Assembly (NCBI GenBank): GCA_034521815.1
Contig: JAXHLW010000012.1
Span: forward strand, 96,001 to 160,000
DNA from: Trueperaceae bacterium
GTDB taxonomy: Bacteria; Deinococcota; Deinococci; Deinococcales; Trueperaceae
Direction: 5' to 3'
DNA length: 64,000 nt
Shown here: one piece after another, positions 1-64,000 of the stretch
How the letters are laid out: every line of letters begins with the position of its first letter
Position numbering within the stretch: the stretch's first letter is position 1
Notes under the pieces: model-generated
Told to the model about the DNA's origin: nothing
Databases searched by the model: none
What the model saw: the letters and a program-made list of their open reading frames with translations, nothing else
Position numbers and translations under genes: made by a program

Positions 1-587
1 CACCATCTCGACCTCGCCCGCCTGGGCGGCGGCGAGCGCGTGCTGGACGCAGGCAGCGGCTCCGGCATGGACACGTTCCTGGCGGCCGCCCTGGTCGGAC
101 GAAGCGGCTCCGTGGTCGGTCTCGACATGACCGACGAGCAGCTCGCCAAGGCCCGAGCACTGCGCGACCGGCACGGCGTCGACGACGTGACGTTCGAGCA
201 CGGCTTCCTCGAGGAGGCTCCGTTCCCCGACCGATCGTTCGACGTGGTGATCAGCAACGGCGTGATCAACCTGACCCCGGACAAGGGCACCGTGTTCCGC
301 GAGCTCGCGCGGGTGCTGCGCCCCGGAGGCCGCCTGGCGATCTCCGACATCGTGTGCGAGACCGCGCTGACCGAGCAGATCAAGTGCGACACCTCGCTGT
401 GGGCGGCCTGCATCGGTGGCGCGGCGCAGCGCGACGCCTACCGTGCCTGCATCGACGAGGCCGGCATGACCGATCGTGGAGGAGCGCGAGAACCCCGGCC
501 TACCGCTTCCTGTCGCGCTCGGCGCAGGGCGCCAGCCGCGACTTCGGCGTCAAGAGCGTGTCGATCCTGGCGGAGCTCAGGAGCTGA
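1..587 (+). CDS. SAM-dependent methyltransferase, ArsM/UbiE-like (5' end outside window; apparent indels near 470-500)
   Basis: Motifs VLDAGSGSGMD, VVGLDMT, FDVVISNGVINL, LRPGGRL, WAACIGGA. The C-terminus (YRFLS...VKSVSILAELRS*) lies in another frame ending at TGA 585-587. Confidence 0.75.
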   Translation, partial: PSRPRPPGRRRARAGRRQRLRHGHVPGGRPGRTKRLRGRSRHDRRAARQGPSTARPARRRRRDVRARLPRGGSVPRPIVRRGDQQRRDQPDPGQGHRVPRARAGAAPRRPPGDLRHRVRDRADRADQVRHLAVGGLHRWRGAARRLPCLHRRGRHDRSWRSARTPAYRFLSRSAQGASRDFGVKSVSILAELRS

Positions 588-901
588 CGGCCCCGCGACC
601 TCGACCCCGCCTCGCCCCGACCTCCGCGCACGTCCCGAAGGCGGGAACGGCCACGCGCCGTTCCCGCCTCACGCTGATCGGAACGCCGCCCCGTGCTGCT
701 GGTCTCGGCGATTCTGCTGACCGACGCCGTCGCCGTCCCGATGATCGTGTGGATCTGGCCGTTGTGACCGTGCCCGGCAGGGGCGCGGGCGGGAACGATC
801 GTGTGGAAGGATCTCTTGCGCGGCACGGCCCTGCGTGTTTCTCTCGAAGCGCGCCCGGCCCCGCGTCGGCGGTGGCGCGACGCGACGAGAGGAGCCAAGC
901 C

Positions 902-1904
902 ATGGACGTCGCCGTGTTCAGTACCAAGAGCTACGACCAGACCTTCCTGGAGCGTGCGAACGAGCGCCACGGGCACCGACTGACCTTCTTCGAGGCGCGC
1001 TTGCTGCCCAGCACCGCGTCGTTGGCGGAGGGTCATGCGGCGGTGTGCGCGTTCGTGAACGACCGGCTCGACCACGAGGTCCTGAAGGCGCTCGCCGGTC
1101 TTGGCATCTCGCTGATCGCGCTCCGCTCGGCCGGGTTCAACCACGTCGACGTCCGCGCCGCCAAGCGCTTGGGACTGAGCGGTCGTCCGTGTGCCGGCCT
1201 ACTCGCCGCACGCCGTCGCCGAGCACGCGCTGGCGCTGCTCCTGGCCCTGAACCGCAAGATCTACCGCGCCTACAATCGCGTGCGCGAGGGGAACTTCGC
1301 GCTGGACGGCCTGATCGGGTTCGACCTGCAGGGCAAGACCGTCGGCGTCGTCGGGACCGGCAAGATCGGCGCGACGTTCGCGCAGATCGTGAAAGGGCTC
1401 GGCTGCGAGGTGCTGGCGCTCGATCCGTACCCCAACCCGGAGCTGCAGGGCGTGGCGAGCTACGTCTCTCGCAACGAGCTTCTGGCCCGCTCGGACGTCG
1501 TCTCGCTGCACTGCCCCCTCACGCCCGAGACGCATCACATGATCGACGACGCGGCGATCGATTCCATGCGCGAGGGCGTGACGCTGATCAACACCAGCCG
1601 CGGGCAGCTGGTCGACACCCGCGCCGTGATCGAGGGGCTCAAGCGCGGACGCATCGGACGGCTGGGCCTGGACGTGTACGAGGAGGAAGGCGACCTGTTC
1701 TTCGAGGACCTCTCGAACCGGGTGATCCGCGACGACGTGTTCTCGCGGCTGCTGACCTTCCCGAACGTGCTGATCACCGGTCACCAAGGGTTCTTCACCG
1801 AGGAGGCGATGCAGAACATCGCCGAGACGACCCTCGCGAACGTGCGCGCGTTCGAGACCGGCGAGGGAGAGCTCCACGAGGTGACGTCGGACATGGTGGC
1901 GTAG
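902..1904 (+). CDS. ldhA: D-lactate dehydrogenase / D-2-hydroxyacid dehydrogenase (frameshift near 1175-1190)
   Basis: [20 protein letters not shown]...[11 protein letters not shown], then [40 protein letters not shown] in the next frame. Confidence 0.85.
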
Positions 1905-1907
1905 CGG

Positions 1908-3446
1908 GTGCCCACCTGGCTGCAGGCGCTGCTGGCCGGCCTGCCGATCGTCGTGATCCTGATCGCGATGCTGGGAGCCCGCTGGTCGGCGGCACGCGCG
2001 GGGGCGGCGGGCCTGGCGCTCACGTTGCCGGTCGCCTGGCTGGCGTTCGGGTACGGGCGGACGGTGCTGCCGGAGCTGGGTCCGGTCGTCGCGACCGGGG
2101 GCGCGCTGGCGGAGGCGGTGTTCATCGCCGCGACGATCCTGTGGATCATCTTTCCCGCGTTATGCATCCACGAGCTCCAGCAGCGCACCGGTGCGCTGGA
2201 GGTGCTGAGGAGCGCGATGGGCAGGCTGTCGCCCGACCCGAGGATCCTGGCTCTGCTGGTCGCCTGGTTCTTCGTGCTGTTCGTGGAGGGCGCGGCCGGC
2301 TTCGGGACCTCGGTCGCGCTGGCGGCGCCGTTCCTGGTGGCGGCCGGCTTCGGCCGCGTGGAGGCGGTCACGATCGCGCTGGTGGGCCACTCGGTCGGCG
2401 TGTCGTTCGGCGCGGTCGGAACGCCGATCCTGCCGCAGCTGGCGGTCACGCCGTTCAGCGGACCGGAGCTGGCGTCCGCCACGGCGGCGTACCACAGTTT
2501 GGTGGGCTGGGTGATGCCGCTGGTGGCGATGCTGCTGGTGACCCGCACGCTGCCGCAGGGGCAGCGATCGGGACCGGCGATCTGGGGCTGGACGCTGGCC
2601 GCCGCCGCGCTGTTCCTGATCCCGCATCAGCTGATCGCCACCTTCGTCGGACCGGAGCTGCCGACGCTGGGCGGCTCGCTGGTGGGCGGAGCGGCGTTCG
2701 TCGGCGCGCTGCGGGTGGCCAGGAGCCGCTCGCCCGAGGCGGCTTCGCTGGACGCGGGCGCGCCCGCCGGCGGCGTGCCGCGGGCGGCGGCGCCCTACCT
2801 GGCGCTGGTGGGGCTGGTGCTCGCGACCCGGTTGCTGCCGCCGGTGCGCGAGGCGCTGACCGCGCTGGAGCTGGGCTGGAGCGCCGGCCCGTTCAGCGGC
2901 GCGTTCGCCGTTCTCTACCATCCGGGCACCTTGCTGCTGGCCAGCTTCGCGGTCGGCGCGGCGATCCAACGGGCGGCTGCGCGCGACGTCACGGGCGCCA
3001 TGCGTGCCGCGCTGCGTCAGCTGATCCCGGTCACGATGGCGCTGGTCGCGATGCTGGCGATCTCGAGGCTGATGGTGTATTCGGGCATGATCGACGCCCT
3101 GGCCGCCGCTGCCGCTGCCGCGGCCGGCGGCCTGTGGCCCCTGTTCGCGCCGTTCGTCGGCGTGCTGGGCACGTTCGTGACCGGCTCGGCCACGGCGTCG
3201 AACATCCTGTTCACCGATTTCCAGCAGGCCACCGCCCAACGGCTGGGGCTGCCCGCCCTCCCCCTGATCGGCGCGCAGGGGTTCGGTGCCGCCGTCGGCA
3301 ACATCGTCTGTCCGCACAACGTGATCGCCGCGGGCGCCACGGTCCAGCTCGCGGGCCGGGAGGGCGAGGTGCTGCGGCGCACGCTGGGCGTCGCGCTGGG
3401 GTACGCCCTGCTGGGCGGGCTGGCGGCCCTGTTCGTGTACGTCTAG
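1908..3446 (+). CDS. lctP: L-lactate permease (LctP family)
   Basis: Multi-TM protein with EGAAGFGT, SFGAVGTP, GSATASNILF; starts 3 nt after the ldh stop. Confidence 0.85.
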   Translation: MPTWLQALLAGLPIVVILIAMLGARWSAARAGAAGLALTLPVAWLAFGYGRTVLPELGPVVATGGALAEAVFIAATILWIIFPALCIHELQQRTGALEVLRSAMGRLSPDPRILALLVAWFFVLFVEGAAGFGTSVALAAPFLVAAGFGRVEAVTIALVGHSVGVSFGAVGTPILPQLAVTPFSGPELASATAAYHSLVGWVMPLVAMLLVTRTLPQGQRSGPAIWGWTLAAAALFLIPHQLIATFVGPELPTLGGSLVGGAAFVGALRVARSRSPEAASLDAGAPAGGVPRAAAPYLALVGLVLATRLLPPVREALTALELGWSAGPFSGAFAVLYHPGTLLLASFAVGAAIQRAAARDVTGAMRAALRQLIPVTMALVAMLAISRLMVYSGMIDALAAAAAAAAGGLWPLFAPFVGVLGTFVTGSATASNILFTDFQQATAQRLGLPALPLIGAQGFGAAVGNIVCPHNVIAAGATVQLAGREGEVLRRTLGVALGYALLGGLAALFVYV

Positions 3447-3503
3447 GCCGACCCTACGCGGTGCGCTACCGTGATAGACGCGACTACCGAAGGAGGTCCG
3501 AGC

Positions 3504-4499
3504 ATGGCAAGCAAGGTCCGCTGGGGCATATTGAGCACCGCCAAGATCGGCGTCGAGAAGGTCGTCCCCTCGATGCAGAAGGCGTCGAACCTGGAGGTCG
3601 TCGCGATCGCGTCGCGCGACGGCGAACGCGCCCGCCAGGCGGCCGATCGGCTGCACCTGCCGCAGGCGCTCGACAGCTACGAGGCGCTTCTGGCCTCGCC
3701 CGACGTCGAGGCGATCTACAACCCGCTTCCGAACCAGCTGCACGTTCCGTGGACGATCCGCGCGCTCGAGGCAGGCAAGCACGTCCTGTGCGAGAAGCCG
3801 ATCGCGCTCACGGCGGACGAGGCGCAGCAGCTCGCGGACGCCGCGGACGCGCACCCCGAGCTCAAGGTGATGGAGGCGTTCATGTACCGCTTCCATCCGC
3901 AGTGGCGCACCGCGCGCCGCTGGGTCGAGGAGGGCGAGGTGGGCGAGCTTCGCACCGTGCATTCGCACTTCGCCTACCGGAACCTCGATCCCGACAACAT
4001 CCGCAACCGGCCCGAGACCGGGGGTGGCGGGCTGATGGACATCGGCTCGTACGACGTGTCGCTGTCGCGGTTCCTGTTCGGGCGCGAGCCCGAGCGGGTG
4101 GTCGCCGCCATCGAGAACGATCCCGACTTCGGGGTGGACCGCCTGGTGAGCGCCATGATGGACTTCGGCGGCGGCGCCACGGCCACGTTCACCTGCGCGA
4201 CGCAGCTCGAGCCGTACCAGCGGGCGCACGCGTTCGGGACGCAGGGCCGCATCGAGATCGAGATCCCGTTCAACGCGCCAACGACCGGAACCACCCGAAT
4301 CTTGCGCCAGCGCGGCCTGGAAACGCGCGAGGTCGCGTTCCGCGACGCCGATCAGTACACGCTCCAGGGCGAGGCGTTCTCGCGCGCGGTGCTGGAGGAC
4401 ACGCCCGTTCCCACGCCGCTGAGCGACGCGGTCGCGAACATGCGCGTTCTGGACGCGATTCGCGAAAGCGCATCGCGAGGAGGCTGGGTCGCGGTCTGA
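3504..4499 (+). CDS. Gfo/Idh/MocA family oxidoreductase
   Basis: AGGAGG RBS; VRWGILSTAKI, YNPLPN, GKHVLCEKP, GGGLMDIG. Confidence 0.9.
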   Translation: MASKVRWGILSTAKIGVEKVVPSMQKASNLEVVAIASRDGERARQAADRLHLPQALDSYEALLASPDVEAIYNPLPNQLHVPWTIRALEAGKHVLCEKPIALTADEAQQLADAADAHPELKVMEAFMYRFHPQWRTARRWVEEGEVGELRTVHSHFAYRNLDPDNIRNRPETGGGGLMDIGSYDVSLSRFLFGREPERVVAAIENDPDFGVDRLVSAMMDFGGGATATFTCATQLEPYQRAHAFGTQGRIEIEIPFNAPTTGTTRILRQRGLETREVAFRDADQYTLQGEAFSRAVLEDTPVPTPLSDAVANMRVLDAIRESASRGGWVAV

Positions 4500-4550
4500 G
4501 TCGACTCGGCCCGCGCGCGGTGCCCGGCGACCCGCCCACCTTCCGATCCC

Positions 4551-5705
4551 TCACACGATGTTCGCCTCGGCGCGCGGCGCCCCGGCCGCGAACCGGTCGT
4601 GACGCAGCGGACCGAGGTCCAGCGTCGAGGCGCGGCCGTCCACGACCTCTTCGGCGATCAGCCGACCGACCATCGCCGCGTGCTGCACGCCGTGGCCGGA
4701 GAAGCCCGCGGCGTCGATCCATCCCTCGGCGTCCGGGTGGCGTCCCAGGATGGCGTCGTGGTCGGGCGTGACCTCGTAGTAGCCCCACCAGCTGGCGCGC
4801 CGGTCCAGGCCGGCGATCTCGAGGAACGGGAACCGCTCCAGGGCGGCATGCAGCGTGGGCTCGAGCCACGACCAGTCGATGCCCTCGACGAATCCGGGCG
4901 CCTCGTCGGGATTCGACCGGCCGAACAGAATGCGGGCGCCCTCGCTGCGTACGTACACCCCGCTGGCCACGTCGACGGTCAGCGGGTAGTGGTGCTCGTA
5001 CGGTAGCGGAGCGGTGACGAACACCATGCGGCGGGCCGGCTCGATCGGCAGGGTCAGGCCCGCTGCGGCCGCGACGCGGCCCGCCCAGGCGCCGGCGGCG
5101 TTGACGACGGTGGCGGCCTCGATCGGTCCTGCGGGGGTCTCGACCCGCCAGCGCCCTCGCTTCCTGCGGGCCGCCAGCAACGGAGTCTCGAGACGAAGCC
5201 GGGCCCCGCGCTCCTTGGCCATCCGCAGGTACGTCATCGTGATCGAGTGGGGGTCCACCACGCCGTCGGCAGGACCGTGGGTGGCGGCGTGGACCCCGGA
5301 AGGATCGAACGGCACGATCCCCCGCGCCGCGAGCGGGTCCAGGACGTCGACCGGCACGCCCAGGCGGCGCTGCAGCTGGACCCCTGCCAGGTGCGCCGGC
5401 CAGCGCGCTTCGGGAACCAGGAACAGGTACCCCTGGGGCCGGTACCCCGACGAGACGCCGTAGCGCTCCTCGAACTCGCGGTACTCGGCGATGCTCTCCC
5501 GCGAGAGCAGGACGTTGATCTCGCTGGTGAACTGAATCCGCACACCCGCGGCGCTGCGGCCGGTCGAGCCGGTCGCCGGCGCCTCGGCCGCTTCGAGGAT
5601 CGTCACGTCCAGCCCGCGCTCGGCCAGGCGGTACGCGATGGCGGCGCCGACGATGCCGGCGCCGACGACCAGGACGTCGGCGGCTGCGGGGACGGGGGTC
5701 GCCAT
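4551..5705 (-). CDS. FAD-dependent oxidoreductase (sarcosine oxidase beta / DAO family)
   Basis: VVGAGIVG, STGRSAAG, VVNAAGAW, TPDH, GFSGHG; TAGCGT 5 nt before the ATG. Confidence 0.85.
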   Translation of the reverse strand: MATPVPAAADVLVVGAGIVGAAIAYRLAERGLDVTILEAAEAPATGSTGRSAAGVRIQFTSEINVLLSRESIAEYREFEERYGVSSGYRPQGYLFLVPEARWPAHLAGVQLQRRLGVPVDVLDPLAARGIVPFDPSGVHAATHGPADGVVDPHSITMTYLRMAKERGARLRLETPLLAARRKRGRWRVETPAGPIEAATVVNAAGAWAGRVAAAAGLTLPIEPARRMVFVTAPLPYEHHYPLTVDVASGVYVRSEGARILFGRSNPDEAPGFVEGIDWSWLEPTLHAALERFPFLEIAGLDRRASWWGYYEVTPDHDAILGRHPDAEGWIDAAGFSGHGVQHAAMVGRLIAEEVVDGRASTLDLGPLRHDRFAAGAPRAEANIV

Positions 5706-5738
5706 GCGGGACGCTAGCACGCGAGCGCGGACCGTCGA

Positions 5739-6518
5739 TCAGCGGTCGCGGACGGCGAACACGCCCCCGGCCGCGGCCGCCAGCGCGGCGGCCCAGAGGA
5801 CGCTGCTCGCCGCCCCCCAGAGCAGGGTCGGTCCGGGCAACGCGTCGCGCAGCAGGACCGCGATCGGGCCGACCAGCACCGGGACGCCCAGCGTCTCGAG
5901 CAGCCCGACGCGTACCGCCTCGGCGGGGTTGGCCAGCAGCGCAATGATCAGCAGCCCGCCTAGGGGCCGGTCCGGCAGCGCCGTCGCCAGCGCGACCACC
6001 GCCGGTCCGTACGCCAGCGTGCCGGCGGCCCAGGCGACCAGGCCCAGCGCCAGCCCCCGGGTCGCGTCCAGCGTCGCGGCGGCCACCAGCGCCGCCAGGG
6101 CCGTCCAGACGGCGACCAGGGTCGCGAGCGCCACCAGCAGCAGGCCCAGCTCCAGCGGACTCGACGCGAGCACGATGCCGGCCAGGCCGGCGCCCAAGGC
6201 GAGGGGAACGAACGTGCCCACGCCCACCCCGATCGCTGCACGCACGTAGGCGCGCCCCGGGGACCTCTGTAGCGCAGCCCAGAACGCCCAGGTCTCGCGC
6301 CGGGCCAGGAGCGGCGCGGCGATCACCATCACCAGCGGAGGCACGTACAGCTGCAGCGCCGCGACCAGGCTGACCAGGCCCACCGCCCCCTCGCGGCCGC
6401 GAAACGCCAGCGCCAGCAGCGCGACCGCCACGCCGGCGGGCCACACCCACGGGTTGCGCAGGACCTCGCGCGCGTGGAGGGTGGCGAGGCCCGGCAGCCA
6501 GCGGCGGCGCGACCTCAC
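5739..6518 (-). CDS. ABC transporter permease, NosY-like
   Basis: Hydrophobic multi-TM protein with LANP motif; GTG start overlaps the upstream TGA; last gene of the nosD/F/L-like operon. Confidence 0.65.
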   Translation of the reverse strand: MRSRRRWLPGLATLHAREVLRNPWVWPAGVAVALLALAFRGREGAVGLVSLVAALQLYVPPLVMVIAAPLLARRETWAFWAALQRSPGRAYVRAAIGVGVGTFVPLALGAGLAGIVLASSPLELGLLLVALATLVAVWTALAALVAAATLDATRGLALGLVAWAAGTLAYGPAVVALATALPDRPLGGLLIIALLANPAEAVRVGLLETLGVPVLVGPIAVLLRDALPGPTLLWGAASSVLWAAALAAAAGGVFAVRDR

Positions 6519-7009
6519 CAGGGCGGAACCCAGGGGCGCTGGGCGGCCAGCGCGGTCGCCTCGCTCCAGTCCAGGATCGCCGCGTCGCTCAGCCGGTTCG
6601 ACGCGCCGAACGTCTGGGCCTCCGAGGCGGTCGCGAACGCGGCGAGCCCCCCGCCCATCGGCGTGCGCAAGCGCGGATGGTGCAGCAGCACGGCCGCGTC
6701 CGCCGCCAGCCAGGCGACCGAGGTGCGTCCCGACGCGACGCGGTCGGAAAGCCAGCGCTCGCGCAACGCCGGCGGGGGAGGCCCGTGGCCCGCTTCGTGG
6801 TCCAGCAGGCACTCGATCGCGTCGTACGTCAGGACGCGCCCGCCCTCGCTCACGCCCTGCGCCGCGAAGCGACCGTCGATGACCGGCATGTTGCAGTACG
6901 GGCAGGCGTCCACGCCCACGTTCAGCTCGCGCGGGTCGGCGAACGCCGCCGGAAGCGTCAGCGCGGCACAGGCCGCGAGCCCGCGCGTCAGGAAGCGGCG
7001 ACGATCCAC
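6515..7009 (-). CDS. nosL: NosL family copper chaperone with Tat signal
   Basis: MDRRRFL Tat motif, CPYCNM, YDAIECL, TPMGGGLAAF. Confidence 0.8.
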   Translation of the reverse strand: MDRRRFLTRGLAACAALTLPAAFADPRELNVGVDACPYCNMPVIDGRFAAQGVSEGGRVLTYDAIECLLDHEAGHGPPPPALRERWLSDRVASGRTSVAWLAADAAVLLHHPRLRTPMGGGLAAFATASEAQTFGASNRLSDAAILDWSEATALAAQRPWVPPW

Positions 7010-7010
7010 C

Positions 7011-7795
7011 TCAGCCGTCCAGCAGCCCGCTGGCGCGGGCGAGCAGCGCGATGAGGTTCATCTCCGGGAGCGGCGCCAGGTCGGCGATCGTCACCGCGTC
7101 CAGGAAACGGTGACGCCCGGGCGCGTCCAGCCGGCCCAGGGCGGCCACCGCCGCATCGTCGTTCGGGTAGGCGGCCATCTTCGCGGCCATCGAGACGCGC
7201 AGGCCCTCCGCCCAGAGGTAGGTCGCTTGCCGGGACAGCATCAGCCCGTGCCGCGGCGCCTGCGGGGCCCCCTCGTCCGCGACGTAGAACGTCGCGCCGT
7301 GCCCGTCGCGAACGCCGGTGGCGTAGGCGTAGTTGTGCAGGCAGGCGACGGACTCGAAGTGCAGCGCCTCGCTGGCCGCCGTCGCCGGCATCGTCCGCCA
7401 AGCGGAGCTGCGCGTAGGTGCGCTCGCGGAAGCCGGGGGGTAGCGCGCCGCCCTCGGGCGTCGCGATCGTCATGCCGCAGAACGCGCAGCGGCCCTCCTG
7501 CCACGGAATGTCGGCGGCCGGCAGGACGTCCGGTCCGATCGGGTGACCGGCGCCCATCGACATTGCGGCCTGGTCGGCGTCTTGCCCGTGGCTCATCTGC
7601 GCCAGCGCGGCGCCGCTCAGGAGCGGTGCGGCCAGGAACGGTGCGGCCAGGAACGGTGCGGCCAGGAACGGTGCGGCCGCTCCCGCCTTGGCGAGGGTGA
7701 GGAGGAAACGGCGGCGCTCGGGGACGTGGCTGTCGGGGCAGTGACGGTCGGAGCCGTGGCGGTCGGGTGCTGCGGGGATCGTCGGATCGGGTCAT
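7011..7795 (-). CDS. Second NosL-like Tat-exported metal-binding protein (apparent indels near 7775 and 7385)
   Basis: GGGAGG RBS and ATG at 7795; ERRRFLLTL Tat motif; His/Met-rich segment; CAFCGM; then FESVACLHNY and SMAAKMAAY in the next frame. Confidence 0.65.
7618..7678. repeat. 15-bp tandem repeat x4 (CAGGAACGGTGCGGC), encoding AAPFL repeats in a signal peptide
   Basis: Directly visible. Confidence 0.9.
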
Positions 7796-8262
7796 GCGGG
7801 GCCTCCCGTTCGAGCAGCGGGATCAGCGACTCGGAGCGCGTGCTGCGACGGTCGGTCGGGCGAGCGAGCTCGATCGTCGGCTCGAGACGTCGCAGTCCGT
7901 CGACGCGCCGCGTCAGGCGGCGGCGTCGACGCGGACCAGCGACCGGCTGGGAGGCGCCACGCGCCCATCGCGACGACGCGGTCTTCGCCACAGGCATCGG
8001 CGCTTGCGACCGGTCGCGCGGATCGGCGCCACCAGCGATCGCTGGCTCTTCGAGACGGACCTGGGGCGCCGGAGCCACGATCTGCACCGCCCCGAGCTGG
8101 ACGATGCGGGCGTGCAGCGCAGGAACGCAGCCGTCGTCCGGGACGTCCGCCAGCACCGCGCCGTACCCCGGAGCGAGCAGCAGCGCGATCGCGAGGTGGA
8201 GTGGAAGCAGCAGGCGGAGCGCCGAGCCGCACCGCATCCGTCCGCACGGCGTCAGTCCGCAT
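7792..8262 (-). CDS. Hypothetical protein, possibly exported; frame uncertain
   Basis: Fills the gap between nosF-like and nosL-like genes with overlaps at both ends. A signal-peptide-like stretch (LRLLLPLHLAIALLLAPGYGAVLA) is in an adjacent frame. Confidence 0.3.
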   Translation of the reverse strand: MRTDAVRTDAVRLGAPPAASTPPRDRAAARSGVRRGAGGRPGRRLRSCAARPHRPARGGADRGSGAPGPSRRASDRWWRRSARPVASADACGEDRVVAMGAWRLPAGRWSASTPPPDAARRRTATSRADDRARSPDRPSQHALRVADPAARTGGPA

Positions 8263-9082
8263 CGTCGCCCTCCAGCACGGCCTTCAGCCTGGGACCGGGT
8301 CGCCGCCGGACGGCGCCGCCGCCGGGAACCTCGACCGGCCGACCGGTCGTCACGGACTCCAGCACGAACAGCTCGGAGACGGGCCACCGCCCCAGCACGC
8401 GTCCCCCGCGCATCAGCAGCGCCTCGTGCGCGAACGCCTCGACCTCCTCGGGCCGGTGCGCGCTGGTGACGACGGTGCCGCCGGCGGCGAGGTGATCGTC
8501 GACCCAGGCGGCCAGCCGCGCCAGGCCGCCGGCGTCCAGCGCCGACGCCGGCTCGTCCAGCAGCCATAGCGGCGGCGCGCCGATCAGGCCTGCGGCCAGC
8601 GCCAGCCGTTGTCGCATGCCGCCCGACAGGCGGGCGACGCGCAGGTCCAGCACCTCGCCGAGGCCCATCCGGTCGGCTGCGACGCGCACGGCGTCCGGAC
8701 CTTGCGTCCGTGCGCGCGCCGCGGCCGCCAGGACCTCCCAGCCGCGAAGGTGGACGGGCAGATCGATCCGTTGCGGGACGTAGGCGCGCAACGCCGCGGC
8801 GCCCGGCCGACGCGGCCCGACGCCCAGGATCCGGACGTGGCCGCGGCGGGGCCGGAGCCGTCCGGCCAGGACGTGCAGCAGGCTGGACTTGCCGGCGCCG
8901 TTGGCGCCGATCAGCGCCAGCGCGCCCGGCTCGAGGCGGAGGCTCACCTCACGTAGCCGACCCGGCACCGAGACGTCGTCGATCGCGATCACCGGATCGG
9001 CGTGCCCGCTGCCGGGTCTTGCCGCGACGCCGTGGTCCAGCCCGCCCGAGGGACGCTCGTTCCGACTCGGATGCGGCTTCAC
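8252..9082 (-). CDS. ABC transporter ATP-binding protein, NosF-like
   Basis: Walker A GANGAGKS, LSGGMRQR, LLDEP, SAH; GTG overlaps the nosD-like stop. Confidence 0.85.
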   Translation of the reverse strand: MKPHPSRNERPSGGLDHGVAARPGSGHADPVIAIDDVSVPGRLREVSLRLEPGALALIGANGAGKSSLLHVLAGRLRPRRGHVRILGVGPRRPGAAALRAYVPQRIDLPVHLRGWEVLAAAARARTQGPDAVRVAADRMGLGEVLDLRVARLSGGMRQRLALAAGLIGAPPLWLLDEPASALDAGGLARLAAWVDDHLAAGGTVVTSAHRPEEVEAFAHEALLMRGGRVLGRWPVSELFVLESVTTGRPVEVPGGGAVRRRPGPRLKAVLEGDDAD

Positions 9083-10666
9083 GAGCGGACTCCGCCTGCG
9101 CCCGACGTTCGTCTCGCGAGGACCGACCGGACGGAACCTGCGACGATCGAAGCGACACCGATCATCGCGGCGATCGCGACGACCAGGACGGAGGACGCGA
9201 TCCCAGGCGCCGACGCCGGTCGTTCTCCGGAACGGGCGACCGGCCGGGGGGCCGGATCGTGGAGGGTGGCCATCCGCAACGCCGGGACGCTGGCCTCGGC
9301 CGCCTCCCAGAGCGTCACGCCCGGGCTCAGTGCGAACAGCGACAGGTCCGGGGTCCGGCTGGTCAGCAGCGCGAACGAGGAGGTGGGCAGGTAGGGCACG
9401 TCCGAGATCCCGTCGCCGTCCCGGTCCAGCCGGGAGGCCGCGTCGAACGCGTTCCCCTCGAGGCGCACGGAGGCGTCGGGGTCGTCCACCGCGACGTCCG
9501 CGACGTTGCCGGTGAAGCGGTTGCCGCGCAGACGGACGGCGCTGGCCGTGGCGTCCGGCGTGCGGCGCACCAGCAGGCCGGTGCCCGAGCCCGAGATCTC
9601 GACGTTCTCGATCGACGACGCCGGACGCCGAGACCACCATCGCGCCGATCGTGTTGCCGTGCAGGGCGCCGCCGCGAACGGTCGCGCCCGGCCATCTCCT
9701 GCACCAGCAGGCCGTACGCCAGCGGGCCTTCGTGTCCCTCGAAGCGGTTGCGCTCCAGCAGCGCGTCGCGGCCGTACATCACCGCGGAGCCGACGCCGCC
9801 GTTCTGGACGACGCTGTCCCGCACCCGCAGGCCGGCGCTGAACATGACGTGGAGGCCGTACCTCCGGGCGCCGTCGACGACGGCGCCGTCGATGCGGACG
9901 TCGTCGCTGCGCTCGATGTAGAGCCCGTCGAGGAACCCGTCGATCCGCACGCCGCCGAGCGTCAGCCGGTCCGCGTGGTAGGCGGTCAGGCCGGGACCGC
10001 TCGGTGCGTGGGCGAGTCGTTCGTCGGCGCGCGCGTCGGATCGGTGCGTCGTGCCCCGGAGAGACGTGCGCCCTCGATCCGCACGTCGCTCGAGTCCTCG
10101 ATCCGGAGGCCGGCGGGCGTGCCGGCCGCGTCGAGGTCGGTCAGCCGGCAGCCGTCGCAGCCCAGGAGCCAGGCGGCGGCGTCGGGGGCGTACAGATCGG
10201 CGACCGAGCCGGCGTCGCGGACGCTCAGCCCGTGCACCTCGATGCCCGGCGCGGCCAGGATCAGCGCCGATCCGTCCGCGGGTCCGTGCAGCTCCGCGCC
10301 GGCCGCGTCGACGCGGACGTCCTGCGGCGTCGATCTCCCACGGCCCGGCGTACCGTCCCGGAGCCAGGTGGACCTGGTCGCCCGCGGCCAGCGTGGGCCA
10401 CGGGTCGCCGGGACGCAGCTCGTGCAGGGTGGGGTCGACGATCGCCGGTCGGGTACGAGGGGCGGAGCGCTCTGCGCCGAGGCGCGCGTCGCGAGTCGCA
10501 GCCGAGCGCGCAGGAGCAGCGCGAGAGGAGCAGTGCCGAGAAGCGACCGCCAGGTGCGACCTGCGGCCGACCAGTGGTCGCGAGGTGCGAAGGCGCTGAC
10601 GCTCGCATCGGCGCGTGCATGGGCGTCTACTCTATCCGGTGGCGCGGACGCTCGCGGCCGAGCCAT
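9079..10666 (-). CDS. nosD: NosD-like periplasmic beta-helix copper protein, broken by several indels
   Basis: Fragments: GIEVHGLSVRDAG...APDAAAWL; IDGFLDGLYIERS...RRYGLHVMFS...GSAVMY; LRGNRFTGN...LDRDGDGISDVPY...LHDPAP plus a C-terminal TM. Confidence 0.7.
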
Positions 10667-11412
10667 CAGCCGCCGATCAGCACCTGGAACGCCACCATCG
10701 CGATGCCTGCCAGGGTGAGCGCCGTCGCGACCTGCTCCTTCGGCGCCATCTTGATCGCGTCGGGCACCAGCTCGGACTGCGCCATCCAGATCATCGCGCC
10801 CGCGGCGAGCCCCAGCCCGACGGGCAGGATCGGCTCGAACACCTGCACGAACAGGAACGCGGGCACCGCCATGAGCGGCTGGGGCAGGCTGGAGAACACG
10901 CTCCACCACGCCGCTCGCCAGACCGGCACCCCGCGGGGGACCATCGACAGGCTGATGGCCAGGCCTTCCGGGACGTTGTGAACGGCGATCGCGAGGCTGA
11001 TGAACACGCCGAACGTCATGGTGCTTCCGAACGACACGCCGACGCCGATCCCTTCGGCGAACGAGTGGGCGGTCATCACGCCCAGGATCAGCAGCGCCTT
11101 GCGGGCCGAGGCCCCATCGAGCTCGGCGACGGAGATCTCGTTGTCGCGTGACAGCAGCTTCTGGCTCGCGACGATCGCGGCCAGGCCGATCAGCATCCCG
11201 ATCACGGTGCGCGGCATCGAGATGTTCAGCCCCTCGCGGACCAGCTGGAAGCTGGCGGCCAGCATCAGCCCGGCGGCGGCGCCGTTGGCGAGCCCCATCC
11301 ACTTGTCGGGCACACGGCCGAACGCCAGCAGCGGCAAGGCCCCCAGGCCGGTCGCCAGGGCGGTGAGCAAGGCGTAGAGGAACACGATGACGACGGGGGG
11401 CAGGTCGGCCAT
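10666..11412 (-). CDS. ZIP family divalent metal transporter
   Basis: HSFAEGIGVG and IAVHNVPEG; TAGCCT 6 nt before the ATG. Confidence 0.9.
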   Translation of the reverse strand: MADLPPVVIVFLYALLTALATGLGALPLLAFGRVPDKWMGLANGAAAGLMLAASFQLVREGLNISMPRTVIGMLIGLAAIVASQKLLSRDNEISVAELDGASARKALLILGVMTAHSFAEGIGVGVSFGSTMTFGVFISLAIAVHNVPEGLAISLSMVPRGVPVWRAAWWSVFSSLPQPLMAVPAFLFVQVFEPILPVGLGLAAGAMIWMAQSELVPDAIKMAPKEQVATALTLAGIAMVAFQVLIGG

Positions 11413-11462
11413 GGACGAAGGCTAGCCCAACGGCGCGAGACGCGCCAGGGCCACGCGACAAG

Positions 11463-12296
11463 CTAGATCGCGTGCTTCGCGATGAACTCGTACAGCGGCA
11501 GGCTCGCTTCCAGCAGCGGCTTCAGCCGCTCGGGGAACGGCTCGTCGCTGGGGCGGTACGGCTCGAACCCGGTCGAGCGGTGCACGTTCGCGTACCAGTG
11601 CCGCGCCCACACGCCGTCCTCGGGCTTCGGGCCGGCGGGCCACGACAGCATCGCCGGCTCCCAGGCGATCCCCCACGCTTCGCACGCGCGCTTCAGCACG
11701 CCCTCCGGATCGCGGAGCAGTCGGGTGGCGTCCAGCACGACCGGCGTGCGGCCCTCGGAGAGCTCGCGCGAGAGCAGCGCCGCCTGCTCGCCGAGCCCGG
11801 TGTCGGCCAGCGTCGGCTCGGGCATCTTCTTCGCCAGCGAGGGCAGCATCTCGTGCGGATCGCGCGTGAGCAGGGCGTGCTCCAGGTGGCGCAGGAAGCC
11901 CGGGCTCAGCACCCGCATGTGGTGCGCCATGTTCTTGTACACCCGCAGCGTCGTGCCGGGCGGGATCTCTCCCGGCCGGCCACGCTGGGCGTAGCCGGTC
12001 GTGCCCGGTCCCGCGGGCGGCGCGTCGCCCAGCAGGGTCCGCTCGACCACCCGCTGGCCGACGGTGTCCATCGCGTCCAGGACCTCGTCTCGGCCGGGGT
12101 GATCGACCGCGGCGTGGGTCGCGAGGTAGTGGCCGTAGAGCGGCTCGTCGAAGACGACGGCGTCGCTGCGTTGCCGGAACGCGTACATCAGCGCCGTCGA
12201 GACGTTGCGCGGTCCCGACCAGATCGACAGGCGCCGGACGGCTGGGTCGGGGGGCCGCTGCGCGTCGAGGCGAAGGTCGATCGGCTCGGCGCTCAC
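11463..12296 (-). CDS. Sulfotransferase-like P-loop protein
   Basis: WSGPRNVSTALMYAFRQR, DEPLY, KNMAHH, DGVWARHWY, STGF. Confidence 0.8.
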   Translation of the reverse strand: MSAEPIDLRLDAQRPPDPAVRRLSIWSGPRNVSTALMYAFRQRSDAVVFDEPLYGHYLATHAAVDHPGRDEVLDAMDTVGQRVVERTLLGDAPPAGPGTTGYAQRGRPGEIPPGTTLRVYKNMAHHMRVLSPGFLRHLEHALLTRDPHEMLPSLAKKMPEPTLADTGLGEQAALLSRELSEGRTPVVLDATRLLRDPEGVLKRACEAWGIAWEPAMLSWPAGPKPEDGVWARHWYANVHRSTGFEPYRPSDEPFPERLKPLLEASLPLYEFIAKHAI

Positions 12297-13228
12297 GCGG
12301 CGCCCTCGGCGGCCATCAGCTCGCGGTAGCGGGCGCTCAGCCGCGCCGTGACGGGTCCGGGCACGGGCCCGCCGCCGATGACGCGTCCGTCCACCTCCGT
12401 CACCGGCGTCAGCCCGCCGAACGTGCCGGTCACGAACGCCTCGTCCGCGTCGTACACCTCGGTGAGCGAGAAGTCGCGCTCCCGGGCGGGCACGCCCAGG
12501 TCCCGCGCGATCTCGAGAACCAGGGCGCGGGTGATGCCGTTCATGCAGTACTGGCCGGTCGAGGTCCACACCTCGCCGCGCCGGACGACGAAGAAGTTCG
12601 TCGCGTTGCAGGTCGCGACGAAGCCGCGCGGATCCAGCATCAGCGCCTCGTCCGCGCCGGCGTGGATCGCTTGGACCAGGGCCACGACCTCGTGCAGCTT
12701 GCTGTGACAGTTCAGCTTCGGGTCCAGCGTGTCGGGCGGTGGGCGGCGCGTCGCGGAGGTGGCCAGCCGGACGCCGGCGTTCGTGACGTCGGGATCGGCC
12801 TGCTTGTGCTCGGCGATGATCACGATCGTCGGGCCAGAGGTCACCAGTCGCGGATCCTGCGACGGCGTCTTCTTCACGCCGCGACTGACCATCAGCCGCA
12901 GGTGGCAGCCGTCCGTCATGCCGTTCGCGTCGACCGTCTCGCGCAGCGCGGCGTGCAGCTCGTCACGGCTCTTGCCGATGGTCAGACCGATCGCGGCGGC
13001 GCCCTGGAACAGCCGGTCCAGGTGACGGTCCAGGTGCGCGAGGCGACCGTTCACCAGGCGCAGCCCTTCCCAGACGCCGTCGCCGACCAGGAACGCCGAG
13101 TCGAACACGGACACCTTCGCCTGGTCGCGGGGCAGCAGCTCGCCGTCGATCCAGACGAGCACGTTCTCGTTGCGGGGGTCGGGCAGCGCCTGGTGCGTGC
13201 CGCGAGAGGAGGATGGTGTCGTGGACAT
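12293..13228 (-). CDS. Class IV PLP aminotransferase (IlvE/D-amino-acid aminotransferase-like)
   Basis: VSVFDSAFLVGDGVWEGLR, HLDRL, EALMLD, GITR, DEAFVTGT. Confidence 0.9.
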   Translation of the reverse strand: MSTTPSSSRGTHQALPDPRNENVLVWIDGELLPRDQAKVSVFDSAFLVGDGVWEGLRLVNGRLAHLDRHLDRLFQGAAAIGLTIGKSRDELHAALRETVDANGMTDGCHLRLMVSRGVKKTPSQDPRLVTSGPTIVIIAEHKQADPDVTNAGVRLATSATRRPPPDTLDPKLNCHSKLHEVVALVQAIHAGADEALMLDPRGFVATCNATNFFVVRRGEVWTSTGQYCMNGITRALVLEIARDLGVPARERDFSLTEVYDADEAFVTGTFGGLTPVTEVDGRVIGGGPVPGPVTARLSARYRELMAAEGAA

Positions 13229-13286
13229 GCGGGCAGCATGGCACGCCCTTCTGTCCCGCAGCGCCGCTCGCGCGGTCATCGGCCGC

Positions 13287-14096
13287 TCAGCGATCCGCGC
13301 GGAGCCGCGCATCGGCGTCGGCCACGTTCAGCACCAGCCGCTCGACGCGGAAGTCCGCCCAGGGACGGGCCTCGTCCATCCACTGCACCAGCGCCACGGT
13401 CGCCGTCGGCTGGTCGTCCACCTCGCCCCACGATCCGGCCCGGCTCAGCCACAGCGTCTTGTCCGTCGCGTCCGCTCCCTTGTAGCGCATCGCTTCGAGC
13501 AGCACCAGCTGTCCGCTGGCGGGGTCGAACCGGGCGACGAACGTCTCGGTGACGGCGCCGTACGGAACCCGGAGCAGCGCCGTGGCGTCGTTCACCGGCT
13601 CCCACCTGGCGCGAGGGTCGGTGAGCAGCGCGGCGGGGAACCACATCGCCTCGGCCCACAGCGCCAGGTTCGCCCCCTGGTTCACCGTCGGCCCCTCCTC
13701 GACGCCGAACGGCAGCTCCAGCCGTCCGACCCCGTCGATGTAGCGCTCGTCGACGCGGAGGAGCGGCAGACCGAACCAGCTGGTGACGATCTCGTGGCGG
13801 TACGCGTTCCCCACGTCGTGCACGAAGCGCCAGCGCGCCGGCAGCGTCACGCCCGCCACGCGCAGGGTGGCGCGGCCGGACAGCAGGACGGTCTCGATGA
13901 CGGGGACGCGGTCGCCGTACAGGCCGCGGTAGAAGCGCTCGACCGGTACCGGAAGGTTCTTCGGGAGCGGCACGTAGCTCGTCTCCGTCGTCGGCGTGCG
14001 CTCGCGCGGGAACGGGGCCGGACGGACCTGAAGCCCGCCCCAGCCCGCCAGCAGCAGCAGGCCCAGCGCGACCGTCAAGCCGAGGATCCAGTTCAC
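13287..14096 (-). CDS. Membrane-anchored conserved protein (DUF6544-like)
   Basis: N-terminal TM; LPVPVERF, NLALWAEAMWFP, RWEPV; AAGGGAG RBS. Confidence 0.6.
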   Translation of the reverse strand: MNWILGLTVALGLLLLAGWGGLQVRPAPFPRERTPTTETSYVPLPKNLPVPVERFYRGLYGDRVPVIETVLLSGRATLRVAGVTLPARWRFVHDVGNAYRHEIVTSWFGLPLLRVDERYIDGVGRLELPFGVEEGPTVNQGANLALWAEAMWFPAALLTDPRARWEPVNDATALLRVPYGAVTETFVARFDPASGQLVLLEAMRYKGADATDKTLWLSRAGSWGEVDDQPTATVALVQWMDEARPWADFRVERLVLNVADADARLRADR

Positions 14097-14285
14097 CGTG
14101 ACTCCCTTCGCGGCACGCACCGGCCGAGCCAACACGCTCATCGTGGCGGCGATCCCCGCTGCGTTCAAGGGTCGGATGCCCTTGCTCGCACCGGGCCAGC
14201 GGCTGCGCGAACGCTACAGGCTCCAGCGAGGGCGTGCCAGCGCGAATCACGGCCAGCGGCAGGCGGTGCGCCGCCTGCGACCATG

Positions 14286-15362
14286 TCAGGGAAGCTCCTC
14301 GAACGGCACCTCGACCGAAAACGGCCCCGACGCGTAGGGCCCCACCTCGTAGGGAGCGTAGTCGAACCGCAGGCCGGTCGGACCGACCGTGAACGGCTCC
14401 AGCAGCCAGGGAGTGGCCCCGTCCACCTCGCCGTCCAGCGTCCAGGCGGCCTGGCGCGCGCGCAGCTCGGCGATGACGCGGGCTCGCAGGGCCGCCTCGT
14501 CGCACGGTCGGTCCAGCACCTCGAGCGCGCCGCATACGTCGACCCGGGTCCAGACCGAACCGTCCCACGCCACGTTCAAGGACGCGTACCGAAGGTTCGG
14601 ATGCGCCCCGCCGGCATAGGCGTGGACGTCGGTCCGAGCGCTGACCAGCTCGGGCGACAGGCTGACGATCTCGGTGCGGCGCACCTCCCACCACTGCCCG
14701 CTCACCGACCGGGGCCGCTCGGCGCGCGCCGTCAGGCCGGCGACGACCGACTCGGCCGTGACCGCCGGATCGTCGTGCAGCGGCAACGTCCGCCACGGAT
14801 CGGCGTAGAAGAACGGTGCGGACGCGCTCACCTCGAACGAGCCGTCGTCCAGCTCGGCTCGCAGCGCATAACGCGTGCCGATCGCGGAGAGGGTCGTCTC
14901 CCAGCGGGCCGCGCCCCGCAGCGGTCCGACCTCGATGCGCGCCTCGCCGAACGGGTCGGGCGGGCCCGCGGCGCTCGGCGCGCCGTCCTGGGCGCTGCGC
15001 GCGGCGTCCGCCGCGATCGCCAGCGTCACGGTGGCACCGTCGGCGTCGGTGGCGACGGCCTCCAGGCGCAGGCGGTCGGCCGTCTCGGCGTGCCTGTCGT
15101 CCGGCCTCTCGGCGCGCGCGTCGTTCGCGGCATCGATCTCCGCCTCGAACGCGAGCTCGAGCCCGCCCAGCTGGCCCGGCCGAGCGGGACCGTGCAGCAG
15201 CCGACCGCGAGCGAGGGCGGCCTCCGGCGTCCAATCGAGCTCGAGGACGACGGTCCGGCCGTCCGGATCCTGGCCGACGTACCAGACCGTTTCGGCGTGG
15301 GCCGCGCCCAGCCAAGCCAGCGCGACGAGGACGAGCGGGAAAAGGCTGCGGGTGCGGAGCAT
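14286..15362 (-). CDS. Secreted protein with C-terminal RsiV/DUF3298-like domain
   Basis: Signal peptide ending AHA; YAGGAHPN and FDYAPYEVGPYASG...VPFEEL. Confidence 0.65.
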   Translation of the reverse strand: MLRTRSLFPLVLVALAWLGAAHAETVWYVGQDPDGRTVVLELDWTPEAALARGRLLHGPARPGQLGGLELAFEAEIDAANDARAERPDDRHAETADRLRLEAVATDADGATVTLAIAADAARSAQDGAPSAAGPPDPFGEARIEVGPLRGAARWETTLSAIGTRYALRAELDDGSFEVSASAPFFYADPWRTLPLHDDPAVTAESVVAGLTARAERPRSVSGQWWEVRRTEIVSLSPELVSARTDVHAYAGGAHPNLRYASLNVAWDGSVWTRVDVCGALEVLDRPCDEAALRARVIAELRARQAAWTLDGEVDGATPWLLEPFTVGPTGLRFDYAPYEVGPYASGPFSVEVPFEELP

Positions 15363-15437
15363 GCCCCGTGCTACCACGGCGTGCTCCCGCTCACGACGGG
15401 CGGCTGCCAGCGTCCGTGCGTGGCGGTCGCCCGTTCC

Positions 15438-16607
15438 TCAGCCGTCGCTGCGGCCGTAGCGACGCAGCACCTCGACCAGACGGTCGTGCGGCAGCGCCGG
15501 GAACGTCGCCCCGCCGACGCCGGTCATCGGCCGGGCCGCGACCAGCGCGTTCACGATCGCCTCCTCGGTCGCCTCGACCGCCGCCTGGTACGCCGGGTCC
15601 AGCGTCTCCGTCGGGAGCGACTCGAAGCGACGCAGCGCCGGATCGCCGTAGCGCGCGCGGTTCGCGGTCGAGAACGCCAGGAACAGGTCGCCCGAGCTGG
15701 GAGCGGCGATGCTGCCGACGCGGCCCAGCCCCAAGGAGGCGCGCTTGGCCAGCGACGTCGCCTGCGAGGGGAGCAGCGGCGCGTCGGTCGCGAGGATCAC
15801 CACGATCGAGCCGTCGCCGTTCGGGTCGGCCTGGGCGGCGCCCGGCGCGGTCTCCGTCGCTCCTGGCGTCGCCTCCGCCGCCTGCGGATCGAACGGGACC
15901 GGCTCGCGCAGCTCGCGGCCCACCGGCGCGCCGGCGATCCGCAGCTGGCGGCGCGTGCCGAAGTTGGCCTGCACCAACGCGCCCAGCACGAAGCGGCCCG
16001 AGCGGTGGACGACGCGGCGCGACGCGGTGCCGATCCCCGCCTTGAACCCGAACGAGGTCGAGCCCGTCCCGCCGCCCACGTTTCCTTCCGTGACCGGCCC
16101 GGAGCCGGCGTCGTCCAAGGCGCGCCAGGCGTCCTGGGCGGTGACGTGCTGGCCGTAGACGTCGCTGAGCCGCCCGTCCCAGGTCTCGCTCACGACCGGC
16201 TTGGTGCGGCCACGCACCACCATCGCGTCGCGGCAGCGCTGGCGAGACCAGGCGATCAGGGCGTCGCGAACCACGCCGACCGACAGGGTGTTGGTGATCG
16301 CCATCGGCCCGTACAGCACGCCGTACTCGTCCAGGAAAGCGCTGCCCGTCATCTCGCCCATGCCGTTCAGGACGAAGCGGCCGGCGGTCACGCCCTCCTC
16401 GGCGTCGCGGCCCGCAGGGTGGATCGCCGTCACGCCGGTCCGGAGCACCGGGCCGCCGGACGGGTCGTCGTGTCGCCCGGCGATCAGGGTGCGGTGGCCG
16501 ACCTCGACGCCCGGTACGTCGGTGATCGCGTTCCAGCGCCCCGGCGTGCCGTCGAACGGGACGCCCAGGTCGCGGGCACGCGGGCGCCGCGTAGGCGCGT
16601 CCGTCAC
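15438..16607 (-). CDS. dmpA: DmpA / peptidase S58 (P1) aminopeptidase
   Basis: NAITDVPGVEVGH, EGNVGGGTG, VQANFG, DGSIVVILATDAP, SGD. Confidence 0.9.
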   Translation of the reverse strand: MTDAPTRRPRARDLGVPFDGTPGRWNAITDVPGVEVGHRTLIAGRHDDPSGGPVLRTGVTAIHPAGRDAEEGVTAGRFVLNGMGEMTGSAFLDEYGVLYGPMAITNTLSVGVVRDALIAWSRQRCRDAMVVRGRTKPVVSETWDGRLSDVYGQHVTAQDAWRALDDAGSGPVTEGNVGGGTGSTSFGFKAGIGTASRRVVHRSGRFVLGALVQANFGTRRQLRIAGAPVGRELREPVPFDPQAAEATPGATETAPGAAQADPNGDGSIVVILATDAPLLPSQATSLAKRASLGLGRVGSIAAPSSGDLFLAFSTANRARYGDPALRRFESLPTETLDPAYQAAVEATEEAIVNALVAARPMTGVGGATFPALPHDRLVEVLRRYGRSDG

Positions 16608-18415
16608 GCCTTCTCGTCCAGCAGCGCCTCGAACCGGTCCACATGCGCGTCCAGGACGCGGAACGCGTCGGCGACCGGCTCGGGCGAGGCGAGGTCCACG
16701 CCGGCGCGTCGCATGGCGTCCAGCGGCGGGGTGCGACCGCCCTCCCGCAGGAACGCCAGGTAGGCGTCCGCCGCGCCGTCCGTCCCCTCCTGGATCCGGC
16801 GGGCGAAGGCGTGCGCGCCCGCGATTCCGGTGGCGTACATGAACACGTAGAAGCGCGAGTACAGGTGGGTGTGGAACTGCGCCCAGGTGATGCCGACCCG
16901 CTCGTCGTCCATCTCCATCGCCGGGCCGTACGCCTCGGCGAACAGCTCGGCCAGCAGCGCGTTCAGCGCGTCGGCCGAGAGGCCCTCGCCGCTGTCGGCG
17001 CGACGGTGCAGCTCGAGCTCGAAGCGCATCAGCGTCGGCATGATCAGGAAGTAGCGCCCGAAGTTGGACATCGTCTCGTCGATCAGCGCCAGCTCGAAGT
17101 CACGGTCCCCGGACCGCTGCCGGAACAGGTGGTCGCGCATCATCGCCTGGTTGAAGTTGCTGGCGACCTCGGCGGCGAACAGCGTGTAGCGCGCGTACGG
17201 GTACGGCTGAGCGCTCCAGGAGAGGTACGAGTGCATCGAGTGCCCCAGCTCGTGCACCAGCGTGCTGGCCGAGTCCAGATCGTCCGTCCAGCTCATCATG
17301 ATGTACGGCTTGGTCCCGCCCCACGAGGTGCTGAACGCGCCCATCCGCTTGCCGGCGTTGGGGGCGCTGTCCACCCAGCGCTCCTCGAGCGCGCCGCGCC
17401 GCATCGCCTGGACGTAGTCGTCGCCCAGCGGCGCCAAGGCGTCCGAGAGCCAGTCGACCGACTCGCCGAACGTCACGTGCGGCGGCTGCGGGCACACCGG
17501 CGCGTCGACGTCCCAGGGACGGAGGCGCTCCAGGCCGAGGTGGCGACGCTTGAGCTCGAACCAGCGGTGCCACACGCCCAGGTTGGCCTGGTACGCCTCC
17601 ATGAGCGCGTCGACGACGCCCCTGGGCACCTCGAGCGGGGTCAGCGTCATCGCCAGCGCGTCGTCGTAGCCACGGGCGCGCGCCAGCAGGTTCGTCTGGC
17701 GTGCGCCCGTGGTGAGCAGGTTCGCCATCGTGCGCTTCCGCGCCAGGTGGGCGTCGGCGTAGCTCGTCCAGGCGTTCTCGCGCAGCGTCCGGTCGGGGCT
17801 GCCCTTGAGGGCCGAGACGACCGCCTGCGTCACGGCGTGCTCCACGCCGTTGGCGTCGCGCGCCGGGGGGACGTCCAGCTCGGCGTTCGCGAGCAGGCCG
17901 TGGGTCGTCGCGGCCCCGGCGAACGGCGTGCGGAGCGCGCCCAGGAGCGCTTCGACCTCGGCGCTACGGACGTGCGGGGCGTCGCGCTCCAGCCGCTGCA
18001 GCCAGCGCTCCCGATCGTGCAGGGCCGGAGCGCGGATCCACCTCTGGAGCGTCTCCGTACCGATCGCGACCAGCTCGGGCGTGGCGAACGCCGCCGCCTC
18101 GGCCACGTGGGCGCCCAGCGCCGTCAGGCGGTCGGCCCGCTCGCGGGCCGGCTCGTCGTTCGTGTCGACGCTGGACGCCATCGACGCCCAGACGCGGAGG
18201 CGGCCCAGGTCGCGCTCGACCCCCTCGATCGTGTCCAGCCATTCCGCGAGACGCTCCGGGCCGCGGTCCAGCGTGCCCGCGAAGGCGCGGATCTCGTCCA
18301 AGCGGGCGGCGACGTCGTCGGCCGCGGCGTCGAACGCGTCAAGGTCCTCGAACAGGGCGGCGCGGTCCCAGCGCTGGTCGGCGGGCACCTCGGAGCGGGG
18401 CAGAGCGTCGGGCAT
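16604..18415 (-). CDS. pepF: Oligoendopeptidase F (M3B)
   Basis: HELGHSMHS zinc motif, AEVAS, GKRMGAFS, HLYSRFYVFMYATG. Confidence 0.92.
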   Translation of the reverse strand: MPDALPRSEVPADQRWDRAALFEDLDAFDAAADDVAARLDEIRAFAGTLDRGPERLAEWLDTIEGVERDLGRLRVWASMASSVDTNDEPARERADRLTALGAHVAEAAAFATPELVAIGTETLQRWIRAPALHDRERWLQRLERDAPHVRSAEVEALLGALRTPFAGAATTHGLLANAELDVPPARDANGVEHAVTQAVVSALKGSPDRTLRENAWTSYADAHLARKRTMANLLTTGARQTNLLARARGYDDALAMTLTPLEVPRGVVDALMEAYQANLGVWHRWFELKRRHLGLERLRPWDVDAPVCPQPPHVTFGESVDWLSDALAPLGDDYVQAMRRGALEERWVDSAPNAGKRMGAFSTSWGGTKPYIMMSWTDDLDSASTLVHELGHSMHSYLSWSAQPYPYARYTLFAAEVASNFNQAMMRDHLFRQRSGDRDFELALIDETMSNFGRYFLIMPTLMRFELELHRRADSGEGLSADALNALLAELFAEAYGPAMEMDDERVGITWAQFHTHLYSRFYVFMYATGIAGAHAFARRIQEGTDGAADAYLAFLREGGRTPPLDAMRRAGVDLASPEPVADAFRVLDAHVDRFEALLDEKA

Positions 18416-18693
18416 GAAGATCCTTTCCGGGGCGCGGCGCGCGCCCGTGCAGGGCATGGTACGCGCAGACGCGCAGGCGGTGCCACGGTGTCCCGGGTCG
18501 GGCGGGACGGCGTCGGCCGGGGTGGTCGCGGCCGGGGTGGTCGCGGCCGGGGTCCCACGTCCCATGACAGATCGGTGCTCGATGTCGTATGGTCCAGACG
18601 TTCCGAAGATGGGTTCGGAACGGCGCCGGGCCACCGCCCGGACGACGATGGATGTCGCGCCGGGTAGGTGCGGCAGGTAGGGAACAGGTAGAT

Positions 18694-18915
18694 ATGGCGA
18701 CAGGCAAGGTCAAGTGGTTCAGTCCCGAAAAAGGTTTCGGCTTCATCGAACAGGGCGACGGCTCCGCCGACGTTTTCGTTCACTTCTCGTCCATCCAAGG
18801 TGACGGCTACCGGAACCTGTACGAAGGCGACGAGGTCGAGTTCGACGTCGAGCAGGGCCAGAAGGGCCTCCAGGCCTCGAACGTGACGGTCACCCGCCAG
18901 GCCCCCGGAAACTAG
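18694..18915 (+). CDS. cspA: Cold-shock protein
   Basis: [22 protein letters not shown]. Confidence 0.97.
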
Positions 18916-18951
18916 GCCCCGGCGACCGACCGAGACATTTCTCGGCCCATT

Positions 18952-18984
18952 CGGGCGCCCGGCTTCGGCCGGGCGCCCGTTCTC
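18952..18984 (+). terminator. Hairpin terminator after csp, possibly bidirectional
   Basis: 12-bp stem CGGGCGCCCGGC-TTCG-GCCGGGCGCCCG with a UUCG tetraloop; weak U tract. Confidence 0.7.
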
Positions 18985-19058
18985 GTGATGCCCGTTCGCA
19001 GGACGCCCGTTCACGTGCCGGTCGGTTCATCGGACGCCGCCGGCGCGGGCGGCGTCGG

Positions 19059-20597
19059 TCAGTCGTCGCCGCCCCGGCCGAACCAGTCGGCGGCGGACGG
19101 CTCCAAGTTCCAGTAGAGGTGCTTCGCCTCGCGATACTCGTCCAGCCCGGCGCGCCCCAGCTCGCGGCCGATGCCGCTCTGGCCGACGCCGCCCCACGGC
19201 GCCTCGGGGTAGTACGGGTGGAAGTCGTTGATCCAGACGGTTCCGAAGCGAAGCCTGCGCGCCAGACGCACCGCGCGCGCCGCATCGGCCGAGAACACGC
19301 CGGCCGCCAAGCCGGTTCCGGTCGACGACGCCAGCCGCCACGCCTCGTCGTCGTCGGCGAACGTCTCGACCGTCAGGACCGGCCCGAAGATCTCCTCCTG
19401 GGCGACGCGACCGTCGTGCGGCAGGCCGGTCAGCACGGTGGGCTCCAGGAACGCGCCGCCCACCAGCGTCGCTGCGGTGGGGCGGCCGCCCCCCGCCCGC
19501 AGCTCGGCGCCCTCCTCCTGAGCCAGCCGGACGTAGCCCTCGACCTTGTCGCGATGATCGCTGCTGATCAGCGGACCCATCTCGGTGGCGGGGTCCCACC
19601 CCAGCCCGACACGGATCCGCCGGACCCGGTCCAGGATGCGCGCGACCAGCTCGTCCTCGAGGCTCTCGTGGACCAGCAGGCGCGAGCCGGCCGAGCACAC
19701 CTGCCCTGCGTGATAGAACACCGCGTTCAGCGCATGGTCGGTCGCCAGCGCCACGTCGGCGTCCTGGAGCACGATGTTCGGGTTCTTGCCGCCCAGCTCG
19801 AACGCCACCCGGGTCACGTTCCGCGCGGCCGCCGCAGCGATCATTCGACCGGTGGCGATCCCGCCCGTGAACGAGATCAGGTCCACCCGCGGATCCTCGA
19901 CCAGCGCCGCCCCGGCGGTGGCGCCCGCGCCGGTCACGACGTTGGCCACGCCGGCGGGAAGGCCCGCCTCGCTCAGCATCTCTGCGACCCGCAAGGTGGT
20001 GAGGGGCGTCAGCTCGCTGGGCTTGATCACGAAGGTGCAGCCGGCGGCCAGCGCCGGCGCGATCTTCCACGACGCCTGCAGCAGCGGGTAGTTCCACGGC
20101 GTGATCATCGCCGCGACCCCGACCGGGTCGTGCAGCGTCAAGCTCAGCGCGCCGCCGGGGACGGGGTTCACGTCGCCCCGGTCGGTGCGGATCTCGGCCG
20201 CGTAGTAGCGGAAGACCTGGGCGATCTGGTCCATGTCCGCGCGACTCTCGATCAGGGTCTTGCCGGTGTCGAGGGTCTCGAGCCAGGCCAGCTCCTCGTT
20301 CTCGCTCTCGATCCGGTCCGCGACCCGCTCCAGCAGGCGAGCCCGCTCCTGGACGGAGGTTCGCGGCCAGGGGCCGTCGTCGAACGCCTGCCGGGCGGCG
20401 GCGATCGCGTCCGCGACGTCGGTCGCGCCGGCTTCGGGGACGTCGGTCAACGTGCGGCCGGTGGCCGGATCGACCACGGCGCGCGTCTCGCCGCTGTGGG
20501 CGGGACGCTCGGCGTCGCCGATGCGCAGCACGGGACGGGGCAGGCGCGGAGCGTTCGGGGCGTCGCTCGTCGTTTCGGTGGGCGTGTCGCGGGTCAT
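19059..20597 (-). CDS. betB: Aldehyde dehydrogenase, betaine-aldehyde dehydrogenase-like
   Basis: ITPWNYP, IKPSE, FTGG, ELGGKNP, AGQVCSAG, EEIFGP; AGGAGG RBS. Confidence 0.8.
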   Translation of the reverse strand: MTRDTPTETTSDAPNAPRLPRPVLRIGDAERPAHSGETRAVVDPATGRTLTDVPEAGATDVADAIAAARQAFDDGPWPRTSVQERARLLERVADRIESENEELAWLETLDTGKTLIESRADMDQIAQVFRYYAAEIRTDRGDVNPVPGGALSLTLHDPVGVAAMITPWNYPLLQASWKIAPALAAGCTFVIKPSELTPLTTLRVAEMLSEAGLPAGVANVVTGAGATAGAALVEDPRVDLISFTGGIATGRMIAAAAARNVTRVAFELGGKNPNIVLQDADVALATDHALNAVFYHAGQVCSAGSRLLVHESLEDELVARILDRVRRIRVGLGWDPATEMGPLISSDHRDKVEGYVRLAQEEGAELRAGGGRPTAATLVGGAFLEPTVLTGLPHDGRVAQEEIFGPVLTVETFADDDEAWRLASSTGTGLAAGVFSADAARAVRLARRLRFGTVWINDFHPYYPEAPWGGVGQSGIGRELGRAGLDEYREAKHLYWNLEPSAADWFGRGGDD

Positions 20598-20661
20598 GGG
20601 TCCTCCTAGCAGGGCTCGGGGCAAGGCGGACGGCTCGCCGAGCGGCGGGAGCGCGCCCCGG

Positions 20662-21561
20662 TCATCCTTCGCCGGAACGCGGATCGATGGCGTCGCGCAG
20701 CCAGTCTCCCAGCAGGTTGATGCCCAGCGTGGTCAGCGCGATCGCCAAGCCGGGGAAGATCGCCATCCACGGCTGGGTGGTCAGGAACCGCCGTCCCAGC
20801 GCCAGCATGTTGCCCCAGCTGGGCACCTGGGGCGGAACGCTCAGGCCCAGGAAGCCGAGGCCCGCCTCGTAGAAGATCATGGCCGAGGTCTCGAACGTCG
20901 CGAGCGTGGCCAGCGGCCCGATCAGGTTGGGAAGGAGATGGCGAGGGATGATGCGTCCGGCGCTCGCCCCCAGGCCGCGGGCCGCCTCGACGTACGACAG
21001 CTGGCGCAGGCGAAGCACCTCGCCCCTGGTGACGCGGATGAACACGGGGCTGCTGGTGACCCCGAACAGCAGGATCACGTTGGTCAGGCTCCGGCCCAGG
21101 ATGGTCGCGATGACGATCACCAGGACCAGGTACGGGATGGACAGCAGCAGGTTGGTGAAGGCGGTCACGACGGTGTCCAGCCAGCCGCCGAAGTAGCCGG
21201 CCAGCAGCCCCAGCGTCACGCCGATCGTGAGGGAGACCGACACGCCCAGCACGCCGACCAGCAGCGACACGCGAGCGCCGTACACGATCCGGCTGAACAG
21301 GTCCTGACCCAGCTGGTCGGTGCCCAGAAGATGCGCGGTGCTGCCCTCGGGGTGCCAGGCGGGCGGAATGCGCGCCGCCAGGAAGTCCGCGTCGGACGGC
21401 CCGTACGGCGCCACCCACGGCGCGAACAGCGCCGCGCCGGCGATGACGGTGATCAGGACCAGGCCGGCCAGACCGGCCGGGCTGCCGCGAAGGTCGCGCA
21501 GCAGCCGGCGGGGCGAGAACAGGCCCTCGCCGCTGTGCGCGTTCGTGTCCGGATCGCTCAC
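20662..21561 (-). CDS. Peptide/nickel-type ABC permease (DppC/OppC-like)
   Basis: HLLGTDQLGQD, YVEAARGLG, EAGLGFLGL, SWGNML. Confidence 0.9.
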   Translation of the reverse strand: MSDPDTNAHSGEGLFSPRRLLRDLRGSPAGLAGLVLITVIAGAALFAPWVAPYGPSDADFLAARIPPAWHPEGSTAHLLGTDQLGQDLFSRIVYGARVSLLVGVLGVSVSLTIGVTLGLLAGYFGGWLDTVVTAFTNLLLSIPYLVLVIVIATILGRSLTNVILLFGVTSSPVFIRVTRGEVLRLRQLSYVEAARGLGASAGRIIPRHLLPNLIGPLATLATFETSAMIFYEAGLGFLGLSVPPQVPSWGNMLALGRRFLTTQPWMAIFPGLAIALTTLGINLLGDWLRDAIDPRSGEG

Positions 21562-22475
21562 GACAGCCTCAATCGCGGGTCGATAAGGCCGTAGACCAGG
21601 TCGGTCGCCAGGTGGATCGAGATCGCGAACAGCGACAGGAAGATCGTGATCGACTGGACCAGGGGGAAGTCGGTGTCGCGGATCGCCGTCTCGAGCAGCG
21701 TCCCCAGGCCGGGCCAGGCGAACACGACCTCGATGTAGACCGAGCCGCCCAGCAGGTAGGTGAACTGGATCCCGATCACGCTGACGATCGGGATCGCGAC
21801 GTTGGGCAGCACGTGCCGGAGCGACACGACACGCTCGCGGATGCCCTTGGCCCGGGCGGTGCGGATGTAGTCGCTCTTGCGCACCTCCAGCACCGCCGAG
21901 CGCGTCAGCCGGACCAGCTGCCCCATGCCCGCGAAGCCCAGCGCCACGGCCGGGAGCACCAGCGAGGCGGGACCGTCCCTGCCGAACGACGGGAACCACC
22001 CCAGCTGGACGGAGAAGAACACGATCAGCAGCATCCCCAGCCAGAAGTTCGGGATGGTCTGACCGGCCAGGCCCACGCCGCGGGCCGCGAGGTCCAGGCC
22101 GCTGCCCGGGCGCATCCCGCCCGCCAAGCCCAGCGGCACCGCCACGATCATCGCGAACGCCAGGGCGGCCAGAGCCAGCTCCAAGGTGGCCGGCAGTCGC
22201 TCACCGATGATCTCGATGGTGGGCCGTCGCTGGCGCAGCGAGTCGCCCAGGTCGCCCCGGAACACGCCGGTCATGTACTCCGCGAACTGCACGGGCAGCG
22301 GCCGGTCCAGCCCCATCGCGGCGGCGAACGCCGCCCGCTGTTCGGGAGGCGCCTCCTTGGGCAGCATCAGCCCGACCGGATCGCCGGTGAGCCGAACCAT
22401 GAAGAACACCAGCACGAGCACGCCCAGGATCAGCAGGAGCGACTCGCCGGTGCGACGAACGAGAAATCTCAGCAT
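21558..22475 (-). CDS. Peptide/nickel-type ABC permease (DppB/OppB-like)
   Basis: GDLGDS, RLPATLEL, DYIRTARAKG, FAWPGLG. Confidence 0.9.
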   Translation of the reverse strand: MLRFLVRRTGESLLLILGVLVLVFFMVRLTGDPVGLMLPKEAPPEQRAAFAAAMGLDRPLPVQFAEYMTGVFRGDLGDSLRQRRPTIEIIGERLPATLELALAALAFAMIVAVPLGLAGGMRPGSGLDLAARGVGLAGQTIPNFWLGMLLIVFFSVQLGWFPSFGRDGPASLVLPAVALGFAGMGQLVRLTRSAVLEVRKSDYIRTARAKGIRERVVSLRHVLPNVAIPIVSVIGIQFTYLLGGSVYIEVVFAWPGLGTLLETAIRDTDFPLVQSITIFLSLFAISIHLATDLVYGLIDPRLRLS

Positions 22476-22486
22476 CGCAAGATAGG

Positions 22487-22513
22487 GCCGGTCCGGACGA
22501 GCGCCGGACCGGC
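22487..22513 (-). terminator. Intercistronic hairpin between binding protein and permease genes
   Basis: 10-bp stem GCCGGTCCGG-N7-CCGGACCGGC. Confidence 0.55.
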
Positions 22514-22520
22514 GGAACGA

Positions 22521-24053
22521 TCAGTCGGCGAAGCCGACGGACCGGAGGAAGTACTCTTCGGCGGCACGAGGCTGGTAGCCGACCAGGTCGGCGTCGACCG
22601 CCTCGAAGATCACCGGCTGGTAGAGGTAGATGAACGGCGGATCCTCGCGCATGAGCTCGTGCATCTCGACGTACAGCGCGGCGCGCGCCTCGCGGTCGAC
22701 CTCGGACTCGATCTCCTCGATCAGGCTCGCGAACTTCTCGTCCTCCCAGGTGGTGTAGTAGTTCCCGGGGGTGAGGGCGCCGTCCAGGCGGGGCAGCGCC
22801 TCGCCGAACTCGGACGACCAGCTGTCGACGTACATCGGGCCGGTCACGGCGTACTGAGCCTCGCTCCAGTAGGCGTTCGTCGTCTGGAAGTCCACCTCGA
22901 CGTCGACGCCGATGCCGCCAAGGCTGCTGGCGATCGCCTGGCAGACCTCGTTGATGTTGATGTAGCCGTCCGCGGGGCAGCCCATGCTGATCTCGAAGCC
23001 GTCAGGGTAGCCGGCTTCGGCCAGCAGCTCGCGGGCGCGCTCGGGATCGTAGGGGAACGGCTCCATCAGGTCGGCGTCGTAGCCCAGGTTGCCCTCGACG
23101 ATGAAGCCGGGAGCGGCGTTGGCCTGACCGCTGAAGATCGCCTGGTTGATGCCGAACCGGTCCAGGCCGTAGTTGAGCGCCTGGCGGACGCGCGCGTCCT
23201 CGAGCGGGGTGCCCACGCCGGCGCCGATGTTCTTGAACGCCACGTAGTAGACGCGATCGTTCAGGTACGAGATGACCTCGACGTCCTCTTCGCCTTCCAG
23301 CACGCTGACCTGATCGGCCGTCAGGCGGTTGGCGATGTCGATGTCGCCGGTCCGGATGGCGGCCAGGCGGGTCGAGGCGTCGGGGATCACGCGGTAGACG
23401 AGGCGGTCGACCTTCGGCAGGCCTTCATCCCAGTAGTCGGGGTTCGCCTCCATCACGATCCGGTCACCCGCGGTGCGGGAGACGAAGCGGAACGGGCCGG
23501 TGCCGACGGGATCCTGGGCGAACGCGTCCAGGCCCACCTCGGCGATGTACTCCGGAGGCACCATCGCCCAGTCGTTCGCCATCAGCGTGAGGAAGGTGGC
23601 GTTGGGCTCGGGGGTGGTGATCCGGACGGTGTGGTCGTCGATCGCTTCGACCAGGTCCGCGGCGGCGTACGAGTCGGCGTAGTCGTTCGAGTCGTCCTTG
23701 CCGGTCTCCCACGTGGCGATGACCGACGCGGCGTCGAACGGCTCGCCGTTATGGAACACGACGTCCTGGCGAAGCTCGAACACGTACTCCGTGCCGTCGT
23801 CGGAGACGGTCCAGTCGGTCGCGAGCGCCGGCACGATCTCACCGGCGTCGTCGATCCAGACCAGAGAGTCGAACAGCGACCAGGCGGCGTTCGAGGCGGT
23901 GCGATCCGAGGTGCGCGGCATGAACAGCGAGGTCGGGTCGCTGGACAGCGCGACGACGAGCTCGTCCTCGCTCTCCTGGGCGAAGGCGGCGGGGAGGGCG
24001 ATCAGGGCGGCCAGGACGGCAGCGAGCAACGTTCGTAAGGTCCGGTGAGTCAA
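22521..24053 (-). CDS. ABC substrate-binding protein, family 5
   Basis: AAGGAG RBS plus TTG; signal peptide ending AFA; PALATDW, FHNGEPF, PVGTGPF, RVRQAL. Confidence 0.9.
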   Translation of the reverse strand: MTHRTLRTLLAAVLAALIALPAAFAQESEDELVVALSSDPTSLFMPRTSDRTASNAAWSLFDSLVWIDDAGEIVPALATDWTVSDDGTEYVFELRQDVVFHNGEPFDAASVIATWETGKDDSNDYADSYAAADLVEAIDDHTVRITTPEPNATFLTLMANDWAMVPPEYIAEVGLDAFAQDPVGTGPFRFVSRTAGDRIVMEANPDYWDEGLPKVDRLVYRVIPDASTRLAAIRTGDIDIANRLTADQVSVLEGEEDVEVISYLNDRVYYVAFKNIGAGVGTPLEDARVRQALNYGLDRFGINQAIFSGQANAAPGFIVEGNLGYDADLMEPFPYDPERARELLAEAGYPDGFEISMGCPADGYININEVCQAIASSLGGIGVDVEVDFQTTNAYWSEAQYAVTGPMYVDSWSSEFGEALPRLDGALTPGNYYTTWEDEKFASLIEEIESEVDREARAALYVEMHELMREDPPFIYLYQPVIFEAVDADLVGYQPRAAEEYFLRSVGFAD

Positions 24054-24312
24054 CGGAGTCTCCTTCGAAATCGAGCGTGATGGACGGGCGTGTGGTCTTC
24101 TGTCGGACGAGCCGAGCCGGCCCGGCCGTCGCGACGAGCGGCGGCGCGAAGAGCGCGGGCCGCAAGGCGCCGTGCCGGGAGGGTCGACCAGGCACCTTAG
24201 CATGCGTCCGTGAGAGCGCCGAAGATAGCGTGTGGGACGCGATGACCGAAACGAGACCGCACCGAGCGGTACGGGCGGCCGCGGCTGGGGCCGCCGCTGG
24301 AAGGAGCGAACG

Positions 24313-26007
24313 ATGAGCGAAGAACGCTACGACGTGGTGGTGGTGGGCGGAGGATCGGCGGGGTCGGCGATCGCGGCGCGGCTGAGCGAGGACGCGTCCA
24401 CCCGCGTCCTGGTCCTCGAGGCCGGCCGCGCCGACTGGCCGTGGGACGTGTTCATCCACATGCCGGCCGCCCTGCCGTTCCCGATCGGAAACCCCCGCTA
24501 CGACTGGGGCTACGCCTCCGACCCCGAGCCGCACATGGGCGGCCGCACCGTCTACCACGCCCGCGGCAAGGTGCTGGGCGGCTCGTCGAGCATCAACGGC
24601 ATGATCTTCCAGCGCGGCAACCCGATGGACTACGACCGCTGGGCGCAGGCGCCGGGGATGGAGGCGTGGGACTACGCCCACTGCCTGCCGTACTTCAAGA
24701 GGATGGAGACCAGCCCGACAGGGCCGGACGCCTGGCGCGGCGGCGACGGGCCGTTGATCCTGGAGCGCGGCCCGGCGACCAACCCGCTGTTCGGCGCGTT
24801 CTTCGAAGCCGCCCAGCAAGCGGGGTACCAGCGAACCGACGACGTGAACGGCTACCGTCAGGAGGGGTTCGCGCCGTTCGACCGGAACATCCACCGCGGT
24901 CGCCGCTGGTCGGCGTCCAAGGCGTACCTGGGCCCGGCCCGGCATCGGGAGAACCTCGAGGTCCGGACCCGCGCGACCACGACCCGGATCCTCTTCGACG
25001 GAACGCGCGCCATCGGCGTCGAGTACCTGCACCGGGGACGCGCCAAGCGGGTCCTGGCGGACGAGGTGATCCTCACCGCCGGCGCGATCGCCACGCCCCA
25101 GCTGCTGCAGCTCTCGGGCGTGGGGCCGGTCGACCACCTGCGCTCGCTGGGCATCGAGCCGGTCGCCGACCTGCCCGGGGTCGGACGCAACCTGCAGGAC
25201 CACCTCGAGGTGTACATCCAGCACGCCTCGAAACAGCCCGTCTCGATGGCGCCCTACCTGGCGTGGTGGAGGCGGCCGTGGGTCGGGTTCCAGTGGCTGT
25301 TCTTCCGGCGCGGCGCGGGCGCGACGAACCACTTCGAGGGCGGAGGGTTCGTTAGGTCCAACGACGAGGTCGACTGGCCCAACCTGATGTTCCACTTCCT
25401 GCCGCTCGCGATTCGCTACGACGGCACCTCGCCCGCCTCGGGCCACGGCTACCAGGTGCACGTGGGACCGATGTTCTCGGACGTCCGCGGCGAGCTGAAG
25501 ATCGTGTCGTCCGACCCGAGCGTGAAGCCGTCGATGCGGTTCAACTACCTCTCGACCGAGAACGATCGCCGCGAGTGGCTCGAGGCGGTCCGGACCGCGC
25601 GGCAGATCCTGAGCCAGCCGGCGTTCGAGCCGTACGACGCCGGCGAGCTCTCGCCCGGCCCCGCGGTCCAGAGCGACGAGGAGATCCTGGACTGGGTCGC
25701 CCGCGACGCCGAGACGGCGCTGCACCCGTGCGGTACCGCCAAGATGGGCACCGACGCGGCGTCCGTCGTCGACCCGTCGTCGATGAAGGTGCACGGGCTC
25801 GAGGGGCTGCGGATCGCCGACGCGTCGGTGATGCCGGTGATCACGAACGGCAACATCTACGCGCCGGTGATGATGATCGCCGAGAAGGCGGCCGACCTGA
25901 TCCGCGGCCGCGAGCCGCTGCCGCCCTCCGACGCTCCGGTCCATCGCCACGGCGATACGTCGGGCGCCCCGTCCGCTCCGGGACACACCGTTCCACCTCG
26001 CCCCTGA
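24313..26007 (+). CDS. betA: Choline dehydrogenase (GMC oxidoreductase)
   Basis: [56 protein letters not shown]. Confidence 0.88.
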
Positions 26008-26024
26008 GCATCGTAGGGTGCCCC

Positions 26025-27368
26025 ATGACCGGCCGAAACCCGCTCTTCTACCAGACCCGCGCCACGCTCCCGACCGTCGAACGCGGCGAGGGCGTGTGGC
26101 TGATCGACTCCGAAGGACGGCGCGTGCTGGACGGCTGTTCCGGCGCGGTCGTGGCCAACGTCGGGCACGCCCACCCGTACGTCCTGGAGGCGATGCGGCG
26201 GCAGGCCGAGAAGGTGACGTTCGCGTACCGGACCCAGTTCGAGAACGAGCCGGCGCTGGCGTTCGCGCGGCGCCTCACCGAGCACCTCACGCAGGGTCTC
26301 GAGCGGATCTTCTTCGTCTCCGGCGGCTCGGAAGCGGTCGAGACGGCGATCAAGCTGGCGCGTAGCTACCACTCGGCGCGCGGCGACGATCGCCGCTACC
26401 GCATCGTCAGCCGCTTTCCGAGCTACCACGGCTCGACCCTCGGCGCGCTGGCGGCGACCGGCTACCGGCCGCTCACCGACGGCTACGCGCCGATGATGGT
26501 CGAGCCCAACCACGTCACCGCGCCCACCTGCTACCACTGTCCGTTCGGTCTGAGCTACCCGACCTGCGGGCTGGCGTGCGCCCAGGACCTGGAGCGCGTG
26601 CTGCAGTCGCTGGATCCCTCCACCGTGGCGGCGTTCGTGCTGGAGCCGATCGGCGGCGCCTCGACCGGCGCGATCGTCCCGCCCGACGGCTACTTCGACC
26701 GGATCACCGAGATCGCGCGGGCGCACGGCATCCTGCTGATCTTCGACGAGGTCATGACCGGCGCGGGCCGGACCGGCGCCTACTGCGCCTACCAGCACTG
26801 GGATCCCGGCGCGCAGGTCGACATCCTGGCGCTGTCCAAAGGCCTGGGCGCGGGCTACACCCCGCTCGGCGCGGTCGCGGCACGCGACGAGATCGCCGAG
26901 ACGGTGCTGGACGCGGGCGCGTTTCCCCACGGCTTCTCGTACGCCGGCAACCCGCTGTCGTGCGCGGTGGGGCTGGCGGTGCTCGAGGTGATCGAGAACG
27001 AGGGACTGATCGAGCGCGCCGCGATCAAGGGCGAGACCTTGGGCGAGGGGCTGCGCGAGCTGGCCGTGCGGCACCCGATGATCGGCGACGTCCGCGGCAA
27101 GGGGATGCTGTGGGGCCTCGAGTTCGTCGCCGACCGCGACGCCCGCACGCCGTTCGAGTTCGACATGAACGTGGCCCAGCGTCTGACGGTGTTCGCGGCG
27201 GCCGAGAAGCTGCTCATCTACCCGCGGCGCGGTGGGGGCGGCCTGTTCGGCGATCACGCGCTGATCGCGCCGCCGCTCACGATCGACGACGGCGAGATCG
27301 GCGAGCTGCTCGCGCGGCTGGACCGCGCCCTGACCCGCTGCGAGCGGGACCTGGCGGAGGCGGCGTGA
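26025..27368 (+). CDS. Class III PLP aminotransferase
   Basis: SGGSEAVE, SYHGST, DEVMTGAGRTG, SKGLGAGY. Confidence 0.9.
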   Translation: MTGRNPLFYQTRATLPTVERGEGVWLIDSEGRRVLDGCSGAVVANVGHAHPYVLEAMRRQAEKVTFAYRTQFENEPALAFARRLTEHLTQGLERIFFVSGGSEAVETAIKLARSYHSARGDDRRYRIVSRFPSYHGSTLGALAATGYRPLTDGYAPMMVEPNHVTAPTCYHCPFGLSYPTCGLACAQDLERVLQSLDPSTVAAFVLEPIGGASTGAIVPPDGYFDRITEIARAHGILLIFDEVMTGAGRTGAYCAYQHWDPGAQVDILALSKGLGAGYTPLGAVAARDEIAETVLDAGAFPHGFSYAGNPLSCAVGLAVLEVIENEGLIERAAIKGETLGEGLRELAVRHPMIGDVRGKGMLWGLEFVADRDARTPFEFDMNVAQRLTVFAAAEKLLIYPRRGGGGLFGDHALIAPPLTIDDGEIGELLARLDRALTRCERDLAEAA

Positions 27369-28090
27369 TCGTGGCGCGCGGCGACGAGGCGGCGGCGCGC
27401 GCCGAGGCGCTGGCCGCCGAGGTCCAGGACGGCGCGACCGTGATGGTCTCCGGCTTCGGCGAGCCGGGCACCCCGTTCCTGCTGCTCGACGCGCTGGCTC
27501 GCTGCGGCGGACGCGAGCTGACCGTCGTCAAGAACGACGCGAACGAGGCCGGCATCGGTGTCGGCCGGCTGCTGGACGAAGACCGCGTGAAGCGCCTGAT
27601 CGCCTCGCACATCGGGCTGAACCGCGACGCCATGGCCGCCTGGAACGACGGCCGGATCGAGGTCGAGATCCACCCGCAAGGCCTCCTGGCCGAGCGGATC
27701 CGCTGCGGTGGCGCGGGCCTGCCCGCGTTCCTGGCCGACCTGGACGCGGACCTCCTGCCCGCCACGCCCGACGCGCGCGAGACGATGACCTGGCGCGGAC
27801 GCACCGTCACGATCGAGCCCGCGTTGCGCGCCGACGTGGCGCTGATCCACGCCGCGGCGGCGGACCGCTGGGGGAACCTGCGCTACCACGCCACCGCGCG
27901 CAACTTCGCGCCGGCGATGGCCATGGCCGCGGACCGCGTCTGGGTCACGGTGGACGTGCTGAGCGACACGCCGCTGGATCCCGACACGGTCGTCACGCCC
28001 GGCGCCTTCGTCGACGCGGTGCTCGAGCTTCCGCCCCACTACGATCCCGGCAGCAAGGCCGCCCGCATCCGGCGTGGAGAGCGGCCGTGA
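27365..28090 (+). CDS. 3-oxoacid CoA-transferase subunit A
   Basis: MVSGFG, SHIGLN, PQGLLAERIRCGGAG, GNL, NFAP, VTPGAFVD. Confidence 0.88.
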   Translation: MIVARGDEAAARAEALAAEVQDGATVMVSGFGEPGTPFLLLDALARCGGRELTVVKNDANEAGIGVGRLLDEDRVKRLIASHIGLNRDAMAAWNDGRIEVEIHPQGLLAERIRCGGAGLPAFLADLDADLLPATPDARETMTWRGRTVTIEPALRADVALIHAAAADRWGNLRYHATARNFAPAMAMAADRVWVTVDVLSDTPLDPDTVVTPGAFVDAVLELPPHYDPGSKAARIRRGERP

Positions 28091-28887
28091 GCCCCTCGCA
28101 GGACCGCTCCGCCGACCGCTCCGCCAACCGCGCCCCGAGCCGAGCCGAGGCGCGCGAGCGGATCGCGGCGCGCGCCGCGCTGGAGGTCCGCGCCGGCGAG
28201 ATCGTCAACCTCGGGATCGGCCTGCCGACCGAGGTGGCCCGCCACCTCCCGAGCGACGGGTCGGTCCGTGTGCACGCCGAGAACGGCATCGTCGGGATGG
28301 GCCCGGCAGCGGGGCCGGGCAGCGAGGATCCCGACCTGATCGACGCCGGCGGCCGCTACGTCACGGTGCTGCCCGGCGCGGCGTACCTGGACAGCGTCAC
28401 CTCGTTCGCGCTGGTGCGGGGCGGCCGCGTCGGGGTGTGCGTGCTGGGCGCGTTCGAGACCGACGTGCGCGGCGACCTGGCGAACTGGCGGGTGCCGGGT
28501 CGCGCGGCGCCCGGGGTGGGCGGCGCGATGGAGCTGGCCCAGCGCGTGCCGCGCGTGATCGTCACGACGCTCCATACCGACCGCAGCGGCGCACCCAAGC
28601 TGGTCCAGCGCTGCGCCTTGCCGTTGACCGCGCGCGGCTGCGTGACGCGGATCGTGACGGAGCTGGCGGTGCTGGAGCCGGCCGGCGATCGTTTCCGCCT
28701 GCTGGAGCTGGCCCCCGGAGCGACGCTGGACGAGGTTCGCACCGCGACGGGCGCCGAGCTGGACGACGCGGCCGTGCAGGCGTGGGGCGGCTCGGTCGGC
28801 GCTGCCGATACCCGCCGAGCTGGCGACGCCCGCCGCGGAGCCGACGCGGGCGATCCGACCTCGGCCGACGACGAGAAAGGAGCTTGA
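28087..28887 (+). CDS. 3-oxoacid CoA-transferase subunit B
   Basis: VNLGIGLPT, AENG (catalytic Glu), GDLANW, GGAMEL, LPLT. Confidence 0.9.
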   Translation: MSPSQDRSADRSANRAPSRAEARERIAARAALEVRAGEIVNLGIGLPTEVARHLPSDGSVRVHAENGIVGMGPAAGPGSEDPDLIDAGGRYVTVLPGAAYLDSVTSFALVRGGRVGVCVLGAFETDVRGDLANWRVPGRAAPGVGGAMELAQRVPRVIVTTLHTDRSGAPKLVQRCALPLTARGCVTRIVTELAVLEPAGDRFRLLELAPGATLDEVRTATGAELDDAAVQAWGGSVGAADTRRAGDARRGADAGDPTSADDEKGA

Positions 28888-28888
28888 C

Positions 28889-30217
28889 GTGACCGACCTT
28901 CCCCCGGAGTCCAGCGTCGCCCTCGACGCGGAGGTGCTCAACGCGATCGACGCGGCCGTCGACGAGCTGCGCGACGAGCGCACCGAGTTCCTGGCCGACC
29001 TGGTCCGCTTCCGGAGCGTGCTGGGACGCGAGGCGGGCGTGCAGCGGCGCATGGCGGACGCGTTCGAGGACGCCGGCCTGGCGGTCGACGCCTGGAACGT
29101 CCGCTACGACGACCTGAAGGACCTGCCCGGCTTCTCGCCGGTCGACTGGGACGACGGCGAGCGACCGAACGTCGTGGGCGTGCACCGCGTCGCCCGGCCG
29201 GCCGGACGCTCGCTGATCCTGAACGGTCACGTGGACGTCGTGCCCGCCGGACCCGAGGGGCTCTGGACCTCGCCGCCGTACGAGCCCGAGATACGCGGCG
29301 GCAGGATGTACGGCCGCGGCGCGGGCGACATGAAGTCGGGGCTCGCGGCGTACCTCTACGCCTACAAGGCGCTGCTCCTGGCGGGGTTCGAGCCCGCCTC
29401 GGAGCTGATCCTGCAGAGCGTGATCGAGGAGGAGTGCACCGGCAACGGCGCGCTGGCCACCGTTCAGCGCGGCTACCGCGCCGACGCGGCGATCATTCCC
29501 GAGCCGTTCGACCACACCATCCTCACCGAGCAGCTGGGCGTCCTGTGGGTCCGGGTGGCGGTCCACGGGCGACCGACCCACGTGCTCGAGGCCACCGCCG
29601 GCTCGGACGCGATCCGGCTGGCGTGGCAGCTGACCGAGGAGCTGCGCCGGCTCGAGGCCGAGATGAACCGCGACGAGGCGCGCCCGGCGGCGTACCGCGA
29701 CGCGGTGCACCCGATCAACGTGAACGTCGGCCGGATCGCGGGGGGCGAGTGGACCTCGTCCGTGCCGGCCGCGTGCACGTTCGACGCCCGCATCGGGTTC
29801 TTCCCCGGCACCTCGGCCGCCGAGGCCAAGCGCATCGTCGAGCGCCGCATCGCCGACTTCGCCGCAGCGCACCCCGTGCTGCGCGACGACCCGCCCACGC
29901 TGACGTGGGTCGGGTTCCAGGCCGAGCCGTACACGATCCGGGCCGACGCCGCGCCGCTGCGAGAGCTCGCCGAGGTGCACCGCGGCGTGTTCGGCACCCG
30001 CCCCCGCACGCTGGCCAGCACCGCCACGACCGACGCGCGCATCCTGGGCCAGATCGGCGGCGTGCCGACCACCTGCTACGGGCCGCAGGCCAGCGCCATC
30101 CACGGCGTCGACGAGTCGGTCGACCTGGAGAGCGTGCACCAGGTCACCCGGGTGCTGGCGCGCTTCGTGGCGTCGTGGTGCGGGCTGCGGCCGGTGGGCC
30201 GCCCGGGCGCCGCGTGA
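28889..30217 (+). CDS. ArgE/DapE family (M20) deacylase
   Basis: LNGHVDVVP, GRGAGDMK, EEE, HGVDE. Confidence 0.88.
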   Translation: MTDLPPESSVALDAEVLNAIDAAVDELRDERTEFLADLVRFRSVLGREAGVQRRMADAFEDAGLAVDAWNVRYDDLKDLPGFSPVDWDDGERPNVVGVHRVARPAGRSLILNGHVDVVPAGPEGLWTSPPYEPEIRGGRMYGRGAGDMKSGLAAYLYAYKALLLAGFEPASELILQSVIEEECTGNGALATVQRGYRADAAIIPEPFDHTILTEQLGVLWVRVAVHGRPTHVLEATAGSDAIRLAWQLTEELRRLEAEMNRDEARPAAYRDAVHPINVNVGRIAGGEWTSSVPAACTFDARIGFFPGTSAAEAKRIVERRIADFAAAHPVLRDDPPTLTWVGFQAEPYTIRADAAPLRELAEVHRGVFGTRPRTLASTATTDARILGQIGGVPTTCYGPQASAIHGVDESVDLESVHQVTRVLARFVASWCGLRPVGRPGAA

Positions 30218-31458
30218 CGCGGGCCGGACCGCGCGACGCGGTCGTCGTCTCCGCCGTCCGCACGCCCACCGGCAAGGGTCGCCCGGCGCGGCCCGGCAAG
30301 CCGGGCGGCGCGCTGCACGGCTGGCACCCGGTCGATCTGGCCGCCGCCGTGTTGCGCGCCGCGGTCGAGCGTGCCGGCCTGGACCCGGACCGGCTCGAGC
30401 CGGACGCGATCGACGACGTGCTGATCGGCTGCGTGGGCCAGGCCGCCGAGCAGTCGTTCAACGTCGCCCGCAACGCCGTGCTGGCGGCGGGACTGCCGGA
30501 GTCGGTGCCGGCCGCGACGATCGACCGGCAGTGCGGCTCGTCGCAGCAGGCGCTGACGTTCGCCGCGCAGGCGATCCGCGCCGGCGACCAGGACGCCGTG
30601 CTGGTGGGCGGCGTCGAGTCGATGTCGCGCGTGCCGATGGGCTCGGCCGCGGCGGGCGCCGACCCGTACGGTCCCGGCGTCGCCGCTCGCTACGACGGCG
30701 GGCTGGTGCCGCAGGGCATCTCGGCCGAGCTGATCGCCGCCCGCTGGGGCCTGTCACGCGCCGAGCTCGACGCGTTCGCGGCCCGCTCGCACCGGCTGGT
30801 GGACGATGCGGGCGCACGCGGCGCGGTGGACGCCGAGCTGCTGCCGCTGCCGGTGGACCGGGGCGACGGTCGAACCGGCGAGACCTTGGGTCGGGACGAA
30901 GGCGTGCGGCCCGGCACCACCGCGGAGACGCTCGCCTCGCTAGAGCCGGCGTTCCGCGACGCGGCGTGGGAGCGCCGCTTCCCCGAGCTGGCGTGGGTGG
31001 TGCACGCCGGCAACGCCTCCCAGCTCGCAGACGGCGCGGCGGCGCTGCTGGTGATGGCGCGCGAGCGGGCCGAGGCGGACGGCCTGGTGCCGCGCGCCCG
31101 GGTCCGGACCTCCGTCGTGGTGGGCAGTGATCCGATCCTGAACCTGACGGGGGTCATCCCCGCCACGCGCAAGGCGCTGCGCCGGGCGGGCCTCGCCGTC
31201 GGCGACGTCGGCGCGTTCGAGGTGAACGAGGCGTTCGCGCCGGTCGTGCTGGCGTGGCTGGCCGAGATCGGCGCCGACCCCGCGCGCGTGAACGTGCGCG
31301 GCGGGGCGATCGCCAACGGTCACCCGCTGGGCGCGTCGGGCGCGAAGCTGACGACGACGCTGCTGCACGTGATGGAGGAACGCGGCGTCGAGCTGGGTCT
31401 GCAGGTGATGTGCGAGGGGGGCGGGATGGCGAACGCGACGGTGTTCGAGCGGGGGTGA
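30214..31458 (+). CDS. Acetyl-CoA C-acyltransferase (thiolase)
   Basis: DRQCGSS, GNAS, NEAF, GHPLGASG, MCEGGG. Confidence 0.93.
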   Translation: MTRAGPRDAVVVSAVRTPTGKGRPARPGKPGGALHGWHPVDLAAAVLRAAVERAGLDPDRLEPDAIDDVLIGCVGQAAEQSFNVARNAVLAAGLPESVPAATIDRQCGSSQQALTFAAQAIRAGDQDAVLVGGVESMSRVPMGSAAAGADPYGPGVAARYDGGLVPQGISAELIAARWGLSRAELDAFAARSHRLVDDAGARGAVDAELLPLPVDRGDGRTGETLGRDEGVRPGTTAETLASLEPAFRDAAWERRFPELAWVVHAGNASQLADGAAALLVMARERAEADGLVPRARVRTSVVVGSDPILNLTGVIPATRKALRRAGLAVGDVGAFEVNEAFAPVVLAWLAEIGADPARVNVRGGAIANGHPLGASGAKLTTTLLHVMEERGVELGLQVMCEGGGMANATVFERG

Positions 31459-31480
31459 GGGCCGGGCGTCGGGGGCCCCG

Positions 31481-31507
31481 CCAGGCGTGGGTGTCCAGGA
31501 GAATCAC
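31481..31507 (-). pseudogene. N-terminal stump of a VapC/PIN toxin (MILLDTHAW)
   Basis: GTG overlaps the antitoxin TGA; ILLDTH is the typical PIN first motif; similarity ends after 9 codons. Confidence 0.65.
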
Positions 31508-31734
31508 GTCGACGCTTCCCACTCCGTGTCGCCGACCGGTTCCGTGGGATCGTCGTAGCGCAGGACGCAGCCCCGGAGGCTCGCCAAGAGGTCGTCGGCA
31601 GGCGCGTGGGGCTCGATGCGGACGACGGGACGCCCACGGTCGGTGATGATCAGCGGTTCACCGGTCCGTTCGACCTCCCGCAGGTAGGCCAGCGCCTTCG
31701 GTGCGAACTGGGACTTCGAGACCTGCCTCGTCAC
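31504..31734 (-). CDS. Phd/YefM family type II antitoxin
   Basis: GAGGAGG RBS; VSKSQF...LREVERTGEPLIITDRGRPV. Confidence 0.85.
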   Translation of the reverse strand: MTRQVSKSQFAPKALAYLREVERTGEPLIITDRGRPVVRIEPHAPADDLLASLRGCVLRYDDPTEPVGDTEWEAST

Positions 31735-31825
31735 GGGAGCCTCCTCGTCGACGTCGATATGGACCATAGTCACGGCCCATGGTCGTTTTCCAGGCGCCCC
31801 TCGTTGCGCCGGCCCGCTCCGGGGC

Positions 31826-32627
31826 CTACCCCTTCCTCACCTTCCACACCAGCTCGCTCGGCCACCGACGCGCCCACGCGGACGTCACGAAGAACGCCGT
31901 CTCCGGCGCGCCCTCGCCCGGCCGCGGCTCGCGCAGGTCCTCGATCACGAAGCCGGTGGCGCGAAACAGGGCCGCCCACTCGGAGAGCGGCAGGGTGAAC
32001 TCGATGCCGCCCGGGTCGACCTCCACCTCGGTCCAGTCGACGCGGTGCAGGCCGAAGTAGGGGCGGATCAGCCGCTCTTGGATCGCCGCGCCGCTCCACG
32101 GGCTGCAGACCGTGCTCAGCGGGTGATGGGCGAGGAACACCAGCCGTCCGCCCGGCTTCAGAAGCCGCCACGCCTCCGGGATCCAGGCGTAGGGGTCGCA
32201 CCAGATGGCCGCGCCGTACTCGCTGATCGCGAAGTCGAACGAGGCGTCCTCGAACGGCGTGGCCTCGGCGTTTCCGTGCACCAGGGTCAGGTCGATGCCG
32301 TGCTCGCTGGCCAGCCGGCGGGCGGTGGCCAGCTGCGCTTCGGAGGCGTCGATGCCGGTGACGGTCGCGCCGCGGCGCGCCATCCAGGCCGAGACGTAGC
32401 CGGTGCCGCAGCCCAGCTCGACGGCGCGCATCCCGGCCATGTCGGCGGGCAGCATCTCGAGCTCGGACTCGGGCACGCCCCAGATGCCCCAGCTGGGCTG
32501 GTCGTCGGCCCAGTTCCTCTCGCCCGAGGCGACCCAGGCCCCGGCCATCCGCGTTCCAGTACCGCTGGTTCTCGAGTACGTGCGGCGGAAGCTCGGGGCT
32601 CCGCTCGGCCGCGTCGTCGTGCCTCAT
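31826..32627 (-). CDS. Class I SAM-dependent methyltransferase (indel near 32550)
   Basis: VELGCGTG, FDFAISEYGA, LKPGGRL. The N-terminus (ENQRYWNA) is in an adjacent frame with a TAGGAT -10 box. Confidence 0.85.
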
Positions 32628-32713
32628 GGCGCGATCCTACGCCGAGGAGAGGCCGAGGGCGGCGCTCGCCCGTCCGGGGTCGCCTTCGGCGCGACCGCGG
32701 GAGACCGCGGGCC

Positions 32714-33412
32714 TCAGCTGGTGCGAGCCAGCGCCCACGCCACGGCCGCATCGGCGTGGATCGCGGTGGTGTCGAAGCGGGGCACGTCCACCAGCCCACC
32801 GAGCTCCAGCATGGTGATCTCGGTGCACCCCTCGATCACGCCCTGGGCGCCCGCCGACGCGAGCGCATCCACCATCGCGGCCACTTCGCGGCGGGAGTCG
32901 GGCTCGACGCGGCCCAGGCACAGCTCGCCGAAGATCACCTCGTGCAGGCGGGCCCGCTCGGGCTCGGACGGCACGACGACCTCCAGGCCGTGCGCCTCGA
33001 GCCGACCGCGATAGAACGCCTGCTCCATCGTGAAGCGGGTGCCCAGCAGCCCGATCCGCCGCACGCCGGCGGCCCGCACCCGTTCGGCGGTGGCGTCGGC
33101 CAGGTGCAGCAGCGGGATCTCCGTCGCGTTCTCGATCGCGTCCGCCACGCGGTGCATCGTGTTCGTGCACAGCACGATGCCGTCCGCGCCCGCCGCCTCC
33201 AGCCGCCGAGCGTCCAGCGCCAGCGCCTCGCCCGCCGCGTCCCACGCTCCGGCGGCCTGCATCGCCTCGATCTCGGCGAAGTCCACGCTGATCATGGCGA
33301 TCCGCGCGGAGTGCAGGCCGCCCAGACGCTCGCGAACCCCTTCGTTGATGCGGCGGTAGTACAGCGCGGTGCTCTCCCAGCTCATGCCGCCCAGCAGGCC
33401 GATCGTTCTCAT
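32714..33412 (-). CDS. Aspartate/glutamate racemase family protein (YgeA/RacX-like)
   Basis: IGLLGGMSWES, CTNT and GCTE catalytic Cys motifs. Confidence 0.92.
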   Translation of the reverse strand: MRTIGLLGGMSWESTALYYRRINEGVRERLGGLHSARIAMISVDFAEIEAMQAAGAWDAAGEALALDARRLEAAGADGIVLCTNTMHRVADAIENATEIPLLHLADATAERVRAAGVRRIGLLGTRFTMEQAFYRGRLEAHGLEVVVPSEPERARLHEVIFGELCLGRVEPDSRREVAAMVDALASAGAQGVIEGCTEITMLELGGLVDVPRFDTTAIHADAAVAWALARTS

Positions 33413-33472
33413 GCGGCGCCTCGCATCCGGCGCATCACGCGGCGGACCACGCGGTGCCTCGCGCCCGCTGCC

Positions 33473-34219
33473 TCATACCGTGTCGGCGGCGGGCCGCTCC
33501 GCCTCGAGCAGCATCCGCTCGACCGCCGCGTGCGGGACGGGCGGCGTGGTGATCAGCGGATCGGCCTCGCCGAAGCCGCCGAACCACCGCACCGCTTCGG
33601 GTCCGTAGTCCACCCCGCGGTCCGGGCAACCGCGCGCGCCCAGCATGTCGGTCTCCTCGGGCGAGAGTCCGCTGGCGAGGACCAGGAACGGTCGGCCTTC
33701 GCGGGGGACGAGGCCCCGAGACGCCAACGCGGGCGAGATCGGCAGCGCCGCCACCTCGCTCCGGTACTGCACGAACACGAACGCGTCGGGATCGGCCGCC
33801 GCCGCCGCGCGGGCGCGCATCATGCGCGCCCGGTGCTGCTGCGCCTCGATGACGTCGACGCGGATCGCGAGCAGGTAGTCGACCTCTTCGGAGTCGGCAG
33901 CGGGCCGAAGCAGCGCCAGCGGTCCGTGGCGTAGCAGCGCCCGCGCGGCGCGCTCGTCGGCGGCGCCGCGGGCGGCCAGGCCGGCGAACGCGTTCTCCGC
34001 GACGCGGCGGCCCCGCTCGGTCAGGTGGAACTCGTGCTGGTCCGTCTTGGCGTCCAGGACCCCTGCGAGCAGGCCCTGGCCGCGCAGCCCCTGCACCAGG
34101 CGGGCCGACACCTCGCGGGCGTGATCGCTGGCGACGATCCACCACGCCCCGTGCTCCAGTCGGAGCACGCCGTCGCGCAGCGCGTGGAGCGCCAAGGTCT
34201 CTTCGGTCGAGAACGCCAT
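33473..34219 (-). CDS. Hypothetical protein with possible winged-helix-like N-terminus
   Basis: TAGGAT 6 nt before the ATG; normal composition; FHLTERGR resembles a wHTH wing. Confidence 0.6.
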   Translation of the reverse strand: MAFSTEETLALHALRDGVLRLEHGAWWIVASDHAREVSARLVQGLRGQGLLAGVLDAKTDQHEFHLTERGRRVAENAFAGLAARGAADERAARALLRHGPLALLRPAADSEEVDYLLAIRVDVIEAQQHRARMMRARAAAAADPDAFVFVQYRSEVAALPISPALASRGLVPREGRPFLVLASGLSPEETDMLGARGCPDRGVDYGPEAVRWFGGFGEADPLITTPPVPHAAVERMLLEAERPAADTV

Positions 34220-34250
34220 CGTCCCATCCTACGGCCCGGCGCGGCGGACG

Positions 34251-34814
34251 TCAGTCCCGTGTGCCGCTCGTGACGAGACGGACGTGCCGGAAGCTGCGTG
34301 CCGCCGCGTCGAACGGCGCCCAGTCGAAGCTCTCGTAGCGGCCGATCCGGTAGGTGCCGCCGGGCGCCTCGATCAGGTAGCCGCTCTCCTCGTAGGGGGT
34401 GCCGCCGGGCGTCTCGTAGAGCGAGGTGACGCGCAGGCCGGAGGTCGCGGCGTCGCCGAAGGTGAGCGGCTCGGTCGTCGCGTCGACGGGGAACGACTCC
34501 TTCAGCGCGCGCGGCAGGTCGCGGCCGGGGAGGAAGGTGATCGTCGCGTCGGGGACGGTGGGCTCGCCGCCAAAGAAGCCGTGCAGGAACCACTGACCGC
34601 CGGCCGGAGCCAGGGCGTGGCTGGGCGGCAGCTCGATCAGGAAGCCTTGATCGCTGTCGACCCAGGCGATCCAGTCATTGGGCGTGGTCGGAGGGCCGGT
34701 TTCGGCGCCTGGCGAGGCGGGATCGGCTGCGACGGCGGGACCGACGACGACCATGAGCCAGGCCGCAGCCAGCAGGAAAGAGCGCGCAAGACCGGTCTCG
34801 AACGGAGGGTTCAT
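34251..34814 (-). CDS. Secreted hypothetical protein
   Basis: Signal peptide ending AVAA; TTGACC-N18-GATGCT-N6-ATG. Confidence 0.65.
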   Translation of the reverse strand: MNPPFETGLARSFLLAAAWLMVVVGPAVAADPASPGAETGPPTTPNDWIAWVDSDQGFLIELPPSHALAPAGGQWFLHGFFGGEPTVPDATITFLPGRDLPRALKESFPVDATTEPLTFGDAATSGLRVTSLYETPGGTPYEESGYLIEAPGGTYRIGRYESFDWAPFDAAARSFRHVRLVTSGTRD

Positions 34815-34958
34815 GGTCCGAGCATCCGACGTGCCGCCCCCAGCGGTCAACCCACCGCGGGTGCGATGCGTCCGCGGCAGCTCCGCGAGGCGGCATCGGA
34901 CAGAAGCCGCCTCGAAACGGGGACATACAGCCGATAACCAGCGTGATAGCGTCTGATG

Positions 34959-35261
34959 ATGCCGAGCTTCCACTTCGAGCTGTACGTCGCGGGGGACGCC
35001 CCCCGTTCACGTACGGCGGTGCGTTCCCTGACGGAGCTGTGCGAGGAGCGCCTGAGCGGCCGCTACGAGCTGGACGTCATCGACGTGTTGGCGCACCCCG
35101 AGCGGGCGGAGCAAGCCAAGATCTTGGCGACCCCGACACTGCTGAGGCTGCGTCCAGCGCCACGCGTCCGCATCGTCGGCGATCTCAGCCTGACGGCGAA
35201 CGTGGTGGCAGGACTCGGACTCGACGGCGAGGACGAAGGCGACGAGAGGGACGACGCATGA
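34959..35261 (+). CDS. kaiB: KaiB family protein
   Basis: ELYVAG, LDVIDV, ILATPTL, RIVGDLS; TAGCGT 6 nt before ATG 34959. Confidence 0.93.
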   Translation: MPSFHFELYVAGDAPRSRTAVRSLTELCEERLSGRYELDVIDVLAHPERAEQAKILATPTLLRLRPAPRVRIVGDLSLTANVVAGLGLDGEDEGDERDDA

Positions 35262-36862
35262 CGAAGATGGAGCGGAAGCGCGCGGAGAAGGTGCCCAGCG
35301 GTATTCCCGGGCTGGACCTCGTCTCCAAAGGGGGCTTGCCGTCCGCACGCTCCGTGGTCGTGGCCGGCACCTCCGGAAGCGGCAAGACGGTGTTCGGGGC
35401 GCAGTTCCTCGCGGCCGGGATCACGGAGATGGGCGAGCCCGGCGTGTTCGTCACCTGCGAGGAGTCGCCGGAGGACATCCGGGCCAACATCGCCAGCTTC
35501 GGCTGGGACGTTCCTCGCTGGGAGGAGGAGGGCACCTGGCGTTTCGTGGACGCCTCCCGGAATCTGGACGACGTGCCGGTCCGTGCCGGCGGGTACGACC
35601 TGGCGGCGCTGCTGGCGCGGATCGAGGACGCCGTCGCCCGCGTGGGGGCGAAACGTGTCGTCGTCGATTCCCTCGACGCGCTCTTCAGTCGGTTCGAGGG
35701 CGACGCCGCCTTTCGGCACGAGCTGCACCGCGTCATCGGCCTGCTGAACTCGTTGGGCGTGACGACCGTGCTCACCGCCGAACGCGACTCCGACTACGGG
35801 GCCAACTCCCGGCGCGGGGTCGAGGAGTTCGTCGCCGACAACCTGATCCTGCTCCGCAACGTCCTGAGCTCCGAGCGCCGCCGCCGCACGCTGGAGATCG
35901 TGAAGTTCCGTGGCGCGACGCACGACAAGGGCGAGTTCGGGTTCTCCATCACCCCGAAGGGGATCTCGGTCATCCCGCATCTCGACATCGGGCACGATCG
36001 CGTCATGTCGAACGATCGCCTGTCGATCGGCAACCCCGACGTCGACGCGATGTGCGATGGCGGGATCTTTCGCGATTCGGTCATGCTCGTGTCGGGAGCG
36101 GCGGGCACCGGCAAGACGCTCCTCACCGCCGCGTTCGTGGACTCGGCCGCGAGGGACGGAGAACGCTGCCTGGTGTTCTCTTTCGAGGAGCGGCGCGAGC
36201 AGTGGTTCCGCAATGCGAAAGGCTGGGGCTACGACTTTCACCAGCTGGAGCAGGACGGGCTGTTGAAGGTCGTGAGCGACTACCCGGAGGTCGCGACCCT
36301 CGAGGATCACCTGTTGGCGATCACGGCGGAGGTCGAGACGTTCAAGCCGCAACGCATCGCCATCGACAGCCTGTCGGCCCTGGAGCGGGTGGCCACGCCC
36401 GACTCGTTCCGGAAGTTCGCCGTGAGCCTGAGCGCCTACCTGAAGCACCACGGGATCACCAGCCTGTTGACGTCGACGACGCCCACCTTCCTGGGCGGCG
36501 CCTCGCCCAACGAGGCGCATCTGTCGACCGTGACCGACCTCATCATCCTGCTGCGGCACACCGAGATCGGAGGCGAGCTGCGGCGCGGCCTGACGGTGCT
36601 CAAGATGCGCGGCTCGCGCCACGACCACGGCGTCCGCGAATTCACGGTCGACGAGAACGGGATGACCTTGGGCGCGCCGTACGAGACACCCTTCGGCCTC
36701 ACGAAGGAGATCGGCGTCCTTCGGCCGAGTACGCTCGATGTCACGGACGCGGAAGTGGACGAGGACGAGGACGCGGAGGAGGACGCAGACGCGAACCCCG
36801 ACGGAGAAGCGAACGCCGACACGGGAGAAGGGCCGGACACGGACGAAGATTCCTGGCGATGA
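35258..36862 (+). CDS. kaiC: KaiC family double-domain ATPase
   Basis: CI: GTSGSGKT, EE, KFRG. CII: GAAGTGKT, EE, IDSLSALER, HLSTVTD, KMRGS. ATGA overlap with kaiB. Confidence 0.95.
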   Translation: MTKMERKRAEKVPSGIPGLDLVSKGGLPSARSVVVAGTSGSGKTVFGAQFLAAGITEMGEPGVFVTCEESPEDIRANIASFGWDVPRWEEEGTWRFVDASRNLDDVPVRAGGYDLAALLARIEDAVARVGAKRVVVDSLDALFSRFEGDAAFRHELHRVIGLLNSLGVTTVLTAERDSDYGANSRRGVEEFVADNLILLRNVLSSERRRRTLEIVKFRGATHDKGEFGFSITPKGISVIPHLDIGHDRVMSNDRLSIGNPDVDAMCDGGIFRDSVMLVSGAAGTGKTLLTAAFVDSAARDGERCLVFSFEERREQWFRNAKGWGYDFHQLEQDGLLKVVSDYPEVATLEDHLLAITAEVETFKPQRIAIDSLSALERVATPDSFRKFAVSLSAYLKHHGITSLLTSTTPTFLGGASPNEAHLSTVTDLIILLRHTEIGGELRRGLTVLKMRGSRHDHGVREFTVDENGMTLGAPYETPFGLTKEIGVLRPSTLDVTDAEVDEDEDAEEDADANPDGEANADTGEGPDTDEDSWR

Positions 36863-37705
36863 GCAGGCGCTCGCGTGCCCCCGATCCGGATCAGCTGCGG
36901 ATCATCTACGATCGGATGACGGACGGCGTCCTCGTCATCGACGATGGCGGGATCATCCTGGCGGCCAACCCGGCGGCCAGGGGGATGCTGCCGGAGGGGG
37001 ACTCCGGGCTGGAGGGCGAGGTGTTCGGGTTTCCGATCGCGGACCGTCGCGCGGTGGTGATCGAGATCCTTTCGCCCGGCGGTGTCGTACGGACCGTGGA
37101 GATGCGCGTCTCTCACCTCGAGTGGCGCGGGGAGCCGGCCCGGCTTCTGATCCTGCGTGACATCACCGAACAGACGGCACTGCTTCAACGCCTGCATCGC
37201 GCGGCCAACTACGACCCGGTCACCGACTTGCCGAACCGGATGCTCTTTTTCGAGCACATCGACCAGGCGATTCGTGAGGCCCGCCGCCACGACCACCGGG
37301 TGGGCCTGCTGTTCGTCGACTTCGACGGCTTCAAGCGTGTCAACGATACCTATGGGCACGACGTCGGCGACCGTCTCCTGCGCCAGATCGGCCAGCGGCT
37401 ACGACAGGCGCTTCGTGAAGAAGATCGCGTCGCACGCTTCGCCGGCGACGAGTTCCTGGTCACGCTGACGGAGGTGAAGGACGTGAACGAGGCGAGCATC
37501 GTCGCCGGCAAGCTTGCTGGCGGCGTTCGACGACCCGTTCGAGCTGGACGATGGCGTCCTCATCACCACGTCGGCAAGCATCGGTATCGCGTTCTTCCCC
37601 GACGACGCGGTGGACGCCTCCGAGCTGCTCAGGCGCGCCGACGCCGCCATGTACCGAGCCAAGGCGCAGGGCGGCCATCGCTTCTGTCTCCACGCCACGC
37701 CCTAG
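36859..37705 (+). CDS. PAS-GGDEF diguanylate cyclase (indel near 37510-37520)
   Basis: PAS; DPVTDLPNR, FKRVNDTYGHDVGD, REED I-site, AGDEF; C-terminus SASIG...ADAAMYRAK in the next frame; ATGA overlap with kaiC. Confidence 0.85.
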
Positions 37706-39011
37706 TCGTCAGCGCCGGCACGCTTGGCTTCGTACATGGCCCGATCGGCGGCGTCCAGCAGGGCGGCAGGCGAGGTCGCGTCGTGCGGGTAGGACGAGAT
37801 TCCGATGCTTGCCGAAATGTGGAAAGGCCGTTCTGCGATCTGGAAAGGAACCTCGAGGGCATCTCGAATCTTCTGGGCGACCAGCTCGACATCGTCGCGA
37901 TGCTGGGCTCCGGTGATGATCACGGTGAACTCATCGCCGCCATGACGGGCGACCGTATCTTCCTCCCGGACGCATTCGGAAAACCGCTGGGCCACCTCGC
38001 TCAGCAATGCGTCCCCGACTTCATGGCCGAACGAATCGTTGACGTCCTTGAAGCCATCGAGATCCACGAACAGCACGGATAGGGGCAGGTCGCTGCGTTC
38101 TGCGTGTTTGATCTCCTGTTCCAAGCGGTCCAGGAAGAGACGACGATTCGGCAGTCCGGTCAGAAGGTCATGGTGGGCGGCGTGCTGAATCTTTTCCTCG
38201 GCGAGTGCCTGTTCGGTGATGTCCCGGAAGATACAGACCGTTGTTTCGGTGCGCTGATCCTCGTCCAGCACGGGCGCTAGCAGATAGTCGAACCGTTCGC
38301 CGCGGCCAGAAGCGAAGGTGTGGACGAACTTGCCTCGGTAGGTGGACTGGTCGGCGATCACCGTTTCCAGGTTGTGCTGCAGTTCCGAGGCGAACGGAAA
38401 CTCGAGCTCGAAGAGGGATTTGCCGATGATCGCCTCGCGCTCCAGAGCGAACAGGTCCGAGGTGGCCTTGTTCGCATAGACGAATCTGCCCTCGAGATCC
38501 AGCACGAAGACCGGATCGGGCGATGCGAGCAGAACGGCGCCGAACAACCGGGTCTCGATCTCTTTCTCGGTCGAATACTGCCTCACCGACTCGGCGACGG
38601 CCTGGTCGATCGCCTCATGGAACCTGGTGAGGTCCGCAAGCTGTCGATCGGTAACCGTTGGATGGGCCTTCGTCCAGTGTGAGACCACGCTCGCACGCAG
38701 GGCCCGAAACTCGGACGTCGTCTCCATGATGTTGAAGCCGCTGGCGAGTCGATCGCTCCCGTGCACTTCTGCCGCGGAGTCCTCCTCATCGTCCGGCGCA
38801 TGGCCTTTCGACTTGGCGTCCTGTTCCGTTTCGCTCTGGTGCGAATCGAGATCCTCGGCGATCTCGAGAAGCATTTCCCTAGCGTGGTCGCGCAGTCCGG
38901 TCTTGCCCATGTACCTGGCAGGAAAGACCGTCTTGGCGAATGCCTCCGATCCTCGAGAATCGGGTCCATTTCCGACCGAATGAATTCGGCTAGTCCCATG
39001 TTCATCGGCAT
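37702..39011 (-). CDS. Sensor (RsbRD_N-like)-PAS-GGDEF diguanylate cyclase (indel near 38950)
   Basis: GAGGAG RBS; GLAEFIRSEMDPILE, then EAFA...AAEVHGSDRLASGF...SEFRALRASV; PAS; DLLTGLPNR, GGDEF. Confidence 0.85.
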
Positions 39012-39075
39012 CGCCCTGGCTCCTCGACGAGTCGACGCGTCCCACCGGAACGCAAGACGCATCGACCTGTACACC

Positions 39076-39200
39076 CTTCCCGTCTCGGAAGGCCTCATGG
39101 GCCACCAGCGGCGGGCGAGCCGTTCCTGGTGCCGCTGGCGAGTCCCTCATCGCGGCGCCGTCGGCGATGGCCACCGTCATCCTGATGGCGCGCAACGCGC
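39076..39200 (+). pseudogene. Degenerate ~125-bp copy of an internal marC segment (direct repeat of 41521-41648)
   Basis: Shared runs CGGAAGGCCTCATGGGCCACCAG, GCGGGCGAGCCGTTCCTGGTGCCGCTGGCGA and ATCCTGATGGCGCGCAACGCGC. Confidence 0.9.
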
Positions 39201-39286
39201 AGCAGCGCCCGCGCCGAGCCCAGGGTCAGCACGTGCTGTGCACAGTTGCTCTTGCGTTCCCATGTAGCAAGCGTTCTATACTGGTT

Positions 39287-41101
39287 CTGGCGCTTTCCCT
39301 GAACGAAGCGCATCGTGCCGCCATCCTCGAAGACGCGCAAGATGCGCTGATGGTGACCGATGCAGACGGTGCGTTGCTATACATGACCGCCGCCGCCGCG
39401 CACCTCTACGGGTTCGAAGAACGAGAAGGGGCGCAGCTCGAGAGCCTCAACCTCCAGCGTTACGCGCTCGAAACCTTCGAGCTACGCACCCTTGCGGGCG
39501 ATTCCGTGCCGGAGGACGAACAGCCCTTAGCGCGGGTCCTGCGGGGAGAGGCCTACCAGAACGTCGAGCTCCTCGTACGGCACCGGGAGAAGGACGAGAC
39601 GCGGGTGTTCGTGTTCAGCGGGCGCACCGTGCACACCGATCCACCCATCGGTGTGCTGTGGATCCGCGACGAGACCGACCGCTGGAAGGCCGAGCGACGC
39701 TACCGCACGACGTTCGAAGCCGACCCGGCGCCCAACCTCATCGCGCGTCTCGAGGACGAGCAGATCCTCCAAGCCAATGCCGGCATGCTGGAGATGCTGG
39801 GCAGCGACAAGAGCGACATCGTCGGGACCCCCCTCTCGGAACTCAAGCTGTATTCGAGAGACGACGGCTTGACGACGAGCCTCGACGCGCTCCGCGCTGG
39901 CGAGCGGATCCACAAGCGGAAGGCGACGCTCCGACCCTCTTCGGGCGGTGGGGAGCCCACGGACGTCCTGGTCTCCGCACGCGCCATCGAGATCGACGGC
40001 GAGCCCTGCGGCCTCTTCACGTTCATCGACGTGACGGAGCTCGAACGCAGCCAACGACAGAATGTCGAGCTCTTCGCACGAGAGACGGAAGCCCGCAAGA
40101 AGGCGGAAGCCGGTCGGGCGCGGCTGGAATCCGTCCTCGAGCAAGCTCCCGCGCTCATGGCCACCCTCGAAGGCCCCGAGCACGTCTTCACGACCGCCAA
40201 CCATGAATATCGCGCGTTCTTCGCCGGCCGAGAAATCGTCGGGCGGCGGGTGATCGACCTGCTCCCCGAGATCGAGGCTCAAGGGATCATCGGAATCCTC
40301 GACGACGTGTACCGAACGGGCGAGTCCTTCTCCAGCAAGGAGCTGCCCATCGACCTCGACCGGCACGGCATAGGGCACGTCGAGCGTCACTACTTCAACC
40401 TGGTGTACCAACCGCTGCGCGACGACGACGACCGCACCATCGGCGTCCTGGTCAATGCCGTCAACATCACCGAGCAGGTCGAGGCGAGAAAGCGTGCGGA
40501 GTCGATGCGTGCCGAGATGGAAGCCGCCTATGAACACACCATCGAGGGGTGGGCCAGGGCGTTGGACCTGCGCGACGAAGACACGGCGGGTCACAGCCAA
40601 CGGGTGACGGACATGACGGTGGCCCTGGCCAGGCAGTTCGGAATCTCGGGGGACGCGCTGGAGGGCGTGCGCAGGGGCGCGCTGCTGCACGACATCGGCA
40701 AGATGGGCGTCCCGGACGCCATCCTGCTGAAGCCCGGCAAGCTCACGGCCGACGAGTGGACCGTGATGAAGGGCCACACCGTGTACGGCCGTGACCTGCT
40801 GCAGCCGATCGCCTTTCTCGCGTCCGCGATCGATATTCCCTACTGTCACCACGAAAGGTGGGATGGCACCGGCTACCCCAGGGGGCTTCGAGGAGAGGAC
40901 ATCCCGCTGGCCGCACGCGTCTTCGCGGTGGTGGACGTGTACGACGCGCTCATGTCCAACCGCCCCTACCGCGACGCATGGCCCCGCGACCAGGTACTGG
41001 AGCACCTGCGAGAAGGAGCGGGAAGCCACTTCGATCCGAGCATCGTCGAGGCGTTCCTGAACATGCCGAGCGGCCAAGCCGCCACCGCCACCACCGAATA
41101 G
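39287..41101 (+). CDS. Triple-PAS HD-GYP c-di-GMP phosphodiesterase (start uncertain)
   Basis: Three PAS-like domains; GHSQRV, LHDIGK, HHERWDGTGYP; TATACT at 39277-39282. Confidence 0.88.
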   Translation: MALSLNEAHRAAILEDAQDALMVTDADGALLYMTAAAAHLYGFEEREGAQLESLNLQRYALETFELRTLAGDSVPEDEQPLARVLRGEAYQNVELLVRHREKDETRVFVFSGRTVHTDPPIGVLWIRDETDRWKAERRYRTTFEADPAPNLIARLEDEQILQANAGMLEMLGSDKSDIVGTPLSELKLYSRDDGLTTSLDALRAGERIHKRKATLRPSSGGGEPTDVLVSARAIEIDGEPCGLFTFIDVTELERSQRQNVELFARETEARKKAEAGRARLESVLEQAPALMATLEGPEHVFTTANHEYRAFFAGREIVGRRVIDLLPEIEAQGIIGILDDVYRTGESFSSKELPIDLDRHGIGHVERHYFNLVYQPLRDDDDRTIGVLVNAVNITEQVEARKRAESMRAEMEAAYEHTIEGWARALDLRDEDTAGHSQRVTDMTVALARQFGISGDALEGVRRGALLHDIGKMGVPDAILLKPGKLTADEWTVMKGHTVYGRDLLQPIAFLASAIDIPYCHHERWDGTGYPRGLRGEDIPLAARVFAVVDVYDALMSNRPYRDAWPRDQVLEHLREGAGSHFDPSIVEAFLNMPSGQAATATTE

Positions 41102-41248
41102 CGGCCGTCCACCAGAACCTAGGGCGTGTGCCCACTCGCGTGGTTGGTCGGTGATGACGCCGAGATGGGCATCCGTCCCATCACGCGGTACGCTCTTCGC
41201 GACGGGATCGAGCTTCGCGACGGGATCGAGCCAGCAGGAAGTGGCGGC

Positions 41249-41842
41249 ATGGAGTTCGGAGCCAGCGTGTGGTCGGCAGCGACCGTGCTGCTGTTCGTGA
41301 TGGACCCGTTCGGCAACGTGCCGACCGTGCTGGCGCTGCTGCGCGACGTCGACCCGTCCAGGCGGCGACGCGTCATCGCCCGCGAGCTGCTGATCGCGCT
41401 GGGCGTGCTGATGGGGTTCCTGTTCGTGGGTCAGGCGATCCTGGACTTCCTGGGCTTGCAGCGCGAGTCGGTCACGATCGCGGGCGGGATCGTGCTGGGG
41501 ATCATCGGCTTGCGGCTGATCTTTCCCCGTCCGGAAGGCCTCATGGGCCACCAGGCGGCGGGCGAGCCGTTCCTGGTGCCGCTGGCGATCCCGCTGATCG
41601 CCGGGCCGTCGGCGATGGCGACCGTGATCCTGATGGCGCGCAACGCGCCCGATCAGGCGGGCAGCGCGGCCCTGGCGATCCTGCTGGCGTGGGGATTGAC
41701 CGCAGCGGTGCTGCTGGCCGCGCCGTTCCTCTACCGGCTGCTGCGCGAGCGTGGCCTGCAGGCGGTGGCACGCCTGATGGGCATGCTGCTGATCATGATC
41801 GCGGTGCAGATGGTGCTGAACGGGCTCGATTCGGCGCTCTGA
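41249..41842 (+). CDS. MarC family membrane protein
   Basis: MDPFGN, IAGG, VPLAIPLIAGP, RLMG. Confidence 0.92.
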   Translation: MEFGASVWSAATVLLFVMDPFGNVPTVLALLRDVDPSRRRRVIARELLIALGVLMGFLFVGQAILDFLGLQRESVTIAGGIVLGIIGLRLIFPRPEGLMGHQAAGEPFLVPLAIPLIAGPSAMATVILMARNAPDQAGSAALAILLAWGLTAAVLLAAPFLYRLLRERGLQAVARLMGMLLIMIAVQMVLNGLDSAL

Positions 41843-41867
41843 GCGACCTGAAGCGTCCTCGCCGCAG

Positions 41868-43192
41868 CTAGTCGGCCTCGTACGCCCGCACGAATCCGCC
41901 TGCGCCGACGACGCCGACGGTGGCGCCCTCGATCGGGCCGCGGGAGGTCCCGACGACGCGAAGACCGTGGCGCGCCAGGACCACGGCGTGCGCCCCGTCG
42001 AACGCGTCGCTGCCGAACTGGCTGGCCCAGCGCAGCTCGCCGCTCGGATCGAGGGCGATCAGGAAGGCGTCGGCGATGCCCCTCACCTCTCCCGCGACGT
42101 CGCCCTCCGTTCCGCCGACCACGAACGCGCCGCCGTCGTCGGCGACCGCGAGGCCGTAGCGCAGGTCGCGCCGGGTGGGCCCGAACGCGTAGCTCCAGCG
42201 CTCGGCGCCGGCCGGGTCGAACGCACGGACGAACGCCGGCTCGGCCCCGCGATCGTCCTCGCTGGACGGTCCCGCGCCTGCCGCCAGCAGGCCGCCGTCC
42301 GGACCGAACGCCACGGCGTAGGCGTACTCGTGGAGCTCGCCCCCGAACTGGCTGGTGCCCACCGGCGCGCCCTCGGCGTCGTGGCGACGCACGAACCCGT
42401 CCCAGCCGCCGCCGGGCGCGCCGTCCAGCGAGCCGCGCGTCTGGCCCGCGACGGCGATCTCGTCGCCGTCGCCGATCGCGACGTCGCGCAGGCGGTCGTC
42501 CTGAGGCGTTCCGAACTGCCGCCGCCAACGGTCGGCGCCGTCCGCGTCGAACGCGACGAGGAACGCGTCCTCGCCCCCTGCCGAGGGACCGGCCAGGTCG
42601 CCGCCCGTCCAGCCGGCGACGACGACCGAGCCGTCCGACGTGAACGCGACGCCGCTCGCCACGTCGTCGGCCGGCGTCCCCAACGTCCGCTCCCAGAGCG
42701 TGACGCCCTGGTCGTCCAGGACGACGAGAAAGCCGTCGGTCTCGCCGGCGGAGGGACCGCCGAGTCCGCCGTCGGTCTGTCCGACCACGGCGACCTTGCC
42801 GTCCGGCCCCACCGCGATCGCTTCGGCGAAGTCGTCGTCGCCCGAGCCGAGCTGCCGCGCCCACGACGGCTCACCGCCTGGGCCGATCGCCTGGACGAAG
42901 ACGTCGAAGCCTCCAGCCGCGGCGCCGTCCTCGATGACGCCCATGGTGTAGCCGGCCGCGAAGCTCGTGCCGTCGTCGCTCACGGCGATGCCGGCCGTGA
43001 TGTCCGTCTCGGTGCTGCCGAACTGGTGCGTCCAGGCGACCGCGGGGAGCCTGCGGCGACGGTGGTCGAGAGGCACGTCACGGCCAGCGCGAACGTCAGC
43101 GCGAGCGTCGCGAGCGAGACCGGGGAACGTGCAGGGGCGGCAAGAGCGAAGGGCAGAGCGGCGCGCGGATCGGCGGGCGTCGTCGTTCGCAT
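41868..43192 (-). CDS. Secreted beta-propeller repeat protein (SBBP-like; indel near 43050)
   Basis: About 7 repeats of WxxQxGS/TxxDD...vAV...VxGxTxG...DxFv; GGGAGG RBS and signal peptide in an adjacent frame. Confidence 0.75.
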
Positions 43193-43307
43193 GGAGGACC
43201 TCCCGGACGGAGAACGGTAGGCGGTGGGTATCTTGGCGTACCGACCCGACCGTAGCAGCGACGGCCCACCGGTCGCGAGCGGTCGCCGACGTTCAGGTCG
43301 CCGTCGT

Positions 43308-44459
43308 TCAGGTCGCGCGCTCGGGTCGCGGGGTCGCCCGGCCCGGCTCGAGGATCTCGCGCGCCGACGCCCGCCCCTTCTCGGTGAGGATCAGGCGCTG
43401 GCCGTGACGCTCGATCACGCCGGCGTCCAGGCTGCGGGCCACCACCTCGCGCGCCTTGGCGTCGCGCCACGACAGGTGGGTGCCCAGCGCGCTCAGCACG
43501 TTCTCCTCGCCCGCGGCGGGGGTGCCCTCGTGCTGGTGCAGGTGCACGGCCAGCGCGCGGTTCTCGTTCGCCTCGCGCTGGCCGCGCCGCCGGAGCTCCT
43601 GCGCGACCAGGCCGTAGCGGGGTCCCAGCAGGAACGCGCCGGCCAGGAACGCGCCGGTCACGACCGCCATCATGCCGCCGATCGACACGTCCCACGCCAC
43701 GGCGAGCAGGTAGCCGATCACGCTGGACGCCACGGCGATGCCCGACGCGTACGCCAGGATGCGCCACAGCCGGTCGGTGAGCAGGTACGCCGCGGAGGGC
43801 GGAACGATGACGAACGCCAGGAACAGCACCACCCCGACGGCGTCGAACGCGGCGACGGCGGTGGCGCTGGTCAGTCCCAGCAGCAGGTAGCTCAGCGTCG
43901 CCGGCGCGAACCCCAGCGCCGCCCCCAGGCCGGCGTCGAAGGTCGTGAGCTTCAGCTCCTTGTAGAACGCGAGCACGAACGCGAGGTCCACCACGGCGAC
44001 GACCGCCATCCACAGCAGCGCGTCCGGCACCTGCACGCCCAGAACCGTGACCACGTCCAGCCAGACGAAGCCGATCTCGCCCAGCAGCACGGTGTGGGCG
44101 TCGATGTGAACGTCGCGCGCGTACACGTTCAGGAGCAGCACGCCGACCGAGAAAAGCACAGGAAACACGAGCCCGATGGCGGCGTCGCCCGCCATGCGCC
44201 GCGTCCGCGCCAACGCCTCGGTCGCGACCACGGTCAGCAGCCCCGTCAGGGCCGCCCCCACGATCTGGACCGGGCCGGAGCTCTGGCCGGTGAGCATCCA
44301 GACGATCACGATGCCGAACAGGATCGAGTGGCTGATCGCGTCGGCCAGCATCGCGTCGCCCCGCAGGATCAGGAAGGTGCCGAGGAGCGATCCGGCGACG
44401 CCGACCAGCGCGCCGGTCGTCACGATCGCGAACGGGATCGAGGTGAGGAGCTCGCTCAC
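43308..44459 (-). CDS. Mn/Fe/Zn ABC permease (TroD-like) with C-terminal soluble extension
   Basis: DAISHSILFG, YKELKLTTFD, DAVG; tail ends LILTEKGR. Confidence 0.88.
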   Translation of the reverse strand: MSELLTSIPFAIVTTGALVGVAGSLLGTFLILRGDAMLADAISHSILFGIVIVWMLTGQSSGPVQIVGAALTGLLTVVATEALARTRRMAGDAAIGLVFPVLFSVGVLLLNVYARDVHIDAHTVLLGEIGFVWLDVVTVLGVQVPDALLWMAVVAVVDLAFVLAFYKELKLTTFDAGLGAALGFAPATLSYLLLGLTSATAVAAFDAVGVVLFLAFVIVPPSAAYLLTDRLWRILAYASGIAVASSVIGYLLAVAWDVSIGGMMAVVTGAFLAGAFLLGPRYGLVAQELRRRGQREANENRALAVHLHQHEGTPAAGEENVLSALGTHLSWRDAKAREVVARSLDAGVIERHGQRLILTEKGRASAREILEPGRATPRPERAT

Positions 44460-45628
44460 CTGCGTCCCCCGTTCACGCCTTCGTTCTGGCCTTCGTCGTC
44501 TCGGCCTTCGTCGCCGGGAAGCCGGGACGCCTCCTCGCTGCCCGTCTCGGTCAGCACCCAGTGGACGCCCTCCTCGGGCCGGTGTTCGACGCGGCGCACC
44601 CAGCCACGCTGGTCCAGGTGGCGGAGCAGCCCGGCGGTGGACATCCCGAAGTAGGTGTCCAGCATGCCTTGCTCGGTGGCGTAGTCGGGATGGCCGTGCT
44701 CGGAGGCCAGCCGGTCCATCGTGGCCAGCACCTGCCGAGCCCGCAAGGCACGACCGCTTCGCGCGCGTCGGATCGCCGCCGCGATCAGGCCCCTGTTCGG
44801 AGCGAACGCCAGCGAGATCGCCGTGATGACGGAGAGGCTCAGCACGATCAGCGGGCCGGTGGCCAGCCCGCGTCCGGTGGCGCTGATCAGGGCGCCGACC
44901 ACGCCGCCTACCGCTCCGAACGTCGAGGCGAGGATCACCATCGTGCTCAGCCGCTCGGTCCACTGGCGCGCCGCGACGGCGGGGGCGACGATCATCGCCG
45001 ACATCAGCACCACGCCCACCATCTGCAGGCCCAGCACCACGGCCAGCGCGATCATCGCCGTCATGATCGCGTCCAGGGCGACGATCGGCAGGCCCAGCGA
45101 GGCGGCGAACAGCGGGTCGAACGTCGCCGCCTTGAGCTCCTTCCAGGTGGCCGCGACCAGGGCGATCGACACCACCGTGACGGCCCCCATGATCCATAGA
45201 TCGCTGCGCAGGATGGCGGCCGCTTGACCGAACAGGAACGTCTCGAGCCCGGCCTGGCCGGCACCGGCGCGCCCTTGCACGAAGCTCAGCAGCACCACGC
45301 CGGCCGCGAAGTACACGCTCAGCGCCACGCCCAGCGACGCGTCGGTCTTGAGGCGACTGCGGCGAACGAGCAGCAGCATCGTCAGCGCGGCCAGGATGCC
45401 GGTCGCCAGGGCTCCGGCCAGGACGGCGCTCAGCGAGCGGCCGCCGGCGATCAGGAACCCCAGCGCGATCCCGGGAAGCGCGGCGTGCGAAAGCGTGTCG
45501 CCCAGCAGGCTCTGCTTGCGGAGCACCGCGAACGACCCCAGCGCGCCGCTGGTCACGCCCAGCAGAATCGCGCCCGCCGCGACGGTACGGAGCGTGTAGT
45601 CACCGAACAGGGCGATGGCGGTCTCCAT
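44456..45628 (-). CDS. Mn/Fe/Zn ABC permease (TroC-like) with C-terminal wHTH-like tail
   Basis: DTLSHAALPG, WKELKAATFD, LQMVGVVL; tail WVLTETG. Confidence 0.88.
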   Translation of the reverse strand: METAIALFGDYTLRTVAAGAILLGVTSGALGSFAVLRKQSLLGDTLSHAALPGIALGFLIAGGRSLSAVLAGALATGILAALTMLLLVRRSRLKTDASLGVALSVYFAAGVVLLSFVQGRAGAGQAGLETFLFGQAAAILRSDLWIMGAVTVVSIALVAATWKELKAATFDPLFAASLGLPIVALDAIMTAMIALAVVLGLQMVGVVLMSAMIVAPAVAARQWTERLSTMVILASTFGAVGGVVGALISATGRGLATGPLIVLSLSVITAISLAFAPNRGLIAAAIRRARSGRALRARQVLATMDRLASEHGHPDYATEQGMLDTYFGMSTAGLLRHLDQRGWVRRVEHRPEEGVHWVLTETGSEEASRLPGDEGRDDEGQNEGVNGGRR

Positions 45629-45629
45629 C

Positions 45630-46397
45630 TCAGTCGGTCGCCCCCGGAACGCCGCTGCCCTCCAGCAGCGCGACCTGTCCGCCGTAGGTGGCGCGAAGGT
45701 TGCCTGCGGTGTAGACCTCCTCGACCGGCCCTTGGGCGATCGCCCGCACGTTCAGGAACATCATCCAGTCGAAGGTGGTGCGGACCGTCTGAAGGTCGTG
45801 ATGCACCACCACGACCGTCTTTCCTTGGTCGCGCAGCTCCCTGAGCACGTCCACGATGGCGCGCTCGGAGGTGGCGTCGACGCCCGCCATCGGCTCGTCC
45901 AGGAAGTACACGTCGGCGTCCTGCACCAGGGCGCGAGCCAGGAAGGTGCGCTGCTGCTGGCCGCCCGAGAGCTGCGCGATCTGTCGGTCGCGGTAGTCGC
46001 TCAGGCCGACCTGCTCCAACGCGGCGAGGGCGCGCGCCCGCTCGGCGCGGCCGGGGCGACGAAGCCAGCCCAGCCGTCCGTACAGGCCCATCTCGACGAC
46101 GTCGGCGACGGTGGTGGGGAAGTCCCAGTCCACGCTGGTGCGTTGCGGCACGTACCCGACCCGGTGCCGCTGCTCGGCGTACGGCCGGCCGAACAGGGAC
46201 ACGTGGCCCGCGGTGGGCCGGATCAGGCCCAGGACCGCCTTGATCAGCGTGCTCTTGCCCGCTCCGTTGGGGCCGACGATGGCGGCCATCACGCCTGGTG
46301 GCACGTCGAGGTCCACGTCCCACAGCACCGGCTTGGCGTGGTACGCGACGGTGAGGTCCTCGACGTGGACCGCGAGGTCCGGCTCGTGCAGACTCAC
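45630..46397 (-). CDS. Metal ABC transporter ATP-binding protein (TroB/MntB)
   Basis: GPNGAGKS, YVPQRTSVDWDFP, LSGGQQQR, LDEP, VHHDL. Confidence 0.92.
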   Translation of the reverse strand: MSLHEPDLAVHVEDLTVAYHAKPVLWDVDLDVPPGVMAAIVGPNGAGKSTLIKAVLGLIRPTAGHVSLFGRPYAEQRHRVGYVPQRTSVDWDFPTTVADVVEMGLYGRLGWLRRPGRAERARALAALEQVGLSDYRDRQIAQLSGGQQQRTFLARALVQDADVYFLDEPMAGVDATSERAIVDVLRELRDQGKTVVVVHHDLQTVRTTFDWMMFLNVRAIAQGPVEEVYTAGNLRATYGGQVALLEGSGVPGATD

Positions 46398-47497
46398 GGA
46401 GCGGTTCTGTCCGCGATCCCGTAGCGGTCGGCCCAGGCGTGCAGCGCGCTCGGGAGGGGAGGCACCTCGCCGCCCAACGCGCCCACGATCGCGACGGTGT
46501 TGGCGTGCAGCATGCCGATGTACGTGCCTTCGGCGGTGCCCGGCTCGCCCATGGCGTCGGAGTAGAGCGTGCCGCCCAGCTCGACCGACGCGCCCATGTC
46601 GGCGGTCGCGTCCAGGACCGCTTGGATCGTGCGCGGGTTGATCGTCGTCTCGATGAAGACGGCGGGAACGCCGCTGCGGGCGATGGTCTCGGCGGTGCCG
46701 CGGATGTCGGCGATCGACGGCTCGGCGTCGGTGCTGACGCCCTGGATGCCGACCACGTCGAGCCCGTAGGCGCGGCCGTAGTACGCGAACGCGTCGTGCG
46801 CCGTGACCAGCACGCGGTTCGCCTCGGGCACGGTCGCGACGGCCTCGTCGATCCAGTCGTGGAGGGCGCCCAGCTCCGCGTCGTGCGCGGCGGCCCTCTC
46901 GCGCACGCCCTCCGCGCAGCCGGGCGCGAGCTCGGCCAGCGCCGCGGCGATCGGCTCCAGCGTTCCGGCCCACAGCGACACGTCCATCCAGACGTGGGGG
47001 TCGACGCCGTAGGCGCTGGAGACCCGGATCCGGCGCTCGGCGGGCACGCCCGCCTCGGACACCGCGAGCGTCGACGTCCGTTCGCCCAGGCGCTCCAGGA
47101 CGTCGCCCAGCTGGCCTTCGAGCGTCAGGCCGCCGTAGAGGATCAGATCCGCGCGGCTCAGCTGGCGGACGTCGCCCGATGTGGCCTGGTACAGGTGCGG
47201 ATCGACGCCGGGGCCCATCAGGGAGACGACGTCGGTGCAGGCGCCCCCGATGGTCGCAGCGGTGTCGCCGACCATGCCGACCGTGGCGACGACGCGAACG
47301 GGGGCGTCCACGGGACCGTCCTGAGCCAGCGCCGGACCGAACAGCGCGAGGCCGAACAGCGTCAGGCCGAACAGCGTCAGGCCGAACGGTGTGAGCTTGG
47401 ACAGCGCTAGGCCGGCGAAAAGCGGGCGACGGGCGAGAAGGCGGGCGCGGCGTCGATTGCGCCTACCCTCGTGAGATTTTACGGCGTCCCTAAACAT
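46394..47497 (-). CDS. Metal ABC substrate-binding protein (TroA/MntA); start uncertain
   Basis: GVDPHLY, DPHVW, HDAFAYY, LYSD. Confidence 0.9.
   Translation of the reverse strand: MFRDAVKSHEGRRNRRRARLLARRPLFAGLALSKLTPFGLTLFGLTLFGLALFGPALAQDGPVDAPVRVVATVGMVGDTAATIGGACTDVVSLMGPGVDPHLYQATSGDVRQLSRADLILYGGLTLEGQLGDVLERLGERTSTLAVSEAGVPAERRIRVSSAYGVDPHVWMDVSLWAGTLEPIAAALAELAPGCAEGVRERAAAHDAELGALHDWIDEAVATVPEANRVLVTAHDAFAYYGRAYGLDVVGIQGVSTDAEPSIADIRGTAETIARSGVPAVFIETTINPRTIQAVLDATADMGASVELGGTLYSDAMGEPGTAEGTYIGMLHANTVAIVGALGGEVPPLPSALHAWADRYGIADRTAP
47336..47395. repeat. 15-bp tandem repeat x4 (GCCGAACAGCGTCAG), encoding LTLFG repeats in a signal peptide
   Basis: Directly visible. Confidence 0.88.
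47476..47497 (-). promoter_or_regulatory. Candidate DtxR/MntR operator overlapping the TAAAAT -10 of the troABCD operon
   Basis: AT-rich imperfect inverted repeat TTTAGGGACGCCGTAAA in GC-rich context. Confidence 0.5.
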
Positions 47498-47590
47498 GCG
47501 ATCACGGTAGTCCGGACGCTCGTGGCTGTCAAGCGCCGCCGCGGGAATCCAGGTCACCCATCAGGATCGCGACGCAAAGTACAGTCGGGC

Positions 47591-48292
47591 ATGACGACGA
47601 CGGAGCGTCCCTGGTTCGTGACCGACAGCGGGTTCAGCCGTCGCCTGGACGAAGCGGATCGCAGCGTGTTCATGCGCGTCTGCCCGGAGCGACGCTACGC
47701 GAGAGACGAGCACATCTTCCGCGAGGGCGACCCCGCGACGTCGCTGCACGTCGTCGCCAAGGGCCGCATCAAGCTCACCCGCCTCACGCCCGACGGGCGC
47801 GAGCGGATCCTCGCCATCGTCGGACCGGACGACATGATCGGCGAGGCGTTCCTTCGCCCCGACGCCGAGTACCTCGCCGACGCCGTGGCGTTGGGCGACG
47901 ACGTGGTCACCTGCCCGATGTCGCGTGGGCAGTTCCAGCAGCTCTCGCTGCAGGCGCCGACGTTCGTGCTGGCGTTCGCCGAGATCCTGGCGGGCAACCT
48001 GTTCCGCTGCCGCGATCAGCTCACCGGGGGGTACGCCCCGATCAAGGTGCGCGTCGCGCTCACGCTGCTCGACCAGGCCCGTCGCTTCGGGCACCCCGCG
48101 GCCGACGACGAGGACTGGCTGGAGCTCGAGACCGAGCTTCGTCACGAGGAGATCGCCTCGATGATCGGGGCGACACGCGTCTCGGTGTCCACCTCCGTGG
48201 CCGACCTGCGCAACGACGGCCTGGTCGAGGGCACGCGGGGCCGCTACCGGCTCCACGCCCCGTCGATCGAGGCGCTCGAGCTCGAGCTCTGA
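47591..48292 (+). CDS. Crp/Fnr family transcriptional regulator
   Basis: IFREGD, GE, EIASMIGATRVSVS; TACAGT 5 nt before the ATG. Confidence 0.92.
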   Translation: MTTTERPWFVTDSGFSRRLDEADRSVFMRVCPERRYARDEHIFREGDPATSLHVVAKGRIKLTRLTPDGRERILAIVGPDDMIGEAFLRPDAEYLADAVALGDDVVTCPMSRGQFQQLSLQAPTFVLAFAEILAGNLFRCRDQLTGGYAPIKVRVALTLLDQARRFGHPAADDEDWLELETELRHEEIASMIGATRVSVSTSVADLRNDGLVEGTRGRYRLHAPSIEALELEL

Positions 48293-48398
48293 GCAGGGCC
48301 GCCTCGGCCCCGTGCTCGCGCAGGCCCGGTGGTCGGCGCGGTCGGCGTGATGGCCAGTTGACGGAACGACGCGACGTCCATCTCGCATCGTGGAAGCC

Positions 48399-48881
48399 AT
48401 GAACGCTTCTCGAACGACGATCCGATCGATGCCGACCGGGCTGCCGACCGGGCTTCGGACCTTGCTGCCGACACCGCTATCGGCCGTGCTGCTGGCGCTG
48501 GTCTTGGCCTTGCCCGCCGTCGGCTCGGCGCAGGCCGATCCGACGGACGCCACCAGCACCGAGACGCGCGTCGAGGTTCCCGAACTGCCGTTCGACGACA
48601 ACCCCGACCCCGATCAGTGCGGCATTCCGCAACCGCTGGGCGACGACGTGCGTGGCACGGTCGACGGGCGCTGGGAGGGCGAGACGCTGTTCCCTGACGT
48701 CCATCTGTACGACAGCCACCTGCGTAGCCGGGTCACCGGAACGATCCCGACCGGCACGCGCGTGACGGTCGAGATGTTCCAGAACAATCCGGTGCTGAAC
48801 TACTGGTACGTCCGCTGGAACGGCCCTGGCGGCACGGTCGAGGGCTGGATCCCCGGGCCGTTCCTGACGGTCGAGCGCTGA
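48399..48881 (+). CDS. Secreted hypothetical protein with SH3-like C-terminus
   Basis: Signal peptide ending AQA; GTRVTV...WYVR...EGWIP. Confidence 0.65.
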   Translation: MNASRTTIRSMPTGLPTGLRTLLPTPLSAVLLALVLALPAVGSAQADPTDATSTETRVEVPELPFDDNPDPDQCGIPQPLGDDVRGTVDGRWEGETLFPDVHLYDSHLRSRVTGTIPTGTRVTVEMFQNNPVLNYWYVRWNGPGGTVEGWIPGPFLTVER

Positions 48882-48884
48882 GAG

Positions 48885-49598
48885 CTAGCGGTACTCGGGG
48901 TTCGGATGGCCGACGAGGTGTGCGGTGCCCTCGGCACTGCGCTGGTTGCCGTGGGCAGGGATCCCGCCCGACGCCCGCAGCATCGTGGCCAGGTGGATCA
49001 GGTTCCAGCTCATGAACGTCACGTTGCGCTGGGTGAAGTCGTTCTCGGGGCCGCCCGAGCCCGGATCCAGGTAGGAGGGGCCCGGACCGGCCTCGCCGAT
49101 CCAGCCGGCGTCCGCCTGCGGCGGGATCACGAAGCCGAGATGCTGCAGCGCGTACAGCAGGCTCATCGCGCTGTGCTTCACGCCGTCCTCGTTCCCGGTG
49201 ATGATCGTTCCGGCGACCTTTCCGTAGTACACGTACTGGCCCTGCTCGTTCGTCAGGCCGGACATCGCGTAGAGACGCTCGACCACGCGGCGGATCACCG
49301 ACGACGGCTCGCCCAGCCAGATGGGGGTGCCCAGGACCACGATGTCGGCGCCCTGAACCCGGTCCCAGATCGCGGGCCAGTCGTCGCGTGCCGCCCCGTG
49401 CTCGGTCATGTCCGGGTAGACGCCCGGCGCGATCTCGTGATCGACGGCGCGGAGCGTCTCGACCTCGACGCCGCCGCTCTGCAGCACGGCACGAGCGACG
49501 TTCATCAGCCCTTCGGTGTGCGACAGCGTGGGCGACGGCTTGAGGGTCCCGTTGACGAACAGGGCGCGGAGCGGACGGTCGGTCGAACGTTCGGTCAT
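48885..49598 (-). CDS. Flavodoxin-like NADPH-dependent FMN reductase family protein
   Basis: NGTLKPSP..SHT, GTPIWLG, TGNEDG, WIGEAGPGPSY. Confidence 0.88.
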   Translation of the reverse strand: MTERSTDRPLRALFVNGTLKPSPTLSHTEGLMNVARAVLQSGGVEVETLRAVDHEIAPGVYPDMTEHGAARDDWPAIWDRVQGADIVVLGTPIWLGEPSSVIRRVVERLYAMSGLTNEQGQYVYYGKVAGTIITGNEDGVKHSAMSLLYALQHLGFVIPPQADAGWIGEAGPGPSYLDPGSGGPENDFTQRNVTFMSWNLIHLATMLRASGGIPAHGNQRSAEGTAHLVGHPNPEYR

Positions 49599-50279
49599 GC
49601 GAGGTCTCCTTGGGGGTGGCGCCCATCTCGTGGACGTCGCTCCTCGGCCGGCAACGACGACTCGAGGTCGAGGAACAGGCGGGTCAGCACGGGATCGAAC
49701 TGGCGTGCCGCGGCGCGCTGGATCTCATCTCGCGCGGCAGCGCGCGACCACGCCTCCTTGTACGGTCGAACGCTCGTGAGCGCGTCCCACACGTCGACGA
49801 TCGTGAAGATGCGCGCTCCCAGCGGGATGGCGTCGCTCGCCAACCCGTCTGGATAGCCGGTCCCGTCCCACCGCTCGTGATGATGACGGACGACCTCCAG
49901 CGTCTCGGCCGGCAACGACGGCACGTCGGCCAGCATCCGCACGCCGTCGGCGGCGTGCTCGCGGATGCGCTCACGCTCGCGATCGCTCAGGCGCCCCGGC
50001 TTGAGCAGGATCGCGTCGGCACCGGCGTAGCTTTCCGATGTCGTGCAGGTAGGCCCCCCAACGCACCGCGCGGCGCACCGAGCGATCGAGCCCCAGCCTT
50101 TCGGTGACGCGGTCCGTCCACGCGACGACGCGGTCGGTGTGGCCGCGGGTCTCGTAATCGCGAAGCTCCAACGCGCGGCCCAACGCCAGCACCGTGCCCT
50201 CGAACGTCTCGTGGATCTCGCGGACGCACCCCGCGTGCGCCCGCTCGATCGAGCGGCTGGCGTCCTTGGGGCGGGGCAT
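49595..50279 (-). CDS. Stand-alone HD-GYP domain protein (indels near 50020)
   Basis: RDYETRGHTDRV, LHDIGK, then AILLKPG...HHERWDGTGYP in another frame. Confidence 0.75.
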
Positions 50280-50425
50280 CAGCGAGCGAAGCCAAGGAAG
50301 ATCGATCAAAGCGTCACCCACCGCGCAGATCGCGCGGCCGCGACGACGCGGTTCGCTAGGGGCGCGACCGCCTGAAGGAATACCTGCATATCCACGAGTA
50401 TTCGCGGCCCGGTCGCGGCCGTCGG

Positions 50426-51121
50426 TCAAGCGCCCGACGCGTCGCTCGGATCGTCTCGATACGGGGCCAGAACGGCCAGCGGCCCCGACCACAGGCGCGC
50501 GTCCAGGAAGTCGTCCACCACCGGCGAGGCGCCCAGCTCCGTCAGCGTTTCGGGTCGCTGCGTCGTCGCGAGCCCCACGACGGGCAGCCCGGCGCCGCGC
50601 GCCGACGTCACGCCGCTCGGGGAGTCCTCGAACGCCAGCGCACGGTCCGCCGGCACGCCCAGCCGGCTCAGCGTCTCGCGGTAGGGAGCGGGGTCGGGCT
50701 TGGGCGCCGCCGCCTCCTCGCCGAGGACGACCGCGTCGAACGCGTCCTCGAGCCCCAGCGCTCCCAGCATGAACACCGCGTTGTCGCGGGGGGCGTTCGT
50801 CACCAGCGCGGTCGCCAGGCCCGCGCGCCGCGCCGCCCGGAGCACCTCGTGCACCCCGGGAAGCGGCTCGAGGCGGTCCGCGGCGGCGCGGAAGCGCGCC
50901 TCCTTGGCGCCCGCGAACGCGCGCCCCTCGTCGCGGCTCAGGTGCGGGAGCAGGTCGGCGACGATTTCCGGGTTGTGCCGACCGGACACCCGGCGCGCGT
51001 ACGACGCCTCGTCCACCTCCACGCCGTGATCGGCGAGCGCCTCTCGCCAGGCGAGGAAGTGCAGCGGGTCGGTATGCGCCAGGGTTCCGTCGAGGTCGAA
51101 CAGCAGGGCGGCCAGGTCCAT
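50426..51121 (-). CDS. HAD family phosphatase
   Basis: FDLDGTL, VTNA, KPDP, FEDS; TAGGCT -10. Confidence 0.92.
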   Translation of the reverse strand: MDLAALLFDLDGTLAHTDPLHFLAWREALADHGVEVDEASYARRVSGRHNPEIVADLLPHLSRDEGRAFAGAKEARFRAAADRLEPLPGVHEVLRAARRAGLATALVTNAPRDNAVFMLGALGLEDAFDAVVLGEEAAAPKPDPAPYRETLSRLGVPADRALAFEDSPSGVTSARGAGLPVVGLATTQRPETLTELGASPVVDDFLDARLWSGPLAVLAPYRDDPSDASGA

Positions 51122-51168
51122 GGCGCGAGCCTACCGCTCGCCGCGGCGCGCGGCGGGCACGACCGCCG

Positions 51169-52080
51169 TCACGCGTCGCTCCGACGTTCTGCGGCGTGCG
51201 CGCGCAGCGGACGCGCAGCGTCCCCTCTCGCGGTGGTCGAACGGTCCTGGTCCCCTCGGGCGTCGCGCGCGCCGAGACGCCGCGCCAGCTCGGGTACCAG
51301 CGTGCCCAGCCGGGCGTGGCTCCGCACCGTCGCGTCGGCGTCTCCGCGCGTGGCGCCGTCGTTCACGATCGCGATCGGCTTGCCCTGCTCGCGGGCGCGC
51401 CGCACGAAGCGGTAGCCGCTGAAGACGGTCAGCGAGGAGCCGACGACCAGCAGCGCCTCGGCCTGATCCAGCATCGTCCAGGCGCGCTCCAGTCGGTCGC
51501 GCGGAACGTTCTCGCCGAAGAACACGACGTCGGGCTTGAGCACCCCGCCGCAGGCGAGGCAGGGCGGCACCCGGAAGCTGCGCGTCCAGGCGTCGGCGAT
51601 CTCGACGTCGCCGTCCGGAGCGACGTCGCCGTCGCGAACGTGGAATCCGGGATTCGCGGCGCCCAAGCGTTCCTGAAGCGTCGCCCTGGCGCTCCTGGCG
51701 CCGCACGCCAGGCAGATGACGCTGGACAGGCTGCCGTGCAGCTCCAGCACCCGTCGGCTGCCGCCGCGCTGGTGCAGCCCGTCGACGTTCTGCGTCAACA
51801 CCCCGGTCGTGGCTCCGCGTCGTTCCAGCCGGGCCAGCGCCCCGTGCCCGCCGTTGGGGCGGGCCCGCGCCGTGAGCGGCCAGCCGATCGAGCTGCGCGC
51901 CCAGTAGCGCCGCCGCGCCTCTTCGTCACGCACGAACGTCTGGTAGGTCGTGGGGTTCCTGGTGCGGCTCGTCGGGCCGCGGTAGTCGGGAATGCCGGAG
52001 TCGGTGCTGATGCCGGCGCCCGACAGGACCAGCGTCCGCCGGGTCGCCAGCAGGTCCGTCAGGGCGTCTACGTCGGTCAC
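51169..52080 (-). CDS. NAD-dependent protein deacylase (sirtuin, class II/SIRT4-like)
   Basis: GAGISTDSGIPDYRG, TQNVDGLH, two CxxC, KPDVVFFGE, GSSL; TACGCT 6 nt before the GTG. Confidence 0.92.
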   Translation of the reverse strand: MTDVDALTDLLATRRTLVLSGAGISTDSGIPDYRGPTSRTRNPTTYQTFVRDEEARRRYWARSSIGWPLTARARPNGGHGALARLERRGATTGVLTQNVDGLHQRGGSRRVLELHGSLSSVICLACGARSARATLQERLGAANPGFHVRDGDVAPDGDVEIADAWTRSFRVPPCLACGGVLKPDVVFFGENVPRDRLERAWTMLDQAEALLVVGSSLTVFSGYRFVRRAREQGKPIAIVNDGATRGDADATVRSHARLGTLVPELARRLGARDARGDQDRSTTARGDAARPLRAHAAERRSDA

Positions 52081-52153
52081 GGGGGCAGCGTACCGATCGA
52101 CACGGTCCGTCGCGGGACCCGGGGGCACGATTGCGGGCCGCAGGCGACGACCG

Positions 52154-52990
52154 TCAGGGAGCCCGGTACGCCTCGAGCTCGACCAAGCCGGTGTTGCCGC
52201 CGGTCGAGTCGACGACCTCCAGGCGGAACGCCGACGTCGTCGCGTCGACCTCGAAGCGGTGCAGCCCGTTCGCGTCAGGCAGCTCGAACGGACCGAACGT
52301 AGCGCCGTCGTCGGTTCGGATCACGAACCGCTCGATGCGCGCGCTGGTCGCCATGGTGCGGGTCCACACGCCCACGCCGGACAGGCGCGTCGATCCGGGC
52401 AAGCCGATCTCGAGCCAGGCGTCGTCGCCGTCGCCGCGCGACGACCACTCGCTGCCGCCGTCGCCGTCGACGGCGTTCTCGGCCGCGAAGCCGCTTGCGA
52501 AGGTGCTGCTGGCCGCCAGCGCCTGGAGGCCCTCGACGCGGGGCCCGAAGCGCTCGTCGGCCTGCTCGGGCGGGGTCCGGAACGCCTGCACCTCGGAGGC
52601 CAGCAGGCGACCGTCGGGAGCGCTTCCTTGCAGTCGGAACAGGTACTCGGTGTCCGGCTCGAGGTCCGTCAGAATCACGCGATGGTCCTGGTGGGCGCCG
52701 GCGCCCATCTGCTGATCCAGGGCCAGACCTCCGAAGCCGTCGTCCGGTCCGAACACGACGGCGCACGCCAGGTCGATCGTCGTCGTCACCTCGAGCACGG
52801 CCGAGCGAGGACCCACCTCGGCCATCGCCAGCGGAGCTGACAGGAACGGCTCGACCGGCTCGACGGTGGGGAGCGGGGCGTCCTGGGCGAGCGCTGTGGA
52901 GAGCGCCGAGACGGAGGCCAGCGCCACCATCAGCGAGGCGAGAACGGCCGCGAGGCGGGTGGTGGACGGGCTGAACGGGGATACAGGCAT
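52154..52990 (-). CDS. Secreted FN3-like plus discoidin (F5/8 type C) domain protein
   Basis: Signal peptide; LTDLEPDTEYLFRL; ASS...ENAVDGD..EWSS...WLEI. Confidence 0.7.
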   Translation of the reverse strand: MPVSPFSPSTTRLAAVLASLMVALASVSALSTALAQDAPLPTVEPVEPFLSAPLAMAEVGPRSAVLEVTTTIDLACAVVFGPDDGFGGLALDQQMGAGAHQDHRVILTDLEPDTEYLFRLQGSAPDGRLLASEVQAFRTPPEQADERFGPRVEGLQALAASSTFASGFAAENAVDGDGGSEWSSRGDGDDAWLEIGLPGSTRLSGVGVWTRTMATSARIERFVIRTDDGATFGPFELPDANGLHRFEVDATTSAFRLEVVDSTGGNTGLVELEAYRAP

Positions 52991-53094
52991 GCTCTCAGCG
53001 TGCCCCCGGCCGCATCGGCCGTCGGTCGTCTTGGCGACGCGCCCGCCCGGCGCACGCGCGGCGGCTCGCGCACGGGTGCGCGTCCGTACAGCCT

Positions 53095-53901
53095 TCAGCC
53101 CAGCGCGACGTCCAGCGACAGCATGACGGCGAGGCCGACCATCGTGCCCAGCGTCGCGACGCGCTCGTGGCCACGAGCGTGCGTCTCGGGAACGATCTCG
53201 TCGAGGATCACGTACAGCATCGCGCCGGCGGCGAAGCCCATCGCGTACGGCAGGGCGGGCTGGGCGATGGTGACCGCCCAGGCGCCGAACACGGCGAGGG
53301 GAATCTCGACGGCGCCGGCGCGGGCGCCGACGAACGCGGCGTACCAGAGCCCACCCAGTCCGGCGTTGCGCGCGGCGATGGCGACGGCGAACCCCTCGGG
53401 AACGTTCTGCAGGCCGATGGCCAGCATCAGCGCCACCGCCTCGGGGATGCGCCCCGAGCCGAACCCCACGCCCACCGCGAGGCCCTCGGGCATGTTGTGG
53501 AGGGTGATCGCGACGATGAACAGGATCACCGAGGCCATGCGGCCTTGACCGCCGGGCGCCGCGTCGTCCCGCCGTCGTCCGGTCACCAGCACGTGCACGT
53601 GCGGCACCCAGGCGTCCGCGCGGTCCAGGAACGCCACGCCCAGCGCGATACCGATGATCACCGGGACCAGGCCGCCGATCTCGATGCCGGGCAGGATCAA
53701 GCTCGTGAAGCTGGCCGCCAGCATCACGCCCGCCGCGAAGCCCAGCGCCGCGTCCAGCTGGCGCGACGTCGGGTTGCGCCACGGCACGATCGCCAGGGCG
53801 CCGATCAGGTTGAAGGTGGTGATGACGATGCCGGCCAGCAGGCCGAGCAGCACCGGGTGGGTGCCGAGGTTCGCGGTGATCCAGCTCTCGAGTCCGGTCA
53901 C
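53095..53901 (-). CDS. ZIP family divalent metal transporter (GufA-like)
   Basis: LHNMPEGLAVG, LQNVPEG, PHVH loop, EIVPETH. Confidence 0.92.
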   Translation of the reverse strand: MTGLESWITANLGTHPVLLGLLAGIVITTFNLIGALAIVPWRNPTSRQLDAALGFAAGVMLAASFTSLILPGIEIGGLVPVIIGIALGVAFLDRADAWVPHVHVLVTGRRRDDAAPGGQGRMASVILFIVAITLHNMPEGLAVGVGFGSGRIPEAVALMLAIGLQNVPEGFAVAIAARNAGLGGLWYAAFVGARAGAVEIPLAVFGAWAVTIAQPALPYAMGFAAGAMLYVILDEIVPETHARGHERVATLGTMVGLAVMLSLDVALG

Positions 53902-53914
53902 GTCTCGAGTCCGG

Positions 53915-54616
53915 TCACGGCAGCTGGTCGCGCAGGCGAGCGCTGGGCAGCGGCTCGCCACGGACGCGCTCCGCGAGGTCGCGCGACAGGGCGCAGGCGC
54001 GCCCGTCGACCTCGAGCTGGACGATCCCGCCCAGCGGCTCGCGGCCGGTGACGCGCACCGTGGCGCCGGGCTCGATGCCCAGCGAGGCGAGGTGCTCCAG
54101 CACGGCGCCGTCCTGGCTCAGCAGCCGCGCGACGCGCAGCTGGGCGCCACGCTCGACGTCCGTGAGCGGGTCGTCCGGCGTCGGGGGGACGGTGCCGTCG
54201 GCCCGGGGAATCGGGTCGCCGTGAGGATCGTGGCTGGGGTGGCCGAGGAGGTCGGCGAGGCGCTCCGCGAAGCGGTCGCTGACGGCGTGCTCCAACGCTT
54301 CCGCCTCGTCGTGGACCTCGTCCCAGCGGTAGCCGAGGTCGCGGATCATGAACGTCTCGATCAGCCTGTGCCGGCGGATCAGCCGGAGCGCCTCGTGGCG
54401 GCCGGTCTCGGTCAGCGTGGCGCCGCGATAGCGGACGTGCTCGACCAGGCCGGCCTCGTCCAGGCGCGCCAGCATGCCCGACACCGAGGCGGGGGTGAAG
54501 CCCAGCCGTCCGGCGATCGCGTTGGTGGACGCCTTGCCTTCGCGGGTGAGGCTCCAGATCGCCTTGAGGTAGTCGCCGGCGGCGTCACTGACGGGGGCGG
54601 AAAGCGGTTTCGCCAT
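53915..54616 (-). CDS. DtxR/MntR family metal-dependent repressor with FeoA domain
   Basis: DYLKAIW, RRHRLIE, VHDEAEALEH, DPHGDPIP. Confidence 0.93.
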   Translation of the reverse strand: MAKPLSAPVSDAAGDYLKAIWSLTREGKASTNAIAGRLGFTPASVSGMLARLDEAGLVEHVRYRGATLTETGRHEALRLIRRHRLIETFMIRDLGYRWDEVHDEAEALEHAVSDRFAERLADLLGHPSHDPHGDPIPRADGTVPPTPDDPLTDVERGAQLRVARLLSQDGAVLEHLASLGIEPGATVRVTGREPLGGIVQLEVDGRACALSRDLAERVRGEPLPSARLRDQLP

Positions 54617-54701
54617 GACGAAACTCAGTTTACGCCCGGCCATAGCGGTCGTCAATCGCCGACGTCCGCGGGCTCGATGTCCGCCTAGGCGGCGGCCTCC
54701 G

Positions 54702-56192
54702 CTACTGCCCTTGCGCCTGCGAGAAGCCCTGCTCGCCGTCGAACGTGTACAGGTTCTCCGTCTTGATCACGTCCACGCCGGCGTCCACCAGCCGCGCCAA
54801 CAGGTCGACCACCGCGCGAGCGGCGACCGGTCCGCCGTCCGCCGCCAGGAAGCGGCAGCGCCAGTGGTCGGTCTTGAACGTCTCGGGCAGCCCCTCGGGC
54901 CACACCTTCACGCCGCGGTTCGTGATCACCGTCAGCTCGAACGGTCCCTGGTGGGGCGTCAGCATGCCGGCCAGCACCTCGGGTGCGCGGTCCGCCTCGC
55001 GCCAGTCCGCGAACACGTCGACCCCCAGGAGCTCCTTGCGCTGCGGGACGCGCGGCGTGGCGGTCGGCACCTTCGGTACCGGGCGTCCCGCGTAGCGCGC
55101 AGGCGTCAGGTGGCGCGGCTCCTCGCCCAGGCGCTCCACGACCGCCTCGGTGAAGCCGACCGTGTTCACGCGCTCCTTGGTGGTGCCCTCGCGGTAGATG
55201 TCGCCGGTGTGCACGCCCGCCTCGAGGGTCGAGAGCCAGGCGTTGTGGACCCGCTCGGCCACCTCGTTCTGCCCCAGGTGCTGCAGCATCAGCACGCCGG
55301 CCAGCAGCAGCCCCGACGGGTTCGCGATGCCGCGGCCCGCGATGTCGGGCGCCGAGCCGTGGATCGCCTCGAACAGCGAGACGTGCTCCCCGACGTTCGC
55401 GGACGGCGCCAGCCCGACCGAGCCGGTCAGCTGGGCGGTGATGTCGCTGACGATGTCGCCGTACAGGTTCGTGGTGACGATGACGTCGAACGCCTCGGGC
55501 GTGTCCGCCAGCCGCGCGGCACCGATGTCGACGATCATCTGATCGTGCTCGATGTCGGGGTACTCCTCGGCGACCTCCTCGAACACGCGCGCGAAGAGGC
55601 CGTCGGTGAGCTTCATGATGTTGTCCTTCACCAGCGCCGTCACCTTGGCGCGGCCCTGCGCGCGCGCCTCCTCGAACGCGAAGCGCACGATCTTCTCGCT
55701 GCCGGGCCGGCTGATCAGCTTCAGGCACTGCACCACCTCGTCGGTCTGGCGGTGCTCGATGCCGGCGTAGAGATCCTCCTCGTTCTCGCGGATCACCAGC
55801 ACGTCCATGGTCGGATGGCGGGTGTCGACGAACGGGTGGTACGCCACGGCCGGACGCACGTTCGCGAACAGCCCCAGGCTCTTGCGCAGCGTCACGTTCA
55901 GGCTCTTGTAGCCGCCACCGCGCGGCGTGGTGATCGGTGCCTTGAGCAGCACCCCGCGGTCCTGCAGGACGTCCCAGGCCGAAGGATCGATGCCCGAGGG
56001 CACGCCCGCTTCGTACACCGACTTGCCCAGCCGGACCTCGGCGATGTCGAGGTCCGCGCCGGCCGCCTCCAGGATCTGCAGCGTCGCGGTCATGATCTCG
56101 GGGCCGATCCCGTCGCCTCGGGCGACGGCGATGCGGGTTCGAACGGGGGTCGTGGTCGGACTCGTGGTCGACTTCGGGGTCGGATCGGACAT
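54702..56192 (-). CDS. icd: NADP-dependent isocitrate dehydrogenase (long Thermus/Rickettsia type)
   Basis: GDGIGPEI, KAPITTP.GGGYKSLNVTLRK, RENEEDLY, KDNIMK, HGSAPDIAG, ITNRGVKVWP. Confidence 0.95.
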   Translation of the reverse strand: MSDPTPKSTTSPTTTPVRTRIAVARGDGIGPEIMTATLQILEAAGADLDIAEVRLGKSVYEAGVPSGIDPSAWDVLQDRGVLLKAPITTPRGGGYKSLNVTLRKSLGLFANVRPAVAYHPFVDTRHPTMDVLVIRENEEDLYAGIEHRQTDEVVQCLKLISRPGSEKIVRFAFEEARAQGRAKVTALVKDNIMKLTDGLFARVFEEVAEEYPDIEHDQMIVDIGAARLADTPEAFDVIVTTNLYGDIVSDITAQLTGSVGLAPSANVGEHVSLFEAIHGSAPDIAGRGIANPSGLLLAGVLMLQHLGQNEVAERVHNAWLSTLEAGVHTGDIYREGTTKERVNTVGFTEAVVERLGEEPRHLTPARYAGRPVPKVPTATPRVPQRKELLGVDVFADWREADRAPEVLAGMLTPHQGPFELTVITNRGVKVWPEGLPETFKTDHWRCRFLAADGGPVAARAVVDLLARLVDAGVDVIKTENLYTFDGEQGFSQAQGQ

Positions 56193-56295
56193 GGGCGCCT
56201 CCCAGCGAACGGTCGCGTTCAGCGACCGCGAGGTGTCGCGTCAAGATACAAGAAGCGCGGCCGCGACGCCGTGCCGCCCGGACCGCGCGCGTCGG

Positions 56296-56685
56296 TCAGC
56301 GACCGGCCGCCCAGCCTGCCAGCACCGCGACGCCAGCCAGGATCAAGGTGCCGGCCAGGTACAGCAGGCCCTGGCCCGGGCGCCCGTGCGTCAGAAGACC
56401 GTGCGCGTCCAGTCCGAACGTCGAGAAGGTCGTCAGCGCGCCCAACAGGCCGGTCCCCAGGAACAGCCGCACGGTCGGGCTGACCACGCCGCGGGACGCG
56501 TCCGCCGACAGGAGCCAGGCCAGCGCGAACGTGCCGACCACGTTCACGATCACGGTGCCGATCGGGAAGCCGGCCCAGGCGCCCTGACCGGTCAGGCGCA
56601 GCGCGGTCACCGACACCGCCCAACGCAGCACCGCGCCCACGGCACCGCCCGCGGCGACGGCGCCCACGGCCCCCAGCGTCGTCAC
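56296..56685 (-). CDS. crcB: Fluoride efflux channel Fluc/CrcB
   Basis: GGAVGAVLR, FPIGT..VN, GLLGALTTFSTF. Confidence 0.9.
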   Translation of the reverse strand: MTTLGAVGAVAAGGAVGAVLRWAVSVTALRLTGQGAWAGFPIGTVIVNVVGTFALAWLLSADASRGVVSPTVRLFLGTGLLGALTTFSTFGLDAHGLLTHGRPGQGLLYLAGTLILAGVAVLAGWAAGR

Positions 56686-56870
56686 GCGGAGCGCCTCGAC
56701 GGCGAGCGACGCGAGGGACGCGAGGGACGTGAGGGACGCGAGGGACGGTCCAGCGACGTGGCGAGCGAAGGCCGGATCACGCCGTGACGCTAGCATGCGC
56801 TCGCTGGCCGGGCATCGAGCGAGGAACGCCGACCACGGTCGTGCAGGCGCTGGGATCGGTACGATGCGTC

Positions 56871-58454
56871 GTGGCCCAAGGTGCGTCCCTCGAGGCGTTG
56901 CGCGATACGTTCGAACGACAACGGTACGCTGAAGCGCTGCGCGACGCGGAGCGCGCCCTGGACTGGTCGGACGCCTGTTCCGACGAGGTGCGCGAGCTGC
57001 ACCGGATCGCGTTGCGGTCCGCGTTCTACCTGGGCGATACGGAGCTGGCCCAGCGGCACGCGATGGCCGGCCTGCGCGTGGCGCGCGAGCGGAACGACCT
57101 TCCCGCGATGGCTCAGGCGCACAACGACCTCGCCACGCTGTTCGGCGCGGCGATGCTGACCAGCGAGGCGCTCGAACACCTGTGGCAGTCGGTGCACCTG
57201 CGTCAGCGAGCTGGTCAGGAGGTCGACGCCGCCACGCTGAACAACCTCGCGAACGTGTACCTGAGTCTTGGACAGCACGACGAGGCGATCGGTCTGTTGG
57301 ACCGCGCCATCGACCGGTTCCGTGCCCACGGCGACGAGGCGAGCGTGGCGCTGGCGCTGGCCAACTCCGGCCGCGCGCAGGTGCTGGCCGGCCGGGCGTC
57401 GTGGTCGATCGCGCCGCTCGATACCGCTCTCGAGACGTTCGAGCGGCTGGGCCGGCACGGCGACGTCGCGACGACGCTGGCCAAGCTGGGCGTCGCGCAC
57501 GGTGCGGCTGGAACGCCCGAGCGGGCGCGCCACTCGTTCGAGCGTGCGCTGGCCCTGCACGAAGGCGGGCACGCCGCGGTGTTCGCGCGAGAAACGCATC
57601 AGGGCTACGGATCGTGGGCGCTGGAGGCCGGCGAGGCCCCGTTGGCGCTGGAGCAGCTGAGCGCGGCAGCAGCTGCGTACGACGATGCCGACGCGCTCGC
57701 CAGGTCCGGCGTGATGGAGCCGTTGTCGCGCGCGCTCGAGGCGGTCGGTCGTCCTCAGGACGCGCTCGCCGCGTTGCGGCGACACGTCGAGGGGCAGGCC
57801 TCGCTGGCCTCGGCCACCAACGACGCCAGGGTCAGGGTCCGTCTGCTGGAGCTGGAGCTCGGCGTGGCCGGCGAGCAGGAGATCGCCCAGCTGCACGCCC
57901 TGGAGCTCACGCGCACCAACAGGGAGCTGCGAAGCGAAGCCCAGCGGCTGGAACAGCTCAGCCTGACCGACCGCCTGACCGCCCTGCCCAACCGTCGCGA
58001 CCTGGACGCGCGACTGGACGCCGAGGTCGAGCGCTCGCACCGACACGACCGGCCGCTGGTCCTGGCGCTTCTCGATCTCGATCAGTTCAAGGCGGTGAAC
58101 GATCGCTTCAGCCACGACGTCGGGGATCAGGTGCTCGTTCGCGTCGGACGACTGCTGCGCGAGCATCTCCGCGCGAACGACGTCGCGGCGCGTTGGGGCG
58201 GCGAGGAGTTCGCGCTGCTCCTGCCCGAGACCGACATGGACGAGGCGGCGGTGGTGTTGGAGCGTGTGCGATCGGTCGTGGCCGATGCGGACTGGAGCGT
58301 GATCGCCGACGGGTTGAGCGTGACGGTCAGCATCGGAGCGGCGTCGCTCGCGCCGGGGAGCGGTGCCGCCGACATGCTGCGACAGGCCGATCGGCGGCTC
58401 TACGCGGCCAAGGACGCGGGTCGCGACCGGATCGTCGCGAACGCGCCCACCTGA
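56871..58454 (+). CDS. TPR-GGDEF diguanylate cyclase
   Basis: TPR repeats (ATLNNLANVY); TDRLTALPNRR, RAND I-site, GGEEF; TACGAT 5 nt before the GTG. Confidence 0.9.
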   Translation: MAQGASLEALRDTFERQRYAEALRDAERALDWSDACSDEVRELHRIALRSAFYLGDTELAQRHAMAGLRVARERNDLPAMAQAHNDLATLFGAAMLTSEALEHLWQSVHLRQRAGQEVDAATLNNLANVYLSLGQHDEAIGLLDRAIDRFRAHGDEASVALALANSGRAQVLAGRASWSIAPLDTALETFERLGRHGDVATTLAKLGVAHGAAGTPERARHSFERALALHEGGHAAVFARETHQGYGSWALEAGEAPLALEQLSAAAAAYDDADALARSGVMEPLSRALEAVGRPQDALAALRRHVEGQASLASATNDARVRVRLLELELGVAGEQEIAQLHALELTRTNRELRSEAQRLEQLSLTDRLTALPNRRDLDARLDAEVERSHRHDRPLVLALLDLDQFKAVNDRFSHDVGDQVLVRVGRLLREHLRANDVAARWGGEEFALLLPETDMDEAAVVLERVRSVVADADWSVIADGLSVTVSIGAASLAPGSGAADMLRQADRRLYAAKDAGRDRIVANAPT

Positions 58455-58514
58455 ACGGTCCGCACGGTCGCCCAGGGCAGCACCGAGCCTCCACGCGGAG
58501 CGCCGACCGGGCAG

Positions 58515-59480
58515 CTACAGCTCGACGGCCCGCGTTCCGGTGTCGACCGTGCGGATCGGCACCTCGCGCAGGTCGGACAGCGCCTCCCGGACCGCGTCCT
58601 GCTGCCCGTCCGGACAGACGACCACGACGAACGCGCTGATCTTCCCGCCCGGCAGCTGCGCCTCCGCGCCGGTCGCGCGGACGCGGGCGACGACCTCCTC
58701 GACCTCGGCGTCCACGAACCGCCCGGGAAGGCGCTGCTTGAGCCGCTGCTGCTCCCCCACGCAGCGCGCGACGCCCGCCAGGTCGCCGCGGGCGAACGCG
58801 CCGGCCAGCTCGGCGACCAGGGCGCGCACGTCGTGCAGGATCGGCAGCGCCTCCTCGAGGTGGCTGGTCAGCAGGTCCAGCGACGGCTTGCTCTTCTGGT
58901 GCCGCCCCGAGTAGAACAGCAGCAGGCCGTCCTCGAACGCCTCGCGCGCGCCGGGCGCCAGCTCCAGCCCCACGTCCCGAACGCCGCTGCCGTCGTACGC
59001 CAAGCGTCGCAGGCCGCCCAGCGCGCAGATCGCCGGATCGTGGTAGCCCGAGGCGCCGGCCAGCATCTCGACCTCGACGCGCGCCGCGTCGCGGAGAAGC
59101 TCCCAGGCGTCGGGCCGCTGACCCTGGAGCCGACGCAGGGCGTGGAGGATCGAGACGGTGAGGGCCCCGCTGGTGCCCAGGCCGCTCTCGCCGGCGAGGT
59201 CCACCCGGAAGTCGACGTCGAGAGGCCGGTCCGCCAGGCCCGTCAGGCGCAGCGACTCGCGCAGCAGGTCGTGTCGCAGCCGCCCCGCGGCGGCCGTCTG
59301 CTCGTGGGTGTCGCGGTAGCGAACGTCGTACCTGCCGTCCAGGTCGTCCTTGACAGTGACGTAGACGTGCTTGTCGATGGTGACGCTGAGCGTCTCGCCG
59401 CCGAACCGGCGGGCGTACGGCGCGAGGTCGGTCAGGCCGCCCGCCAGGGGAATCCGCAGCGGGGTCTTGGCGACGATCAT
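58515..59480 (-). CDS. GHMP family sugar kinase (HddA-like)
   Basis: TPLRIPLAGGLTD, SGLGTSG, GYHD, LFYSG. Confidence 0.8.
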   Translation of the reverse strand: MIVAKTPLRIPLAGGLTDLAPYARRFGGETLSVTIDKHVYVTVKDDLDGRYDVRYRDTHEQTAAAGRLRHDLLRESLRLTGLADRPLDVDFRVDLAGESGLGTSGALTVSILHALRRLQGQRPDAWELLRDAARVEVEMLAGASGYHDPAICALGGLRRLAYDGSGVRDVGLELAPGAREAFEDGLLLFYSGRHQKSKPSLDLLTSHLEEALPILHDVRALVAELAGAFARGDLAGVARCVGEQQRLKQRLPGRFVDAEVEEVVARVRATGAEAQLPGGKISAFVVVVCPDGQQDAVREALSDLREVPIRTVDTGTRAVEL

Positions 59481-60232
59481 GGCGTGCCTTCCATGCCGGT
59501 CCGGACCGGCGGCAGGTCGTGGAGCTCGCGCACGCGCGCCTCGACCCGGGCCAGGTTCTCCTCGGCGCTGGGCGCCGTGCCGCCGAGGTGCAGCCACTCG
59601 TCCGCGTCGACGTAGCCGACTAGAAGGCCGGCCTCGATCATGCGCTGCAGGTTGGGCAGCATCCGGATCTCGCCGTTCGCGGCGACGTCCGTCATGCCCG
59701 CCATCGCGCCTGGCGCCAGCTTCCAGGCGCCGACGTCGAAGCGCTCGCCGTGGCCCTCGAACGCGCGCGTCACCCGGTCGCCCTGCACGTCGACACGCAC
59801 CGTCGGGTTCTCGTTCGGATGGCCGGGCGCCAGCGTGAGGACGGAGTCGGCGGGGTGCGCGGCGAGGTCCCGGAACCGCTGGGCCGACACGTACCCGTCC
59901 GCGAGCCAGCACAGCGTGGGCTCGCTGGGCGGATCGGCCGCGTGCGCCAGCGCCAGCGCGTGGCCGGTGCCGCGCGGGTCCGGCTGCTCCAGGTAGCGGA
60001 CCTGAAGTCCGTCGACCGCCGCGCCGAAGTAGGCGCGGACCTGCTCGCCGTGGTGACCCACGATGATGGTCAGCAGGTCGCGGCCGGGGCGGACCGCCTC
60101 GCTCTGCAGCAGGTTCTCGACCGAGAACGCCAGGAACGGCCGCAGGCCGACGGGGTACAGGCACTTCTGCAGGTAGTCGCCCAGTCGCCCGAAGCGGGTG
60201 CCCTTGCCGGCGGCCAGGCAGAGCGCGTTCAC
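59477..60232 (-). CDS. Sugar-phosphate nucleotidyltransferase
   Basis: LAAGKGTRF...QKCL, EQPDPRGTGHAL. Confidence 0.8.
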   Translation of the reverse strand: MNALCLAAGKGTRFGRLGDYLQKCLYPVGLRPFLAFSVENLLQSEAVRPGRDLLTIIVGHHGEQVRAYFGAAVDGLQVRYLEQPDPRGTGHALALAHAADPPSEPTLCWLADGYVSAQRFRDLAAHPADSVLTLAPGHPNENPTVRVDVQGDRVTRAFEGHGERFDVGAWKLAPGAMAGMTDVAANGEIRMLPNLQRMIEAGLLVGYVDADEWLHLGGTAPSAEENLARVEARVRELHDLPPVRTGMEGTP

Positions 60233-60305
60233 CCCGTCGCCTCGATCCGCCCGCGGCGACCCGTCCGCGGGCGGTCGCGCCTACGGGCGGGTCGCGCGCC
60301 GACGG

Positions 60306-61772
60306 TCACGCGTCGTAGCTTCCCGAGGTCACCCCTCCGCCCGAGCCGATCCAGTCGAAGTGGACGTTCTCGCCGCGCGGGCGATCGATCCGTTCGAAGG
60401 TGTGCGCGCCGAAGTAGTCGCGTTGCGCCTGCAGCAGGTTCGCCGGGCCCCGCGCGGTCCGGTAGCCGTCGTAGAACGCCAGCGCCGCGGACATCGCCGG
60501 GGTGGCGACGCCGAAGGTGGCCGCGCGGGCGACCGTGCGGCGCCAGCCGTCCTGGGCGGCGTTCACCGCGTCGGCGAAGAACGGCGCGAGCAGCAGGTTC
60601 TCGAGCTCGCGCTCGGCCCGGAACGCGCTGGTGATGTCGTTCAGGAAGCGGCTTCGGATGATGCAGCCAGCGCGCCAAAGGGCAGCGGGCTCGCCCGGCT
60701 GGAGGCTCCACTCGTACGCTGCGGCCGCGTCGCGGAGCAACGCCAAGCCCTGGGCGTACGCGACGATCTTGCTGGCGTAGAGCGCGTCGTGCAGGTCGTC
60801 CAGGAACGACTCGTCGTCGCCGTCGTGCTCGTTGTCGGGGCCGTTCAGCACCTTCGCGGCGCGCTCGCGCTCGTCCTTCGCGGCCGACAGCGAGCGGGCG
60901 TCGACCGCCTCGGCGATGACGGTGAGCGGCACGCCCTGTTCCAGCGCGGTGATCGCCGTCCAGCGGCCGGTGCCCTTCTGGCCGGCGGCGTCCAGGATCA
61001 TGTCCAGCACGTACTGGCCGTCCTCGTCCTTCGTGCCGAGGATCTCGGCGGTGATCTCGATCAGGTAGCTGTCCAGCGCGCCCTCGTCCCAGCGCGCGTA
61101 CACCGCCTGCATCCCCTCGTTCGTCAGACCCAGGCCGTCCTTCATCAGCTGGTAGCTCTCGGCGATGAGCTGCATGTCGCCGTACTCGATCCCGTTGTGG
61201 ACCATCTTCACGAAGTGACCGGCGCCGTCCTCGCCCAGCCAGGCGACGCACGGCTCGCCGTCGGGCGCCTTGGCGGCGATCGCTTCCAGGATCGGCGCGA
61301 CCTCGTCGTACGCGTCCTTGGGGCCGCCGGGCATGATGCTGGGGCCGTGGCGGGCCCCCTCCTCGCCGCCCGACACGCCGACGCCCAGGAAGCGGATGCC
61401 CTTTTCACGCAGCTCGGCCTCGCGGCGGCGGGTGTCGGGGTAGTGACTGTTCCCGCCGTCCATCACGATGTCGCCCTCGTCCAGCAGGGGGACGAGCTGG
61501 CCCAGCACGGCGTCCACCGCGCGGCCGGCCTGGACCATCAGCATCACCTTGCGGGGCCGCTCGAGCCGGCCGACGAGCTCGTCCAGCTCGTGGGCGGCGA
61601 TCACGTTCGCGTCGCCCGCCCGCTGGTCCATGAACTCGTCGGTGACCGAGGTCGTACGGTTGTACACCGCCACGGTCACGCCGTGGTCGCTCATGTTGAG
61701 CACCAGGTTCTGGCCCATCACGGCCAGGCCGATCAGGCCGATGTCGGCGCGGGTTTCGGGTCCAACGTCCAT
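60306..61772 (-). CDS. gndA: 6-phosphogluconate dehydrogenase (decarboxylating)
   Basis: GLAVMG, YNRT, SGGEEGA, VKMVHNGIEYGDMQ, QKGTG, QRDYFGAH. Confidence 0.97.
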   Translation of the reverse strand: MDVGPETRADIGLIGLAVMGQNLVLNMSDHGVTVAVYNRTTSVTDEFMDQRAGDANVIAAHELDELVGRLERPRKVMLMVQAGRAVDAVLGQLVPLLDEGDIVMDGGNSHYPDTRRREAELREKGIRFLGVGVSGGEEGARHGPSIMPGGPKDAYDEVAPILEAIAAKAPDGEPCVAWLGEDGAGHFVKMVHNGIEYGDMQLIAESYQLMKDGLGLTNEGMQAVYARWDEGALDSYLIEITAEILGTKDEDGQYVLDMILDAAGQKGTGRWTAITALEQGVPLTVIAEAVDARSLSAAKDERERAAKVLNGPDNEHDGDDESFLDDLHDALYASKIVAYAQGLALLRDAAAAYEWSLQPGEPAALWRAGCIIRSRFLNDITSAFRAERELENLLLAPFFADAVNAAQDGWRRTVARAATFGVATPAMSAALAFYDGYRTARGPANLLQAQRDYFGAHTFERIDRPRGENVHFDWIGSGGGVTSGSYDA

Positions 61773-61811
61773 GCTGACCTCCTATGCCCCGCGATTGGCG
61801 CGGCGCGTTGC

Positions 61812-61823
61812 GGTAACGTTACC
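61812..61823. promoter_or_regulatory. Perfect palindrome GGTAACGTTACC upstream of gnd (candidate LacI-family operator)
   Basis: 12-bp palindrome with central CG; contains TAACGT, preceded by TG on the minus strand. Confidence 0.55.
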
Positions 61824-61872
61824 ATGCGTCGTTGGGCCGATTCCTTCGCCGCGGGCGACCTCCAGCTGGCGT

Positions 61873-62301
61873 CTAGCTGGCGTCGGCCCGGGCCCGCCGC
61901 AGCGCTTCCGCGCTGACGGCGCGACCCCACAACGCCACCGCGAAGATCACCATCCCGGCCAGCGTCGCCGAGCCCGCCGCCACCAGGACCCAGCGCAGCG
62001 ACGACGGCCCGGCCATCCGCCACCACGGCTCGACCACGACGCGGATCGCCAGGCCGCCGTGGAACAGGGCGAACGCCCACGCCTCGAGCCGCGGGGTCCG
62101 CCGCCCGCCCGGCCGCGGCATCAGCCAGAACGCCACGCCCATCACCAGCGACAGGAAGAAGCCGAGCACGCCCGCGTGAACGTGCACCACCCGGAACGCC
62201 CCCATCCAGCGCGGCCACGCCAGGAACACGGTGCCCAGCAGGCCCGTCAGGACCAGGTACACCAGCGCCGTGCGAACGAACAGGGCCTGGACGCGGCTCA
62301 C
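61873..62301 (-). CDS. Small 4-TM membrane protein, heme-copper oxidase subunit I / NnrS-like fragment
   Basis: VHVHAGVLGF...GVAFWLMPR pattern; GTG overlaps the upstream TGA. Confidence 0.55.
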   Translation of the reverse strand: MSRVQALFVRTALVYLVLTGLLGTVFLAWPRWMGAFRVVHVHAGVLGFFLSLVMGVAFWLMPRPGGRRTPRLEAWAFALFHGGLAIRVVVEPWWRMAGPSSLRWVLVAAGSATLAGMVIFAVALWGRAVSAEALRRARADAS

Positions 62302-63164
62302 GCCCGGATCCCCGCGGCCAGCGCCACGACCCAGACCAGGCCCGCGACCGTCTCGGCCATCCCGATCCGCGACGGAGGAACCGCCGGTGCGCCGCCGCGC
62401 AGCGTCCACAGCGCACGTGCGCCCAGCACGATCGCCACGCCCGCCGCCCACGGCGCGAGGTGGCCGGTGAGCGCGGCGGCGACCGCGACGAGGGGCAGCG
62501 CCATTGCGCCCAGTCGCGCACTCCGGATCGCGGCGTCGCGTCCACGCGCGCGCCTTAGGCGGGCGCGAACGGCCGGGACCGACGCGCCGATCCGCAGGAT
62601 CAGCCATCCCCACGCCGCCCAGGCGACCGCGGCGGACGCGCCGCCCGCCAGCGCGATGGCGGGCGCAAGGCCGGCCAGCGCCACCGCGCCCGAGACCTGC
62701 GCGGCCGCCGTCTTGCCGCGGAACGCCCGGTCCAGGCTCAGCTGGAGCCCCGCGGGCACGGCGGCCAGGGCCAACGGCAGCCACCACGCCGACGCCAGCG
62801 TCACGGCGACCGTCGGGTTCGTGCCCGCTGGGCCCGCCGTCGAGGCTTGCGCGGCCAGCACGGCCGCCGCAGCCAGCCCGGCTGCGGCCGCGAGTCCCAG
62901 CGCCAGCGCGATGCGGCTCGCGACCGTGGTGCGCGGGTAGCGCCGGCCGCGACGCAGATCGGCCAGGGCCAGCGCCGCCGGCTGCTGTGCCAGGACCGCC
63001 GACGCCCCTGCCAGCGCCAACGCGATCCCCGCCCACGACGGCGCCAGCAGCGAGCCCAGCAGCACCGGCTCGGCCCAGAGGCCGTACACGCCGTGCTCCT
63101 GGGGGCGGATCAGCGGGCCGAGGGCTACGCGAGGTCGCTGGCTGGCCGCGCGGTCAGCGGCCAT
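62298..63164 (-). CDS. YwiC-like membrane protein
   Basis: PQEHGVYG N-terminal motif, VPAVRARL, RIGMAE; multi-TM. Confidence 0.7.
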   Translation of the reverse strand: MAADRAASQRPRVALGPLIRPQEHGVYGLWAEPVLLGSLLAPSWAGIALALAGASAVLAQQPAALALADLRRGRRYPRTTVASRIALALGLAAAAGLAAAAVLAAQASTAGPAGTNPTVAVTLASAWWLPLALAAVPAGLQLSLDRAFRGKTAAAQVSGAVALAGLAPAIALAGGASAAVAWAAWGWLILRIGASVPAVRARLRRARGRDAAIRSARLGAMALPLVAVAAALTGHLAPWAAGVAIVLGARALWTLRGGAPAVPPSRIGMAETVAGLVWVVALAAGIRA

Positions 63165-63375
63165 CGCCCGCCTGCTCCGGCTCGCGCCAGGTGAGGGCCC
63201 CGGTCGGGCAGGCGGCCATCGCCAGCAAGGTGTCCGGCGTGACCGGCACGTCGCGACCGTCACCGATCTCGGGCGCCAGCAGATGACACAGCTCGCCGTG
63301 CTGACAGCGTTCTGGGTCGATGCGCATCGTGCGAGGTCTGAGGCGGGGCTTCGGGTGCGGGCTCGACTCGGTCAT
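63154..63375 (-). CDS. Small ferredoxin ([3Fe-4S]-type Cys pattern)
   Basis: IDPERCQHGELC...ACPTGAL; CAGGCT 6 nt before the ATG. Confidence 0.75.
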   Translation of the reverse strand: MTESSPHPKPRLRPRTMRIDPERCQHGELCHLLAPEIGDGRDVPVTPDTLLAMAACPTGALTWREPEQAGDGR

Positions 63376-63403
63376 GCGCTCAGCCTGGCCCGTCGCCACG
63401 GGA

Positions 63404-63441
63404 TCGCGCCATGACTCAGGTCGCGCCATGACTCAGGTCGT
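63404..63441. promoter_or_regulatory. 17-bp direct repeat x2, each unit holding a Crp/Fnr-like site ATGAC-TCAG-GTCGY
   Basis: TCGCGCCATGACTCAGG duplicated; proximal site centred about 42 nt upstream of the ferredoxin start. Confidence 0.6.
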
Positions 63442-63488
63442 GCCGTGGCGGCGTCGTGCGGTCACGCCAAGGTCGGCGACAGGCCGCG

Positions 63489-64000
63489 TCAGCGTCGCGC
63501 GGTCGACGCCAGCTCGCGAAGCCCGTCGCGGTCGGCGTCGATCACGCGGCGACCGTCCATGCGCACCAGTCCCTGCTGCGCCAGCCGGGACAGGTTGCGG
63601 CTCGCCAGCTCCGGAACGGTCCCCAGCGAGGCCGCCAGCTCGGCGTTGGTGGGCAGGTCGAACGGCAGGCCCGCGTCGGCCCGATCGGCCAGCAGAAGCG
63701 CCAAGCGCTGCACCACCTCCTGGAACGACAGGCGCTCGATCAGCCCGACGAGTTTCCTGAGGCGTCGACCCAGCGTGCCCAGCAGCGCCCTCGACAGGCG
63801 CGGCCGGGCGTCGAGAAGCGCCTCCAGCGCGGTTTGAGGCAAGGCCAGGGTCTCGCTGTCGAGCTCGGCCTCGGCGTGCGCGGGGTACGGCCCGCCGTCG
63901 AACGAGGGGAGCTCGGCGACGGCGTGGTACGGCGTCTCCTGGGTCAGGACCAGCGGCCGTCCCGAGCGTGGCGACGCGACCTGGACGATGATCTTGCCGC
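63489..64000 (-). CDS. Crp/Fnr family transcriptional regulator (5' end outside window)
   Basis: VAELPSFDGGPYPAHA, QRLA, ELAASLGTVPELASRNL. Confidence 0.88.
   Translation of the reverse strand, partial: GKIIVQVASPRSGRPLVLTQETPYHAVAELPSFDGGPYPAHAEAELDSETLALPQTALEALLDARPRLSRALLGTLGRRLRKLVGLIERLSFQEVVQRLALLLADRADAGLPFDLPTNAELAASLGTVPELASRNLSRLAQQGLVRMDGRRVIDADRDGLRELASTARR

Follow-up and report, generated by a model that had tools for sequence, protein, structure and literature searches.

In genomes outside the cyanobacteria, "almost all" kaiC-kaiB clusters were described in 2011 as having a gene for a histidine kinase, or one for a GGDEF/EAL protein, immediately downstream, and the example presented in that account is a PAS-2PAC-GGDEF-EAL protein (PMC3164672). 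In Synechococcus elongatus, KidA, which was found by KaiB pull-down, combines four PAS domains with GGDEF and EAL domains, and its N-terminal PAS domains bind fold-switched KaiB in an organism with a self-sustained, KaiA-containing clock (Kim et al. 2022, PMC9478674). The authors of that study point to PAS genes that share operons with kaiBC outside cyanobacteria; what it demonstrates is tuning of the clock through the PAS domains, and not regulation of KidA by the clock (PMC9478674). A further relevant arrangement is the kaiC-kaiB-PAS/histidine kinase operon of Rhodopseudomonas palustris and Rhodobacter sphaeroides, which is described as a non-self-sustained, hourglass-like timekeeper (Ma et al. 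2016, PMC4794148). On the KaiC side, KaiC-beta (8ZN5) is a reconstructed ancestor at the node joining groups I–III and does not oscillate in vitro, and group III is described as made up of secondary copies from cyanobacteria along with the KaiCs of "other bacteria" (Mukaiyama et al. 2025, PMC12081879). On the cyclase side, VCA0965 of Vibrio cholerae is a natural AGDEF diguanylate cyclase with an RxxD site that makes c-di-GMP in vitro, and the paper describing it puts degenerate GGDEF domains at about a quarter of all (Hunter et al. 2014, PMC3974145). A question in the field is how KaiBC systems without KaiA, in bacteria other than cyanobacteria, convey their state to the cell.

The locus analysed here lies in a 64-kb stretch of DNA (the window) from a Trueperaceae-like bacterium. 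It is an operon of three genes, kaiB-kaiC-(PAS-GGDEF), recognizable by its parts and by its conserved order (Table 1). Loci of this kind are already in print, both as kaiBC with histidine kinase or GGDEF/EAL genes (2011, PMC3164672) and as KidA (2022, PMC9478674). The three genes run in series on the plus strand, and the two ATGA overlaps by which an earlier note on this DNA had them chained can be read directly from the sequence. Such translational coupling would give a roughly fixed stoichiometry, which fits an output or an input role for the third protein alike. A TAGCGT hexamer ends 3 nt before the first kaiB ATG and 6 nt before the second, and no GGAGG-like Shine-Dalgarno sequence was found before kaiB on reading the sequence. 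Leaderless mRNAs with TANNNT right before the ATG are common in Deinococcus. A sigma-70 promoter scan of positions 34200–39400 returned no promoter-like sites, which neither supports nor counters a promoter role for the hexamer, and a terminator scan of the same interval returned one terminator-like site, on the minus strand, where shuffled sequences lead one to expect 2.4. Rfam and tRNA scans of the whole 64-kb window gave no matches.

Table 1. Positions of the features of the kaiB-kaiC-(PAS-GGDEF) locus and of a second frame-broken gene, numbered from the first base of the window
Feature	Position	Strand	Basis or comment
TAGCGT hexamer	34947-34952	+	Putative; may be the -10 box for a leaderless mRNA
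kaiB, 101 aa	34956-35261	+	Pfam KaiB, E 1.1e-23
ATGA overlap, kaiB/kaiC	35258-35261	+	Read from sequence
kaiC, 534 aa, double domain	35258-36862	+	Pfam KaiC (PF06745), E 8e-112, two stretches
Codons of KaiC S423 and T424, counterparts of phosphosites S431/T432	36524-36529	+	PDB alignment
ATGA overlap, kaiC/PAS-GGDEF	36859-36862	+	Read from sequence
PAS-GGDEF gene	36859-37705	+	ORF calls
PAS-GGDEF gene, first 218 codons (frame A)	36859-37512	+	Pfam GGDEF profile positions 1-94, E 4.1e-35; weak PAS matches
Kai-linked PAS domain	36886-37197	+	102.8 bits, profile positions 5-108
RxxD I-site, REED	37414-37425	+	Read from sequence; five residues upstream of AGDEF
AGDEF active-site motif	37441-37455	+	Read from sequence
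A single surplus base at this position or a few bases away; +1 shift of the cyclase gene	37513	+	Frames and orthologue alignment
PAS-GGDEF gene, last 63 codons and stop (frame B)	37514-37705	+	Pfam GGDEF profile positions 110-160, E 3.1e-8
Stand-alone HD-GYP gene with second frame break	49598-50279

The Deinococcota host proposed earlier is borne out by the nearest named KaiC (83% identity) and cyclase (81%), both from Trueperaceae metagenome-assembled genomes (MAGs), and by the best-matching genome locus (L001), which is also from a Trueperaceae MAG. In L001, kaiB and kaiC are followed by an intact PAS-GGDEF gene for a protein of 286 aa, with 1 nt between the stop of kaiC and the start of this gene. 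The gene order is thus conserved, as the same three genes in L001 and the orthologue clusters show, and the case in which it was not, which the earlier note had said would refute its proposal, does not arise. Cyclase orthologues form about 47 clusters at 52–86% identity, 45 of which are full length at 276–303 aa. In the closest relatives (KaiC 83–89% identical), synteny is a matter of equal contig sizes only: the longest contig of 9 of the 32 close KaiC clusters is identical in size to that of a cyclase orthologue cluster.

KaiB residues 4–100 are collinear, without gaps, with the solved KaiB chain 2qke (E 2.7e-21), and the protein falls under the NCBIfam equivalog cut-offs for cyanobacterial KaiB (78 versus 110 bits and 75 versus 145 bits). 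KaiC exceeds the cut-off of NCBIfam PRK09302 (603 versus 408 bits) and falls short of that of TIGR02655 (513 versus 546 bits). Its best match among solved structures is KaiC-beta, 8zn5 (564 bits), followed by 1u9i, presumably a cyanobacterial KaiC (477 bits), and 8dba, which we take to be KaiC of the R. palustris/R. sphaeroides type and which is farther from the window protein (321 bits). These PDB bit scores, used here in place of a reference tree, would put the window KaiC in group III. Pfam and PDB alignments resolve two RecA-like domains, and every KaiC motif listed in the earlier note is present: the Walker A motifs GTSGSGKT (37–44) and GAAGTGKT (280–287), the catalytic pairs E68/E69 and E310/E311, the Arg fingers KFRG (R218) and KMRG (R451), and HLSTVTD (421–427). 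The last does align, as had been claimed, with HISTITD of the chain that carries the S431/T432 numbering, presumably S. elongatus KaiC, and S423 and T424 are the counterparts of those two residues (numbering offset +8). The alignments to cyanobacterial KaiC end at residue 470–476 of 534. The C-terminal extension of R. sphaeroides KaiC is a coiled coil; in the window KaiC the remaining tail is acidic, unaligned and unconserved within its clade. The counterpart of T426 is N418, an asparagine shared with 3 of 23 aligned relatives, T or S occupying this position in the rest; T426 is described as highly conserved and important for dephosphorylation (PMC5520375).

Among the window ORFs of at least 110 aa that pass a GC3 filter (137 ORFs scanned, out of 219), none contains a KaiA, HisKA or HATPase_c domain, in agreement with the claim that neither kaiA nor a SasA-type kinase gene is present, the absence of KaiA being a statement about this 64-kb window only. 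The features of a self-sustained KaiABC oscillator are missing here: the scanned window ORFs contain no KaiA, and KaiC has no aligned KaiA-binding A-loop or tail.

The third protein, of 281 aa, carries one PAS domain and lacks any further sensor domain, as judged from Pfam and from a structural model, and it is 86% identical to an intact orthologue (P0124). In the AlphaFold model of that orthologue (pLDDT 91.7), a PAS domain, a helix (residues 103–117) and a GGDEF domain are visible, and the GGDEF domain fits solved cyclases at about 1 Å rmsd; the fold of an active cyclase and its substrate and metal residues are present. The AGDEF motif, the RxxD I-site and the one indel that had been attributed to this gene are all there. 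AGDEF departs from the canonical GG[D/E]EF motif. Of 35 aligned orthologue rows, 23 have AGDEF, 7 GGDEF and 5 SGDEF, a variation confined to the first residue, and GDEF, RxxD, D-x-D, K-x-x-N-D and the C-terminal AK residues are kept throughout. AGDEF and RxxD are shared with VCA0965, which differs in its unrelated N-terminus and in having no known Kai link (PMC3974145).

Fifty-three PAS domains that neighbour kaiBC in other genomes were combined into a profile that excludes the window; it matches the PAS of the cyclase well (Table 1) and gives the other PAS domains of the window 22.5 and 15.2 bits. Scores are bimodal, with the 53 training domains and 27 further ones at 97–151 bits and 134 domains below 30 bits; generic PAS domains reach 31 bits at most. 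By these scores, the cyclase PAS belongs to a distinct Kai-linked subfamily, one that is usually fused to a histidine kinase. Domains of this type lie within the fetched flanks of 64 of 80 kaiBC loci, from at least ten phyla, and are absent from the flanks of the other 16. A tblastn search with the window cyclase places its PAS just downstream of kaiC in 55 of the 80 loci, and at E 1e-5 this query retrieves none of the other PAS domains of the window itself. The gene downstream of kaiC encodes a histidine kinase in 40 loci, a GGDEF or GGDEF-EAL protein in 14, a PAS-only protein in 3 and another product in 18, with no ORF in the remaining 5; the 14 c-di-GMP-type loci are spread over three separate KaiC clades. 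Given that the same PAS type carries histidine kinase, GGDEF-EAL or DNA-binding outputs in other phyla, the PAS would be a coupling module whose output domain has been exchanged. A search of 1.84 billion representatives with the profile yielded 322,938 matches at E ≤ 0.001; the best 150 of these are mostly giant multi-PAS proteins, with scores summed over many domains, and are of no use as an output census. Searched against the PDB, the profile retrieved no Kai-related structure, the matches being generic PAS domains (WalK, DosP, FixL) at E of about 1e-10 or weaker. Because order and spacing are as in L001, contig sizes match for 9 of 32 clusters and Kai-type PAS domains recur across phyla, a non-accidental link between kaiBC and the cyclase is supported.

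The survey reproduces the 2011 pattern, with histidine kinase and c-di-GMP-type outputs together, and the window departs from the example given there in being a minimal PAS-GGDEF without EAL (PMC3164672). The resemblance to KidA lies in a PAS-headed c-di-GMP enzyme tied to a Kai system, a likeness of domain type. Whereas KidA, as described, was recovered by binding to KaiB and works beside KaiA (PMC9478674), the window protein was recognized by its position next to kai genes, has one PAS and GGDEF only, is coupled in translation to kaiC, and has no KaiA partner encoded in the window. With the R. palustris/R. sphaeroides operon, as reported, the locus shares a KaiA-less Kai pair and a PAS-headed signalling gene, which here and in L001 adjoins kaiBC on the same strand; it differs in gene order (kaiB-kaiC instead of kaiC-kaiB) and in having GGDEF instead of a kinase as output (PMC4794148).

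We lean, with moderate confidence, towards a KaiA-independent KaiBC timer that is read by the PAS domain, which in turn gates c-di-GMP synthesis. KaiC would autophosphorylate on S423/T424 without KaiA and, together with KaiB, would constitute a non-self-sustained timer or a sensor of ATP/ADP state, of the hourglass type. Reading the state of the KaiB-KaiC complex would fall to the short PAS at the N-terminus of the third protein, most likely through docking onto fold-switched KaiB, by analogy with the KidA PAS domains. The signal would then cross the helix between PAS and GGDEF (model residues 103–117), toggling dimer-dependent c-di-GMP synthesis, with the RxxD site adding product inhibition. 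Both the binding of the PAS to KaiBC and the direction of signalling are what we infer from sequence and analogy. Counting against this reading are the interrupted frame of the cyclase gene, the non-canonical AGDEF, N418 at the T426 position, the NCBIfam cut-offs that KaiB and KaiC miss, the 16 loci with no Kai-type PAS in their flanks, the restriction of the KaiA result to the 64-kb window, and KidA, for which the demonstrated influence runs from the PAS domains to the clock.

As sequenced, the reading frame of the cyclase gene is interrupted. Homology in frame A ends at ...IVAGK (37512) and is picked up in frame B at LLAAFDDPF (37514), frame B being open only from 37487 because of a TGA at 37484–37486. 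The two pieces abut without a gap when compared with 34 orthologues, with L001 and with P0124, and since they are collinear with P0124 and no residue is missing, there is exactly one extra base. It may be that the break is real, so that the cyclase is a recent pseudogene and KaiBC lacks a c-di-GMP arm, or a truncated PAS-half-GGDEF protein is made. The extra base does stand in the sequence as given, and the HD-GYP gene, also c-di-GMP-related, is frame-broken as well, which could reflect decay of c-di-GMP signalling. However, identity to P0124 is 86% both before and after the break, and the conserved C-terminal GGDEF residues are retained after it; the break must therefore be spurious unless it is very recent. 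An unrelated D-2-hydroxyacid dehydrogenase gene holds a third one-base break, and in all three cases a single base has been gained, as is typical of indel errors in assemblies. Nearly all orthologue clusters, moreover, are full length. We consider a real break possible but not probable; since the window has two more one-base breaks, in genes unrelated to this one, the cyclase indel more likely stems from an assembly error. Because AAG-C-T precedes two of the three breaks, a programmed +1 frameshift was also considered; it is deemed unlikely because the third context differs, tRNA-Lys cannot re-pair on AGC, and 45 of 47 orthologue clusters are full length, as reading in one frame would lead one to expect.

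The third protein could also have another role. The PAS-GGDEF protein might serve mainly as an input or tuner, with the PAS stabilizing fold-switched KaiB and altering KaiC timing while the cyclase answers other cues, or with c-di-GMP feeding back. [quoted passage not shown] We nevertheless find such a role unlikely: with one PAS as its sole sensor domain, the protein shows no obvious separate site for an input, and in half of the surveyed loci this type of PAS stands at the head of a histidine kinase, a typical output device. Alternatively, the AGDEF domain might make no c-di-GMP and act as a nucleotide-binding receptor or scaffold. The variable first motif position and the reported frequency of degenerate GGDEF domains would accommodate this, yet it appears quite improbable in view of the other motifs kept in all 35 rows, the in vitro activity described for a natural AGDEF enzyme (PMC3974145), and the product-inhibition site, which makes most sense on an active cyclase. 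Finally, the genes might be co-transcribed only, KaiBC being a stress-response ATPase system and the cyclase signalling on its own without physical coupling. Interaction is, after all, deduced from sequence and analogy, in non-phototrophs KaiBC has been linked with resistance to stress and not with rhythms (Legionella; PMC5520375), and one fifth of the surveyed loci (16 of 80) have no Kai-type PAS nearby. What makes this improbable as well is that a PAS subfamily sharply apart from generic PAS domains stays beside kaiBC in at least ten phyla as the outputs change, which is hard to explain otherwise than by a direct functional link.

The preferred reading, a PAS-read KaiBC timer with c-di-GMP as its output, makes the operon a very small and fully soluble candidate system, consisting of KaiB, KaiC and PAS-GGDEF proteins of 101, 534 and 281 aa. 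Its candidate output, c-di-GMP made from GTP, is easily measured in vitro, and intact orthologues exist. If coupling fails in vitro, the operon is one more case of a co-transcribed signalling gene. The PAS subfamily, a side result, may matter more, as it provides a concrete and testable candidate for the general Kai-coupling module proposed in the KidA study (PMC9478674). More speculatively, and with rather less than even confidence, the Kai-linked PAS of about 100 residues may be a portable docking module that reads KaiB/KaiC state and that evolution has joined to kinases, to cyclases, to cyclase-phosphodiesterases and to a LuxR-type regulator. With its three translationally coupled proteins, one PAS domain and one GGDEF domain, the operon in Trueperaceae would then be the smallest natural converter of a Kai timer into a second messenger. 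If so, c-di-GMP, and with it the sessile/motile and stress lifestyle, would follow a day/night or energy cycle in a non-phototroph without KaiA.

The Kai genes of the window (72% G+C) form three consecutive plus-strand ORFs: kaiB, kaiC and a PAS-GGDEF gene. The earlier note had described these genes as chained by two ATGA overlaps, both of which are present, and as lying behind a single TAGCGT promoter. The hexamer is there, but a consensus scan of 34200-39400 found no sigma-70-like promoter. Only 3 to 6 nt separate the end of the hexamer from two candidate kaiB ATGs, so that it is usable for a leaderless transcript only, and such a putative transcript is plausible from what is known of Deinococcus. 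The surroundings are rich in genes related to c-di-GMP, including a convergent PAS-GGDEF gene whose stop overlaps that of the cyclase in CTAG, a nearby PAS x3-HD-GYP gene, a Crp-like regulator and a TPR-GGDEF gene. Metal-uptake genes are also grouped in the window (a ZnuA-like binding protein, two ABC-3 permeases, an ABC ATPase, two ZIP transporters and a DtxR-type iron-dependent repressor with a FeoA domain), and are ordinary content.

Window positions of the operon, its motifs and other genes discussed
Feature	Position	Strand	Remark
TAGCGT hexamer	34947-34952		
Three-ORF span	34956-37705	+	
kaiB	34956-35261	+	101 aa
kaiB/kaiC ATGA overlap	35258-35261		
kaiC	35258-36862	+	534 aa
KaiC N418	36509-36511		
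KaiC acidic tail	36700-36859		
kaiC/cyclase ATGA overlap	36859-36862		
PAS-GGDEF gene, frame A piece	36859-37512	+	
PAS-GGDEF gene, frame B piece	37514-37705	+	
RxxD I-site	37414-37425		REED
AGDEF	37441-37455		
Frame B stop	37484-37486		TGA
GG(C/A) AAG C T context	37505-37520	+	
GG(C/A) AAG C T context	about 50020-50035	-	
Convergent PAS-GGDEF gene	37702-39195	-	497 aa
PAS x3-HD-GYP gene	39167-41101		
c-di-GMP-rich surroundings	37702-41101, 47471-48292, 56784-58454		
Metal-uptake genes	43308-47557, 53095-54655, 10666-11412		
D-2-hydroxyacid dehydrogenase gene	902-1180, 1191-1904	+	two pieces
Stand-alone HD-GYP gene	50031-50279, 49598-50026	-	two pieces

KaiB is recognised by Pfam (E 1.1e-23), falls below both NCBIfam cut-offs for cyanobacterial KaiB equivalogs and aligns collinearly with solved KaiB from residue 4 to residue 100. 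KaiC matches Pfam in two stretches (E 8e-112), and in NCBIfam it exceeds the cut-off of PRK09302 (603 bits vs 408) and falls below that of TIGR02655 (513 vs 546). Alignments with solved KaiC place every motif that had been read from the sequence: the Walker A motifs GTSGSGKT and GAAGTGKT, the EE pairs E68/E69 and E310/E311, the Arg fingers R218 and R451, and the phosphosite motif HLSTVTD, aligned to HISTITD, in which S423/T424 are the counterparts of cyanobacterial S431/T432. The literature describes cyanobacterial T426 as highly conserved and important for dephosphorylation. Its counterpart is N418; Asn is also found in three of the closest relatives, and Thr or Ser is kept in most members of the clade. 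The last ~58 residues are strongly acidic and align to no solved KaiC; the long acidic C-terminal tail (residues about 482-534) is common to the closest relative (cluster P0005) only and shows no conservation elsewhere in the clade. The best-scoring solved structure is the reconstructed KaiC-beta 8zn5 (564 bits), followed by cyanobacterial KaiC (477 bits) and, far lower, by the 568-residue chain 8dba (321 bits), which we take to be R. sphaeroides KaiC. Oscillation in vitro was absent from KaiC-beta and from the non-cyanobacterial group III KaiC that was assayed (PMC12081879), and the nearness to KaiC-beta fits an hourglass rather than a clock. In line with the earlier note, which saw no kaiA or SasA-type kinase in the window, KaiA, HisKA and HATPase_c domains were not found among the scanned ORFs (137 of 219 of at least 110 aa).

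The cyclase carries AGDEF and, five residues upstream of it, an RxxD I-site, as first described. Of the 35 rows of the orthologue family, 23 have A as the first residue of the GGDEF motif, 7 have G and 5 have S, and GDEF and RxxD occur in all 35. VCA0965, an AGDEF enzyme with RxxD, synthesises c-di-GMP in vitro (PMC3974145), and the AGDEF motif does not by itself imply an inactive enzyme. For the 86% orthologue, AlphaFold gives a confident model (pLDDT 91.7). In its PAS core, residues 44-65 form a loop with an FGFP motif that replaces the usual helices; helix 103-117 runs into the GGDEF domain, whose superposition on active cyclases gives about 1 A. The nearest solved architecture is PA0861, a PAS-GGDEF-EAL protein.

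The Pfam GGDEF domain extends over two frames, with profile positions 1-94 in frame A and 110-160 in frame B. Frame B is shut by a TGA upstream, and homology in frame A extends to IVAGK, ending at 37512. Compared with 34 intact orthologues the pieces abut with 0 residues lost or gained (IVAGK, then LLAAFDDPF), and the cyclase of L001, the best genome locus, is a single uninterrupted frame; the indel suspected from the sequence is thus exactly one extra base near 37513. Identity to the nearest orthologue (P0124) is 86% both before the break (188/218 residues) and after it (54/63), which means that the break arose very recently or is not real. Two further breaks came up during annotation of the window. 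A single extra base near 1176-1181 divides a D-2-hydroxyacid dehydrogenase gene into pieces that match positions 1-85 and 91-133 of Pfam 2-Hacid_dh; the second also has an NAD-binding domain. Another, just 3' of the LHDIGK codons, divides a stand-alone HD-GYP phosphodiesterase gene, of which the N-terminal piece can be aligned as far as LHDIGK with the HD-GYP neighbour, itself intact (E 1e-12), and the C-terminal piece matches positions 65-169 of HD_5. Three single extra bases in 64 kb, all in genes otherwise well kept, look more like assembly indel errors than decay, and a genuine break in the cyclase is less likely than not. Two of the three breaks have the local context GG(C/A) AAG C T, and at both the old frame continues with a Leu codon that is rare (CTT or CTA). 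The common context may be chance or a sequencing-context error; a programmed +1 shift was judged unlikely.

The nearest named KaiC (P0006, 83%) and cyclase (P0126, 81%) are both from Trueperaceae MAGs and list one and the same longest contig (1,915,109 bases), which, on these genes alone, agrees with the proposed Deinococcota host. L001 is likewise a Trueperaceae MAG. It contains a kaiB truncated where the contig ends, followed by kaiC and, one base after the kaiC stop, the start of a PAS-GGDEF gene that is intact and encodes 286 aa; the c-di-GMP neighbour genes of the window were not found after its cyclase. In a quick IQ-TREE analysis (LG+G4, 113 rows), the window, L001 and the 32 closest KaiC proteins (P0005-P0036) form one KaiC clade (SH-aLRT 100, branch 0.56), within which the kaiBC-cyclase gene order is kept. 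Residues 1-218 of the cyclase, used as a protein query, gave 47 orthologue clusters (P0124-P0170, 52-86% identity), 45 of them 276-303 aa long. Nine of the 32 closest KaiC clusters (P0005-P0036) match a cyclase cluster in exact longest-contig size (4155, 1915109, 3008, 9559, 3769, 3938, 2898, 2804 and 5616), an indirect sign of linkage.

Downstream genes were surveyed at the best 80 of at least 598 confirmed kaiC matches (one genome per species, 46-65% identity). Pfam was applied to the ORF that had a PAS match and lay no more than 1.5 kb downstream of kaiC; where there was none, the first ORF of at least 100 aa was taken. Among these best 80 loci it is of histidine-kinase type in 40, of c-di-GMP type in 14, PAS or GAF only in three (one cut by a contig end) and unrelated or without family in 18; five lack such an ORF. 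The c-di-GMP type is PAS-GGDEF in L001, PAS x3-GGDEF in L066, and PAS-PAS-GGDEF-EAL in L069 and 11 Chloroflexota (Chloroflexales-type clade). It occurs in three separate KaiC clades of the tree: Trueperaceae-type, a Betaproteobacteria pair (support 99) and Chloroflexales (support 100; 11 of 14 rows). A second kaiB or kaiBC set is present within 6 kb in L013, L015, L040, L062, L066, L069 and L077. The second kaiC of L066 (10500-11828) is 37% identical, with kaiB at 12204-12452, and the second kaiB of L077 is followed by a Kai-type PAS histidine kinase.

The PAS domain of the window cyclase (residues about 10-105) has tblastn matches just downstream of kaiC in 55 of the best 80 loci, upstream only in seven and elsewhere only in two; 16 gave no match. 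Other PAS domains of the window were not matched by the cyclase (tblastn, E 1e-5). Against a Kai-type profile built from 53 non-window domains, the cyclase PAS scores 102.8 bits over nearly the full length, and the PAS domains of two neighbouring genes 22.5 and 15.2. Scores over the loci are bimodal: the training domains lie at 100-151 bits, and the 166 other matches comprise 27 at 97-143, two at about 74, three at 30-57 and 134 below 30. The 27 strong matches also adjoin kaiBC (upstream or divergent) or a second kaiB, and 64 of the best 80 loci have a Kai-type PAS domain within the fetched flanks. The domain is short, with N37, G57, P59, W89 and D101 near-invariant.

Extra Kai-type PAS domains are carried by histidine kinases, ~400-aa PAS-PAS proteins without recognised output and one REC-PAS-LuxR regulator. 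The PAS-PAS gene lies directly upstream of kaiB, about 1.2-1.5 kb upstream of kaiC, in Chloroflexota (Chloroflexales-type and two Anaerolineae: L042-L047, L049, L052, L053, L055, L059, L070-L072, L074, L076), and most such loci thus have Kai-type PAS genes on both sides of kaiBC. In L062 (238-1452, plus strand) the domain is fused to the REC-PAS-LuxR (GerE) regulator, and in Gemmatimonadota (L011, L018, L056, L067 and L078; minus strand, upstream of kaiB) to divergently transcribed histidine kinases. Given these varied fusions, the module is not bound to one output or position.

Earlier work by De Luca et al. may be set beside the operon as a precedent. Genes for HK or GGDEF/EAL proteins behind kaiBC were described in 2011 (PMC3164672), and a kaiC-kaiB-PAS/HK operon is described in purple bacteria (Ma et al. 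2016, PMC4794148). Kim et al. 2022 report that the PAS of a GGDEF-EAL protein binds fold-switched KaiB, and suggest that neighbours of kaiBC generally associate by way of PAS domains (PMC9478674). A literature search, conducted mostly outside subscription journals, found no paper defining a Kai-type PAS family and, with the taxon figures of the 2011 (PMC3164672) and 2016 papers also outside its scope, none on a Deinococcota kaiBC-cyclase operon.

The mechanism proposed here as the most likely one builds on the observed parts, their conserved order and the PAS subfamily. KaiC would autophosphorylate without KaiA, since its A-loop and tail lack conservation and the window has no kaiA. KaiB and KaiC would then constitute a timer that is not self-sustained, or a sensor of the energy state. 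The docking site of the PAS domain would be the KaiB-KaiC complex, and within it most probably fold-switched KaiB, the form to which the PAS domains of the S. elongatus PAS-GGDEF-EAL protein KidA bind (PMC9478674). Docking could set the activity of a dimeric cyclase via the linker helix, and RxxD may provide product inhibition. KidA tunes the oscillator (PMC9478674), and changes in c-di-GMP shift the clock of S. elongatus (PMC13001216); signalling between KaiBC and the cyclase may run either way. The general kind of operon is already known, and what is added is the minimal, single-PAS, GGDEF-only version in Trueperaceae-like bacteria, together with a by-product of the survey, a PAS subfamily that has sharp bounds and whose outputs can be exchanged.
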